Assembly: GCF_013315695.1 (NCBI RefSeq)
Contig: NZ_CP054355.1
Direction: 5' to 3' (one strand)
Length of the DNA stretch: 64,000 bases
Origin: Escherichia coli
GTDB lineage: Bacteria > Pseudomonadota > Gammaproteobacteria > Enterobacterales > Enterobacteriaceae
Part shown: one piece after another, positions 1-64,000 of the stretch
Layout: each line of letters opens with the position of its first letter
Numbering within the stretch: the stretch's first letter is position 1
Program-made: the position numbers and the translations under genes
Notes under the pieces: model-generated
What the model was told of the DNA's origin: nothing
Seen by the model: the letters and a program-made list of their open reading frames with translations, nothing else
Databases searched by the model: none

Positions 1-978
1 GTGGATAAGTCGTCCGGTGAGCTGGTGACACTGACACCAAACAATAACAACACCGTACAACCTGTGGCGCTGATGCGTCTGGGCGTCTTTGTACCTACCC
101 TTAAGTCACTGAAGAACAGTAAAAAAAATACACTGTCACGCACCGATGCCACGGAAGAACTGACGCGTCTTTCTCTGGCCCGTGCAGAAGGATTCGATAA
201 GGTTGAGATCACCGGCCCCCGGCTGGATATGGATAACGATTTCAAGACCTGGGTGGGGATCATTCATTCCTTTGCCCGCCATAACGTGATTGGTGACAAA
301 GTTGAACTGCCTTTTGTCGAGTTTGCAAAACTGTGTGGTATACCCTCAAGCCAGTCATCACGCAGGCTGCGTGAGCGCATCAGCCCTTCCCTGAAACGCA
401 TTGCCGGTACCGTGATCTCCTTTTCCCGCACCGATGAGAAGCACACCCGGGAATACATCACCCATCTGGTACAGTCAGCCTACTACGATACTGAACGGGA
501 TATTGTTCAGTTACAGGCTGATCCCCGCCTTTTTGAACTGTACCAGTTTGACAGAAAGGTCCTTCTTCAGCTTAAGGCGATTAATGCCCTGAAGCGACGG
601 GAGTCCGCCCAGGCACTTTACACCTTTATAGAGAGCCTGCCCCGGGATCCGGCACCGATATCGCTGGCGCGGCTGCGTGCACGCCTCAATCTGAAGTCTC
701 CTGTATTTTCCCAGAACCAGACGGTCAGACGGGCAATGGAGCAGTTGCGCGAGATTGGATATCTTGATTACACGGAGATCCAGCGGGGGCGGACAAAATT
801 CTTCTGTATTCACTACCGGCGTCCCCGGTTAAAAGCGCCGAATGATGAGAGTAAGGAAAATCAGTTGCCACCTTCACCTGCGGAAAAAATCAGTCCGGAG
901 ATGGCGGAGAAGCTTGCCCTGCTTGAAAAACTGGGCATCACGCTGGATGACCTGGAAAAACTCTTCAAATCCCGCTGA
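1..978 (+). CDS. repA: RepFIB-type plasmid replication initiator RepA (325 aa)
   Basis: ORF track 1..978 (GTG start at window edge); sequence recognised as IncFIB RepA ([17 protein letters not shown]...); iteron-like repeats immediately downstream. Confidence 0.85.
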
Positions 979-981
979 ACA

Positions 982-1152
982 TAAACTGTAGTCAGATAAG
1001 AGAGACTCTTTACTGACTACAGTTTATATTAACAGGTGCAGTGAGTGATGTGCTCACTGTAGTTTATATTCAGTTTCCTGCTGCACTGTCTGTGGCTGAG
1101 CTGCCATCTGCCTGTTCCTTACATAAAACACGGCTTACTCACTACAGTTTAT
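982..1152. repeat. RepFIB iteron-like repeats (ctgactacagtttat-type copies, one inverted)
   Basis: Copies of a ~15-20 bp motif read directly at about 982-996 (inverted), 1012-1030, 1054-1070 and 1137-1152. Confidence 0.5.
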
Positions 1153-1220
1153 CTACCTGCTATAGCTTATGTTATGCCTGTTCTGCTTACCTCCGCTTAT
1201 ATAAGGAAGAGCGTATGCTG

Positions 1221-1961
1221 TCACTTCAGGGGAGGCAGTGTACGCAGGATCTCTGCAGCATCGCGCCCGTCACCTGTGAAAGGCACTGCCAGCGTGGCAG
1301 CCATATCCAGCGCAAAAACTCTGGTATAAACCTCCATCGAACGTGGATCCCTGTGACCAGCCAGTGCCTGGATGACTTTCCGGGGCTGGCGGTGATAGAG
1401 CATGTGCATGATATAGCTGTGCCGGAAGGTATGTGGTGTGACCGGAATCGAAAAATGCACGCCGTCAGCTTCAGCCCGCTTCACCGCCTGTTTCAGCCAG
1501 TTGCGCATTGTCTCATCCGTGACCGGCCATAACGGCTCCCGCCGGCGGGGCCGGGTGGTGATCATCCAGCTTTCCATCTGCCTGACATAGCTTATATCTG
1601 TCAGCGGAACCAGGCGCACTTCATCTTTTGGCGGGCGTCCGCGTCGCGCACGCACTTTTTCGGACAGGATCCGCACAAACGGTCTTACTCCATCCAGGTC
1701 AAATGATTCCGGCGTCAGCATCCGGGCTTCGCCAATACGCATTCCGGTATTCCAGAGGGTGGCGAACAGCATATGGTGACGCTGATCCGGCATATAGAAA
1801 AGAAGGGCACTCACTTCCGGGGCCAGCAGGTAGGCCGGTGTGGCCCCCGTGGAAGTGGCCATTCTTCTCAGGGAGAGCGCTGTTGCAAAATCCACCCCCG
1901 GCGCAATGGGTAACAGGGAGACGCGTTCTGGTGAATTCTGCAGGGGAATGACATTGTTCAT
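1221..1961 (-). CDS. int: Tyrosine site-specific recombinase (phage integrase family) associated with RepFIB
   Basis: 246-aa ORF with C-terminal R...HxxR...Y catalytic-type motifs (HTFRHSY, GHRD...Y); position next to RepFIB as in F-like plasmids. Confidence 0.75.
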
Positions 1962-2341
1962 GAGTTATTTTTCACGTAGCACACGCACTGTTTATGGATA
2001 CAGGTATTCTGACCTGAACGCCCGGATCCTTCCACGACAATAAATCGCAGCGCGCGGATCCTTTTGTTTGATTATCACGCATTATTGCGGGTAAAACCAA
2101 ATGCGTAAAGGCGCATTTTGCCGCAGGGATCCCGTCTTAAGCCAGTCATGGTGCGGGCTGAGAGCTGGTTTACCGTTTTTGGGAGAATTGGGGTAATGCC
2201 AGGAACAGGCAGATACGGAGAAAAATCCTGCAGATAACCTTCTACGACAACTGAAGGTGTCTGACGCCATATTCTTAGCTACTTCTCAGTTTTAAGGCGG
2301 CTTAGTCACAACATAAGGTTATGCATAATAAGCATATTTTA

Positions 2342-2361
2342 TTATGTTATGTTATGTTATG
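2342..2361. repeat. Pentanucleotide tandem repeat (TTATG)x4
   Basis: Read directly: ttatgttatgttatgttatg in an AT-rich intergenic region. Confidence 0.6.
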
Positions 2362-2577
2362 GTCTTGTTCATGCATGAACTGTTATCTATTCAGTCACTT
2401 TTAACGTTTTATATCATACTGCATATGACACAATCATCTTCTATATTCAGATTAAAAATATTATGACGACGATCAAATAAATTTAGTGAAATCATTACTT
2501 ACAATAATATGTTTATGACATAATTTATCAAAAATATCCGACAACCTTCCTGAAAGGTTACTGCGAGGAGTCAAACA

Positions 2578-2640
2578 ATGAAGTGTAATAACTTATTCAC
2601 TCTTTTTTATGCTCTCTTTATAGCAAAACCAGGAAGTTAA
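2578..2640 (+). CDS. Putative 20-codon small ORF (MKCNNLFTLFYALFIAKPGS) preceded by GAGGAG Shine-Dalgarno
   Basis: Manual reading: GAGGAG about 8 nt upstream of ATG; stop TAA abuts the ATG of the following membrane-protein ORF; below ORF-track size cutoff. Confidence 0.25.
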   Translation: MKCNNLFTLFYALFIAKPGS

Positions 2641-2641
2641 A

Positions 2642-3811
2642 ATGAATCAGAAGTGGAAGACGCTAATAGTTTCAGTATTAACACCATCAAGTATTATATC
2701 AGGGATTGCGTTGATAGTTCTCTGGGGATATTTCAGTCGTCTGGATCGACTTGATATTTTCTTTGATGTGATGAATATTAAAAGCATCTTGGTATTGGTT
2801 TGTTGTACAACTATTCTATCATTGATTATGATCATTTTTATTTTTTTTATAACATCTTTTTTTATACCAATAGTTATTCCTTATGATATAAAAAATCTTC
2901 CTGCTTACAATAAGATTCAGGGTAATTTTTTATCTGTAATGATGTTATCTGGCCTCTTCCCCATGGCCTTTATATACGTGTTATACTGTGCATTTGATTT
3001 TGACCAGAGTGTTAAAGATAACTCTGGCTGGTTATCTATTTTAAGTATAGGAGTACTAATAGTTGTTATTTCAGCCATAATAAACACGAGGTATCTTGAA
3101 TATGACTTATCGTTTAAAAATAATAGAATGAAACTGTTGAGACGTGTTCAGATCTATCTTGTCATTCCGTTGTCTATTGCTTTACTGGTGCATCTTCAGG
3201 TAATTCCACTGGAGATGGTTTTTAGGAATATTGAAACTTCAGATAAGAGTATTAATTTCAAAGTGATAGCTGAACTGGCTTTCATGTCATATTTTATTTT
3301 TATTCTGACAATACTTCCCGGCCTCATTTATCTAAAAATGAATCCACAGCATAAACTTTCTAAAAGAATTAGTTCTGCATTTGTCGCATCCTTGATGATA
3401 TTATTAGTTATATCGACTCAAATAACCGTATTACCAGTAATTTTTACCCATTCAGTTATTAAGCTCTCAGGTATAAGTGACTTCAAAATACATAGCTACA
3501 TTATTAAAACAAGTGAATATCCGGAGGAGTTTTTTTCCAATGCAGTATGGGGTAAAAAAAATATAAAACCGGGGGAATATTACTCTGTGCAGGCTGTTTC
3601 TATGTTTACGACAAACCAGTTTATTCTCCTTTGTCCCAAGGATATTATAAGGTTTTATCGGGAAAGCTGGAAGTTCGACCTGCTTAATGTAGACTTCGAT
3701 ACAAATACCAGGAAGAAACTCCAGGAAGAAGCAGCATATTGCGTACCAATTTCTGCAATATCTGTAAAACGATGGGATATGCCTCTTCAGGGCTCGAAAC
3801 CCTCAAATTAG
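2642..3811 (+). CDS. Hypothetical polytopic inner-membrane protein (about 8 predicted TM helices plus about 120-aa C-terminal soluble domain)
   Basis: ORF track 389 aa; long hydrophobic stretches; AT-rich codon usage; no family recognised. Confidence 0.5.
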   Translation: MNQKWKTLIVSVLTPSSIISGIALIVLWGYFSRLDRLDIFFDVMNIKSILVLVCCTTILSLIMIIFIFFITSFFIPIVIPYDIKNLPAYNKIQGNFLSVMMLSGLFPMAFIYVLYCAFDFDQSVKDNSGWLSILSIGVLIVVISAIINTRYLEYDLSFKNNRMKLLRRVQIYLVIPLSIALLVHLQVIPLEMVFRNIETSDKSINFKVIAELAFMSYFIFILTILPGLIYLKMNPQHKLSKRISSAFVASLMILLVISTQITVLPVIFTHSVIKLSGISDFKIHSYIIKTSEYPEEFFSNAVWGKKNIKPGEYYSVQAVSMFTTNQFILLCPKDIIRFYRESWKFDLLNVDFDTNTRKKLQEEAAYCVPISAISVKRWDMPLQGSKPSN

Positions 3812-3889
3812 AAGGCCGCTCGTGCGACTGTATTAGATAGTAATGCGGTATGGAAAAATAGTGATGGCAAGATGAACTTGACTTGGCTA

Positions 3890-4141
<252 letters not shown>

Positions 4142-4657
4142 TTATTTCCGAACCTCGCCCTTGCCTGCGTAACCATCCGTCGCCCCCATCCTGTTTTCAG
4201 ACTGCGGAAAAAGGCAAGTTTTTATCCCCCCACAGAGATTCAATCATATATCGCGTGTTTTGGAAGTGACAGTTCTTATTCCTGAGAATACTGCATGTGC
4301 AACACACTCGGCATCCATCGATACCACTTTTATCTCCAATAGGCAGGATAAAAAACAAGACTGTGAATTAAAGTAATCGGCAAATGAATGAGTTAGAAGA
4401 TACTGAAAATGAATCAAGGACTAACCCCGTAGGGAATGAAAATAATAAAAGAACATCTTGTTTTTATTTTAATGAATGAGCATGTTCTTTTATATTAATA
4501 ACAAAACCTATCATTAAACAAAATGATGAATGACAGAGTTTTCTTTAAAATAGCTTATATTATCTTACAGTAGCTGACATAGTGCAATATAAATTATCAG
4601 CTATGCCATAACGGCTTAGCAGTGTCTAAGCGTAAGAATCAAGACTTCAGTTACAGT

Positions 4658-4873
4658 TTACTCACGGTAGAAATATTTAAGAGCACTAACAATACTGTGT
4701 GTATAGTTTAGTTTTTTTAGGCATAGGCAAAAATAACTAATGGAAACATTGTTCCTTTCACAACTTTCTTGCTTTGAATAACCATCAACCAAATACTCCT
4801 TAAGAGCCATGATGTTTTTTTTACTTCTGATTGGTGATATTTCAATTAAAAGTGAAAAGTGTTCTCCATTCAT
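4658..4873 (-). CDS. PapB/FaeB/PefB-family fimbrial operon regulator (orphan)
   Basis: ORF 4658..4930; segment EHFSLLIEISPIRSKKNIMALKEYLVDGYSKQESCERNNVSISYF parallels PapB (HFFLLIGISSIHSDRVILAMKDYLVGGHSRKEVCEKYQMNNGYF); likely start at internal Met. Confidence 0.55.
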   Translation of the reverse strand: MNGEHFSLLIEISPIRSKKNIMALKEYLVDGYSKQESCERNNVSISYFCLCLKKLNYTHSIVSALKYFYRE

Positions 4874-5454
4874 ACATGATTGAATTAGCTCTGTATTAAA
4901 GTTATTTCTTGGATAGGGGGAGGGAGTCATATATTATCTAACCTTATTTTTCTATTAAAGAATTGAAATAGAATAGACAGAAATGCTATTGGAGTAAGTA
5001 TTTGATAGTAGGTAATTTACGCTCCTATATAGACTATTGTTACTCATATAATATTTTGGGGTGGCTTATGTTGTGACAGCGCCAGTTGTTAAAAACGTTG
5101 TACCGTCATACGGGATAATATAGAACAACCAATAACGATTACTGGTCTATGACCACCGCCAGAGATACAGAAAAGCTTTATCTGTAATGAGCTCAACTAT
5201 ATATCCCGTCAACTGCTGGTTCAGAGCGTTGTCGTAAAAATCCTGTGCAAATAAATTAGTCATATATCAAGCCATTTACGCGGTAACTGGCAGGTCTGAA
5301 ATTTAACCTCCTGACGATGCAGGCTTGCATACATCCATAGTTTTACTTTGGTATGTGACTCTAAGTATGTAGATCATCAGTCCGGCATGGAACGCTGTTT
5401 TGACCCGCTAAAATCCTTACGGAAAAGTAAGGATGTGGATTTGCCCCTATATTT

Positions 5455-5568
5455 CCAGTCATCGGTTCGTCTGAGAATGACGTGCAACTGCGCACGCGAC
5501 ACCCGGAGACAACGGCTGACTAAGCTTACTCCCCATCCCCGGGCAATAAGGGCGCGTGCGCTATCCAC
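5455..5568 (-). pseudogene. insD: IS2 insD 5' fragment (truncated transposase OrfB)
   Basis: [38 protein letters not shown] then unrelated sequence. Confidence 0.7.
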
Positions 5569-5891
5569 TTTTTTGCACGCCCATATTCAACGGCTTCTTT
5601 AAGGAGTTCATTTTCCATCGTTTTTTTGCCGAGCAGGCGCTGGAGTTCTTTAATCTGCTTCATGGCAGCAGCAAGTTCAGAGGCAGGAACGACCTGTTCT
5701 CCTGCGGCCACAGCAGTAAGACTTCCCTCCTGGTATTGCTTGCGCCAGAGAAATAACTGGCTGGCTGCCACACCGTGTTGCCGGGCAACAAGGGAGACCG
5801 TCATTCCCGGTTCAAAGCTCTGCTGAACAATAGCGATCTTTTCCTGTGTAGTACGCCGTCTGCGTTTCTCCGGTCCTAAGACATCAATCAT
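5526..5891 (-). CDS. insC: IS2 transposase OrfA (InsC)
   Basis: Protein [56 protein letters not shown]... matches IS2 InsC. Confidence 0.85.
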
Positions 5892-6132
5892 CTGTTCTCC
5901 AATGACTAGTCTAAAAACTAGTATTAAGACTATCACTTATTTAAGTGATATTGGTTGTCTGGAGATTCAGGGGGCCAGTCTAAATTCCGTATTGCTGGTT
6001 CTTTATCGGTAGAAAAATCAATATCCATAGCATCGGTCGCAGGCGCTGATACATTGCAGAGCGACCGGGTATTAGAGTCGCTATTCACTGGTTATCACTG
6101 AACGCTGCGTGATCAGGGTTGCATTAATAAAA

Positions 6133-6152
6133 TGATATGTTATAACATATCA
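6133..6152. promoter_or_regulatory. Perfect 20-bp palindrome tgatatgttataacatatca, candidate Fur-like operator upstream of heme receptor gene
   Basis: Read directly; perfect dyad symmetry, AT-rich hexamers resembling Fur-box repeats; 21 bp upstream of ORF start. Confidence 0.35.
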
Positions 6153-6172
6153 ATATTAACATATATTTTCGC

Positions 6173-8143
6173 ATGTATATGAACGTAATCAGAAACGTCA
6201 TTTGTACATTAATCATACTCCCGATAGGGTTACAGGCAGAGACCAGTCATTCTTCTATGGCTAAAGATACAATCACCGTTGTCGCGACAGGAAATCAGAA
6301 CACGGTATTTGAAACGCCGTCAATGGTCAGTGTCGTCACGAATGACACGCCATGGAGTCAGAATGCGGTCACATCAGCCGGCATGCTGAAAGGTGTTGCC
6401 GGTCTCAGCCAGACTGGTGCAGGACGGACCAATGGGCAGACCTTTAATCTACGCGGCTATGACAAAAGCGGGGTACTTGTTCTTGTTGACGGCATCCGTC
6501 AACTCAGTGACATGGCAAAAAGCAGTGGCACTTATCTGGATCCGGCACTCGTCAAACGTATCGAAGTTGTCCGCGGACCAAACTCCAGTCTGTACGGCAG
6601 TGGCGGGCTGGGAGGTGTTGTGGACTTCAGAACTGCCGATGCAGCAGATTTCCTTCCCCCCGGAGAGACAAACGGTTTAAGTCTGTGGGGAAATATCGCC
6701 AGTGGTGACCACAGCACAGGCTCGGGGCTCACCTGGTTCGGTAAAACCGGAAAAACAGATGCGCTCCTTTCTGTCATTATGCGTAAAAGAGGTAATATCT
6801 ATCAAAGTGATGGTGAGCGCGCACCTAACAAGGAAAAACCTGCAGCCCTGTTTGCGAAAGGCTCTGTCGGTATAACAGACAGTAACAAAGCAGGTGCCAG
6901 CTTGCGTCTCTACCGGAATAACACCACTGAACCGGGCAATCCCACTCAGACACATGGTGACAGCGGCCTGCGTGACAGAAAAACAGTACAAAATGACGTA
7001 CAGTTCTGGTACCAGTACGCTCCTGTGGATAACAGCCTCATCAATGTAAAGTCAACTTTATATCTCAGTGATATCACTATCAAGACAAACGGTCACAACA
7101 AAACGGCAGAATGGAGAAACAACAGAACCTCCGGTGTTAATGTTGTCAACAGGAGTCATACTCTGATTTTTCCGGGAGCCCATCAGTTAAGTTATGGCGC
7201 TGAATATTACCGTCAGCAGCAGAAGCCAGAAGGCTCTGCCACACTATATCCGGAAGGAAACATTGACTTTACATCGTTGTATTTCCAGGATGAAATGACA
7301 ATGAAAAGCTACCCGGTTAACATTATCGTCGGTTCCCGCTATGACCGGTACAAGAGCTTCAATCCCCGTGCCGGAGAACTGAAAGCCGAACGCCTGTCCC
7401 CAAGGGCGGCGATTTCAGTCTCACCGACAGACTGGCTGATGATGTACGGCTCCATATCCTCTGCATTCCGTGCCCCCACAATGGCAGAAATGTACAGGGA
7501 TGATGTACATTTTTACCGCAAGGGTAAACCCAATTACTGGGTACCTAACCTTAATCTGAAACCAGAAAATAACATTACCCGTGAGATTGGCGCAGGTATT
7601 CAACTGGACGGCCTGCTTACAGGCAATGATCGGCTGCAGTTGAAAGGCGGATATTTCGGAACGGATGCCAGAAACTATATTGCCACGCGCGTGGATATGA
7701 AACGGATGCGTTCTTATTCTTATAATGTATCCCGGGCCCGTATCTGGGGATGGGATATGCAGGGAAATTACCAGTCTGATTATTTTGACTGGATGCTTTC
7801 TTATAACCGCACGGAAAGTATGGATGCCAGCAGCAGGGAATGGCTGGGCTCCGGCAATCCTGACACACTCATCAGTGACATCAGTATACCTGTTGGTCAT
7901 GGAGGAGTTTCTGCCGGATGGCGTGCTGAACTTTCGGCAGCAGCCACGCATGTGAAAAAAGGCGATCCCCATCAGGCTGGCTATGCCGTACATTCCTTTT
8001 CACTGTCTTATAAGCCTGTAAGTGTTAAAGGCTTTGAGGCATCAGTGACTCTGGATAATGCCTTCAACAAGCTTGCCATGAATGGCAAAGGAGTGCCGCT
8101 TTCAGGCAGAACTGTCAGTCTTTATACCCGTTATCAGTGGTAA
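6173..8143 (+). CDS. TonB-dependent outer-membrane heme/hemoglobin receptor (ChuA/ShuA family)
   Basis: 656 aa; N-terminal TonB-box-like DTITVVA; blocks YGAEYYRQQQKPEG, SAFRAPTMAEMY, YWVPNLNLKPE and C-terminal YQW closely parallel ChuA. Confidence 0.8.
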   Translation: MYMNVIRNVICTLIILPIGLQAETSHSSMAKDTITVVATGNQNTVFETPSMVSVVTNDTPWSQNAVTSAGMLKGVAGLSQTGAGRTNGQTFNLRGYDKSGVLVLVDGIRQLSDMAKSSGTYLDPALVKRIEVVRGPNSSLYGSGGLGGVVDFRTADAADFLPPGETNGLSLWGNIASGDHSTGSGLTWFGKTGKTDALLSVIMRKRGNIYQSDGERAPNKEKPAALFAKGSVGITDSNKAGASLRLYRNNTTEPGNPTQTHGDSGLRDRKTVQNDVQFWYQYAPVDNSLINVKSTLYLSDITIKTNGHNKTAEWRNNRTSGVNVVNRSHTLIFPGAHQLSYGAEYYRQQQKPEGSATLYPEGNIDFTSLYFQDEMTMKSYPVNIIVGSRYDRYKSFNPRAGELKAERLSPRAAISVSPTDWLMMYGSISSAFRAPTMAEMYRDDVHFYRKGKPNYWVPNLNLKPENNITREIGAGIQLDGLLTGNDRLQLKGGYFGTDARNYIATRVDMKRMRSYSYNVSRARIWGWDMQGNYQSDYFDWMLSYNRTESMDASSREWLGSGNPDTLISDISIPVGHGGVSAGWRAELSAAATHVKKGDPHQAGYAVHSFSLSYKPVSVKGFEASVTLDNAFNKLAMNGKGVPLSGRTVSLYTRYQW

Positions 8144-8149
8144 CAAATC

Positions 8150-8941
8150 ATGATGAAAAATACAGGTTATATCTTAGCTCTTTGTCTGACAGCATCGGGG
8201 CATGTCCTGGCCCACGATGTCTGGATTACAGGTAAACAGGCAGAGAACAACATTACCGCAGAGATTGGTTATGGTCATAATTTCCCCTCAAAGGGCACAA
8301 TTCCTGACAGAAGGAATTTCTTTGAAAATCCCCGGATTTATAACGGGAAAGAGACAATAACACTGAAGCCAGCGTCCACGGATTATGTCTATAAAACTGA
8401 GTCTGCAAGCAAAGATAATGGCTACGTTTTGTCAACATATATGAAACCGGGATACTGGTCGAGAACCTCTTCAGGATGGAAACCGGTCAGCCGGGAGGGC
8501 AGAAATGATGTGGCTTACTGTGAGTTTGTCACTAAATATGCGAAATCTTTTATTCCTGGTGAACAGCAGATGCCAGCACAACTCTATCAGTCTCCAACGG
8601 GGCATGAGCTTGAAATCATTCCGTTATCCGATATAAGTCGTTTCAGTGAAGATGTGAAGCTGAAAGTCCTGTATAAAACGTCCCCGCTCGCCGGAGCTAT
8701 CATGGAGCTTGACTCGGTCAGTTATCTGAAATCATCCCGTCATACTCATGCAGTTGAGCACAAACATCCTGTTCATAAAGCAGAACTCACCTTTGTAACT
8801 AATGAGGATGGTATCGTCACAGTACCTTCTCTTCATATTGGACAGTGGCTGGCGAAAGTCCAAAATAAGAAAAGTTTTCAGGACAAAAGCCTGTGTGATG
8901 AAACTGTCGATGTGGCAACTTTAAGTTTCTCCCGAAATTAA
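8150..8941 (+). CDS. Secreted/periplasmic protein, possibly DUF4198-like partner of TonB-dependent receptor
   Basis: 263 aa with signal peptide and mature start AHDVWI; 6 bp downstream of receptor gene; family assignment from memory only. Confidence 0.4.
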   Translation: MMKNTGYILALCLTASGHVLAHDVWITGKQAENNITAEIGYGHNFPSKGTIPDRRNFFENPRIYNGKETITLKPASTDYVYKTESASKDNGYVLSTYMKPGYWSRTSSGWKPVSREGRNDVAYCEFVTKYAKSFIPGEQQMPAQLYQSPTGHELEIIPLSDISRFSEDVKLKVLYKTSPLAGAIMELDSVSYLKSSRHTHAVEHKHPVHKAELTFVTNEDGIVTVPSLHIGQWLAKVQNKKSFQDKSLCDETVDVATLSFSRN

Positions 8942-9003
8942 CAATACTATTCCCTGCCCTGAAATTGTAAGCGTGCAGCAAGAACCGTATTGACGGGGAT
9001 GTG

Positions 9004-9522
9004 TTATTCAGTCGGCAGTGCTACGCGCCAGGGGAGCAGTTCGCCGACCCGGTTTATCGGCCAGTCGGCTATGACGTCAAGGACATAGCGGAGGTAGCTT
9101 TCTGGCTCCACTCCGTTCAGTTTGCACGTCCCGATCAGGCTGTACAGCAGCGCTCCCCGCTCTCCTCCATGATCCGAACCGAAGAACAGGTAGTTTTTGC
9201 GGCCCAGACTGACCATCCGCAACGCATTTTCAGCGATGTTATTGTCCGCCTCAGCCCAGCCATCATCTGCATAGTACGTCAGCGCCGGCCACTGGTTCAG
9301 GGCGTATGCGAACGCTTTCGCCAGTTCTGAGTGTCGCGACAGGGTTTTCATCTTTTCACGCAGCCAGCTTTCCAGGGATTTCAGCAGCGGTTTCGTTTTC
9401 AACTGACGTTCGGCAAGGCGCTGCTCCGCCGTCATTCCCCTTATCTCTGCCTCGATGGCGTACAGTTCGCCGATCCGTTTCAGCGCTTCCTCCGTCAGGG
9501 CTGACGGGGTGCGAACGTGCAC
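9004..9522 (-). pseudogene. IS66-family transposase (orfC) C-terminal part
   Basis: Contains ...[10 protein letters not shown]...[42 protein letters not shown]... continuing the frame broken by IS100. Confidence 0.75.
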
Positions 9523-9547
9523 ATCGTGGATTTTACGGCGGGCGTGA

Positions 9548-12502
<2,955 letters not shown>

Positions 12503-12550
12503 ACCGGGTATATTACCAGGCTCATTCAGCGTCGACCAGGATAAAGAGGC

Positions 12551-12898
12551 TTACAACATAGTCAGGGACGTAAGCAGTCTTTTAGGCTGCCGCCAGTCGA
12601 TACCTTCCAGCAGCATCGCCAGCTGTGCCGGTGTGAGGAACACTTTGCCATCCCGGGCTGACGGCCAGGCGAAGCGGCCGCGCTCCAGCCGTTTGGTCAG
12701 CAGACACAGTCCATCGCCGGTAGACCAGAGGAGCTTTACCTGACTGCCATTACGCCCACGGAAGATAAAAACGTGACCTGACATCGGATCGTCTTTCAGC
12801 GTCGTCTGCACCTTTGCCGCCAGGCCGTTGAAGCCGTTTCTCATATCGGTGATGCCAGCGACCAGCCAGATCTTTGTCCCTGATGGTAATGGGATCAA
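12551..12898 (-). CDS. IS66-family OrfB (TnpB accessory protein)
   Basis: 115 aa MIPLPSGTKIWLVAGITDMRNGFNGLAAKVQ...; typical IS66 orfB. Confidence 0.8.
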   Translation of the reverse strand: MIPLPSGTKIWLVAGITDMRNGFNGLAAKVQTTLKDDPMSGHVFIFRGRNGSQVKLLWSTGDGLCLLTKRLERGRFAWPSARDGKVFLTPAQLAMLLEGIDWRQPKRLLTSLTML

Positions 12899-13299
12899 CG
12901 TTTGAGCTCCCGTATCAGCAGGTTCAGGATATTTTCGCTGATGGCACCATTCAGACGGAGTGATCCGTGCCGGAACGTCACTTCACAGCTGATATTGAGT
13001 GATTCAGGTGTCGCAGCAGCTACAGGTTGTGACCGGGGGGAGGTTGTAGGGACAACATCTTCGGCATCAAGTGTTATCGGGAGCAGCTCAGGCACGTTGT
13101 TTTCTGTTGTTGAAGGAGGACGTAGTTTTCCTTCGCGCCAGTACTGGCGCCACTTGAACAGCAAATTATCGTTGATCCCATGCTCACGAGCGAGTTGCGC
13201 TACGGAGATCTCTGGTCGATGCGAGAGTTCAACCATTTTGATTTTGAACTCAACGGGATAATTAGGGCTTTTTTTACGCACTGCGGTTAATGATTTCAT
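12895..13299 (-). CDS. IS66-family OrfA (accessory protein)
   Basis: 134 aa; overlaps orfB by 4 nt as in IS66 elements. Confidence 0.8.
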   Translation of the reverse strand: MKSLTAVRKKSPNYPVEFKIKMVELSHRPEISVAQLAREHGINDNLLFKWRQYWREGKLRPPSTTENNVPELLPITLDAEDVVPTTSPRSQPVAAATPESLNISCEVTFRHGSLRLNGAISENILNLLIRELKR

Positions 13300-13378
13300 G
13301 GATAGCGTCCACCATATTTGGTGTCCACTATTCTCTCAGGAATTTCAGGATCTGCCAGACGGTGCTGAGACGACGCTT

Positions 13379-31389: not shown

Positions 31390-32662
31390 ACAGCACCTCC
31401 ACAGGATACAGCCGGGCAATCCGCCGGGCCGGGAACCAGGTGCCGATCAACGCAATCAGTACCGCAATCACCAGTACGCACGGCACCACAATCCAGGCAA
31501 AATTAAGCGGCGCGTCGAAGAGCATGACGCCAATCGCTTTCGCCAGCCCCCACCCGGCAATACATCCCAGCGCACCGCCAGCCAGCCCGCTGGACGCCGC
31601 TTCCAGGTAGAACAGCAGCATAATTTGCCACTGTCGCGCACCCAGCGCTTTCATCAAACCGATCTCTTTGGCGCGTTCCATAATGGTGCTGGTCATCAGC
31701 GAGGCGATCCCCATTGCGGAAGCCACCAGCGCCGCGACGGTAACGACCGCCATCAGCAACTGAATTTTATCGATCACCACCCCTTCGGACGCCGCGACCT
31801 GCCATACCGGGCGCACTTCCGCACCGGAAATCGCCTCTTCCAGCTGATGCGCGATCGACGACACATAGGCCGTGCAATACCAGAGGTCGTACTCTTCGGC
31901 ATTGAGCGCGTCCAGGTTTTCCCGCGCGCGGCGGGACAGTTCGTTTTCCGGCACCGTCAGCGCCGAGACGCGAATCGCCTGCACTTTTCCGGGGAGCCCC
32001 AGCAGGTGCTGTACCGTGCTTAGCGGCATCACCAGTTGGTTATCTTCATCGCCGCCGCTGGAGAGGATACCGCTGACGGTGACCTGCACTGCTTCGCCTT
32101 CGGTACGTAATGTCAGCTTATCACCGGGTTTCCAGCCCATTTGCCGCGCCAGCGCGTGCCCGACTAAGGTCTGCGGCTCTGCGCCTGCGGGTTCCTGCGG
32201 CCAGTCGCCGGTCACCTGCCAGTATGGGCTGACCGTTTTCTGCCCCGTCTCATATCCCTCTTCATCAGGAATATCCACTGGCTGACTGAAGAAAGTGCCC
32301 AGAATCCGCACTGGTTCTCCCTCCACGCTGGCTTCGCCGCCGAGCATCGGCGCAAACCCGACAATGTTGTTTCGCCAGAAGATATCTTTGATGTTCGGCA
32401 GCTCGGCTTCATCAAGAAAATCCTGACCGGAAAGCGGATTACTGCTCTCACTAAACAGCGCGGGCAGCGCAGCCTGTCCGGCGGGTTCAATCAAAATGTT
32501 CGCACCATAAGACTTCAGCTCTCTGGACATTTTGTCGCCGATATCAATGGACACCGCCAGCAGCGCCGAGATCAGGCTGGAGGCCAGAAAAACGGTGATT
32601 ATCGCCAGCACTTTGCGGCGTAAATTGCGCCCCCAGGATTGTCGTAACATCCGCCACAGCAT
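31379..32662 (-). CDS. ABC transporter permease (FtsX-like)
   Basis: 427 aa, same architecture as neighbour. Confidence 0.75.
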   Translation of the reverse strand: MLWRMLRQSWGRNLRRKVLAIITVFLASSLISALLAVSIDIGDKMSRELKSYGANILIEPAGQAALPALFSESSNPLSGQDFLDEAELPNIKDIFWRNNIVGFAPMLGGEASVEGEPVRILGTFFSQPVDIPDEEGYETGQKTVSPYWQVTGDWPQEPAGAEPQTLVGHALARQMGWKPGDKLTLRTEGEAVQVTVSGILSSGGDEDNQLVMPLSTVQHLLGLPGKVQAIRVSALTVPENELSRRARENLDALNAEEYDLWYCTAYVSSIAHQLEEAISGAEVRPVWQVAASEGVVIDKIQLLMAVVTVAALVASAMGIASLMTSTIMERAKEIGLMKALGARQWQIMLLFYLEAASSGLAGGALGCIAGWGLAKAIGVMLFDAPLNFAWIVVPCVLVIAVLIALIGTWFPARRIARLYPVEVLYGR

Positions 32663-32664
32663 GA

Positions 32665-34044
32665 TTATTCCTCCCTCATGTCGGCAGGAACAAACTGCTC
32701 CGGCGTTTCACGGAAGCGTTCATAGTTAGCCTCTGACGAGAAGAACCAGGTCTTGCCGCCATAGCTGTATTTGTAATCGGCTGAGGTATTGGTCAACGTT
32801 GAACCATCGACCGGATCGGTCACTTTAATAGTCATGACCGTCGAGAAGTAGTTCACCCCTGTCGCCAGTTCTTTACCGGGGATCACCAGCTCTTTTTCAT
32901 CATTGTGCCAGTTTTCAATCGGCACCGGGTTACAGCCACCGGCCTTGCCGATAGACGGAATAAAAATATGCACTCCGCAGGCGACGCAGATAACCTGATT
33001 GCCCTCCATGACATAACCCTGATCGCCGCACAGCAGGCAGGCGTCGAACACCACGCCAAAACGCAGCTTGTCGGGATAGCGGTTAATCACGAAGAAGCGC
33101 ACCGCTTTGCCATCGTCCGCCACCCAGACGAAACGATGCAGTTTACCGTCACGAAGCTGTTCAACCGGCAGGCGCACCATGCCATCGCTCCCCAGCGTTA
33201 CGGGCACGGCTTCAGAGAGTTGCGGCGGCTGCGAGGCCACTTTATCCCACCACAGTTGGCCTGCGATAACGACCACCGCGCAGCCGATTGTGACCAACCA
33301 CAGCCGCAAAGCGTTGCGACGCTGCGCCAGCGCCAGACGGTGAGCAATCGGTTCTTCGGTTTCCCGCGTCTGTCGAAAAGCCCGCAACAGCGCCGGAAGC
33401 CAGCACAGCGCCAGGGCCAGCAGCAGCGCGGCTCCCGCCCAGTTATACAGCGCCGTGTTATTTGTGACTTTCGCCACGAAGCTCAGCAGTGATTTTCCCA
33501 GCGGAACAACCTGTAATTTCATCAGCAACAACAGCAGGTTGCCGCTCAGCGGCAGCCAGATCATCACCAGCAGAATCAGCGTTAACGGCCAGTACAGGCC
33601 GCGAATACGCCGCAGCAGCATCGCGCAGAGTACGCCCGCCAGACAGAGGATCGCAAAAGCGAGAACGACGGCCGTCAGGTTTAACAGCAGGTCAGTATTC
33701 AGCACATGCGTACTGGTCAGCCCGCCCAGATTAGGGTCCAGCGCCCAATGGCGGGCAGCGCCGAAAATCAGAATCCCCTGCCACAGATAGCGGATACGCG
33801 TTGAAGCCCACCAGAAACTGAGGACAAACAGCAGCGATACCATGACCTCCGCCCCAACCAGCAGCAGTTGTACCGGTTGGCTGCCGTGAATAAACAGTCC
33901 CGCCAGCACGCCGGCAATCAGCCCGGTCAGCAGCGTCCAGGTCAGCGGACGTAAAGAGGGAGGATCGTTTCGACTCCAGAGAACACCGGAAAGAAGCGCA
34001 ATGCAGAAAAAGACCTGTAGCGTCGTGACGAAAAAGTAACTCAT
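32665..34044 (-). CDS. Polytopic membrane protein with Cys-rich C-terminal periplasmic domain (Fet/cFtr cluster component)
   Basis: 459 aa; multiple TM helices then CLLCGD...CVACG motif. Confidence 0.6.
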   Translation of the reverse strand: MSYFFVTTLQVFFCIALLSGVLWSRNDPPSLRPLTWTLLTGLIAGVLAGLFIHGSQPVQLLLVGAEVMVSLLFVLSFWWASTRIRYLWQGILIFGAARHWALDPNLGGLTSTHVLNTDLLLNLTAVVLAFAILCLAGVLCAMLLRRIRGLYWPLTLILLVMIWLPLSGNLLLLLMKLQVVPLGKSLLSFVAKVTNNTALYNWAGAALLLALALCWLPALLRAFRQTRETEEPIAHRLALAQRRNALRLWLVTIGCAVVVIAGQLWWDKVASQPPQLSEAVPVTLGSDGMVRLPVEQLRDGKLHRFVWVADDGKAVRFFVINRYPDKLRFGVVFDACLLCGDQGYVMEGNQVICVACGVHIFIPSIGKAGGCNPVPIENWHNDEKELVIPGKELATGVNYFSTVMTIKVTDPVDGSTLTNTSADYKYSYGGKTWFFSSEANYERFRETPEQFVPADMREE

Positions 34045-34147
34045 AACTTCGACTCTGTACGGCGGGTTGAATTAAGCGACGGGCATATGATCGGTCTGAC
34101 CAACGCGCCAGAAGGGGGAATCCTCCTGGCGCGTTGGTTAGTCGGTT

Positions 34148-34678
34148 TTAGTTCAGACCGACATATTTAAACTCGTAGCTCACATCAAACGGTTTCCACC
34201 AGCGGCCTACGCCTGTTTCGCTGTCAGTATGGCGATGCATCCCGGCTTTTGACGGCGGTTCAATGTGGTAGGTCACTTTATAGTTGCCCACGCCCATCAT
34301 TTTGATGTTCGCGCCATAGTGCGGGCCATCGCTGGCAACCATCGGCATGAAGGTGCCTTCCTGTTTTTCGCCCGTGTCGTTGTTGACCAGGGTGTAGCTG
34401 ATGGTCAGGTACGGGATCCATTCCCCTGCGCCAAAGCCGTTTTTATTGCCTTCTACAGCGTGGATATCCGCTTCAAGGTGAACATCGGCTTTTGCTGCCG
34501 GTAAGCCCATGCCGCGCGGTTCCATATCAATCGGTTGCAGGTAAACGGCCGCCAGCTCCATTTCATTCATGGTGACAGGCTCGCCTGCCGGGTACTCTTT
34601 AAAAGCAAACGCGGCTGGCGCAATGAAAATGCTGGCCATCACTGCGCTGGCAATCAGGGTTTTCTTCATGGTCATCAA
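34148..34678 (-). CDS. fetP: P19/FetP-family periplasmic iron-binding protein
   Basis: 176 aa with signal peptide; immediately downstream of FTR1-family permease as in FetMP / cFtr1-P19 systems. Confidence 0.7.
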   Translation of the reverse strand: MMTMKKTLIASAVMASIFIAPAAFAFKEYPAGEPVTMNEMELAAVYLQPIDMEPRGMGLPAAKADVHLEADIHAVEGNKNGFGAGEWIPYLTISYTLVNNDTGEKQEGTFMPMVASDGPHYGANIKMMGVGNYKVTYHIEPPSKAGMHRHTDSETGVGRWWKPFDVSYEFKYVGLN

Positions 34679-34715
34679 ACGTATCCTCTCGTCTAAAACA
34701 ACGGCTATACAACGA

Positions 34716-36662
34716 TTATGGGTTATTTTTTATCGTCTCCCCGGGAACCGCGCTTTTGCGCCGCATCACCCACAGCGCCACCAGCGCCGCGAGCAGCAAT
34801 ACGACCTGCGGTAACAACGTTTCCACGTAGGGATAAATCCCCAGCCAGCTGATTTCAGGGAAGCCGTTAATCAACGTAGGCTGGAACAGTTTGCCTTCCA
34901 CCAGTTCCAGAACGCCTTTGCCCGCAAAGACGAAGGCCATCAGATACATGAAACTGCCGGTAAACATAAAGAAGGGTTTCAGCGGCAGGCGCACCACTGA
35001 GTAACGCATCACCAGCCAGGCGAGCAGCAGCACCACGCAGCCAATCACAAAACCGGCGCCAATCGCCATATGGCCGGATACCGTGTTTGCATCGCCAATC
35101 AGAGCGTAATAGAACAGCACCGTTTCCGCCCCTTCGCGGTACACCGCCAGGAAGCTGGTCAGCCATAGTCCGACCAGGGAGCCTCGCGACAGGGAATGAG
35201 ACAGTTTGCCTTCCAGCCAGGCTTTCCAGTGGCGCGCTTCCACTTTGGACAGCAGCCAGTAACTCATAAAGAACAGCATCACGACGGCAATCAGCATCGT
35301 TATGCCTTCCAGCAGTTCACGGCTGGCGCCGGAGTTAGTAAACAGCATCTGGAAGATAGCGGCGGTGATGACGCTGGCGATCAGCGCCACAATTACCGAC
35401 TGACGAATAAGCGGCAGCTTATCCTGATGGTTGTTTTTCACCATGTAGGCCACGATTGCCGCAACAATCAGCAGCGCTTCCAGCCCCTCGCGCACGATGA
35501 TCATCAGACTATAGAGCAGCAGACTCCACTGGGTTTCTTCGCCTTCGCCCAGCATCGTCACGGCTTTTTGCAGATCCTGCGCCAGCGCGCTGGCCTCTGC
35601 ATTCAGGCGCTCAACCGGCTGACCGGCCTTCATCAGACTGACCAGGCGGGTAAAATACGCCTCCAGCGTGGTTTTAAATGCCGAATCGCGAGAGCCGATT
35701 TTGTTTTCCATGCCGCTGGCTTCGAAGCGGTCGAAGTAGGTATCCTGGATATCCAGAATCGCATTCTTCGCATCGCCGCCCTGATAGCGCGCTATCGCGT
35801 CCTGAATGCTCTGGTTAATTCCCGTCGTCACCTCAGCCCAGTCGGTGCGGTTATTTCCCTCGTCCGCCGCCGGAATGTTGTCTGCGCTTTGCGCTGCGGC
35901 AACCTGCTGATCGTCACGGGTGGTTGGCAAGCCGGGTAAGATATCCTCGATATCCTGTAGCAGCGTAGTGACCTGATAGGAGACATCGTTGAGATGGTCA
36001 GGTTGCGCGGTCAGCGCAATCAGGGATGAGAATTGTTGGTTAATGGAGGCGGCATCTTTTGCAGAACGGTTTTGTCTGAGGGACATCTCCATCTCAGAGT
36101 TTTTAAAGCCCTGATAGTGCGCCTGTTGAACGTGCTGACTGGCAACGCTGTAATTCCCGGCCTGATATTCAGTGACCGCCTGCGCCAGCAGATCGTCGAT
36201 CGTCCTGAAACTCTCCTGCCAGTGAACGGCAATGTCGTCCCTGGACAGCGCGTTGTGCTGCTCTTCGGCCACCAGACGATGTCCGCCATCCAGCACCGGT
36301 TCCACTTCGCGCAGTGCGGCTTTCAGCCAGTCAATGCGCGCCTGGACGTCAGCGAGCGGTTTTTTCTCGCCAATCATTCGACGGATCTCGCCGAATGCGC
36401 TCTCCATCTCGTAACTTTTGCGCGCGGAAATGTTGATGCGGATCGGCCCTTCCAGGTTCTCGAACACCTCAAAATAGGCCATTTGTACCGTGCGGCGCGC
36501 CTCGTCGGCATGCTGTTGCTGATAAAGTTCCGCTGTTTTATCAAGACGTTGCTCGATATCTTCAATCAAAGGCGCATAATTCGTCGACGCCCAGACACTC
36601 ATGCTTATAAACAAGCCAAAGAGAGTAACCAACAAAGAGTTACGGAAGTTACGCACGTGCAC
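34716..36662 (-). CDS. fetM: FTR1-family iron permease with large N-terminal periplasmic domain (FetM-like)
   Basis: 648 aa; REGLE motif (IVREGLEALLIVAAIVAY) typical of FTR1 permeases. Confidence 0.8.
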   Translation of the reverse strand: MHVRNFRNSLLVTLFGLFISMSVWASTNYAPLIEDIEQRLDKTAELYQQQHADEARRTVQMAYFEVFENLEGPIRINISARKSYEMESAFGEIRRMIGEKKPLADVQARIDWLKAALREVEPVLDGGHRLVAEEQHNALSRDDIAVHWQESFRTIDDLLAQAVTEYQAGNYSVASQHVQQAHYQGFKNSEMEMSLRQNRSAKDAASINQQFSSLIALTAQPDHLNDVSYQVTTLLQDIEDILPGLPTTRDDQQVAAAQSADNIPAADEGNNRTDWAEVTTGINQSIQDAIARYQGGDAKNAILDIQDTYFDRFEASGMENKIGSRDSAFKTTLEAYFTRLVSLMKAGQPVERLNAEASALAQDLQKAVTMLGEGEETQWSLLLYSLMIIVREGLEALLIVAAIVAYMVKNNHQDKLPLIRQSVIVALIASVITAAIFQMLFTNSGASRELLEGITMLIAVVMLFFMSYWLLSKVEARHWKAWLEGKLSHSLSRGSLVGLWLTSFLAVYREGAETVLFYYALIGDANTVSGHMAIGAGFVIGCVVLLLAWLVMRYSVVRLPLKPFFMFTGSFMYLMAFVFAGKGVLELVEGKLFQPTLINGFPEISWLGIYPYVETLLPQVVLLLAALVALWVMRRKSAVPGETIKNNP

Positions 36663-36674
36663 ACCGCCAAAGAA

Positions 36675-36693
36675 TGCAAATGATAATTATTAT
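36675..36693. promoter_or_regulatory. Fur box-like site in fetM promoter region
   Basis: gcaaatgataattattatc matches Fur consensus at 16 of 19 positions; 13 bp upstream of fetM start. Confidence 0.5.
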
Positions 36694-36948
36694 CATATCT
36701 TTTTGTCGCGTTGTACATGACCTGGATCATAAAAATGTCAGCAGACGACAAGTTATGTAAATTTATTTCATCAAATCGTGATGAACACACACATTATGCG
36801 TTGATAAAAGGGACGTTATCTCCCTGTTTTTCTCATGGAATTAACGGCAAGGCAGGCGCGGTAACAGAGGAATAAATCCCCCTGCCGACAGTGATATTAT
36901 TCATTATCGGCAGGCAGAAATAAAACGCGTTATTGCGTACAGCAATAT

Positions 36949-37710
36949 TCAAAGATTAAGGTTATTTCGATCGCTGGCAAGACGCTGTAAGAATTGACCA
37001 TATCCCTGCGGCCCCATCCAGTAGTTAATACTTTTCTCAACGCCGGTTGATGTCAACGTCGCACCGGAAATACCGTCAACGGTATATTCATCGGCATGTT
37101 CAGGTTTATCCTGTACTATTTTCAATGCAGGATGTCCGCTGTTATCTAATAATCGTTTCCCTGGCCACTGTTTGCGCCAGTTGGCGTCTTCCACCCTAGC
37201 CCCCAGAAACGGCGTTTCCCGTTGCTGATAATAATACAGATTTCTCACCGTACGACCGTCCAGCCCCAGAGCAAGAAACGCATGCATCATGGATTTCGCG
37301 CCCTTACCGGTAACTGGAATGATAACCTGCTGAATTTCATTATTTTTATCTTTCACAAAGAACACATCCGCCACCGTACAGCGCTGACGAACCTGCGCTG
37401 GGTCGCGTTCAGGGGCAAGTTTTTCACACTTCTGCCGCGCGGTGTCCGCGCTGCTGCCAGCCACCAGTTCGCCGGAATCTAAATTAACATGGCGTTGAAT
37501 AATATAACGATGATAGAGCGTTTCGACTGATTTTTTATCCTGGGTCTCTGATTTCATCAGGCCCGCAGCGTGTAAAATTGCCGCCTGTTTTTCCTCCTCT
37601 GTCGGCTCCGTCATTTCTCCCTGGAACAGCATAAACCATGCCGCCGCCGCAACAAAAATAAGGACACAAAGCACCATCATTGATGCAACAATAATTTTAC
37701 CCTTGCGCAT
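36949..37710 (-). CDS. FMN-binding domain protein (NqrC/RnfG-like, flavinylation motif DGISGATLTS)
   Basis: ORF 36949..37764, likely start MRKGKIIV with TM anchor; S/TGAT motif near C-terminus. Confidence 0.6.
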   Translation of the reverse strand: MRKGKIIVASMMVLCVLIFVAAAAWFMLFQGEMTEPTEEEKQAAILHAAGLMKSETQDKKSVETLYHRYIIQRHVNLDSGELVAGSSADTARQKCEKLAPERDPAQVRQRCTVADVFFVKDKNNEIQQVIIPVTGKGAKSMMHAFLALGLDGRTVRNLYYYQQRETPFLGARVEDANWRKQWPGKRLLDNSGHPALKIVQDKPEHADEYTVDGISGATLTSTGVEKSINYWMGPQGYGQFLQRLASDRNNLNL

Positions 37711-37946
37711 TGAATTGTTATCCCTGTCAAAATGGAAATCGAAAAAATCGCCTGAACGTATCACAGACTTTCATTCAATTAAAACAGATATGCCATTATC
37801 AATTCAGGTTTGCAACGTCAGGCAGCGGTAAAAAATAATAACTGGCGTCGGTAAAAAAGCAGCAAAAATAACAGAAAACACGCTCTCCGCTCGTTTTACA
37901 CATCCTTACAATGGGTTAAAAAATGCCGGGTTTCCCCGGCACGCTA

Positions 37947-38453
37947 TCAAAACATGGCTGCCCGCCACAGACGTAACTTCATGCCCCAGTAGCTGGTCCA
38001 GCCGCTGGTCGTAGTTACCACCTGCCCCTTCGACACCACCACCAGCGTTGGCGTGACGCTGATTTCCCAGTTTCGTGATATCTCACCGCCGCTATCATTC
38101 ACGACGGGGAACGTCACCCTTTTACGCGATAACCAGCGGGAAACCTCCCCGTCATTACCGGAACGCAGCGCGATGGTCATGACGCTCTCCCCTTCCGACT
38201 GCAAACGGGCGACATCCGGCGTGGTGAAACGGCAGATACCGCACCAGCTCGCCCAGAAGTAGAGCAGCACCGGGCGTTCTTCACTGATCGACGCCAGCGT
38301 TACGGTTTCCCCGTCCAGCGTATGCAGCGGCGTGCTGTCAAACATGGCCGGCATCTGCGGAGAACGCCAGACATCCAGCAGGATTATCACGCCAGCCAGC
38401 AGAACCAGTAAGATCGCGCCTTCACGCAGCCAGCGGCGCAGTTTACTGAGCAT
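37947..38453 (-). CDS. Membrane-anchored TlpA/ScsD-like thioredoxin
   Basis: 168 aa; N-terminal TM; WASWCGICR active site. Confidence 0.65.
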   Translation of the reverse strand: MLSKLRRWLREGAILLVLLAGVIILLDVWRSPQMPAMFDSTPLHTLDGETVTLASISEERPVLLYFWASWCGICRFTTPDVARLQSEGESVMTIALRSGNDGEVSRWLSRKRVTFPVVNDSGGEISRNWEISVTPTLVVVSKGQVVTTTSGWTSYWGMKLRLWRAAMF

Positions 38454-38613
38454 GGGCCACCGCCAGTTTTTCTTTCACCACCGCCTCAAGGGTCTCCCAC
38501 GATACCGCGCCGGGGATCATCTCGTCGCCAATGATGGTTGCCGGCGTCCCCTGAACGCCAACCAGCCGGGCGAGTTGCAGATTGGTGCTCAACGTCTCCA
38601 TGCTTTTCTCATC
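38443..38613 (-). pseudogene. DsbA/ScsC-like oxidoreductase, C-terminal fragment; 5' end replaced by a Tn3-family-like repeat
   Basis: ORF 38443..38670; native part ...GVQGTPATIIGDEMIPGAVSWETLEAVVKEKL; upstream codons derive from the 38-bp repeat. Confidence 0.5.
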
Positions 38614-38651
38614 GGGGTCAGTTTGGATATAGAGAATTATTGTACTATAAG
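38614..38651. repeat. Tn3-family-like 38-bp terminal repeat (GGGG...TAAG)
   Basis: ggggtcagtttggatatagagaattattgtactataag; copy of the repeat at 24293..24329. Confidence 0.45.
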
Positions 38652-39207
38652 GACTTCCCCGGCATGTCAACGCCGGTGTTTACGGTTTCTGTCTGCACTA
38701 TAGTAAAAAAATAAAGGGGAGAGACTGCGGTACTATAAACGATCATGATGAATCGTCATCGATTCGGACCCTGATGAAAGACGCTCGTGAGGCTCTAGTT
38801 CGTTAGTCGGGTACACTTGCCCTGTACAATAAGCAGATATACCTCACGGGGTCTAACCCTTTATCATCAACGAGTTGCAGATCAGATGGTCATACAGCTT
38901 TGTACTTTAGCTGGCTGAGTACAACCTGAAATCATCACCGTAATGCAATGATGCCCAGCACAGTCTTGCATTTTTGGCAGCGATGGCAACAACAGCGCGC
39001 CAGTATCCTCTGCGTTCGACCAGTGAGCAGACCCAACGACTGAATAAATCAGTCCTTTTCTCCGCCCCGATCAGTACCGAGCGGGCACCCTGAACCAGAA
39101 GTGTTCTCAGATACGAATCGCCAGCTTTCGTTATCCTGCCAAGCTTCGACTTTCCGCCGCTGCTGTACTGCGATGGTGTCAGTCCCAGCCAGGCTGCCAG
39201 CTGGGGC
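38652..39207 (-). mobile_element. IS110/IS1111-family element fragment (3' part, IS5075/IS4321-like), truncated by IS26
   Basis: C-terminal transposase segment ...ANFATVPQLAAWLGLTPSQYSSGGKSKLGRITKAGDSYLRTLLVQGARSV...; adjacent to a Tn3-family IR, the usual target of this IS group. Confidence 0.45.
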
Positions 39208-39571
39208 ACTGTTGCAAAGTTAGCGATGAGGCAGCCTTTTGTCTTATTCAAAGGCCTTACATTTCAAAAACTCTGCTTACCAGGCGCATTTCGCCCAGGG
39301 GATCACCATAATAAAATGCTGAGGCCTGGCCTTTGCGTAGTGCACGCATCACCTCAATACCTTTGATGGTGGCGTAAGCCGTCTTCATGGATTTAAATCC
39401 CAGCGTGGCGCCGATTATCCGTTTCAGTTTGCCATGATCGCATTCAATCACGTTGTTCCGGTACTTAATCTGTCGGTGTTCAACGTCAGACGGGCACCGG
39501 CCTTCGCGTTTGAGCAGAGCAAGCGCGCGACCATAGGCGGGCGCTTTATCCGTGTTGATGAATCGCGGGAT
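39208..39571 (-). mobile_element. IS26 fragment (right end with 3' part of transposase)
   Basis: IR ggcactgttgcaaa at 39208; reading frame gives ...QIPRFINTDKAPAYGRALALLKREGRCPSDVEHRQIKYRNNVIECDHGKLKR...RLVSRVFEM, identical in pattern to IS26 Tnp C-terminus. Confidence 0.8.
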
Positions 39572-39606
39572 CTGGGCTCCGTTTGGGAAACGGAAAATAT
39601 TGTACG

Positions 39607-42594
39607 TTAAGGCTGTTTTTTGTACTGACTGACATCAACTGCTCGCAAAGGACGATACTTCCCTTCAGCCAGCTTCTTATTGTTTTTCCAGATATAGTCC
39701 CCTGTCAGATTAATGTGCTCCCAGCCCAGCGGAGACAAATGTGACAACAATTGCTCATTAATATGTAGCCCTTTCTTTTTCAGCAGGTTAATGGCGTTTT
39801 CTATATATACGGTATTCCACAAAGTGATTGCGGCAGTGAGCAGCGTAAGCCCACTGGCGCGGTAACTCTGGTTTTCAATACCACGATCCCTTATTTCTCC
39901 CAGACGATGCATGAAGACAGCTCTGGCAAGGGCATTCCGGGCTTCCCCTTTGTTCAGACCTGCCTGAACCCTACGACGAAGCGCCGGATCGCGGAACCAG
40001 TCCAGCATGAACAGTGTTCGCTCAATACGACCAATTTCTCTTAACGCCTTAGCAAGGCCATTCTGTTTCGGATAACTGGTCAATTTTTTCAGCATCAGAG
40101 AAGCGGTCACTGTTCCCTGTTTTATTGAGGTCGCCAGTCTCAGAATTTCATTCCAGTGTATTTTTATCTCTTTGATATTCAGGGGGGTTGTGGAGATAAT
40201 TGACTGTAGAGCAGGATAGTTATCAGCTTTACCTTGAATAAACAAACGTTTGTCATGCAGATCCCGGATCCTTGGGGCAAAAGCGAATCCCAGCAGATGC
40301 ATTAGTGCAAAAACATGCTCCGTGAAACCTGCTGTATCGGTGTAATGTTCCGTTATATCAAGGTCACTTTCGTGATACAGAAGACCATCAAGTACGTGGG
40401 TGGAATCACGAACACGACTGATTACTTTGGTATAAAACGGACTATATTGATCTGAGATATGCGTATAAAACTGCACCCCAGGTTCCTGACCGTACTTCAA
40501 ATTAACCTGACCGGCATAGCGCCCATGACTGCCAACCCTAAAATTCTGGCCGTCAGAGGATGAGGTGGAACCGTCTCCCCATAATGCCGCCAGCGGTCGT
40601 GACTTCTGGGCATTAACCAGTTCTGCCAGTGCAGCAGAGTACGTTTCATCACGGATGTACCATGCTTGTATGTTTTCCAGCGAAGCTCGTGTGGTTCCCG
40701 GACAGGACTCTGCCATTTTTTCCAACCCTAGATTGATGCCGTCCGCCAGGATAGTGGTTAGTAGTAAACGATTATCCTGAGGACGGATTAGCGGATTCTT
40801 AAGATGAGTAAAATGTCGCGAGAAGGCAGTCCATCGCTCGACTTCATCAAGTATCTCTGTAATTTTGGGGTGCGGTAGCATGTTGTAAATCAGGTCGGCC
40901 AGGGGAGAGACTGTTGAAGGAACGCTGTTATCCAGTGGGGTGATCTTTACACCTTTATCTGAAATATCCACATCAGGAAGCTCCCCTGCGACAGCCATTG
41001 CGTTAACTTCCTCCAGACGGGAGGCCAGTAGAGTCAGTCTGGCATTAAGATAAGCCCCGCATTCTGTGCCAACAGGTAAATTTAATAGGTTATTATTTAA
41101 TAACTTTTCGAAATCATCGTTAGGCATAAGATAATCATCAAAGTTTTTGTAGCGCCGGGAGCCCCTGACCCAGATATCACCCGCCCGCAGCGCCCCCTTT
41201 AGCTCATTCATTGCGCAAATTTCATAGTATTGTCGGTCAATGCCTGAGGGGGTGACCACCATCTTTCTCCAGCTCTCAGGAATGAAATCCAGTGGTGCCG
41301 ATGCAGGAACCTTTCGTAGCTGTTTACGGTACATATCACGAATAGTTTCAAGGGCATCATTAAGCGGCAACGCTGCCGAAGTGGCTCTCAGTTGCAGGGC
41401 CGATAGAAAACGAAAAGAATATTTGCGCAATGTACTGAATTTTTCGGTAATAAGATGAAGCGGCTCAAAATTATCCTTACGTGCAAGAAGCTTTGTTTCC
41501 TCCAGACTGGCGACAAAATCGTCCCACGGTAACACTCGTTCAATAGCAGACAGAGGATCTTCGCCTGCATTGCGTGCATCCAGGATAGCCTGGCCAACAG
41601 AAACATACTGACGTAACTTTTGCTGTATCAACTTGCCCGTTTTCTGAAGACGCTCAGCCTGCTGATGTTTTGCCCGACTGAACATGCTGCCTAGAATACG
41701 TTCATGCAGTTCTATAATTTCATCAATGATTGTGGCTCTGGCCTCAGTCAGTACACAGACCATCGTTGCGTATCGACGAGCAGGGGAAAAATCAGCCAGA
41801 TCGCGACTGCTCATTTTGCGGCCCTCACGCGCGAGTTTCAGCAATCGGTTCTGGTGAACGGTTCTCTCCACTCCTTCCGGCAGCGCCAGAGCTTCAATAG
41901 CGTTAAGGCGGTCAATGTGTTGCAGGACATTCTTTCCATTGATTTTCCCTGGAGGTTGAAGCAGCCACGTCAAACGGGATATTTGTTTTTCATTTGTCAC
42001 CAACAGGGCATCAAGCGCAGATTTATGCGTGATATCAAGGTGCGCATTCAGCGTTGTATACACCGTTTTATCACCCAGTGTCATTGCTTCTGCACAGGTA
42101 CGTTCCAGAACATCAATGCCTGGAATAATAATTCGCTGTTGATGCAGGTACTTTAGTAACTCCTCTGCGATAAGTATGCCTCTGTCCGTTCTGGTAGACA
42201 GAGGGAGCAGATGCCGGATACATTCTTTCTGAAGTGCACCGTTAAAGGCTTTCAGTTCAAGATATCGATAAAGTTCCCTCATATGCTCACGTCTGGTGGT
42301 ATCACGACCGGAAACGTATTCCTGCCAAAGTTCTGCTGATAACTTAAGTCGAGCGCCAATGGTTTTTAGCAATTTTGCGGGTGGGGATGATTTTTTATCC
42401 GGGGCAAACCCAATACTTTTCAGATAACAGAGAAGAACGGCAAAACCAAACCGGCTGGCAGGTTTACGGTGAGCATTGATAATTGCCAGATCCTGCTCAC
42501 TGAAATACGTCATTCGAGTCAGTGTTAACTCATCGTCTGGCAATGCCAGTAATGATTCTCTTTCCGATAGAGAAAGAATCTGCCTCCTTGCCAT
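39607..42594 (-). CDS. tnpA: Tn3-family transposase TnpA
   Basis: 995 aa; C-terminal DDE region typical of Tn3 family; ends inside IR. Confidence 0.9.
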   Translation of the reverse strand: MARRQILSLSERESLLALPDDELTLTRMTYFSEQDLAIINAHRKPASRFGFAVLLCYLKSIGFAPDKKSSPPAKLLKTIGARLKLSAELWQEYVSGRDTTRREHMRELYRYLELKAFNGALQKECIRHLLPLSTRTDRGILIAEELLKYLHQQRIIIPGIDVLERTCAEAMTLGDKTVYTTLNAHLDITHKSALDALLVTNEKQISRLTWLLQPPGKINGKNVLQHIDRLNAIEALALPEGVERTVHQNRLLKLAREGRKMSSRDLADFSPARRYATMVCVLTEARATIIDEIIELHERILGSMFSRAKHQQAERLQKTGKLIQQKLRQYVSVGQAILDARNAGEDPLSAIERVLPWDDFVASLEETKLLARKDNFEPLHLITEKFSTLRKYSFRFLSALQLRATSAALPLNDALETIRDMYRKQLRKVPASAPLDFIPESWRKMVVTPSGIDRQYYEICAMNELKGALRAGDIWVRGSRRYKNFDDYLMPNDDFEKLLNNNLLNLPVGTECGAYLNARLTLLASRLEEVNAMAVAGELPDVDISDKGVKITPLDNSVPSTVSPLADLIYNMLPHPKITEILDEVERWTAFSRHFTHLKNPLIRPQDNRLLLTTILADGINLGLEKMAESCPGTTRASLENIQAWYIRDETYSAALAELVNAQKSRPLAALWGDGSTSSSDGQNFRVGSHGRYAGQVNLKYGQEPGVQFYTHISDQYSPFYTKVISRVRDSTHVLDGLLYHESDLDITEHYTDTAGFTEHVFALMHLLGFAFAPRIRDLHDKRLFIQGKADNYPALQSIISTTPLNIKEIKIHWNEILRLATSIKQGTVTASLMLKKLTSYPKQNGLAKALREIGRIERTLFMLDWFRDPALRRRVQAGLNKGEARNALARAVFMHRLGEIRDRGIENQSYRASGLTLLTAAITLWNTVYIENAINLLKKKGLHINEQLLSHLSPLGWEHINLTGDYIWKNNKKLAEGKYRPLRAVDVSQYKKQP

Positions 42595-42760
42595 ATAGTT
42601 ATCCTTGTTAATTATTTAGTACGTTATTTTTGATGAAAAGGTTATTGCATAAGGGTACACCCTGATGCGAGATATAAAATGTGACCTCATACAAATAATG
42701 ACATAACCTATATGCGATAGAATATATGCAACAACCTAAATGCGACAATGCGGTGAAAAA
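42595..42760. promoter_or_regulatory. Probable res site and divergent promoters between tnpA and tnpR
   Basis: Position only, by analogy with Tn3-family organisation. Confidence 0.35.
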
Positions 42761-43402
42761 ATGTTCATCAGAGCTTATTTAAGGGCGTCAACAGAAGATC
42801 AGTTTGCAGATCGAGCAAAAGAGATGCTGGAACAGTTCGTCCAAGAACGGGGGCATAAAATTGCCAGTTATTATCGGGAGAACATAAGCGGTACAAAACT
42901 TGACCGTCCGGAACTGAAACGCTTACTGATGGACAGTCACCGTAATGATATTTTGCTGGTCGAGCAGATAGACCGCCTGACCCGACTGAGTAACAGCGAC
43001 TGGATAACGCTGAAAAAGCAGATAGAACAACACGAACTGCGGATTGTCAGTCTGGATGTTCCAACATCATGGCAAGCCCTGTCAGATAAAGATCCTTCAC
43101 AATCAGATCCGATTACCCGCGCAGTGATAACTGCAATAAATAATATGCTTATAGACCTGATGGCCGCGATGTCGCATAAGGACTGGCTGAGTCGTCGCCA
43201 ACGCCAAAAACAGGGAATTGAACGAGCTCATACGTTGGGTAAATACCGGGGAAAACAGGCCGATCAGGAACGTCATCAGAAAGTGTTGTACTACAGACAA
43301 GTAAAAAAACTCAGCATTAGAGAAACAGCAGATGCAACGGGCTACAGCACTTCGCAGGTTTGTCGCATTCAGGCTCTCTATAAAGAGGTTAAACCTGATT
43401 AA
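42761..43402 (+). CDS. tnpR: Serine recombinase / resolvase TnpR
   Basis: ORF 42740..43402, likely start MFIRAYLRAS; serine recombinase N-terminal catalytic pattern and C-terminal HTH. Confidence 0.85.
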   Translation: MFIRAYLRASTEDQFADRAKEMLEQFVQERGHKIASYYRENISGTKLDRPELKRLLMDSHRNDILLVEQIDRLTRLSNSDWITLKKQIEQHELRIVSLDVPTSWQALSDKDPSQSDPITRAVITAINNMLIDLMAAMSHKDWLSRRQRQKQGIERAHTLGKYRGKQADQERHQKVLYYRQVKKLSIRETADATGYSTSQVCRIQALYKEVKPD

Positions 43403-43450
43403 AAAACAGCCTTAACGTACAATATTTTCCGTTTCCCAAACGGAGCCCTG

Positions 43451-43845
43451 CTAGCCTTTTCGTAATCATGCCATTGGAGATCATCTGGATTGATGTTAGG
43501 CATGACGTCTTGGCTGTAAAGCAAAAAATCAAGTGAGTCATCCATGATCTTCTCAAAACGCTTACTGCGGTTGTTTCTGTCACTAATAGAGCCCGCCTGA
43601 TACCACCTTTCCGACAACTGCCGATATCGAAGGAAGTGCTCATCCTCTTTCAGTTGATGAAACTGGTTCCTGATTTGTGCATCAAGCCGAATTGCCAGAC
43701 CAGTAAAATCAGGTAACACAACCTTATGAGGGGCATTTTTGGGAGAAATCAGAGAAATGAATTCAGAAACCTGCATATCCTTGCTCTGAGGCCCGTAACG
43801 TTTATCAGAGCGGCGGGTGCCAATAAAAAAGCTTTCAATCGTCAT
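43451..43845 (-). CDS. Hypothetical protein (about 130 native codons, 3' end fused into Tn3-family IR)
   Basis: ORF 43399..43845 continues into the IR, so the native C-terminus is probably lost. Confidence 0.3.
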
Positions 43846-43883
43846 GATTTACCATATTAATCAGTATGTTACTCATTTATGTG

Positions 43884-44057
43884 TGTATGAGGTTACATGT
43901 AGTACAGATGTAAAACCGGCGTAAGCCGGTGCGTTCGTCCGAAATAACCAATCCGTTCGTCCAGTTCAATGGCTGCTATCAGGTTCTGCTCCGCAATGTA
44001 TTCACGAATGCGCTTCCTGTCCTGGCTGGCCAGCATGGTCCAGAATATCTCCATCAT
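43884..44057 (-). pseudogene. ParE/RelE-family toxin gene, truncated after about 45 codons
   Basis: Manual translation MMEIFWTMLASQDRKRIREYIAEQNLIAAIELDERIGYFG... then unrelated sequence and stop; ATG overlaps antitoxin stop (ATGA). Confidence 0.45.
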
Positions 44058-44323
44058 TTACCGGCAACCTTCCTGCTCATTTCATCTCGCCATGCTGCAG
44101 CAGAGGATTCGACCATGTCATGGGGAAGTACATCGCCGTGCTCGAGTTGCTGACGTCCTGCCTCAACCTGGTCACGGAACCAGGTATTATGCTGCCGTTC
44201 AACGGTCTGACGCATAAAATCCCGGATTAACTGAGAGCCATTACGGTCCATGCTTTTTGCAGCGGCCATAAAAGCATCCTTCAGTTCAGCGTCGATTCTT
44301 AAACTCATATTAACCTGTGCCAT
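44054..44323 (-). CDS. Ribbon-helix-helix antitoxin (ParD/RelB-like)
   Basis: 89 aa MAQVNMSLRIDAELKDAFMAAAKSMDRNGSQLIRDFMRQTVER...; upstream of and overlapping the toxin fragment. Confidence 0.55.
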   Translation of the reverse strand: MAQVNMSLRIDAELKDAFMAAAKSMDRNGSQLIRDFMRQTVERQHNTWFRDQVEAGRQQLEHGDVLPHDMVESSAAAWRDEMSRKVAGK

Positions 44324-45236
44324 TTATCACCTCGTCATTACTACGTATATACACAGTATATAACGATTCAGACATCGTCACCAGGATATGCCGCGTCAGC
44401 GGCATGGAAGGCGGCACGCTGTGGTTACATGTGATACCGGAGTAAAACCGCCGAAGCCCGGCGTCAGCCGATACTGATTGATAGATTTCACCTTACCCAT
44501 CCCCAGCCCTGCCAGACCATACCCGCTTTCAGCCATGAGAGAGCTTCTGTGCGCGGTCGGAGTGGTCCCGACGAGGGTTTACCCGAAGTCGGGGCGTATC
44601 TCCGCGTTAGCGGGCCGTGAGGGCCGCTTACGAGCGTGTACTGAGAACTTCCAGCGAGAAGACTGACAGCGATGATGATGTAGTTACAACATTCATAATT
44701 AAAAGCGACTCTGTTCCGGCCCTTCGGGCCGGGGCGGGGCCGCTTTTCAGTTATGAGGGAGGGGCTTTGTTGTTTCGGTTCTGCGCTGGACCGGGGTTTT
44801 CCTGGTGGTTGTATTTGAGTGTTGTAACTAAAATGGCTCCGGTCGGGGCCCGCCGCTTGCGGTGGGAGGTGCATATCTGTCTGTCCACAGGACAGGCAAT
44901 GAACAGGTTTTCTTTTTAAATGAATGTAATTAAGTAGTTTAAAGGAGATATAAACAGGTGTTTAAAAGATACATTGCACCCTGTAACGCTGGCGGCTGGC
45001 GCTTTATGAGGTGAACGGTTGTAACCTTATCGGGAAGTCCCTTGCAGTTTAATGTGGATAAGCACAATTACCCGTCTGTGAGGCGTATTTTGTATTAAAA
45101 ACAGGGGGAACCGGATGCACCTGAAGGTGGATGGTGAGGTTATTTTTTGTATGTGGTGCTGATTTTTTGTGCACTGGCGGGCTTCAGGCGTGCGGAAGCC
45201 TCCGGCGCGTGCCGGATTATTCTGAGGAGGTCACTT

Positions 45237-46094
45237 TCAGGGGGAAGCTGTAGCCAGCCGGCTGTAATTGCGGTTACGTGACAGAATCATGCGCTCCTTC
45301 ACACGACGCTCCACTTCGCGTTTTACCGTCTCACCATTAGCAGTAAAGCGCCCTTCCGAGATTTCACGCGTCAGCTGCCGTTTCACCAGGGTGACGATAT
45401 CCTGACGTTCCCTGTTCGCATCACGACGCGCACGGGCACGTTTTATTCCACGGGACTTAAGCTCTGTCTGGTAACTGCGGAAACGCTCACGCACAAAACG
45501 CCAGGCTTTCGCTATTAGTTCATCCATACCCAGGGTATCCAGCCCCTGTTTTTTGCGCTGTCTGTTTTCCCATTCAACACGACTGCGGCGCGCAGCTGCC
45601 ACTGCATCCTCAGACACATCAAGGGCAGCAAACAGAGCCGGTGTGAACGTGATATCGGTCGGAATGTAGCACCCGATAAGCGGGTCATATTCCGTCTGGT
45701 AGGTAATCAACCCCAGCTCTGACAGGAACGTCAGGGCACGGGTGGCACGAGTGATGGAGAGTTTTCCTGCACCGGACTCTGTCGCCAGTCCGCACTCAAT
45801 GGCCAGCGTGGTGATGGAGCACTGGACGCGGTTGGCCAGCGGGTCATAGTGGAAACACAGCCCCTGCAGGAGCGCATCAATAGCCCGTCGACGCAGCACC
45901 GGTGGCATGCGTCGACGCAGACCACGCGAACGGGCATGCGCCACATGAATGGCGAAATCAAAACGGGAGGTGAAGCCCACCGCCTTTTCCATCAGTTTTT
46001 CGCAGAACTTCAGCGTTCCGGCACCTTTACGGGGTGTAAACACCGGATTCGGGTTCTTTACCTGGCGGTAATACGTTTGGTGAAGATCAGTCAC
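45237..46094 (-). CDS. repA1: IncFII (RepFIIA) replication initiator RepA1
   Basis: ORF 45237..46106; ...[64 protein letters not shown]... matches R100/R1 RepA1. Confidence 0.9.
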
Positions 46095-46231
46095 ACCATC
46101 CTGCACTTATGTTGCACAGAAGGAGTGAGCACAGAAAGAAGTCTTGAACTTTTCCGGGCATATAACTATACTCCCCGCATAGAGCAACAGCTTCTATGCA
46201 GTTTCTTGTTAGCCCCGGTAATCTTTCCTAC

Positions 46232-46330
46232 TCGCCAAAGTTGAAGAAGATTATCGGGGTTTTCGCTTTTCTGGCTCCTGTAAATCCACATCAGAACCAG
46301 TTCCCTGCCACCTTACGGCGTGGCCAGCCA
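46232..46330 (+). ncRNA. copA: CopA antisense RNA region of the IncFII replicon (approximate)
   Basis: Leader sequence gttgaagaagattatcggggttttcgcttttctggctcctgtaaatccacatcagaaccagttccctgccaccttacggcgtggccagccac recognised as the CopA/CopT target region; boundaries and strand inferred. Confidence 0.4.
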
Positions 46331-46405
46331 CAAAATTCCTTAAACGATCAGCAATCTATCACGCACACCAGAAACAGGCAAGAATGTGATGTCGCTACAT
46401 TTTAG

Positions 46406-46654
46406 TTAGCTAAAAGCACTCTTCTGCTTTATCAGTTCGGCAATCATCTCAGCCTGGGTAACGCCCTCAGCTTCACACATCACCTGCAATTGCGCTTTTA
46501 ACGCAGCAGGAATGAACACTCTGAGTTCTTTATGTGTAGCTCGTTTTCTTGCCAGGGATGCCTGCTGACGTTCTGCAAGCGTCAGAGGATTACCTTTTCT
46601 GTATGCTCGCTTTGTACCTGATGAGGAAGTCACTGCATTTTCTGTCTGCGACAT
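46406..46654 (-). CDS. repA2: IncFII copy-number repressor RepA2 (CopB)
   Basis: 82 aa basic protein directly upstream of the repA1 control region. Confidence 0.8.
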
Positions 46655-46810
46655 CTCGCCTCCTCAATACTCAAACAGGGATCGTTTCGCAGAGGATACT
46701 ACAGTTTTTTGAAATCAGCGACTTGAGAATTGTGACGAAGATCTGTGTTGGCGCACAAATCAACGGGGATTACTGTCGTTTAATGTGATTTAAACTGTGA
46801 AATAGTATGG

Positions 46811-46895
46811 TTTTCAGTTATGGAAACGCCGGGAGCGGGGAAAACTTGCTTTTTCCCGTTTCCGGGGTTGGACAACTGAGCAACGCGAAGGCGTC
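46811..46895. repeat. Conserved about 85-bp element, copy A (gttttca..ggaaacgccgggag...ccggggttggacaac.gagcaacgcga.ggcgtcagc) followed by hairpin
   Basis: About 75 percent identical by eye to 59537..59620; both copies lie just 3' of a minus-strand gene. Confidence 0.6.
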
Positions 46896-47484
46896 AGCTA
46901 CGATGTTCCGGGGACTGCTGATCAGCCCCTGTTGTATTCAGCCATTCTCCGGTCATCTGCAGCAGTTTTCTGGCATCGTGGCTTCTGAGCAACGGAATAC
47001 CAGCCTGCCTCAGAACCTCTTCCAGAAGAATATCCCGGCGTCTGCGTTCCGGTCGTAAATGGCTGGCATCATCCAGCTCTACTGCTGCAACAATACTGAA
47101 CGAACGCCGCTCAACGATAACCACATCAACATGCCACTGAGACACCATCCTGAATAACTGCCACCACTGGCGTGATCGTGGCCGGATATTCCCGTTCAGC
47201 TGGACGATATCCGCGACCCGTACCTGCGGACACAGATACCACCGCTTCATATCCACAATTCTGAACAGTCCTTTCATAAAACTGACTTCCCTTTCTGTCA
47301 GCAGCGTCTTCTGACGTTGCCAGTATTCACCGCCGGACAGTATTCGCTCTGCATCACCGGTCCGTATACCTGCCGCATGCAACTGCATCAGCAAAGGAGA
47401 ATGCTGATTTACACTTCTGAGGATAATCCGGATAAGTAACGCTGCAATAATCAGAACAATGAGAATAAAAATAATCAGCTTCAT
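46894..47484 (-). CDS. Conserved IncF backbone protein with N-terminal TM helix (possibly DUF2726 nuclease-like)
   Basis: 196 aa ORF; position between repA2 and finO; family from memory only. Confidence 0.45.
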   Translation of the reverse strand: MKLIIFILIVLIIAALLIRIILRSVNQHSPLLMQLHAAGIRTGDAERILSGGEYWQRQKTLLTEREVSFMKGLFRIVDMKRWYLCPQVRVADIVQLNGNIRPRSRQWWQLFRMVSQWHVDVVIVERRSFSIVAAVELDDASHLRPERRRRDILLEEVLRQAGIPLLRSHDARKLLQMTGEWLNTTGADQQSPEHRS

Positions 47485-47521
47485 TGTTTATCTGCTCCTG
47501 GTAATTAATTATTCTGAATTA

Positions 47522-47731
47522 TTACCTTACATATTTCCATATCTCTTTTGGTATCCTGTCATATAACTTTCCGGTGATTAATTCCGCTAACCGGTGGTCT
47601 GCTGCTGAATTAAATGATTCACGTTCACTGGTTGATAAACTGTCTCTGTTTTTATGAATAATTTTTTCCAGCGTATTGACTGATGAACATCGCCGTAACT
47701 GATACAGCCATTCCTGTTTTGTTTTTGCCAT
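47522..47731 (-). CDS. Hypothetical protein (69 aa), IncF backbone
   Basis: ORF track only. Confidence 0.35.
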   Translation of the reverse strand: MAKTKQEWLYQLRRCSSVNTLEKIIHKNRDSLSTSERESFNSAADHRLAELITGKLYDRIPKEIWKYVR

Positions 47732-47776
47732 TTTTATTCCCGCTGAGAACAGATGAATGATAAGATTGCCAGCGCT

Positions 47777-48238
47777 TTATTTACGGTGTCTCCATATCCA
47801 GGGGGGAACCGGATCAGCATCTGACCAGAGCCCACGTTTTTGTTGTCTGGCTTCGTTCTGAAAGACAGGCAGCACGGGATCTGTGTTGTACTGCTCATAT
47901 ACCCAGGCAGCCCCGGCCCGGACCATAAACTGATTAACATTCATTCCGTCTGGTGCATAAACCTGCCCGAGAATACGGCCATAACGATCTCGCTGAAAAT
48001 ATGTGACGGTAACCGTTTTTCCTGCAACCAGTGATTTCATCATGTCCGTTGACCACCGGCCATAATCCTGTTTCTTTTCCGGTGCATCAATATTTACCAG
48101 CCTGATCCGCACCGCCTTCCGTGAGTCCATGACCTCGATGGTATCACCGTCCAGTACACGAACAACCCGTCCATGAATATCTGCAGACAATACCGGCCAT
48201 GAAAAGATAAATAATACCAGTGGAATATATTTCATCAT
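47777..48238 (-). CDS. nuc: Secreted thermonuclease (micrococcal nuclease family)
   Basis: ORF 47777..48334, likely start MMKYIPLV with signal peptide; ...LDGDTIEV...RIRLVNIDAPEK...YGR nuclease motifs. Confidence 0.7.
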   Translation of the reverse strand: MMKYIPLVLFIFSWPVLSADIHGRVVRVLDGDTIEVMDSRKAVRIRLVNIDAPEKKQDYGRWSTDMMKSLVAGKTVTVTYFQRDRYGRILGQVYAPDGMNVNQFMVRAGAAWVYEQYNTDPVLPVFQNEARQQKRGLWSDADPVPPWIWRHRK

Positions 48239-48826
48239 GTTATTCTCCATATCAGATAAATGGCACCTGTATTTCAGGCATCCTGAACATTGCAGCACAC
48301 AATGAATAACACCTTGTTTTGTGAAATAAATCACAAAATATAAAATCTCGACTTAATACGGAAAAAACTCTGTGCTACTCAGAACTGTACGGTCATACTG
48401 CCCGACCGGATATTAAAAAAAGCAAATCTCATGCATTATTCAGCCTTCTGAATCCCTGGAGTAATGAAGGCTGCTTTTTTCGTTACACCCTTCCCCGGCT
48501 GCGCCGGTGGCAGTGTTCAGCCCTTTTTCGGGCAAACTGCTGCCAGTCTGTCCGGGGCGCAACACCGGCAGCCCGTCGCCATGCTTCTGCCGCTTCCATC
48601 CAGCGTCCACTGACCTCCAGAATAACGGCCCGGCTTCCGGCACGCTGCCAGCGCCAGACCTGACCGTTCCGTGAACTGTTTCTGAATCCATTCATCTTTA
48701 TCACTCCTCTTTAACCCGTCAGTATTATGGTGTTAAATAATCTACTGAATTGGCTTCCTTTCGGGTACGGAAGTTATTTCCTTTTAAGCCTTATTTCCCT
48801 GCCTCCTCTCTGATGGAGGCTTTTTT

Positions 48827-49387
48827 TTATTTCTCATCAAGCACGGCCTGAAGTTCTGCCTTTATCCGGTTCTGGCGGCGGATTTTATCCAGACGCGCTG
48901 CCGCATACGCTTCCTCCTCCTGAGAAATATGCTCCGTCACATACCCTTCCGTGTCATACCGGCAGGCACCGGCTTTCATGGCACACAGATAGCTTTCTGA
49001 ACGGGTGATGGCCTTCAGCGCCCTGCGCAGTTTTTTATGCGAGAGCGGGATATTCCGCTGCGCCACGTCTTCCAGTAACACGTCCCGGATACCGCAGGCC
49101 AGAAGTCGGGGTGTGTCACCGTCAAATAATCCCGGCCACCAGGGTTTCAGGGTGTTCACGGCCTCATCCAGCGAGGGCAGGTTCAGATAAATGGACAGCG
49201 CCTGTCTGGCCTGCGCTTTTTTTGCTGTCAGCTCTGCTTCCCGGGCAGCCTTCTCCGCCAGTTTCTGCTTTTTCACCTTCCATTTTGGTGGCGTGGTGAC
49301 ATTGATGATGGTTTTCCGGCTCCGGGTCGGTGTTTCCCCTTCCGTTTTCCGTTTCAGTGTCAGTACCGGTCGTTTCTGCTCTGTCAT
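48827..49387 (-). CDS. finO: Fertility inhibition protein FinO (RNA chaperone), apparently intact
   Basis: 186 aa [40 protein letters not shown]... matches FinO. Confidence 0.85.
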
Positions 49388-49489
49388 GATTGCCCTGACC
49401 TTTGTGAAAATATGTCCTCCAGGTCGTTGAAACTACTCACTATGATATTAAGCTGACCTCAACGACCTCTGACATATTAATACCGACAA

Positions 49490-50350
49490 TTAAAGATGTT
49501 TTTTAAACCATTGCGTCTGTACTGCCGCCACACGTTCAAAAAACGCGCCTTCATAAATATCATAATGGCATGCGTCAGCTTCCTCGTATAATTCCTTAGT
49601 ACCAGAAGCAACAGCATCATATAAGGCTTTTCCCTGTTCTGGTGGATTAACACTATCCTGGCCGGCAATAACAATCAAAACTGGGCACTGTACTTTGGCT
49701 GCGCTCTCTGCCGGTTTATATTGCAACGTCTCCATAACCGTAAGGAAAGGTATTTTTATATCCATTTCAGGATACTGACCTTTTACCTTCTCGAAGAATA
49801 CCTTTGATTCATTATCACTCAGTACCCGGGTAACCCCCACAAACATCTCTTTCCCGGTGTTTTTCTTCTTCTCTGCCATTTTATTCAGCGTGGACAGAAA
49901 AGACGCTCTCTCCGATTCATTCATCTCTCCGGTAACCAGAACATCACCGTCAGCAAAAGCCAGCTGGCTGACAATACATTTTACGCGTTGGTCCTGCGCA
50001 GCTGCACTGAAGACATGCCCCCCTCCCAGCGATGTTCCCCATAACCCAATACGCTGATTATCAATACATTCCTGCTTTTCTGCCCAATTGATAACTGAAA
50101 TAATATCTTCGGTCTGCATTGCAGGAACCAGACGCCCTCGTTCTCCATCACTCTCACCGAATCCTCGATAATCAAAAGTAATCGTTGCGAATCCTGCTTC
50201 TGTAAAGGCATTCGCAAAGCAAGGGAGCAGAACATTCCTGATACCGCAAAACCCATGGCATAAGATAATCAAAGGATGTTTTATATTTCCTTCAGGAACA
50301 CGAAATGTCAGGGCAATACCTTCAGAGAGTTTGTGATCCGTAATTTTCAT
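49490..50350 (-). CDS. Alpha/beta hydrolase (dienelactone hydrolase-like)
   Basis: 286 aa; GxSxGG nucleophile elbow (GLWGTSLGGG); located between traX and finO. Confidence 0.6.
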   Translation of the reverse strand: MKITDHKLSEGIALTFRVPEGNIKHPLIILCHGFCGIRNVLLPCFANAFTEAGFATITFDYRGFGESDGERGRLVPAMQTEDIISVINWAEKQECIDNQRIGLWGTSLGGGHVFSAAAQDQRVKCIVSQLAFADGDVLVTGEMNESERASFLSTLNKMAEKKKNTGKEMFVGVTRVLSDNESKVFFEKVKGQYPEMDIKIPFLTVMETLQYKPAESAAKVQCPVLIVIAGQDSVNPPEQGKALYDAVASGTKELYEEADACHYDIYEGAFFERVAAVQTQWFKKHL

Positions 50351-50408
50351 AAATATCCTGTGTTATGTTGTTTATTAATAATCAGAATCAGCGTCAGTAT
50401 CATACCAG

Positions 50409-51155
50409 TCACAACGCCAGAACGCCCAGCACAGCCAGATGACAGGCGTAGAATACCGGGAAAAAATCCCCGGGCCAGAAACGGGGTAATGATTTTCCTG
50501 CACACGACACCAGACCAACGGTCAGCACCGTCATTACAAGACCGGCCACCGCCGCTGCATCACTGGAGGCAAGGTTAAGTGCCGGAATAACGGCCAGCAG
50601 GCATGCAAGCAGCGCCAGACGTTCCGCTCTGTCTTCCGCCCGGTACAGTCGGTAACTGACCGCCAGCATCAGCAGCCCGGCAATGCCGTAACTGGTGCCG
50701 GACAAAGGCCCCCACAGGGCCATCAGAAGAATGGCCGCTGCTGTACGCCACCCACTGCGCGTTTCACACCACGTCAGCACCTGTGCCGCCACTGCAAAGG
50801 CAAACAGGATATTCCCCTCATACCAGGGAAAGCCGGCCAGATAATATGCGAACTGGGCAATAATTCCCCATCCCCACAGCCGGTTAATGGCCGGTTGCCG
50901 GATATGCGCATGACGGGACAGATTCAGCCCCCACACCAGGGCAAACAGCGGAAAGGCTCCTCGCCCGGCCAGAAACATCCATTCCTGCTTCAGCTGGAAT
51001 ATCAGATTGATGTGGTCCAGTACCATCAGCACCAGCGCCACCGTTTTGATGATATCCCGCTGTCCGGGTGACCAGACCAGAAACGACTGCAACCAGGTAT
51101 CGGTCCGTGCAGCCAGTGAATCGTTACGTGTCGTGTTCGTGTTATCCGTTGTCAT
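50409..51155 (-). CDS. traX: F-pilin acetylase TraX
   Basis: ORF 50409..51626, real start at MTTDNTNTT; polytopic membrane protein at the position of traX after traI. Confidence 0.8.
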   Translation of the reverse strand: MTTDNTNTTRNDSLAARTDTWLQSFLVWSPGQRDIIKTVALVLMVLDHINLIFQLKQEWMFLAGRGAFPLFALVWGLNLSRHAHIRQPAINRLWGWGIIAQFAYYLAGFPWYEGNILFAFAVAAQVLTWCETRSGWRTAAAILLMALWGPLSGTSYGIAGLLMLAVSYRLYRAEDRAERLALLACLLAVIPALNLASSDAAAVAGLVMTVLTVGLVSCAGKSLPRFWPGDFFPVFYACHLAVLGVLAL

Positions 51156-51174
51156 CAGTGTTTGTCTTCCTGTA

Positions 51175-54100
51175 TCAGTCTCCGCCCAGGGTTTTCTCTT
51201 TCTGCAGGTCACGAACCATATCCCGCTCCATCTGCTGCAGACGCTCCTGCAGCAGATTTTCCCGGGCAACCTCCCGGACCGCTTCCCGCTCCCGTTGTGA
51301 TTCACGCAGCACACTCTCCGGCAGTGCGGTTTCCCGTTCAGATATGGCAGACCGGTCACGCTCCTGTCCGGCAATATCCCTGACAGCCAGCTCTGTTTTG
51401 CCATCCGGCAGGTCAGGTTTGTTCTCTGCCATTTTCCTGACAATTTCATCTGCGCGGCGTTCCGTTTCACGGCGGATGGCCTCTTCAGCCTGCCGCTGTG
51501 CCAGTACCTCTGCCGTGACCGGTTCGCCATTTCCGGCCCCCGGCTGGACGCTGTTATCCGGGATATCCCCCCACACGCGGCCACCGGTGATGGCACCGGG
51601 ATTCCACGGACGACCTTCACCGGCAATTCTCACCACCACACCGCTGTCAGGATTATCACGGGCAATCCGGACGCCATCCTGCATATTATCAGCCAGCAGG
51701 CTCTCTCCGTTACGGCTGCCCTGCAGGGCCACGAACTGCGCATCCCCGCTGCCTTTCACCCGTCCTTCACCACTGAATCCCCGCAGCCCGTTTCCGTCAT
51801 CCGTGGTCAGTGGGTTCAGCCAGATACCAGCTGACTTGCCGTTACGGTCAAACGCCGGCAGTGCCACATACGGCTGCGGATATTTACGTCCCGGTGCAAT
51901 AAACCGTGCAGGGCTGTCTCCCCCGGCCAGCCCTGCCTGACGGAGAACGGCACGGCCTGCCGCCACGTCCCGCAGTTCCCGTGCCGTACTGAACAGCCGC
52001 TGCGCATTCATGACCTCCCGGTCCGGTTTCGGCTCCAGCACATCGTGGGCAGTTCCTTTCTGTACGGCATTGTTAATGGCATCCGTCCAGCCCTGACGGT
52101 TATCGGTGTACACCTGCACATGCTGCTTCATACGCGACAGGGCCACGTAGGCTGACTCAAAGCCGGCCATCAGTTTCCGGTTACCTTCCGTGCCTTCAAG
52201 CGCGATGGCAAAGGTTTCACTCGCCCCCTGCGCACCGTGGGCGGTGATGGCATAAGCCAGGTCAATATGTTGCTCTGCCCGCTCCTGGCCGGGGCGAATC
52301 ACCCGGGTCTGCTGTCCGTCTGACAGCGTGACACTGTCACCGGAAACCGCTGTCACCGTCCAGACGCTGTTGGCCACATAACCGCGCTCCCGGTCACTCT
52401 TCGTGAAGCGCATCCGGTCGCCGGTCCCCACCCGGATTTTGTCCGGGGTGTACAGTGTGACACCTTCAGCCACCGCCTCCCGGGGCGAAATCAGCCGCGT
52501 GTTACCTTCCGCATCCTCCAGGGTTATCAGCCCGTCATCCTTGCTGATACCGGCAATCCGGTGATACACACTATCCACCAGGGCAAGGGCATCCGGGTTA
52601 TTCTCCCAGGTGGAGAGACGACGCAGCTCCCCGTCACGTATATTCGCTGTGTTCAGGACAGGCACCATGACCTGCTCTTTCCCCAGCTCACCGGCCTTTT
52701 CCCGTGCATCATGAATCATGCTGTTCAGTACGCGCCGGTCCTCATTCAGGTGCGTGACAATCAGCGTCTGCTCCCGTGCTTCCGGTGTCCTGCCGGTATA
52801 GTCGCGGACAATGGCTTCATACAGTGTCATGGGGACATCCGGAAAAGTCTCACCTTTCAGCATCGCCTTCTGCTGCGCTTCTGCCAGTTTCGCTTCCTGG
52901 CTGTGACTGAACTCCGTCACGGAGTGCTCCGGTGCCCATGCGCCCTCCTGACGGGGAACCTGAGACGGTTTCACACTCTCAAGCCCGGACAGTGCCCTTT
53001 CCACATCCCGGTTAATCAGGCTGTATACCGCCTCCCGCAGTTCCGGCGTCTGACGCACAATCTCCTTCATGATGACCACATCGGCAGCACTGCGCGTCTG
53101 CTGGAGACGGAAAGGCTGACCGGGCGCGATGGCCTGCAGCTGGTCCGTGTCACCACTGGCCACGGCACGACCGCCACCGGCCGCAATCAGGGCGTATGCC
53201 CGTGCCATGTCGGTATTGCCCACCATTGAGCTCTCATCGAGCAGGAACAGCGTGTTGCTGAAATCCGGCGTTTCTCCGCTGCGCTGCTGCAGCTGCGTGT
53301 CATGCAGAAAGGACGCCAGCGTCTGTGCATCCACGCCGGCGCTGCGCATCTCACCGACCGCACGGTGCGTGGGCCCCAGCCCCACAACTCGGGGACGCTC
53401 ACTCGCCGGCAGCATGTTCACGGCTGACATCACCGCCCGGAACTGTGTGGTCTTACCCACACCGGCATAACCCTGTACCACCGTGAAACGGTCGGACGTT
53501 TCCAGTATCATACGGGTGGCGGCACGCTGTCCCGACGTTAACGTCTCCATGAGTTCGCCGGGTACTCTCTCCATCAGCGGCGTGACCGCCTCCTTACCTT
53601 CGAGAATATGGCGAAGAATACTTTTTTCTGCCTCATACGACGCACGGGAAACCAGCAGGCCTGTGCCATAGCCTTTTGCCACATCCACATACAGTAAGTC
53701 ACCGCGTTTTATCTGCGCATTGATTTCCCCTCCCAGTTCAGTAAAACCGGTTCCTTCTGCAGCAAACGACTTCGCCTCTGTCAGCAGGTCCACCATGCTG
53801 AAGGCCAGGTTTTTACTTTCCAGCACAGGAAGGGCCAGATGAATGGCCTGCTGTGCCGGCGTGTGCAGCCCGGTTTTCTGCAGACTGATAGCGGTTTCCA
53901 GCGATGTCTCACCGGCCCGCGCCTTTATCTGCTCAGAAACCACCGTAAAGGAGGGATGGCGGGCAAGTTTTTCCGCAGTACGGGTTTCATCCAGTGAGGA
54001 ATACAGCCGGACATCACGACCGCTGCGGGCCAGACCGTTCAGGGTGGCGTTGTCCATTGCCATCTGTGTGACGGAGGCAAACACCGTCGCACTGTCACTG

Positions 54101-56445
54101 ACGGAATGCCCGGGCGTTTCCACCCAGCCGTTCTCCAGCTTCAGTGCCGTGAACGGTGAATCAGCCACAGGCAGGGTGGCCGGTTCAGCCCGCCCCGGCA
54201 CAACAACCGTCATCGCATCTTCACTGACGGATGCCACCTGCAGGCGGTCACCGCCGGAGACGCGGAGTCCGGGAATTTTCCCTGTCACCCTCAGTCGCTC
54301 GCCGTCTGCCACCGGCATTTTTTCCGGCCGGAACAGCGACCAGCTGCTGTCCAGGGAGGAAATACGCACCACCTGCGTTTCGCCCTGCGCATCCCGCAGG
54401 GTCAGGCTGTGACTCTGCGCCGTCACCCGGTCGATAACATAGCGGTCATGACTGCGTGTCTCCGGGTTCCACTGCTCCATCACCATCCCCGGTCGGTACA
54501 TATCCCGCAGATAACGGCTCCGGCTGTCCAGCCAGACCGGTGACAGGGCGGTCATGGTCACCTCCGGGTGTCCGAGCACGCCCTGTGTTTTCAGCTCACT
54601 GCGAATGGCCTGTGTCAGTATGGCCTGTTCCCGTACCCCGCTGACCTGTGCCACGCTCTCTTCTCCGGCTTTCACGCTGGCCGCAAAATCTCCGGCCAGC
54701 CGGTCATAGCGGACATTCCGGTCCGGTTCACTGATGATGGTTGCCGGTCGCTGTTCTCCGCCCTGCCAGCGATACGTGTTCACCCCGGTATCCTTCATGG
54801 CCATCAGCGCACTGCCTGTACCGGTTCGCTGCCCGCTGTCGGTTATCAGGACCTGTACGTTATGACGTGCGGCACCGTCCAGCAGGGTTAACGTCTCTTT
54901 CAGGGAGAGTTTTTCGCCCTGGTCGACGATAACAGTACTGCCCGGCGTGAAGACCATGCCCTCCTGCAGCTGACGACGTCCGGTTATCAGCTCACCGGAC
55001 AGCCGTTCATCCTGCTTCAGGTTCATCTGCGAGCGACGGTCAGCAGCGATAATCTGCACCTCCCGCCCCTGCTCCCGGGCCATCATGACCAGTTCAGCCA
55101 CCCGCTCACGCTGCCCGGCTGCACCGCCCTGCCCGGACACAATGGCCAGCGACGGACGGTCCTGTGCCAGAACACTGACCGCATCGCTGTAACCAGCCGT
55201 CCGGGGGACACTTTTCTCCGGATGTACGGTCACCCGGTTCTGTTTCATGATGTCACGACTGAGTGCCCGGACGGACAGCTCATCGAGCACATGAATTCCT
55301 GATGTGAACAGCCCCTTCTCACGGTCGAGGGGGATAAGCTGCTCACGGCTGATGGCCTCATCGATACCGGCGCGTGCCCGTTCAATCACACCATTTTCCG
55401 GCGGCAGTATGCCGACCGTCCTGGCCAGCACGTCCGTATACGTGAACTGCACTTTTCGTTCACTTAATCCGGCAATCGCCTGTGTCACCGCCTGCTGCAC
55501 ATCCGGCCCGTCCTGTGAAGCAGGCCCGGGCGCCTGCGTGCGGATCTCCGCACGCTGATCCGCCGCGTCACGATATGCCCGGATGTCGAACCCGGTTTCC
55601 TTCAGCGTCTGCATCCATTCAGCCATTCTGATTTCCGGATCGACGTGCTGTTTGGATTTACGCGTATCCAGTGCCGCCACATCCCGGGATTTCAGCGAGG
55701 CGTCTTCCCCGACGGCCTCCCGGATAGCCTGTGAGCGTCCGGAAAAGGCCTCCACCGGTACGCCCGGCATCTCCCACATACCGTGCTTACCCACCACTTC
55801 GGTTTCATAGCCCAGCGCCTCAACCTGCTCTTTCAGTTTTTCCCGGTAGAGCCTGCCAAAGGCAATCTGATTAGCGTACACATTCTCAATGAACCCCGTT
55901 TTCCCCACTTTGTCACTGCTCAGTGTCTTCCACTCACCGTTATGCTGCGTGACATTAGCCACCACCGCATGCGTGTGTAACTGTGGTTCCTGATCGCGAC
56001 TGGTGTCGTGGTTAAACAGTGCCATCACCAGATTACCGGTCAGCACCGTTTCTGACTGTCCGTCCGTCATCACCCGTGTGGAGGCCAGCGCCTCCACCTG
56101 ACGAACAGCAAAGTCCACGGCCTGGTTATGTGCATCAATCAGGCGCTTATCGCCACCTAACATGGCCATCATGGAGACACTTTTGGGGGCGGAGAAGGTC
56201 AGGTCGTAGCCGGGACGATGCTTATTACTGCCATCCTGCATGCGGCTTAGATCCGCTCCGTCCGGCAGCCTTCCCTCCAGAAGACGGGTAAAAACATCCT
56301 TATCGACACTGCCCTGCAGTCCCAGCTGTTCAGCCCCCCTGCCGGCCCAGCGTTCTCCCATGCTGCCCAGTACATAGTAATTATCCTTGTCGGTATAATA
56401 GTTACCGGCACTTCCGGCCGATCTGACCTGCGCGATACTCATCAT
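51175..56445 (-). CDS. traI: Relaxase/helicase TraI
   Basis: 1756 aa; N-terminal relaxase, helicase Walker motifs; F TraI length and sequence pattern. Confidence 0.95.
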   Translation of the reverse strand: MMSIAQVRSAGSAGNYYTDKDNYYVLGSMGERWAGRGAEQLGLQGSVDKDVFTRLLEGRLPDGADLSRMQDGSNKHRPGYDLTFSAPKSVSMMAMLGGDKRLIDAHNQAVDFAVRQVEALASTRVMTDGQSETVLTGNLVMALFNHDTSRDQEPQLHTHAVVANVTQHNGEWKTLSSDKVGKTGFIENVYANQIAFGRLYREKLKEQVEALGYETEVVGKHGMWEMPGVPVEAFSGRSQAIREAVGEDASLKSRDVAALDTRKSKQHVDPEIRMAEWMQTLKETGFDIRAYRDAADQRAEIRTQAPGPASQDGPDVQQAVTQAIAGLSERKVQFTYTDVLARTVGILPPENGVIERARAGIDEAISREQLIPLDREKGLFTSGIHVLDELSVRALSRDIMKQNRVTVHPEKSVPRTAGYSDAVSVLAQDRPSLAIVSGQGGAAGQRERVAELVMMAREQGREVQIIAADRRSQMNLKQDERLSGELITGRRQLQEGMVFTPGSTVIVDQGEKLSLKETLTLLDGAARHNVQVLITDSGQRTGTGSALMAMKDTGVNTYRWQGGEQRPATIISEPDRNVRYDRLAGDFAASVKAGEESVAQVSGVREQAILTQAIRSELKTQGVLGHPEVTMTALSPVWLDSRSRYLRDMYRPGMVMEQWNPETRSHDRYVIDRVTAQSHSLTLRDAQGETQVVRISSLDSSWSLFRPEKMPVADGERLRVTGKIPGLRVSGGDRLQVASVSEDAMTVVVPGRAEPATLPVADSPFTALKLENGWVETPGHSVSDSATVFASVTQMAMDNATLNGLARSGRDVRLYSSLDETRTAEKLARHPSFTVVSEQIKARAGETSLETAISLQKTGLHTPAQQAIHLALPVLESKNLAFSMVDLLTEAKSFAAEGTGFTELGGEINAQIKRGDLLYVDVAKGYGTGLLVSRASYEAEKSILRHILEGKEAVTPLMERVPGELMETLTSGQRAATRMILETSDRFTVVQGYAGVGKTTQFRAVMSAVNMLPASERPRVVGLGPTHRAVGEMRSAGVDAQTLASFLHDTQLQQRSGETPDFSNTLFLLDESSMVGNTDMARAYALIAAGGGRAVASGDTDQLQAIAPGQPFRLQQTRSAADVVIMKEIVRQTPELREAVYSLINRDVERALSGLESVKPSQVPRQEGAWAPEHSVTEFSHSQEAKLAEAQQKAMLKGETFPDVPMTLYEAIVRDYTGRTPEAREQTLIVTHLNEDRRVLNSMIHDAREKAGELGKEQVMVPVLNTANIRDGELRRLSTWENNPDALALVDSVYHRIAGISKDDGLITLEDAEGNTRLISPREAVAEGVTLYTPDKIRVGTGDRMRFTKSDRERGYVANSVWTVTAVSGDSVTLSDGQQTRVIRPGQERAEQHIDLAYAITAHGAQGASETFAIALEGTEGNRKLMAGFESAYVALSRMKQHVQVYTDNRQGWTDAINNAVQKGTAHDVLEPKPDREVMNAQRLFSTARELRDVAAGRAVLRQAGLAGGDSPARFIAPGRKYPQPYVALPAFDRNGKSAGIWLNPLTTDDGNGLRGFSGEGRVKGSGDAQFVALQGSRNGESLLADNMQDGVRIARDNPDSGVVVRIAGEGRPWNPGAITGGRVWGDIPDNSVQPGAGNGEPVTAEVLAQRQAEEAIRRETERRADEIVRKMAENKPDLPDGKTELAVRDIAGQERDRSAISERETALPESVLRESQREREAVREVARENLLQERLQQMERDMVRDLQKEKTLGGD

Positions 56446-58670
56446 CAGAAATCATCTCCCGGCTCAACATCCTCCCCACGCTCCCGGTGCACATTAATGT
56501 TCACCTCTTCACGACGCTGCATCTGCTGCTGGATGTCCGGATGATTTTCCTGTTGCCATGCCTCATAAGCGGCCATATCCACCACTTCACCGGATTCACT
56601 GATCCCGGGTGGCAGTTGCTGTTCCATCTCTTCTTCCGGTTTCATTTTCAGCTCCTGCTCGATCCCCCCTGCCGGAACACTCACACCTGCATCTGACTTC
56701 TTATCATTGATGACAGAAGACACTGGCTGTTGTGGCTGTTGTGGCTGTTGTGGCTGTTGTGGCTGTTGTGGCTGTTGTGGCTGTTGTGGCTGTTGTGGCT
56801 GTTGTGGCTGTTGTGGCTGTTCAGCCTGAGTCACATCTTCTCCGGAGGCAACCTCCGGTTCAAAGAGGCTGGCCATCTGACGACCTTCTGCTTCCCTTGC
56901 GGCAAGTACGGCACTCAGACGGTTCTCCATTTCCGGGTTGATGTCACGCGGAATAAACTCCGGAGCGACCTTCGGTCGTGCCTGATATTTCAGAGAGAGT
57001 TTGACTGCCGGATACGGTCCGGGCAGAGTGACATAGCAGGTCAGATCCGGCAGAGACTGAATGTCGGAATAACTGACCAGCGTCTGACGCTCCATATCCT
57101 TACCGGTCGATACCCCGTCACGTACCGGGTCAGCACCGTAGGAATACTGCTCGCTGGCTTTCAGGTGCTCTTTCTCACCAATCTCACCGGCAGCGAACTC
57201 TGCAATCTTATGGCTCGGGGAACGGAAAAAAGCACGGGTGTTCATGACGTCAAACAGCGTGGCCGCCGCTTTCTCACCGTAGATATCTTCCAGCTGGGCA
57301 TAGGACTGGATACCAAACACATAACAGCCACCGAACTTACGGGCTTCCGGCAGGATCTCCACCAGGTCCGGCAGTTTGTGTAACGTGGGTAACTCGTCAC
57401 AGAAAAACCACACACGACGGTTACGGTTTTCTCCCATTGCCAGCAGACCACGAATGGCAATGGACAGCCACATGGAGATCACCGGCTTCAGGGAGGCATG
57501 GGTGTCGGCGTTCGACGAAATAAACAGCCAGCCGTTTTTCTGATCTTCCCGGACACCACGCATCCAGTCACGGATGGTAAAAGACTCACCGTTATGCTCA
57601 ATCCCCTGCAGGTAACGGATGGCTTTCACGTAGTTGGTCAGCACAGCACGGATGGAAATCGCCGTTTTCTCAATTTTCTCTTCCACCAGGTTGGCTGCCG
57701 GTGAATTACGCAGGAAGGTACGCAGTTTTTCAATTTTGATGGAAAGCAGTGTGTCCACCAGTTTGCTGTAGCTGCGGTTGGGGTCATTACGCATCAGGTA
57801 CGCCGCTTCCGCAAAAATGGTACGTCCTGAACCCTGCCAGAACGGGTCCTCTTTTGTACCCATAGGGATCAGAGTATTTGCGGTATTATCAAAATCCGGC
57901 TGTGTCAGGCACTCCTTCCACAAATCCCATGCGGCACAGCGGGCATCCAGCGGATTCAGGATTTTATCGATGGAGGGATCATAGTAACTTTTAACAAATT
58001 CCCCTGAACGGTCATAAATCACCACCATATCACCGCGCTGACGGGCATAGTTGGCCAGACGACGGATAACCTCCGACTTACCGGCCCCGACCGTGCCGTG
58101 CAGACAGAAGTTCTGGATTTCGGAATCCCGGATAATCGGCAGGTCGCCAATCCGGATATCGGAGTCCTTGCCGTCTTTTTTCAGCATCCGGGCCACTTCT
58201 TTCGGGTTATCCGTCAGCTGACGCCCGCCGGTCACCTCATTTTCACTCTGCTGTTTCCCCTGATGCCCCAGAATCCAGGAGACAACAAAGAAGGTGATCA
58301 GGCAAATAACCAGGGCCACGACAGACGCCAGAACGAATGCAGACCATAGCTGCTCTCCGCACCAGATCATATATTTATCATGCAGTACCTGGGCAGCGTT
58401 CATCCGGAAGGTTTTGCCGTAATACTGGATCTCATAGACCGGCTGGGATTTTATTAAATCCCGCATGCCTTCCAGTGACGTACACCACCAGTAAATACAG
58501 CCGTTGATAAACGTCTGCCAGCTTATTTTTACCCATAAGACCAGACCAATGAGGATCCAGAAAAAAATAAACAGGCAGTAAAGCATGATATTGGCGATCT
58601 GGCTGAACATGCGGATACGCATGGACGCAATCTGACCGCCCTGGGTCATATCCTTTGCGTTAAAACTCAT
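56445..58670 (-). CDS. traD: Type IV coupling protein TraD
   Basis: 741 aa; N-terminal TM helices, Walker A, C-terminal QQP repeats. Confidence 0.95.
56725..56818. repeat. Tandem 9-bp repeat (ggctgttgt, about 10 copies) encoding QQP repeats within traD
   Basis: Read directly; in-frame within traD. Confidence 0.85.
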
Positions 58671-58720
58671 GATGAAACTCCGGGAAAATCTGGAACAGGG
58701 CAGAAAAGGATGATGTGGGG

Positions 58721-59458
58721 TTAATTCACAGAAACAGACCAGGTGTACCCTGTATGCCGGTGGTGATGCCCGCCTGCAGTCCTGCCGGAAGAGACCTTCT
58801 CTGTAACAATGTCAGTCAGGCGCAATACTTCAGACCAGTCACTCCCATGCGGAAACTGGATCTGAATAAAAAGGCGTACCCGTTCACGGTGATCCAGAAC
58901 TGTGTCCGGTTCATAAAAACGGCCACTGTCAGGAGAAACACAGGACGTTTTATTGATGAGATCATACTTATCGGCAGGAGACTGCGATGAAATCGCCCAG
59001 GTGATATTCTCCGCCTGGTGGCCATCAATACGACTGCTCCCCGGCGTCCATGCAATTTCCTGCGCACTCGCCACGATGATCTCCCTGGAAACTTCAGCCA
59101 GCTTTCTGGGTGTACAGAATACCGGTGCCAGCACACACAGGGACAACAAATTACAGCTGACCGCCTCCGGTTTAAGCAAATTGCTCCCGGATTTTTCAGG
59201 AAAAGATATTTTTGTCAGTATTTCAGTTAATTCCTTATGCCTGAGAGAATTAATAAAGTACATGATAAGCATCATGAGAAACAATATAACAATAAGCCCT
59301 CCGATAACCACTAAAAGGTCAGTATCAATATTATTGCTGTACAGATAGTCTTTAGTGGTCACTGTATTATCCTGTATCACCGGGGGGTATTCAGTTACAG
59401 GCTTCTCAGTAAATTGATTATTCTCACCAACATATTCAGCGATATTGTCTGATGTCAT
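58721..59458 (-). CDS. Hypothetical single-pass membrane protein inserted between traT and traD
   Basis: ORF 58721..59524, probable start [10 protein letters not shown]; one TM helix ([22 protein letters not shown]); no family recognised. Confidence 0.4.
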
Positions 59459-59536
59459 AATGACTTTCTCCGGAAGATCCCGGCTTCGCCGGCAACACTT
59501 CACGGTCGCACAAAGAATTTGCACAACCGCTCAGTG

Positions 59537-59620
59537 TTTTCATATTTATTTCGGAAACGCCGGGAGGTGACAAAATTTATTTTGTTACATCCCGGGGTTG
59601 GACAACGAGCAACGCGAGGC
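59537..59620. repeat. Conserved about 85-bp element, copy B, followed by hairpin ggaggc..gcctcc
   Basis: See copy A at 46811..46895; lies just 3' of traT. Confidence 0.6.
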
Positions 59621-59660
59621 GTCAGCAAGGAGGCCGGTCAGATCAGCCTCCTGACGAGGT

Positions 59661-60392
59661 TCAGAGAATATTTGCGATTGATTTGGCCAGTTGGTCTTCG
59701 AGAACAGGCTTCGCCTCTTCAAATTTCAGGTTAACCTTGTTCGCATTTGAAACCACACGGGTCTGGTATTTATGCTGGTTACCTGTTTCAGTACTGGTCT
59801 GAATTTTCGCACCTGATGTGCCCTGACGCAGGGCGGCAACATTATCCGTTGTCACCGTTGCCTTAGTACGCTCTGCAATCTGTACATCCGTGATCATGGT
59901 ATAGTTCACATCTTCCACCATCGCATCTGCAGCCATACCCACCAGACCAGCAGCAAGGCCTACACCGAGTGTGGCACCGGCAGAATTTGAGTTATAGCCG
60001 GTAATACCGGCACCTAACGCTGCACCAACAGCTGCGCCTTCATAACCACGGTTCAGCCATCCCTGAGACTCCCGCAGATCCATCTTATCAGCCTTCAGCA
60101 CATTCGCCTGAATCCAGTAGTAGGCTTTATCCGGAGAAGTCACCACCTGATATCCTTTTGCTTTCACAGCATCAGCAATTTTGCCCTGCAGCCCACTCAT
60201 GTCTTTATCAGACGTGTTTTTGATCTGCAGAAATACCGTGCGTTCGCTGGCGGGTTCAAGCCAGATGGTCTCACTCATCTGAGTCTTCACCTCAAGGTTA
60301 CGCTTCTTGATTGCTGTGCTCATCGCACCACACCCTGAAAGGGCCAGAGTGGAACTGACCAGTGCAACCATCATCAATTTTTTTGTTTTCAT
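59661..60392 (-). CDS. traT: Surface exclusion / serum resistance lipoprotein TraT
   Basis: 243 aa [47 protein letters not shown]... matches TraT. Confidence 0.9.
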
Positions 60393-60405
60393 CCAAAATA
60401 TCCTT

Positions 60406-60915
60406 TTAACTAACAGACTCTTTTTTGAATAGTCCTATTACTGAGGCTATAGCTGAGAGATTATAACGATTTATATCTATGGTATACACCAAGAAAAATA
60501 ATATGAATGTAATCATTAGTGCAAAAACATATAAGATAGAATGCATAAACGAAACCATAGAAAAAACAATCAAAAACAACAAAATATATGTCTTACTCTT
60601 AGAATACATAAAATTTATTATTTTTGAATCCTTTCTGAAACTATCAGGAATCGCAAGGTATAACATCATTCCATTTGTAATAGCCACAAAAAGCAGGAAC
60701 CCCATCATTCCACTAGCACATATATCAAAGCCAACATCCCTGACATCACTTTTAACCGATACTAAACGCAGAAAAGTTGGCCATAATAAAACCCATAAAA
60801 ACACATAAGTTCCCGGCTTTATGACTTGTAATAATGATGGGATATTAACACCCTCTACAGAGAGTACCTCCTTTAGTTTCTGCATCTCCATTTTTATATC
60901 ATAGTGAGTGATCAT
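60406..60915 (-). CDS. traS: Entry exclusion inner-membrane protein TraS
   Basis: 169 aa hydrophobic, AT-rich, between traG and traT. Confidence 0.6.

Positions 60916-64000: not shown

Follow-up and report, generated by a model that had tools for sequence, protein, structure and literature searches.

The window, by which we mean the whole 64,000-nucleotide stretch of DNA that was analysed, holds two copies of a short element, one between repA2/copB and a gene encoding a DUF2726 protein, the other between traT and an open reading frame that precedes traD. Both copies have the same orientation, and all of the genes that neighbour them lie on the minus strand. The features of the two loci are as follows.

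46179-46268, CopA, an Rfam hit near repA2/copB
46406..46654, minus strand, repA2/copB, an open reading frame named 'replication regulatory protein RepA' in homologous loci
46823..46897, plus strand, copy 1, complete core (GAAAC...GGCGTCAG); R1 covariance model 95.2 bits, E 6.7e-24
46825..46869, plus strand, long hairpin of copy 1, AAC.CCGGGAGCGGGGAAAA / loop CUUGC 46845-46849 / UUUUUCCCGUUUCCGG.GUU, from RNA fold and covariation
46870..46876, plus strand, conserved junction GGACAAC of copy 1; with the preceding GTT it forms GTTGGACAAC
46877..46897, plus strand, small hairpin domain and terminal GGCGTCAG of copy 1, from sequence, fold and subfamily covariation
46894..47484, minus strand, 196-aa DUF2726 gene from the list of open reading frames; matching plasmid records say 'DUF2726 domain-containing protein' or YihA
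46910..46929, flanking hairpin GGGGACTG...CAGCCCC within the DUF2726 coding sequence, specific to this flank
58721..59458, minus strand, 245-aa open reading frame between copy 2 and traD, with no NCBIfam match
59554..59625, plus strand, copy 2, complete core; R1 covariance model 80.0 bits, E 9.3e-20
59556..59599, plus strand, long hairpin of copy 2, stem sequence unlike that of copy 1; loop UUUA 59576-59579
59600..59625, plus strand, junction GGACAAC, small hairpin domain and GGCGTCAG of copy 2
59628..59652, flanking hairpin AGGAGGC-N11-GCCTCCT between the traT stop codon and copy 2, outside the conserved core
59661..60392, minus strand, traT, upstream of copy 2 in the gene sense, from the annotation of homologous loci

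An earlier note on this DNA had described two copies that share sequence blocks in the same order and orientation, and both copies, with those blocks, are confirmed. Its coordinates, 46811-46895 and 59537..59620, were roughly right, the conserved core being slightly shifted to 46823-46897 and 59554-59625. A third copy did not rise above noise in the 64-kb window, either with the R1 covariance model or in a pattern search. The GC-rich hairpin said to follow each copy is present at both loci (46910-46929 and 59628-59652), but it is not conserved across the family and so does not belong to the unit. The claim that the element sits 3′ of unrelated genes was borne out. The TGA stop codon of the DUF2726 gene (46894-46896, minus strand) falls inside the terminal CTGA of copy 1, and repA2/copB is the first gene downstream in the gene sense, 168 nt away; copy 2 lies 35 nt from the traT stop codon (59661-59663). 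The 245-aa open reading frame is missing from F and pSLT, where traD comes directly. Because similarity between the copies extends over only ~75 nt, contains three 1-nt indels and spans a central stretch of ~22 nt that differs in sequence and is nonetheless self-complementary in both, the pair does not belong to a longer stretch of coding sequence that was duplicated, the alternative that had been raised against it. Small plus-strand open reading frames do overlap the copies in different frames; together with the indels and with compensatory changes in the stems, this upholds the proposal that conservation is at the nucleic-acid level and non-coding.

The element is widespread. It occurs in more than 5000 PLSDB plasmid records, mainly of F-like plasmids and among them F, R100, pSLT and pO157, and also in plasmids of Klebsiella, Enterobacter, Pantoea and Yersinia, with 2-3 copies per plasmid. 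Copy 1 is found at 100% identity in pO157 and many IncF plasmids, and copy 2 at 100% in R100 (NC_002134) and at 88% in F. Divergent relatives lie upstream of parA, between traI and traX, and behind integrase or mob genes. The family set comprises 46 unique cores from about 30 unrelated flank contexts, across which homology has sharp limits, CTGACGCC at one end and GGCGTTTC at the opposite end, with unrelated sequence beyond. Stop codons of at least six unrelated genes abut the element. On its other side, the distance to what comes downstream is 16-50 nt for PLD, traX and hok-promoter sequences, 145-168 nt for repA2 and traD, and 135-210 nt for parA; in the parA subfamily, a co-oriented upstream gene is absent. 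With repA2, PLD nuclease, hok, parA, traD and traX as its downstream partners, the element is tied to downstream genes at least as much as to upstream genes. It is not essential, since some plasmids carry decayed copies or have lost the long hairpin.

We found no phage homologues. When the whole window was searched against Rfam 15 at the gathering threshold, only CopA, AS-traI, AS-traG, AS-pc02 and ALIL were matched, none of which is the element; in E-value mode, both copies gave chance-level matches only (c4-2 reached 17 bits against a cutoff of 41). Among the papers that could be searched with sequence strings, none contains the core 14-mer of the element in a plasmid context. It is confirmed that this is a real, widespread and uncatalogued two-hairpin element of F-like plasmids, located between gene modules.

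Read along the plus strand, the element consists of GAAAC, a long hairpin whose sequence varies, G-GTTGGACAAC, a small hairpin and GGCGTCAG. Copy 1 (83 nt, 46818-46900) folds as RNA with -38.5 kcal/mol (z -5.0) on the plus strand and -23.6 kcal/mol (z -1.7) on the minus strand; the corresponding values for copy 2 (82 nt, 59549-59630) are -31.2 kcal/mol (z -4.9) and -24.1 kcal/mol (z -3.05). With DNA parameters, the plus and minus strands fold with -20.4 and -15.9 kcal/mol in copy 1 and with -20.3 and -13.7 kcal/mol in copy 2. The long hairpin covaries, as an analysis of the kind proposed earlier now shows: across 17 pairs, 96.0% of cells are paired and 51 cells are altered on both sides, although the sequences are related by descent, so that cell counts overstate the number of independent events. 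The covariation score was matched by none of 500 shuffles, and slid controls were at most 76% paired. The small stem covaries across subfamilies, taking the forms GACGCC/GGCGTC, GCCC/GGGC, GCTC/GAGC and GCC/GGC. Between the two hairpins, the junction GGACAAC is invariant or nearly so in 41 unique family members, with the caveat that the patterns by which members were collected already demanded part of it.

The two strands are not equivalent. The RNAalifold consensus energy is -24.87 kcal/mol in the plus sense against -7.89 kcal/mol in the gene sense. Stem cells in the plus sense comprise 819 Watson-Crick, 93 G.U and 13 A.C; the G.U states, at 9 pairs, are common to many sequences, whereas the A.C states are singletons. 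In the gene sense there are 93 A.C cells, and G.U, with 13, is as rare as transversion mismatches (17 cells). Consecutive G.U runs of two or three pairs occur (for example in L104 and L091), and RNA tolerates such runs better than DNA does. Independent subfamilies show the same strand asymmetry. Of 92 elements in a loosely matched set, which includes some chance matches, 76 fold more stably in the plus sense. The difference is large in relative L160, which folds with -36.0 kcal/mol in the plus sense and -20.4 kcal/mol in the gene sense. At least 11 distinct plus-sense loops fit Y-U-N-R, with N free, despite wholly different stems; they include CUUGC, CUGGC, CUCGC, CUCGU, CUAGC, GCUUGCA, UUUA and UUCA, and there are two exceptions. 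Gene-sense loops of real family members do not carry YUNR, apart from the palindromic GCUAG. YUNR U-turn loops are reportedly, in work ascribed to Franch et al. in 1999, a recognised hallmark of the recognition loops of antisense RNAs. The long hairpin is constrained on the plus strand, which is antisense to the tra and rep genes and to the genes that the element follows.

As to function, the earlier note had offered an open list of terminator module, small RNA or recombination site, which the plus-strand constraint, the downstream ties, the flank-specific GC-rich hairpins and the scans that follow have since reshaped. Taking an intrinsic terminator to be a GC-rich stem-loop followed by a U-rich tract with at least 5 U in 8 nt, we scanned both strands of both regions and found none at either copy; the gene-sense tail reads CGUUUCC. 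A scan for sigma-70 promoters likewise found none at either copy on either strand. The sole -10-like hexamer near copy 1, TAGTAT, reads TAGTAG in 30 related sequences, and a conserved promoter for a plus-sense RNA is absent from about 30 flank contexts. A canonical plus-sense terminator after the element is missing in most contexts, Pantoea plasmids being the exception, and by manual count a T run follows the small hairpin in the plus sense in ~9 of 15 independent flank contexts. The Rfam antisense families AS-traI, AS-traG and AS-pc02, described from pHK01, all match the plus strand of the window, which suggests that the anti-tra strand is transcribed in this plasmid type.

Published expression data bear on the traT-traD boundary. 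RNA-seq of pSLT gave counts per sample of 1739-6647 for traT against 27-523 for traD (PMC6333337 supplement), a fall in sense counts of more than 50-fold across an intergenic region that holds a copy of the element and three hairpins. For pBIC1a, an IncFII(K) plasmid, RPKM is 282 at traT and then drops to 7-8 (PMC6286996). No copy follows traT in pBK13043-1, which is likewise IncFII(K); as the drop in pBIC1a resembles that in pSLT, other hairpins of this region can bring it about. The Salmonella transcriptome annotation lists an sRNA neither between traT and traD nor upstream of repA2. A search of the window for a trans target of GGUUGGACAAC found none, near-matches being fewer than expected by chance.

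Our tentative reading is that the element serves as a boundary or insulator module at the level of RNA, and that the counter-transcript provides its functional fold. It would be a self-contained two-hairpin module of ~75 nt in large enterobacterial, mainly F-like, plasmids, working as a folded single strand on the strand complementary to the flanking mRNAs (the plus strand of the window). The active form would most likely be RNA, either a counter-transcript or a structured part of counter-transcripts. The long hairpin would present its U-turn (YUNR) loop together with the conserved single-stranded GGUUGGACAAC, and the folded RNA may pair with, or terminate against, sense transcripts that cross the boundary. 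In this way the module on the downstream side (repA2-repA, PLD nuclease, hok, parAB or traD) would be insulated from transcription of the upstream genes, and the reverse. The analysis demonstrates a sequence family with sharp borders and a placement between genes, a hairpin that covaries, an asymmetry between the strands, a pattern in the loop and the drop from traT to traD. Plus-strand transcription at the element, RNA rather than single-stranded DNA as the active form, and the insulating mechanism are inferred. Insulation would have limits: PLD and traX begin 16-38 nt past the element, which leaves no room for a promoter, and the element therefore cannot fully block sense transcription there.

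The closest known likeness is to the antisense RNAs of CopA/CopT (IncFII), FinP/traJ and Sok/hok, which share with the element a length of 70-90 nt, a position opposite plasmid backbone mRNAs and an architecture in which a long, imperfect stem-loop that contains G.U pairs and ends in a YUNR loop is followed by unpaired sequence and then by another hairpin. The distance between copy 1 and CopA, which is on the same strand, is about 550 nt. A YUNR-loop stem-loop folded in the antisense sense, as expected of an antisense RNA, is present; a dedicated promoter and a Rho-independent terminator for a discrete transcript were not found among the ~30 flank contexts, the terminator in Pantoea excepted. 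Unlike these RNAs, the element lacks a conserved promoter of its own, a conserved canonical terminator and an Rfam match, and its transcript is predicted. What it faces on the other strand is sequence between cistrons or at a boundary, not a 5′ UTR or ribosome-binding site, and one and the same module recurs at several unrelated boundaries.

The folded strand could instead act as DNA. We have considerable doubt about this reading, in which hairpins on the strand that enters the recipient form a single-stranded signal read by a host or plasmid factor; it could, for example, load a primosome or serve as a priming site (ssi/PAS type) when the complementary strand is synthesised, or be another ssDNA-specific signal. 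On balance it is somewhat unlikely that a dispersed, orientation-fixed hairpin module recruits the host replication or priming machinery, or another ssDNA factor, to the incoming T-strand. In each of the conjugative plasmids examined, the tra, psiB and ssb genes have the folding strand as their template (2/2 copies in the window, 2/2 in IncFII(K), 3/3 in pSLT, and the parA copy of pCf76, the sole one examined there). The plus strand would then be the conjugatively transferred strand, since the incoming T-strand is the one from which genes of the leading region are transcribed (PMC7690428; PMC9849209). However, orientation is fully confounded with gene orientation, nearly all backbone genes lying on one strand; because whole-plasmid maps of pSLT, pBK13043-1 and pCf76 show all backbone genes co-oriented, these maps cannot separate the two. 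The start of complementary-strand synthesis on F is described as unresolved (PMC9849209). The element is self-contained and sharply bordered, would need neither promoter nor terminator on this account, and has conserved unpaired bases that suit recognition by a protein; DNA-parameter folds favour the plus strand in both copies too. Sites of the ssi type were reportedly mapped on F and R100 (by Nomura in 1991, as cited in another paper), and to our knowledge F-like plasmids lack a primase of their own.

Against a T-strand signal, G.T runs of two or three pairs would act as internal loops in DNA, and we know of no meaning of a conserved YUNR loop in DNA. Some plasmids with intact copies are typed as no more than mobilizable (pLVPK-type L157 and Y. 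enterocolitica L001), while one with a decayed copy, L164, is typed as conjugative. Known single-stranded signals offer partial parallels. Like G sites and primosome assembly sites, the element is an orientation-specific fold of 70-100 nt with hairpins and conserved unpaired bases, and, as they do, it would lie on the strand that turns single-stranded. A G site, as in G4, alpha3 and R100, is a hairpin followed on its 3′ side by a 5′-CTG-3′ primer start; the phiX174-type primosome assembly site stimulates the PriA ATPase and primosome assembly on SSB-coated ssDNA and has no sequence consensus. We rejected a G4-type primase site: no 5′-CTG-3′ is conserved 3′ of either hairpin on the folding strand, the R1 model finds no match in G4, and the G4 origin is dissimilar. 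An ssDNA promoter of the Frpo type was also rejected, the stem being 17-20 bp, too short for -35 and -10 boxes, and the hexamers absent, whereas Frpo is a long hairpin (about 300 nt) with duplex -35 and -10 boxes (PMC7690428). In further contrast to Frpo and ssi signals, the element lies outside the leading region.

An ordinary terminator acting in the gene sense, or tandem terminators with an mRNA 3′ stabiliser, would treat the strand asymmetry as a side effect, and this we regard as unlikely. Its attraction is positional: at least six unrelated genes have a stop codon at, or just before, the point where the element starts, and for an insulator it is sensible to lie ahead of the rep, par and hok promoters, which are autoregulated. 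In the gene sense, GC-rich hairpins are followed by CGUUUC(U/C), and in relative L162 UUUUGAAUUU comes directly after a textbook stem. The fall in sense RNA from traT to traD in pSLT and pBIC1a also fits. A 1987 report by Jalajakumari, going by its title as cited, is said to concern terminator activity at dyad symmetries after F traT. Intrinsic or bidirectional terminators, these dyad symmetries included, resemble the element in their GC-rich hairpins directly behind stop codons. Yet the element departs from terminators in several respects. An adequate U tract is absent, and the consensus scan found an intrinsic terminator at neither copy. The excess of A.C over G.U cells in the gene sense (93 against 13) is the opposite of what selection on an mRNA hairpin predicts, the constraint falling on the antisense strand, and some variants, such as L160, barely fold in the gene sense. 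The element has invariant non-stem sequence, and the invariant CTGACGC and TTGTCCAAC, as well as the YUNR loop, are left unexplained. Downstream genes as near as 16-38 nt, namely PLD and traX, require read-through; the parA subfamily lacks a co-oriented upstream gene to terminate; and pBK13043-1 has no copy after traT, with a similar drop seen in pBIC1a. We infer that the element is probably more than a plain terminator.

It is improbable that module junctions are marked here by a recombination site used as a folded strand, or by a small mobile element, of an attC-like or MITE-like kind. Like attC sites, which follow cassette stop codons, the element has conserved ends around a variable hairpin, a structure that is conserved, a fold on the strand antisense to the gene and AAC/GTT closing pairs; borders that are sharp at either end, against unrelated flanking sequence, and the frequent presence of integrase, resolvase, Rpn or relaxase genes beside relatives would also suit such a site. 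The attC consensus is GTTRRRY for R′ and RYYYAAC for R″. GTTGGAC fits the former, but its partner is GGAAAC rather than RYYYAAC, so that only the AAC/GTT pair forms and no R box; we therefore rejected an integron attC, whose R″ and R′ boxes would be complementary. The element further differs from attC in its extra conserved small-hairpin domain and in the absence of a cassette array, and no integron integrase was noticed near it, in the course of an unsystematic inspection. Flank junctions lie at varying distances from the core (DUF2726 3′-end remnants are 7 or 18 nt in L112 and L098), which points to illegitimate recombination with selection keeping the core. Compared with MITE and REP elements, the ends ACGCC/GGCGT are only weakly inverted, target-site duplications are not visible at the junctions, and copy number stays at 2-3 per plasmid.

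A double-stranded binding site for a plasmid or host protein is the most improbable reading: GTTGTCCAAC and CTGACGCC are invariant blocks and the core is near-palindromic (GTTG-N2-CAAC), but recognition of a duplex cannot yield strand-asymmetric G.T tolerance or covarying stems of unrelated sequence, and the near-palindrome varies in relatives (AAC, AGC, AGG, GCT). Comparison by eye also rejected a boxA/nut-like antitermination signal (TGCTCGTTGTCCAA against rrn boxA), a DnaA box (TTGTCCAAC, 6/9), a Ter/Tus core (GTTGTAAC with a 2-bp insertion), a LexA box, sigma-54 spacing, Xer/dif and the TraI nic sequence, in each of which defining positions mismatch or vary among relatives. IesR-1 of pSLT is a separate locus, PSLT047-mig5.

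Although few plasmids have been studied as much as F, R100 and pSLT, the element is absent from Rfam. If the RNA fold that we tentatively favour is functional, IncF backbones would have a reusable insulator made of RNA where their replication, partition, toxin-antitoxin and transfer modules have their upstream edge, and this would bear on how the copy-number and maintenance circuits of resistance plasmids are shielded from the 30-kb tra operon and from inserted cargo. If the element is instead a DNA signal on the T-strand, it would address how complementary-strand synthesis starts on plasmids without a primase, and would make that question directly testable. On either reading, the covariance model provides a marker with which to annotate module boundaries in thousands of clinical plasmids.

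The earlier note had described two repeats with common blocks in the same order and orientation, and alignment confirmed this (GGAAACGCCGGGAG, CCGGGGTTGGACAAC, GAGCAACGCGA and GGCGTCAG). The copies differ by three single-base indels, and a central stretch of about 22 nt is unlike in sequence between them yet self-complementary in each. By a covariance model built from relatives of the element, the core of copy 1 was placed at 46823-46897 (95.2 bits, E 6.7e-24) and that of copy 2 at 59554-59625 (80.0 bits, E 9.3e-20), with no third copy above noise in the 64-kb window. Conservation at the DNA or RNA level, which the note had favoured, is borne out: the similarity spans only about 75 nt and is non-coding, not part of a longer duplicated coding segment. 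The genes flanking both copies all lie on the minus strand.

Features around the two copies
45237-46106, minus strand, repA1, near copy 1
46179-46268, plus strand, CopA RNA, near copy 1
46406-46654, minus strand, repA2/copB, next to copy 1
46894-47484, minus strand, 196-aa DUF2726 gene, next to copy 1, then a thermonuclease-like gene
56445-58670, minus strand, traD, near copy 2
58721-59458, minus strand, 245-aa ORF between traD and copy 2
59661-60392, minus strand, traT, adjoining copy 2, with traS and traG beyond

The 245-aa ORF in the traT-traD interval had no NCBIfam match; it is missing in F and pSLT, and in S. Gallinarum plasmids its site is occupied by a different low-GC insert. Between copy 2 and the next gene, about 75 nt (59470-59548, minus strand) are conserved better than the element itself when the R100, F, pSLT and S. 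Gallinarum plasmids are compared, with looser conservation in IncFII(K). In this stretch lie a small ORF (MKTLSGCANSLCDREV...) and, ahead of AAUUU, the hairpin GCCGGCGAAGCCGG; it may serve as the actual terminator of traT, as a promoter for traD or as a leader. Within traD, a 9-nt unit (TGGCTGTTG) repeated eleven times in tandem at 56706-56846 encodes the (QQP)n tract in the C-terminal region of TraD. Two identical-scoring matches to the ALIL pseudoknot, an IS3-family frameshift signal, lie inverted about 11 kb apart (14054-14170, minus; 25087-25203, plus), which suggests a composite IS-bounded cargo segment.

On the plus strand, the element comprises GAAAC, a long hairpin, GGACAAC, a small GC hairpin and (A)GGCGTCAG, and homology ends abruptly on either side. 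The long hairpin consists of AAC.CCGG, a variable stem of about 12 bp, a 4-7-nt loop and a closing CCGG.GTT. Each copy matched at least 5000 PLSDB records by BLAST; among the matches listed were R100 (100%), F (88%), pO157 and pSLT, and plasmids of Klebsiella, Shigella, Salmonella, Enterobacter, Citrobacter, Yersinia and Serratia. Scanning species-representative genomes and metagenomes by pattern extended the hosts to Pantoea, Kluyvera, Izhakiella, Buttiauxella and Entomohabitans. The collected set holds about 145 instances, with 46 unique cores in about 30 distinct flank contexts; the scan patterns demanded GTTGTCCA and CCCGG, so the invariance of those bases here is in part a product of how the set was collected.

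Read in the sense of the flanking mRNAs (gene sense), the element starts with CTGACGCC, and the TGA in it terminates at least four unrelated main-family ORFs: the DUF2726 gene (ending ...EHRS), whose stop in the window is the TGA within the terminal CTGA of copy 1, a 103-aa ORF (...TTKS), and ORFs ending ...IIKIH and ...KQHTA. Among relatives, traI and a mob-associated gene also end at this TGA. The downstream neighbour in gene sense varies by plasmid: a PLD-family nuclease gene 24-39 nt away, ahead of repA2; a hok-type locus with an extended -10 about 50 nt away; repA2 itself at about 167 nt; or traD, at 145 nt in F. Junctions in two loci (L112 and L098) retain 7- or 18-nt remnants of the DUF2726 3' end, so the core stayed in place as ordinary illegitimate events exchanged the flanks. 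In an S. Gallinarum plasmid (L032:1500-1560) and in L105, the long hairpin has been lost by natural, precise deletion and the small domain remains, with junctions GTTGTCCAGG to TACGGAAT and ...CCCCGG to AAATAAAT. Decayed copies, of the parA subfamily described below, are found in pFra and two E. coli IncFIB plasmids; together with the lost long hairpins, they indicate that the element is useful, not essential.

Through a relaxed pattern and one weaker hit of the model, relatives came to light with unrelated long hairpins and the same small domain: CTGACGCG, the small hairpin and CTTGTCC(AAC). In IncFII(K) plasmids (L155:5946-6013 in NZ_CP020838; also L052, L111 and L128), one of them fills the traI-traX gap, with the traI TGA inside CTGACGCG, a hairpin of 10+6 bp looped by UUUA, and traX beginning 16 nt beyond. 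A parA subfamily (CTGACGCGCCC..GGGCTTGTCCAACCC plus hairpin) is present in 1907 PLSDB records, among them pSLT (L156:2511-2590; p798_93, 43491-43561) and Y. pestis pFra, and sits 135-210 nt upstream of P1-type parA; further members are L010:861 and L160-L164. Its left-hand neighbours are variable opposite-strand genes (Rpn, resolvase, ATPase), usually divergent. Another relative follows an integrase gene in pLVPK-type plasmids, and an element-like sequence (L134:3034-3110) comes after the stop codon of a 177-aa gene that itself lies downstream of a MOBQ-like mobA; the orientation of this sequence is opposite to that of the F-type backbone on the same contig.

The two strands of the element differ in folding. 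By RNAalifold of 41 unique sequences, consensus energy was -24.87 kcal/mol in plus sense versus -7.89 in gene sense, and mean single-sequence energies were -35.4 versus -27.0. The plus sense was also the more stable for both window copies, and the anti-gene sense for all relatives in the wider family (L160, for example, -36.0 versus -20.4 kcal/mol).

Fold energies (kcal/mol) of stretches around the window cores
Copy 1 (83 nt): RNA, plus -38.5 (z -5.0), minus -23.6 (z -1.7); DNA, plus -20.4, minus -15.9
Copy 2 (82 nt): RNA, plus -31.2 (z -4.9), minus -24.1 (z -3.05); DNA, plus -20.3, minus -13.7

In plus sense, 96.0% of long-hairpin cells were paired, against 84.6% for the gene-sense mirror and at most 76% when partners were slid; six pairs showed compensatory double changes (51 cells), and none of 500 shuffles matched the observed pairing or covariation score. 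The cells comprised 819 Watson-Crick, 93 G.U, 13 A.C and 17 other states, the G.U states being frequent and shared at nine pairs and the A.C states singletons. One lineage runs through GAG/TTT, GGG/TTT, GGA/TTT, GGA/TCC, AAG/TTT and AAG/CTT, never with A opposite C. Gene-sense G.U, which is A.C in plus sense, is no commoner than transversion mismatches, and the simplest reading is therefore selection on plus-sense pairing. Selection for interruptions of an mRNA hairpin, or mutational bias, would be a less simple source of this pattern; deamination linked to transcription or to the lagging strand would probably push it the opposite way. The stems lack a common sequence, and the plus-sense loops (CUUGC, CUGGC, CUCGC, CUCGU, CUAGC, GCUUGCA, UUUA, UUCA) fit Y-U-N-R with only N free, save in two minor variants; the gene-sense loops of real family members lack this motif, except for the palindromic GCUAG. 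The element is thus real and very widespread, with a covarying hairpin, conserved unpaired nucleotides and placement at module boundaries, and its anti-gene strand is under strand-specific constraint. We tentatively read it as an RNA-level boundary module, preferring RNA to DNA because of the tolerance of G.U, including tandem G.U, and the YUNR loop.

Alternatively, the element could be a single-stranded DNA signal on the transferred strand, a possibility we consider doubtful. In a Klebsiella plasmid, pSLT and pCf76, one orientation is shared by all the tra, psiA/psiB, ssb, parAB and repA2/repA genes, and the incoming single strand is the one from which leading-region genes are expressed (PMC7690428; PMC9849209); the strand complementary to tra mRNA, the plus strand of the window, is therefore probably the one transferred. 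In every copy examined the folding strand is this putative transferred strand, a correspondence confounded with gene orientation, and we found no plasmid that separates the two. A T-strand signal would account for the fixed orientation and the self-contained, promoter-less design, but it leaves the loop pattern unexplained, and the element tested negative as a G-site and as Frpo.

The main weakness of the RNA reading is that no conserved promoter or terminator and no transcript has been observed. Consensus scans found no sigma-70 promoter or intrinsic terminator at either copy on either strand, and across about 30 contexts no conserved -10-like hexamer lies upstream on the plus sense; the TAGTAT close to copy 1 reads TAGTAG in 30 related sequences. 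By manual count, a T run follows the small hairpin on the plus sense in about 9 of 15 independent flanks, with a canonical terminator in Pantoea plasmids only. Rfam matches on the plus strand of the window, AS-pc02 (48402-48586), AS-traI (53520-53596) and AS-traG (62933-63018), three antisense families from pHK01, suggest transcription of the anti-tra strand in plasmids of this type. The strand of these matches is that on which the element folds.

A plain gene-sense terminator is an unlikely reading, though it fits the position of the element. In gene sense, CGUUUC(U/C) follows the long hairpin, and in one relative (L162) a textbook stem precedes UUUUGAAUUU. The reading also fits published Salmonella counts, which fall from 1739-6647 for traT to 27-523 for traD across the interval with the pSLT copy, where, as upstream of repA2, no sRNA is annotated (PMC6333337 supplement). 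A similar fall follows traT in the IncFII(K) plasmid pBIC1a (PMC6286996); pBK13043-1, the IncFII(K) plasmid we examined, has no copy after traT. However, the asymmetry points the wrong way, and the conserved non-stem sequence, the parA contexts and genes beginning 16-38 nt downstream all contradict it; a full block at the traI-traX relative would silence traX. Less likely than these three readings are an attC-like or MITE-like recombination site, which is improbable, and a duplex protein-binding site, the most remote.

Dyad symmetries after F traT were reportedly noted as terminators decades ago. That these symmetries are homologous to the repA2-proximal element appears undescribed, as do the occurrence of the family across Enterobacterales plasmids, the strand asymmetry and the conserved U-turn loop: Rfam holds no matching family, and literature searches by sequence string returned nothing relevant. 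Under the RNA-level reading, the functional fold would be that of a counter-transcript, which could arise from antisense or divergent promoters of downstream modules (CopA or Sok, for instance) or from divergent -10 elements. Its U-turn loop and single-stranded GGUUGGACAAC could engage sense read-through RNA or end counter-transcription, and neighbouring modules of the plasmid would thereby be insulated.

Follow-up and report, generated by a model that had tools for sequence, protein, structure and literature searches.

Introduction

Variable-number tandem repeats (VNTRs) in bacterial coding sequences are best known from surface or secreted proteins, where the length of the repeat affects adhesion or antigenicity. 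Repeats in the traD gene of R100 were reportedly noted as early as 1990. Two published systems lie closest to the locus considered here. The first is the "QQP motif" region of TraD, the length of which varies by plasmid, since it reads QPQQP in F and comprises 23 residues in R1 (Lang et al. 2011, Mol Microbiol 82:1071, PMC3245843). The C-terminal extension of TraD was called unstructured in the same work (Lang 2011, PMC3245843), and within the relaxosome the TraM tetramer is the docking site of the acidic tail of the protein (Wong 2011, PMC3159463, citing Lu 2008; PMC12117103). A groove of this tetramer takes the extreme C-terminal tail of TraD, and the engagement of TraM-bound oriT is believed to involve several tails of the hexamer, by avidity (Lang 2011, PMC3245843; PMC3159463; PMC12117103).

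The second system is a 9-bp VNTR in pSLT, the virulence plasmid of Salmonella Typhimurium, where it lies in traD (PSLT104; Hiley et al. 2019, PLoS One, PMC6459517). Capillary fragment sizing gave 5-19 copies across 220 Salmonella Typhimurium isolates and 1 copy in Clade I, and the copy-number ranges were genotype-specific (Hiley 2019, PMC6459517). The PCR primers used in that study bracket the QP(QQP)n tract of the pSLT gene. Here we describe a perfect 9-bp array in the traD gene of an F-like plasmid, its distribution in related plasmids, the way in which it probably changes and the part that it may play in the TraD protein.

Results

The traD gene and its surroundings

The window, by which we mean the whole 64-kb stretch of DNA that was analysed, belongs to an F-like plasmid of the IncFII type, recognized by the presence of CopA RNA, an IncFII RepA, AS-traI and AS-traG. 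The gene that carries the array lies on the minus strand (56445..58670) and encodes a protein of 741 aa, followed by a stop codon. The ORF list, Pfam, identity to TraD clusters and the annotation of matching records, which label the region traD almost throughout, all designate it as traD, the F-type type IV coupling protein. Pfam returned the N-terminal membrane domain TraD_N (PF12615, E 3.9e-34, residues 32-128) and TraG-D_C, together with TrwB_AAD_bind (PF10412, E 4.3e-117), the latter defining a TrwB-like nucleotide-binding / DNA-binding domain at TraD residues 172-561 (56988..58157, minus strand). With phmmer, the TrwB structures 1e9r and 1gl6 aligned to residues 160-573 (E 2.6e-47). Large TraD clusters of 717 and 723 aa are 94% identical to the protein of the window.

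The neighbourhood of the gene agrees with this identification. Directly downstream on the same strand, traI (51175..56445), which encodes the relaxase/helicase of 1756 aa, appears in the ORF list with a start that overlaps the traD stop by one base. Rfam places AS-traI at 53520-53596, and traD is flanked on either side by AS-traG and AS-traI, within the tra operon order traG, traT, traD, traI. Annotations of related plasmids give traD and traI in the same order. Judged from its sequence, the ORF of the window is the TraD of F-type conjugation, every defining feature that we checked, for TraD as well as for the QQP region, having been found. The initial annotation had named the gene traD and had placed the repeat in its C-terminal tail; the Pfam domains and the end of the TrwB homology at residue 573 bear out both points.

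The tandem array

Tandem Repeats Finder detected a perfect tandem array of a 9-bp unit at 56724-56821, with 10.9 copies, 100% matches, no indels and a score of 196; on the plus strand the unit reads TGGCTGTTG. In a scan of the entire window this was the only strong tandem repeat, the runners-up scoring 67 and 58. The array contains 89 consecutive matches at lag 9, for which our own arithmetic gives a chance of about 0.25^89 (about 1e-54) per position; the array is therefore not the product of chance.

Read codon by codon on the coding (minus) strand, the array begins in frame with CAG CCA and continues with CAA CAG CCA repeated ten times, all units being identical at the DNA level. The encoded tract is QP(QQP)10, which amounts to 32 residues (618-649 of 741). 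Its codons occupy 56724-56819, and the final 2 nt of the interval delimited by Tandem Repeats Finder are part of the Glu codon that precedes the tract. The initial annotation had located the array at 56725-56818, which is essentially the same interval, and its estimate of about ten in-frame 9-bp units encoding QQP proved exact. A plus-strand ORF at 56730-57383 (217 codons, MWLLWLL...) was rejected as a gene, since it reflects the repeat as read on the non-coding strand. No RNA family overlapping the array was found in Rfam.

Copy number in related plasmids

We measured copy number in related plasmids with a query of 431 nt centred on the tract, converting the length of the matched interval into a number of units. 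Matches were obtained in 3,972 PLSDB records and in 3,207 records of complete E. coli genomes. Counting was kept to complete records because assemblies struggle with the array. The listing of top-ranked matches favours long arrays, which match in two overlapping pieces and reach a higher summed score, and distributions were drawn instead from two evenly spaced samples (PLSDB and E. coli) of 58 informative rows each. Representatives of clusters at 90% identity showed 0-3 units only; variants that differ in copy number alone do not stand separately among them, which makes this set unsuited to a distribution. In the F-like allele family, three extra residues (DVP/EVV) precede the tract, and the count is one below the raw span.

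The interval length departed from 431 by whole multiples of 9 bp in 115 of the 116 sampled rows, and each sample contained 17 distinct copy numbers. The sole row that did not follow this rule, CP042640.1, carries four units, with a frameshift that lies downstream of them. The sample median was 7 units overall. Taking family membership of unread rows from BLAST identity, which makes it approximate, the median of the window's allele family was 10 to 10.5 units. Its range was 1-27 within the samples, and outside them it extends to 30. About a fifth of the sampled records have one unit, as in F (QPQQP). The distributions are not flat: the F-like family mostly has n = 1, and the window's family is centred on 10-14.

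We also fetched 23 loci and read their codons directly. These span 1-30 units, with n = 1, 3, 7, 8, 9, 10, 12, 14, 15, 19, 27 and 30 in the window's allele family, n = 1, 3, 4, 5, 6, 7, 9, 11 and 14 in the F-like family, and n = 10 in pSLT of strain LT2. Differences of this size are found between otherwise identical loci. Indeed, the 60 top-ranked PLSDB records have flanks that are 100% identical, lengths that differ by multiples of 9 and 13-30 units. Among the loci read directly, those with identical flanks have n = 3, 7, 14, 15, 27 and 30, and one further locus (L002, 99.7% identical flanks) has n = 1. Alleles with identical flanks also include tracts of 23 residues, the length given for R1 (n = 7; locus L007).

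The proposal in the initial annotation that the region varies in length among F-like plasmids is supported by the 1-30 units of the 23 loci, and a single copy number shared by all related plasmids, which would have contradicted it, is far from what the 17 copy numbers of each sample show. The same annotation had called the tract of the window "expanded". The word holds against F, with its one unit, and against the sample median of 7; it does not hold within the allele family, where ten is the median. Ten units is typical of the window's lineage.

A first question raised by such counts is whether the variation was produced by sequencing or assembly, through collapse or expansion of the repeat in consensus sequences. 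Assemblers are known to handle tandem arrays poorly, and some of the differences between public assemblies could be consensus errors. Moreover, there is a "partial" TraD cluster of 4,849 members, the representative of which stops one residue before the tract, and this suggests that short-read contigs break at the array. However, PCR sizing does not depend on assembly, and 5-19 copies were obtained by this method at the homologous site in 220 isolates (Hiley 2019, PMC6459517). All sampled differences but one were exact multiples of 9, and the unit sequence was perfect in the loci that were read. Older reference records vary as well (NC_019090, NC_019095, NC_019424, NC_020278), and arrays of 100-270 bp are easily spanned by single long reads. 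An artefactual origin is largely refuted by these observations, and we consider it very improbable as an account of the variation.

A second possibility is that the array acts as a contingency switch, turning traD on and off by frameshift. Simple-sequence repeats inside genes often work as phase-variation switches in other bacteria. Here the unit is 9 bp long, and a change by whole units never shifts the frame. The frame was kept through the array in 24 of 24 alleles, namely the window and the 23 loci, and it runs on to ...PGDDF in the loci read, except in L021, the only frameshift of which lies outside the array. Phase variation at this locus is ruled out by the length of the unit and the intact frame, and we leave it practically no probability.

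Origin of the length variation

The proline codon of the repeat distinguishes the allele families. It is CCA in every unit of the window's family, save that the single-unit allele L002 ends in CCT; it is CCG in every unit of the F-like E. coli family and in all but the last unit of pSLT. The sequence of the tail differs in parallel, with ...EVASGEDV...VSSVINDK in the window's family and ...DVPEVVSGEDV...VSPAINDK in the F-like family. Within each allele family the units are identical, apart from the terminal unit of a few arrays. This family-specific proline codon points to lineage-specific expansion, presumably by slippage-type events. One founder unit expanded separately in each lineage would give such codon purity, and an ancient conserved repeat would not be expected to do so.

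Closely related plasmids document the individual steps. The plasmids pAI1235P_P4 and pAI1235M_P4 (NZ_CP079124 and NZ_CP079135), which were carried by two colony types obtained from a single urine isolate of K. pneumoniae, differ over 30.9 kb by 2 SNPs in an IS element and by one unit of the array (14 vs 15), and the lengths of the two records are exactly 9 bp apart. Similarly, two E. coli plasmids from a pig farm (NZ_CP075482 and NZ_CP075466) are 36 bp apart in total length, and their arrays are 4 units apart.

These data are those expected of repeat misalignment. Whole units would be gained and lost by slipped-strand mispairing during replication or by unequal recombination. Since the unit is made of three codons, each such event would stay in frame and would lengthen or shorten the protein by Gln-Gln-Pro. 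Slippage had been suggested in the initial annotation, and the changes by whole units, the purity of the arrays, the identical flanks around different n and the one-unit difference between near-isogenic plasmids all favour it, with the qualification that unequal recombination leaves the same traces in the sequence. When single strands of the repeat were folded as DNA, no hairpin potential was found on either strand, the minimum free energy being 0 to -2 kcal/mol and no better than that of shuffled controls. Slippage stabilised by hairpins is therefore not indicated, and simple misalignment, for which a hairpin is not required, is the likely route of change. On slippage as such, the folding result has no bearing either way.

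It is also conceivable that units are gained and lost mainly through unequal recombination that depends on RecA and takes place between copies of the plasmid or between sister duplexes. Once replicated, an IncF plasmid exists in more than one copy, and the homology provided by an array of 100-270 bp is sufficient. Moreover, large jumps between alleles with identical flanks, such as 14 vs 27 or 30 units, are easier to obtain in this way than by single-unit slips. On the other hand, nothing in the sequence tells the two mechanisms apart, the closest pair of plasmids is one unit apart, which is typical of slippage, and an array of about 100 bp gives RecA little length to act on. We regard recombination as a possible but doubtful main route.

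The C-terminal extension of TraD

Because the homology to the TrwB structures stops at residue 573, residues 574-741 (168 residues; 56448..56951, minus strand) form an extension that is specific to TraD. It is composed of a poorly conserved linker, predicted to be disordered (about residues 604-689), which holds the repeat, followed by a conserved helix (699-722) and an acidic end. Conservation was evaluated as the frequency of the top residue in each column of an alignment of 45 full-length TraDs. The mean was 0.89 in the motor (residues 160-573), and the least conserved part of the protein was found at residues 611-640 (0.10-0.20, with gaps in 38-79%). Conservation rises again from about residue 661 to the C-terminus. 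An AlphaFold2 prediction based on the same alignment gave a pLDDT below 50 at residues 592-685, no secondary structure at 604-689 and a short helix at 699-722.

The last codons of the gene, identified by reading the sequence, specify the acidic tail DVEPGDDF (56448..56471, minus strand), the role of which in TraM docking is taken from the literature. This C-terminal tail is common to all E. coli-type alleles that were read to the stop codon, barring the frameshifted L021; the sequence of L008 ends one codon short of the stop. In pSLT (L023), TraD ends in ...DEPEPGDDF. The tail of the window's protein is identical to that of the representative of the 717-aa cluster (P0001), and the length and QPQQP tract of this representative agree with the description of F by Lang et al. 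(2011).

Among the 90%-identity cluster representatives, a QPQQP nucleus with 1-3 units is widespread in the more closely related TraDs. The distant TraDs (Klebsiella, Raoultella and Serratia types) lack the QQP repeat, and a longer, non-repetitive segment rich in Pro/Ala/Glu occupies its place.

Discussion

We propose that the array of the window is the known QQP variable-number tandem repeat of TraD and that it serves as a variable-length spacer in a disordered tether, changing in length by misalignment of its units; we put the probability of this reading at roughly 85%. The tract would sit in an intrinsically disordered, Pro/Gln-rich tether that links the membrane-anchored ATPase hexamer to the acidic tail. 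This tail would capture TraM tetramers bound at oriT, the tract acting as a spacer of variable length between the two. From the position and composition of the tract, its predicted disorder and the literature on the tail, we infer that it belongs to such a tether, and we take a passive spacer, as opposed to an element tuned in length, as the default reading. Tracts of 1 to 30 units are frequent in plasmids that are typed as conjugative, and so wide a range in circulating, mostly conjugative plasmids shows that the length of the tether is broadly tolerated.

One may ask, nevertheless, whether the length of the tract is a functional tuning knob. According to this proposal, the reach or stiffness of the tether from TraD to TraM and oriT would alter transfer, substrate specificity or susceptibility to male-specific RNA phages, and the mutability of the array would let plasmids adjust fast under selection, for example from phage. 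A difference in QQP length between F and R1 was noted by Lang et al. in their discussion of a plasmid-specific difference in R17 phage dependence, and phage resistance was proposed there as a driver of the diversification of coupling proteins (Lang 2011, PMC3245843), although the explanation was described as "under investigation" (PMC3245843). In our survey, expansions to more than 3 units are seen in no fewer than three lineages of traD, namely the CCA family (R100-like), the CCG family (F-like) and pSLT. Copy-number distributions also differ by allele family and by host genotype, which could reflect selection on length or simply descent; such lineage-specific ranges are equally expected of a VNTR that mutates stepwise and neutrally. 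Furthermore, plasmids with 1-30 units are common and typed as conjugative, and near-isogenic plasmids one unit apart give no sign of selection. We therefore judge an effect of tract length on these functions to be unlikely. In its strongest form, the proposal would make the QQP array an evolvable tuning element, the length of which sets the reach of the six TraD tails to TraM-bound oriT, and this we hold to be clearly improbable. If it were true, transfer efficiency, the choice of mobilised substrates or the entry of RNA phages could be adjusted within single outbreaks.

The scientific stakes are small, the feature being a documented polymorphism in a well-studied conjugation protein. Two practical aspects may still be of use. 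The array seems to change fast enough to serve as a marker for telling apart otherwise identical IncF plasmids, in the way in which it already serves as a VNTR for pSLT, and short-read assemblies of traD appear to break at it. Should the length of the tether matter for relaxosome docking, transfer or sensitivity to RNA phages, it would bear on how resistance plasmids of the F family fine-tune their transfer.

The QQP motif region described by Lang et al. (2011) belongs to the same protein, lies at the same place, in the C-terminal extension ahead of the domain that interacts with TraM, and is built of the same Gln-Gln-Pro unit; there is no difference in kind, the window simply having 10 units. 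The VNTR of pSLT lies at a site homologous to that of the window and also has 10 units in LT2, in this case with CAA CAG CCG as the unit and in a more divergent tail, whereas the plasmid of the window has an E. coli-type IncFII replicon and the unit CAA CAG CCA. With coding VNTRs that change by slipped-strand mispairing, the array shares perfect head-to-tail units, a unit length that is a multiple of three, stepwise polymorphism and a location in a disordered segment of low complexity. It differs from the surface or secreted proteins that carry such repeats in that the tail of TraD is cytoplasmic. The nucleotide-binding domain of TrwB from R388 is homologous to TraD residues 160-573, whereas the solved TrwB chains have no counterpart of the TraD extension of about 170 residues, of the QQP tract or of the TraM-binding tail. 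The feature is thus already known, as the QQP motif region (Lang 2011) and as the traD VNTR (Hiley 2019). To these descriptions our survey adds detail rather than a new kind of element, namely a range of 1-30 units, proline codons that are specific to each allele family, a one-unit change within one isolate, and contig breaks at the array.

Variation of the traD repeat among related plasmids

The closest comparison of repeat number comes from a pair of plasmids (L003 and L004; NZ_CP079124 and NZ_CP079135) from a single K. pneumoniae isolate, each carried by a different colony variant. The two loci differ only by one traD repeat unit and by two A/G substitutions, both of which lie within an ISEc23 transposase gene (locus positions 8849 and 9203). 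A one-unit allele of the window's own family occurs in NZ_AP029001.1 (L002; hits H164/H165). Its tract reads CAG CCA CAA CAG CCT, and its final proline codon is therefore CCT, whereas CCA is used throughout all the expanded arrays of this family. This allele might represent a stabilised or ancestral short form.

A single sampled record, from CP042640.1 (L021), had a locus length other than 431 + 9k. Its traD (locus 301-690) contains four QQP units followed by a frameshift downstream of the array, and the tail past the array includes a stretch of 16 residues (letters not shown) and ends at a stop. Because this region lacks an annotated CDS and mobility typing classes the plasmid as mobilizable, this traD looks like a pseudogene.

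The array also appears to affect assembly. P0017, the 596-aa representative of a cluster holding 4,849 "TraD, partial" sequences, terminates in EVASGEGVTQA, one residue short of the EQP(QQP)n tract (equivalent to window position ~56820, minus strand). An end at this position suggests frequent breaks in short-read contigs at the traD array, and copy number is consequently trustworthy only in complete or long-read assemblies.

Other features of the window

Four antisense RNAs annotated for F-like plasmids scored above the Rfam gathering thresholds, all on the plus strand: CopA (46179-46268), AS-pc02 (48402-48586), AS-traI (53520-53596) and AS-traG (62933-63018). None of these four Rfam matches in the window overlaps the traD repeat.

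Iron-uptake cargo genes (31379-36662, minus strand, and 6173-8143, plus strand) encode an FTR1-family permease, an FtrD-like/YHS protein, an FtsX/MacB-type permease and a second TonB-dependent receptor. The FtrD-like/YHS gene contains a weak 18-bp tandem repeat (33378-33429; 2.8 copies, 82% match, TRF score 58). A full-length Tn3-family transposase of 995 aa (39607-42594, minus strand; DDE_Tnp_Tn3, E 1e-147) has the iron-uptake cluster on one side and the IncFII replication region on the other. Two ALIL pseudoknots, the frameshift signal of the IS3 family, were found in inverted orientation with equal scores of 116.2 bits (14054-14170, minus strand; 25087-25203, plus strand), and the ~11 kb that they flank includes a TonB-dependent receptor gene (20447-22708). 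Together, the pair and the enclosed ~11 kb may form a composite-transposon-like arrangement.
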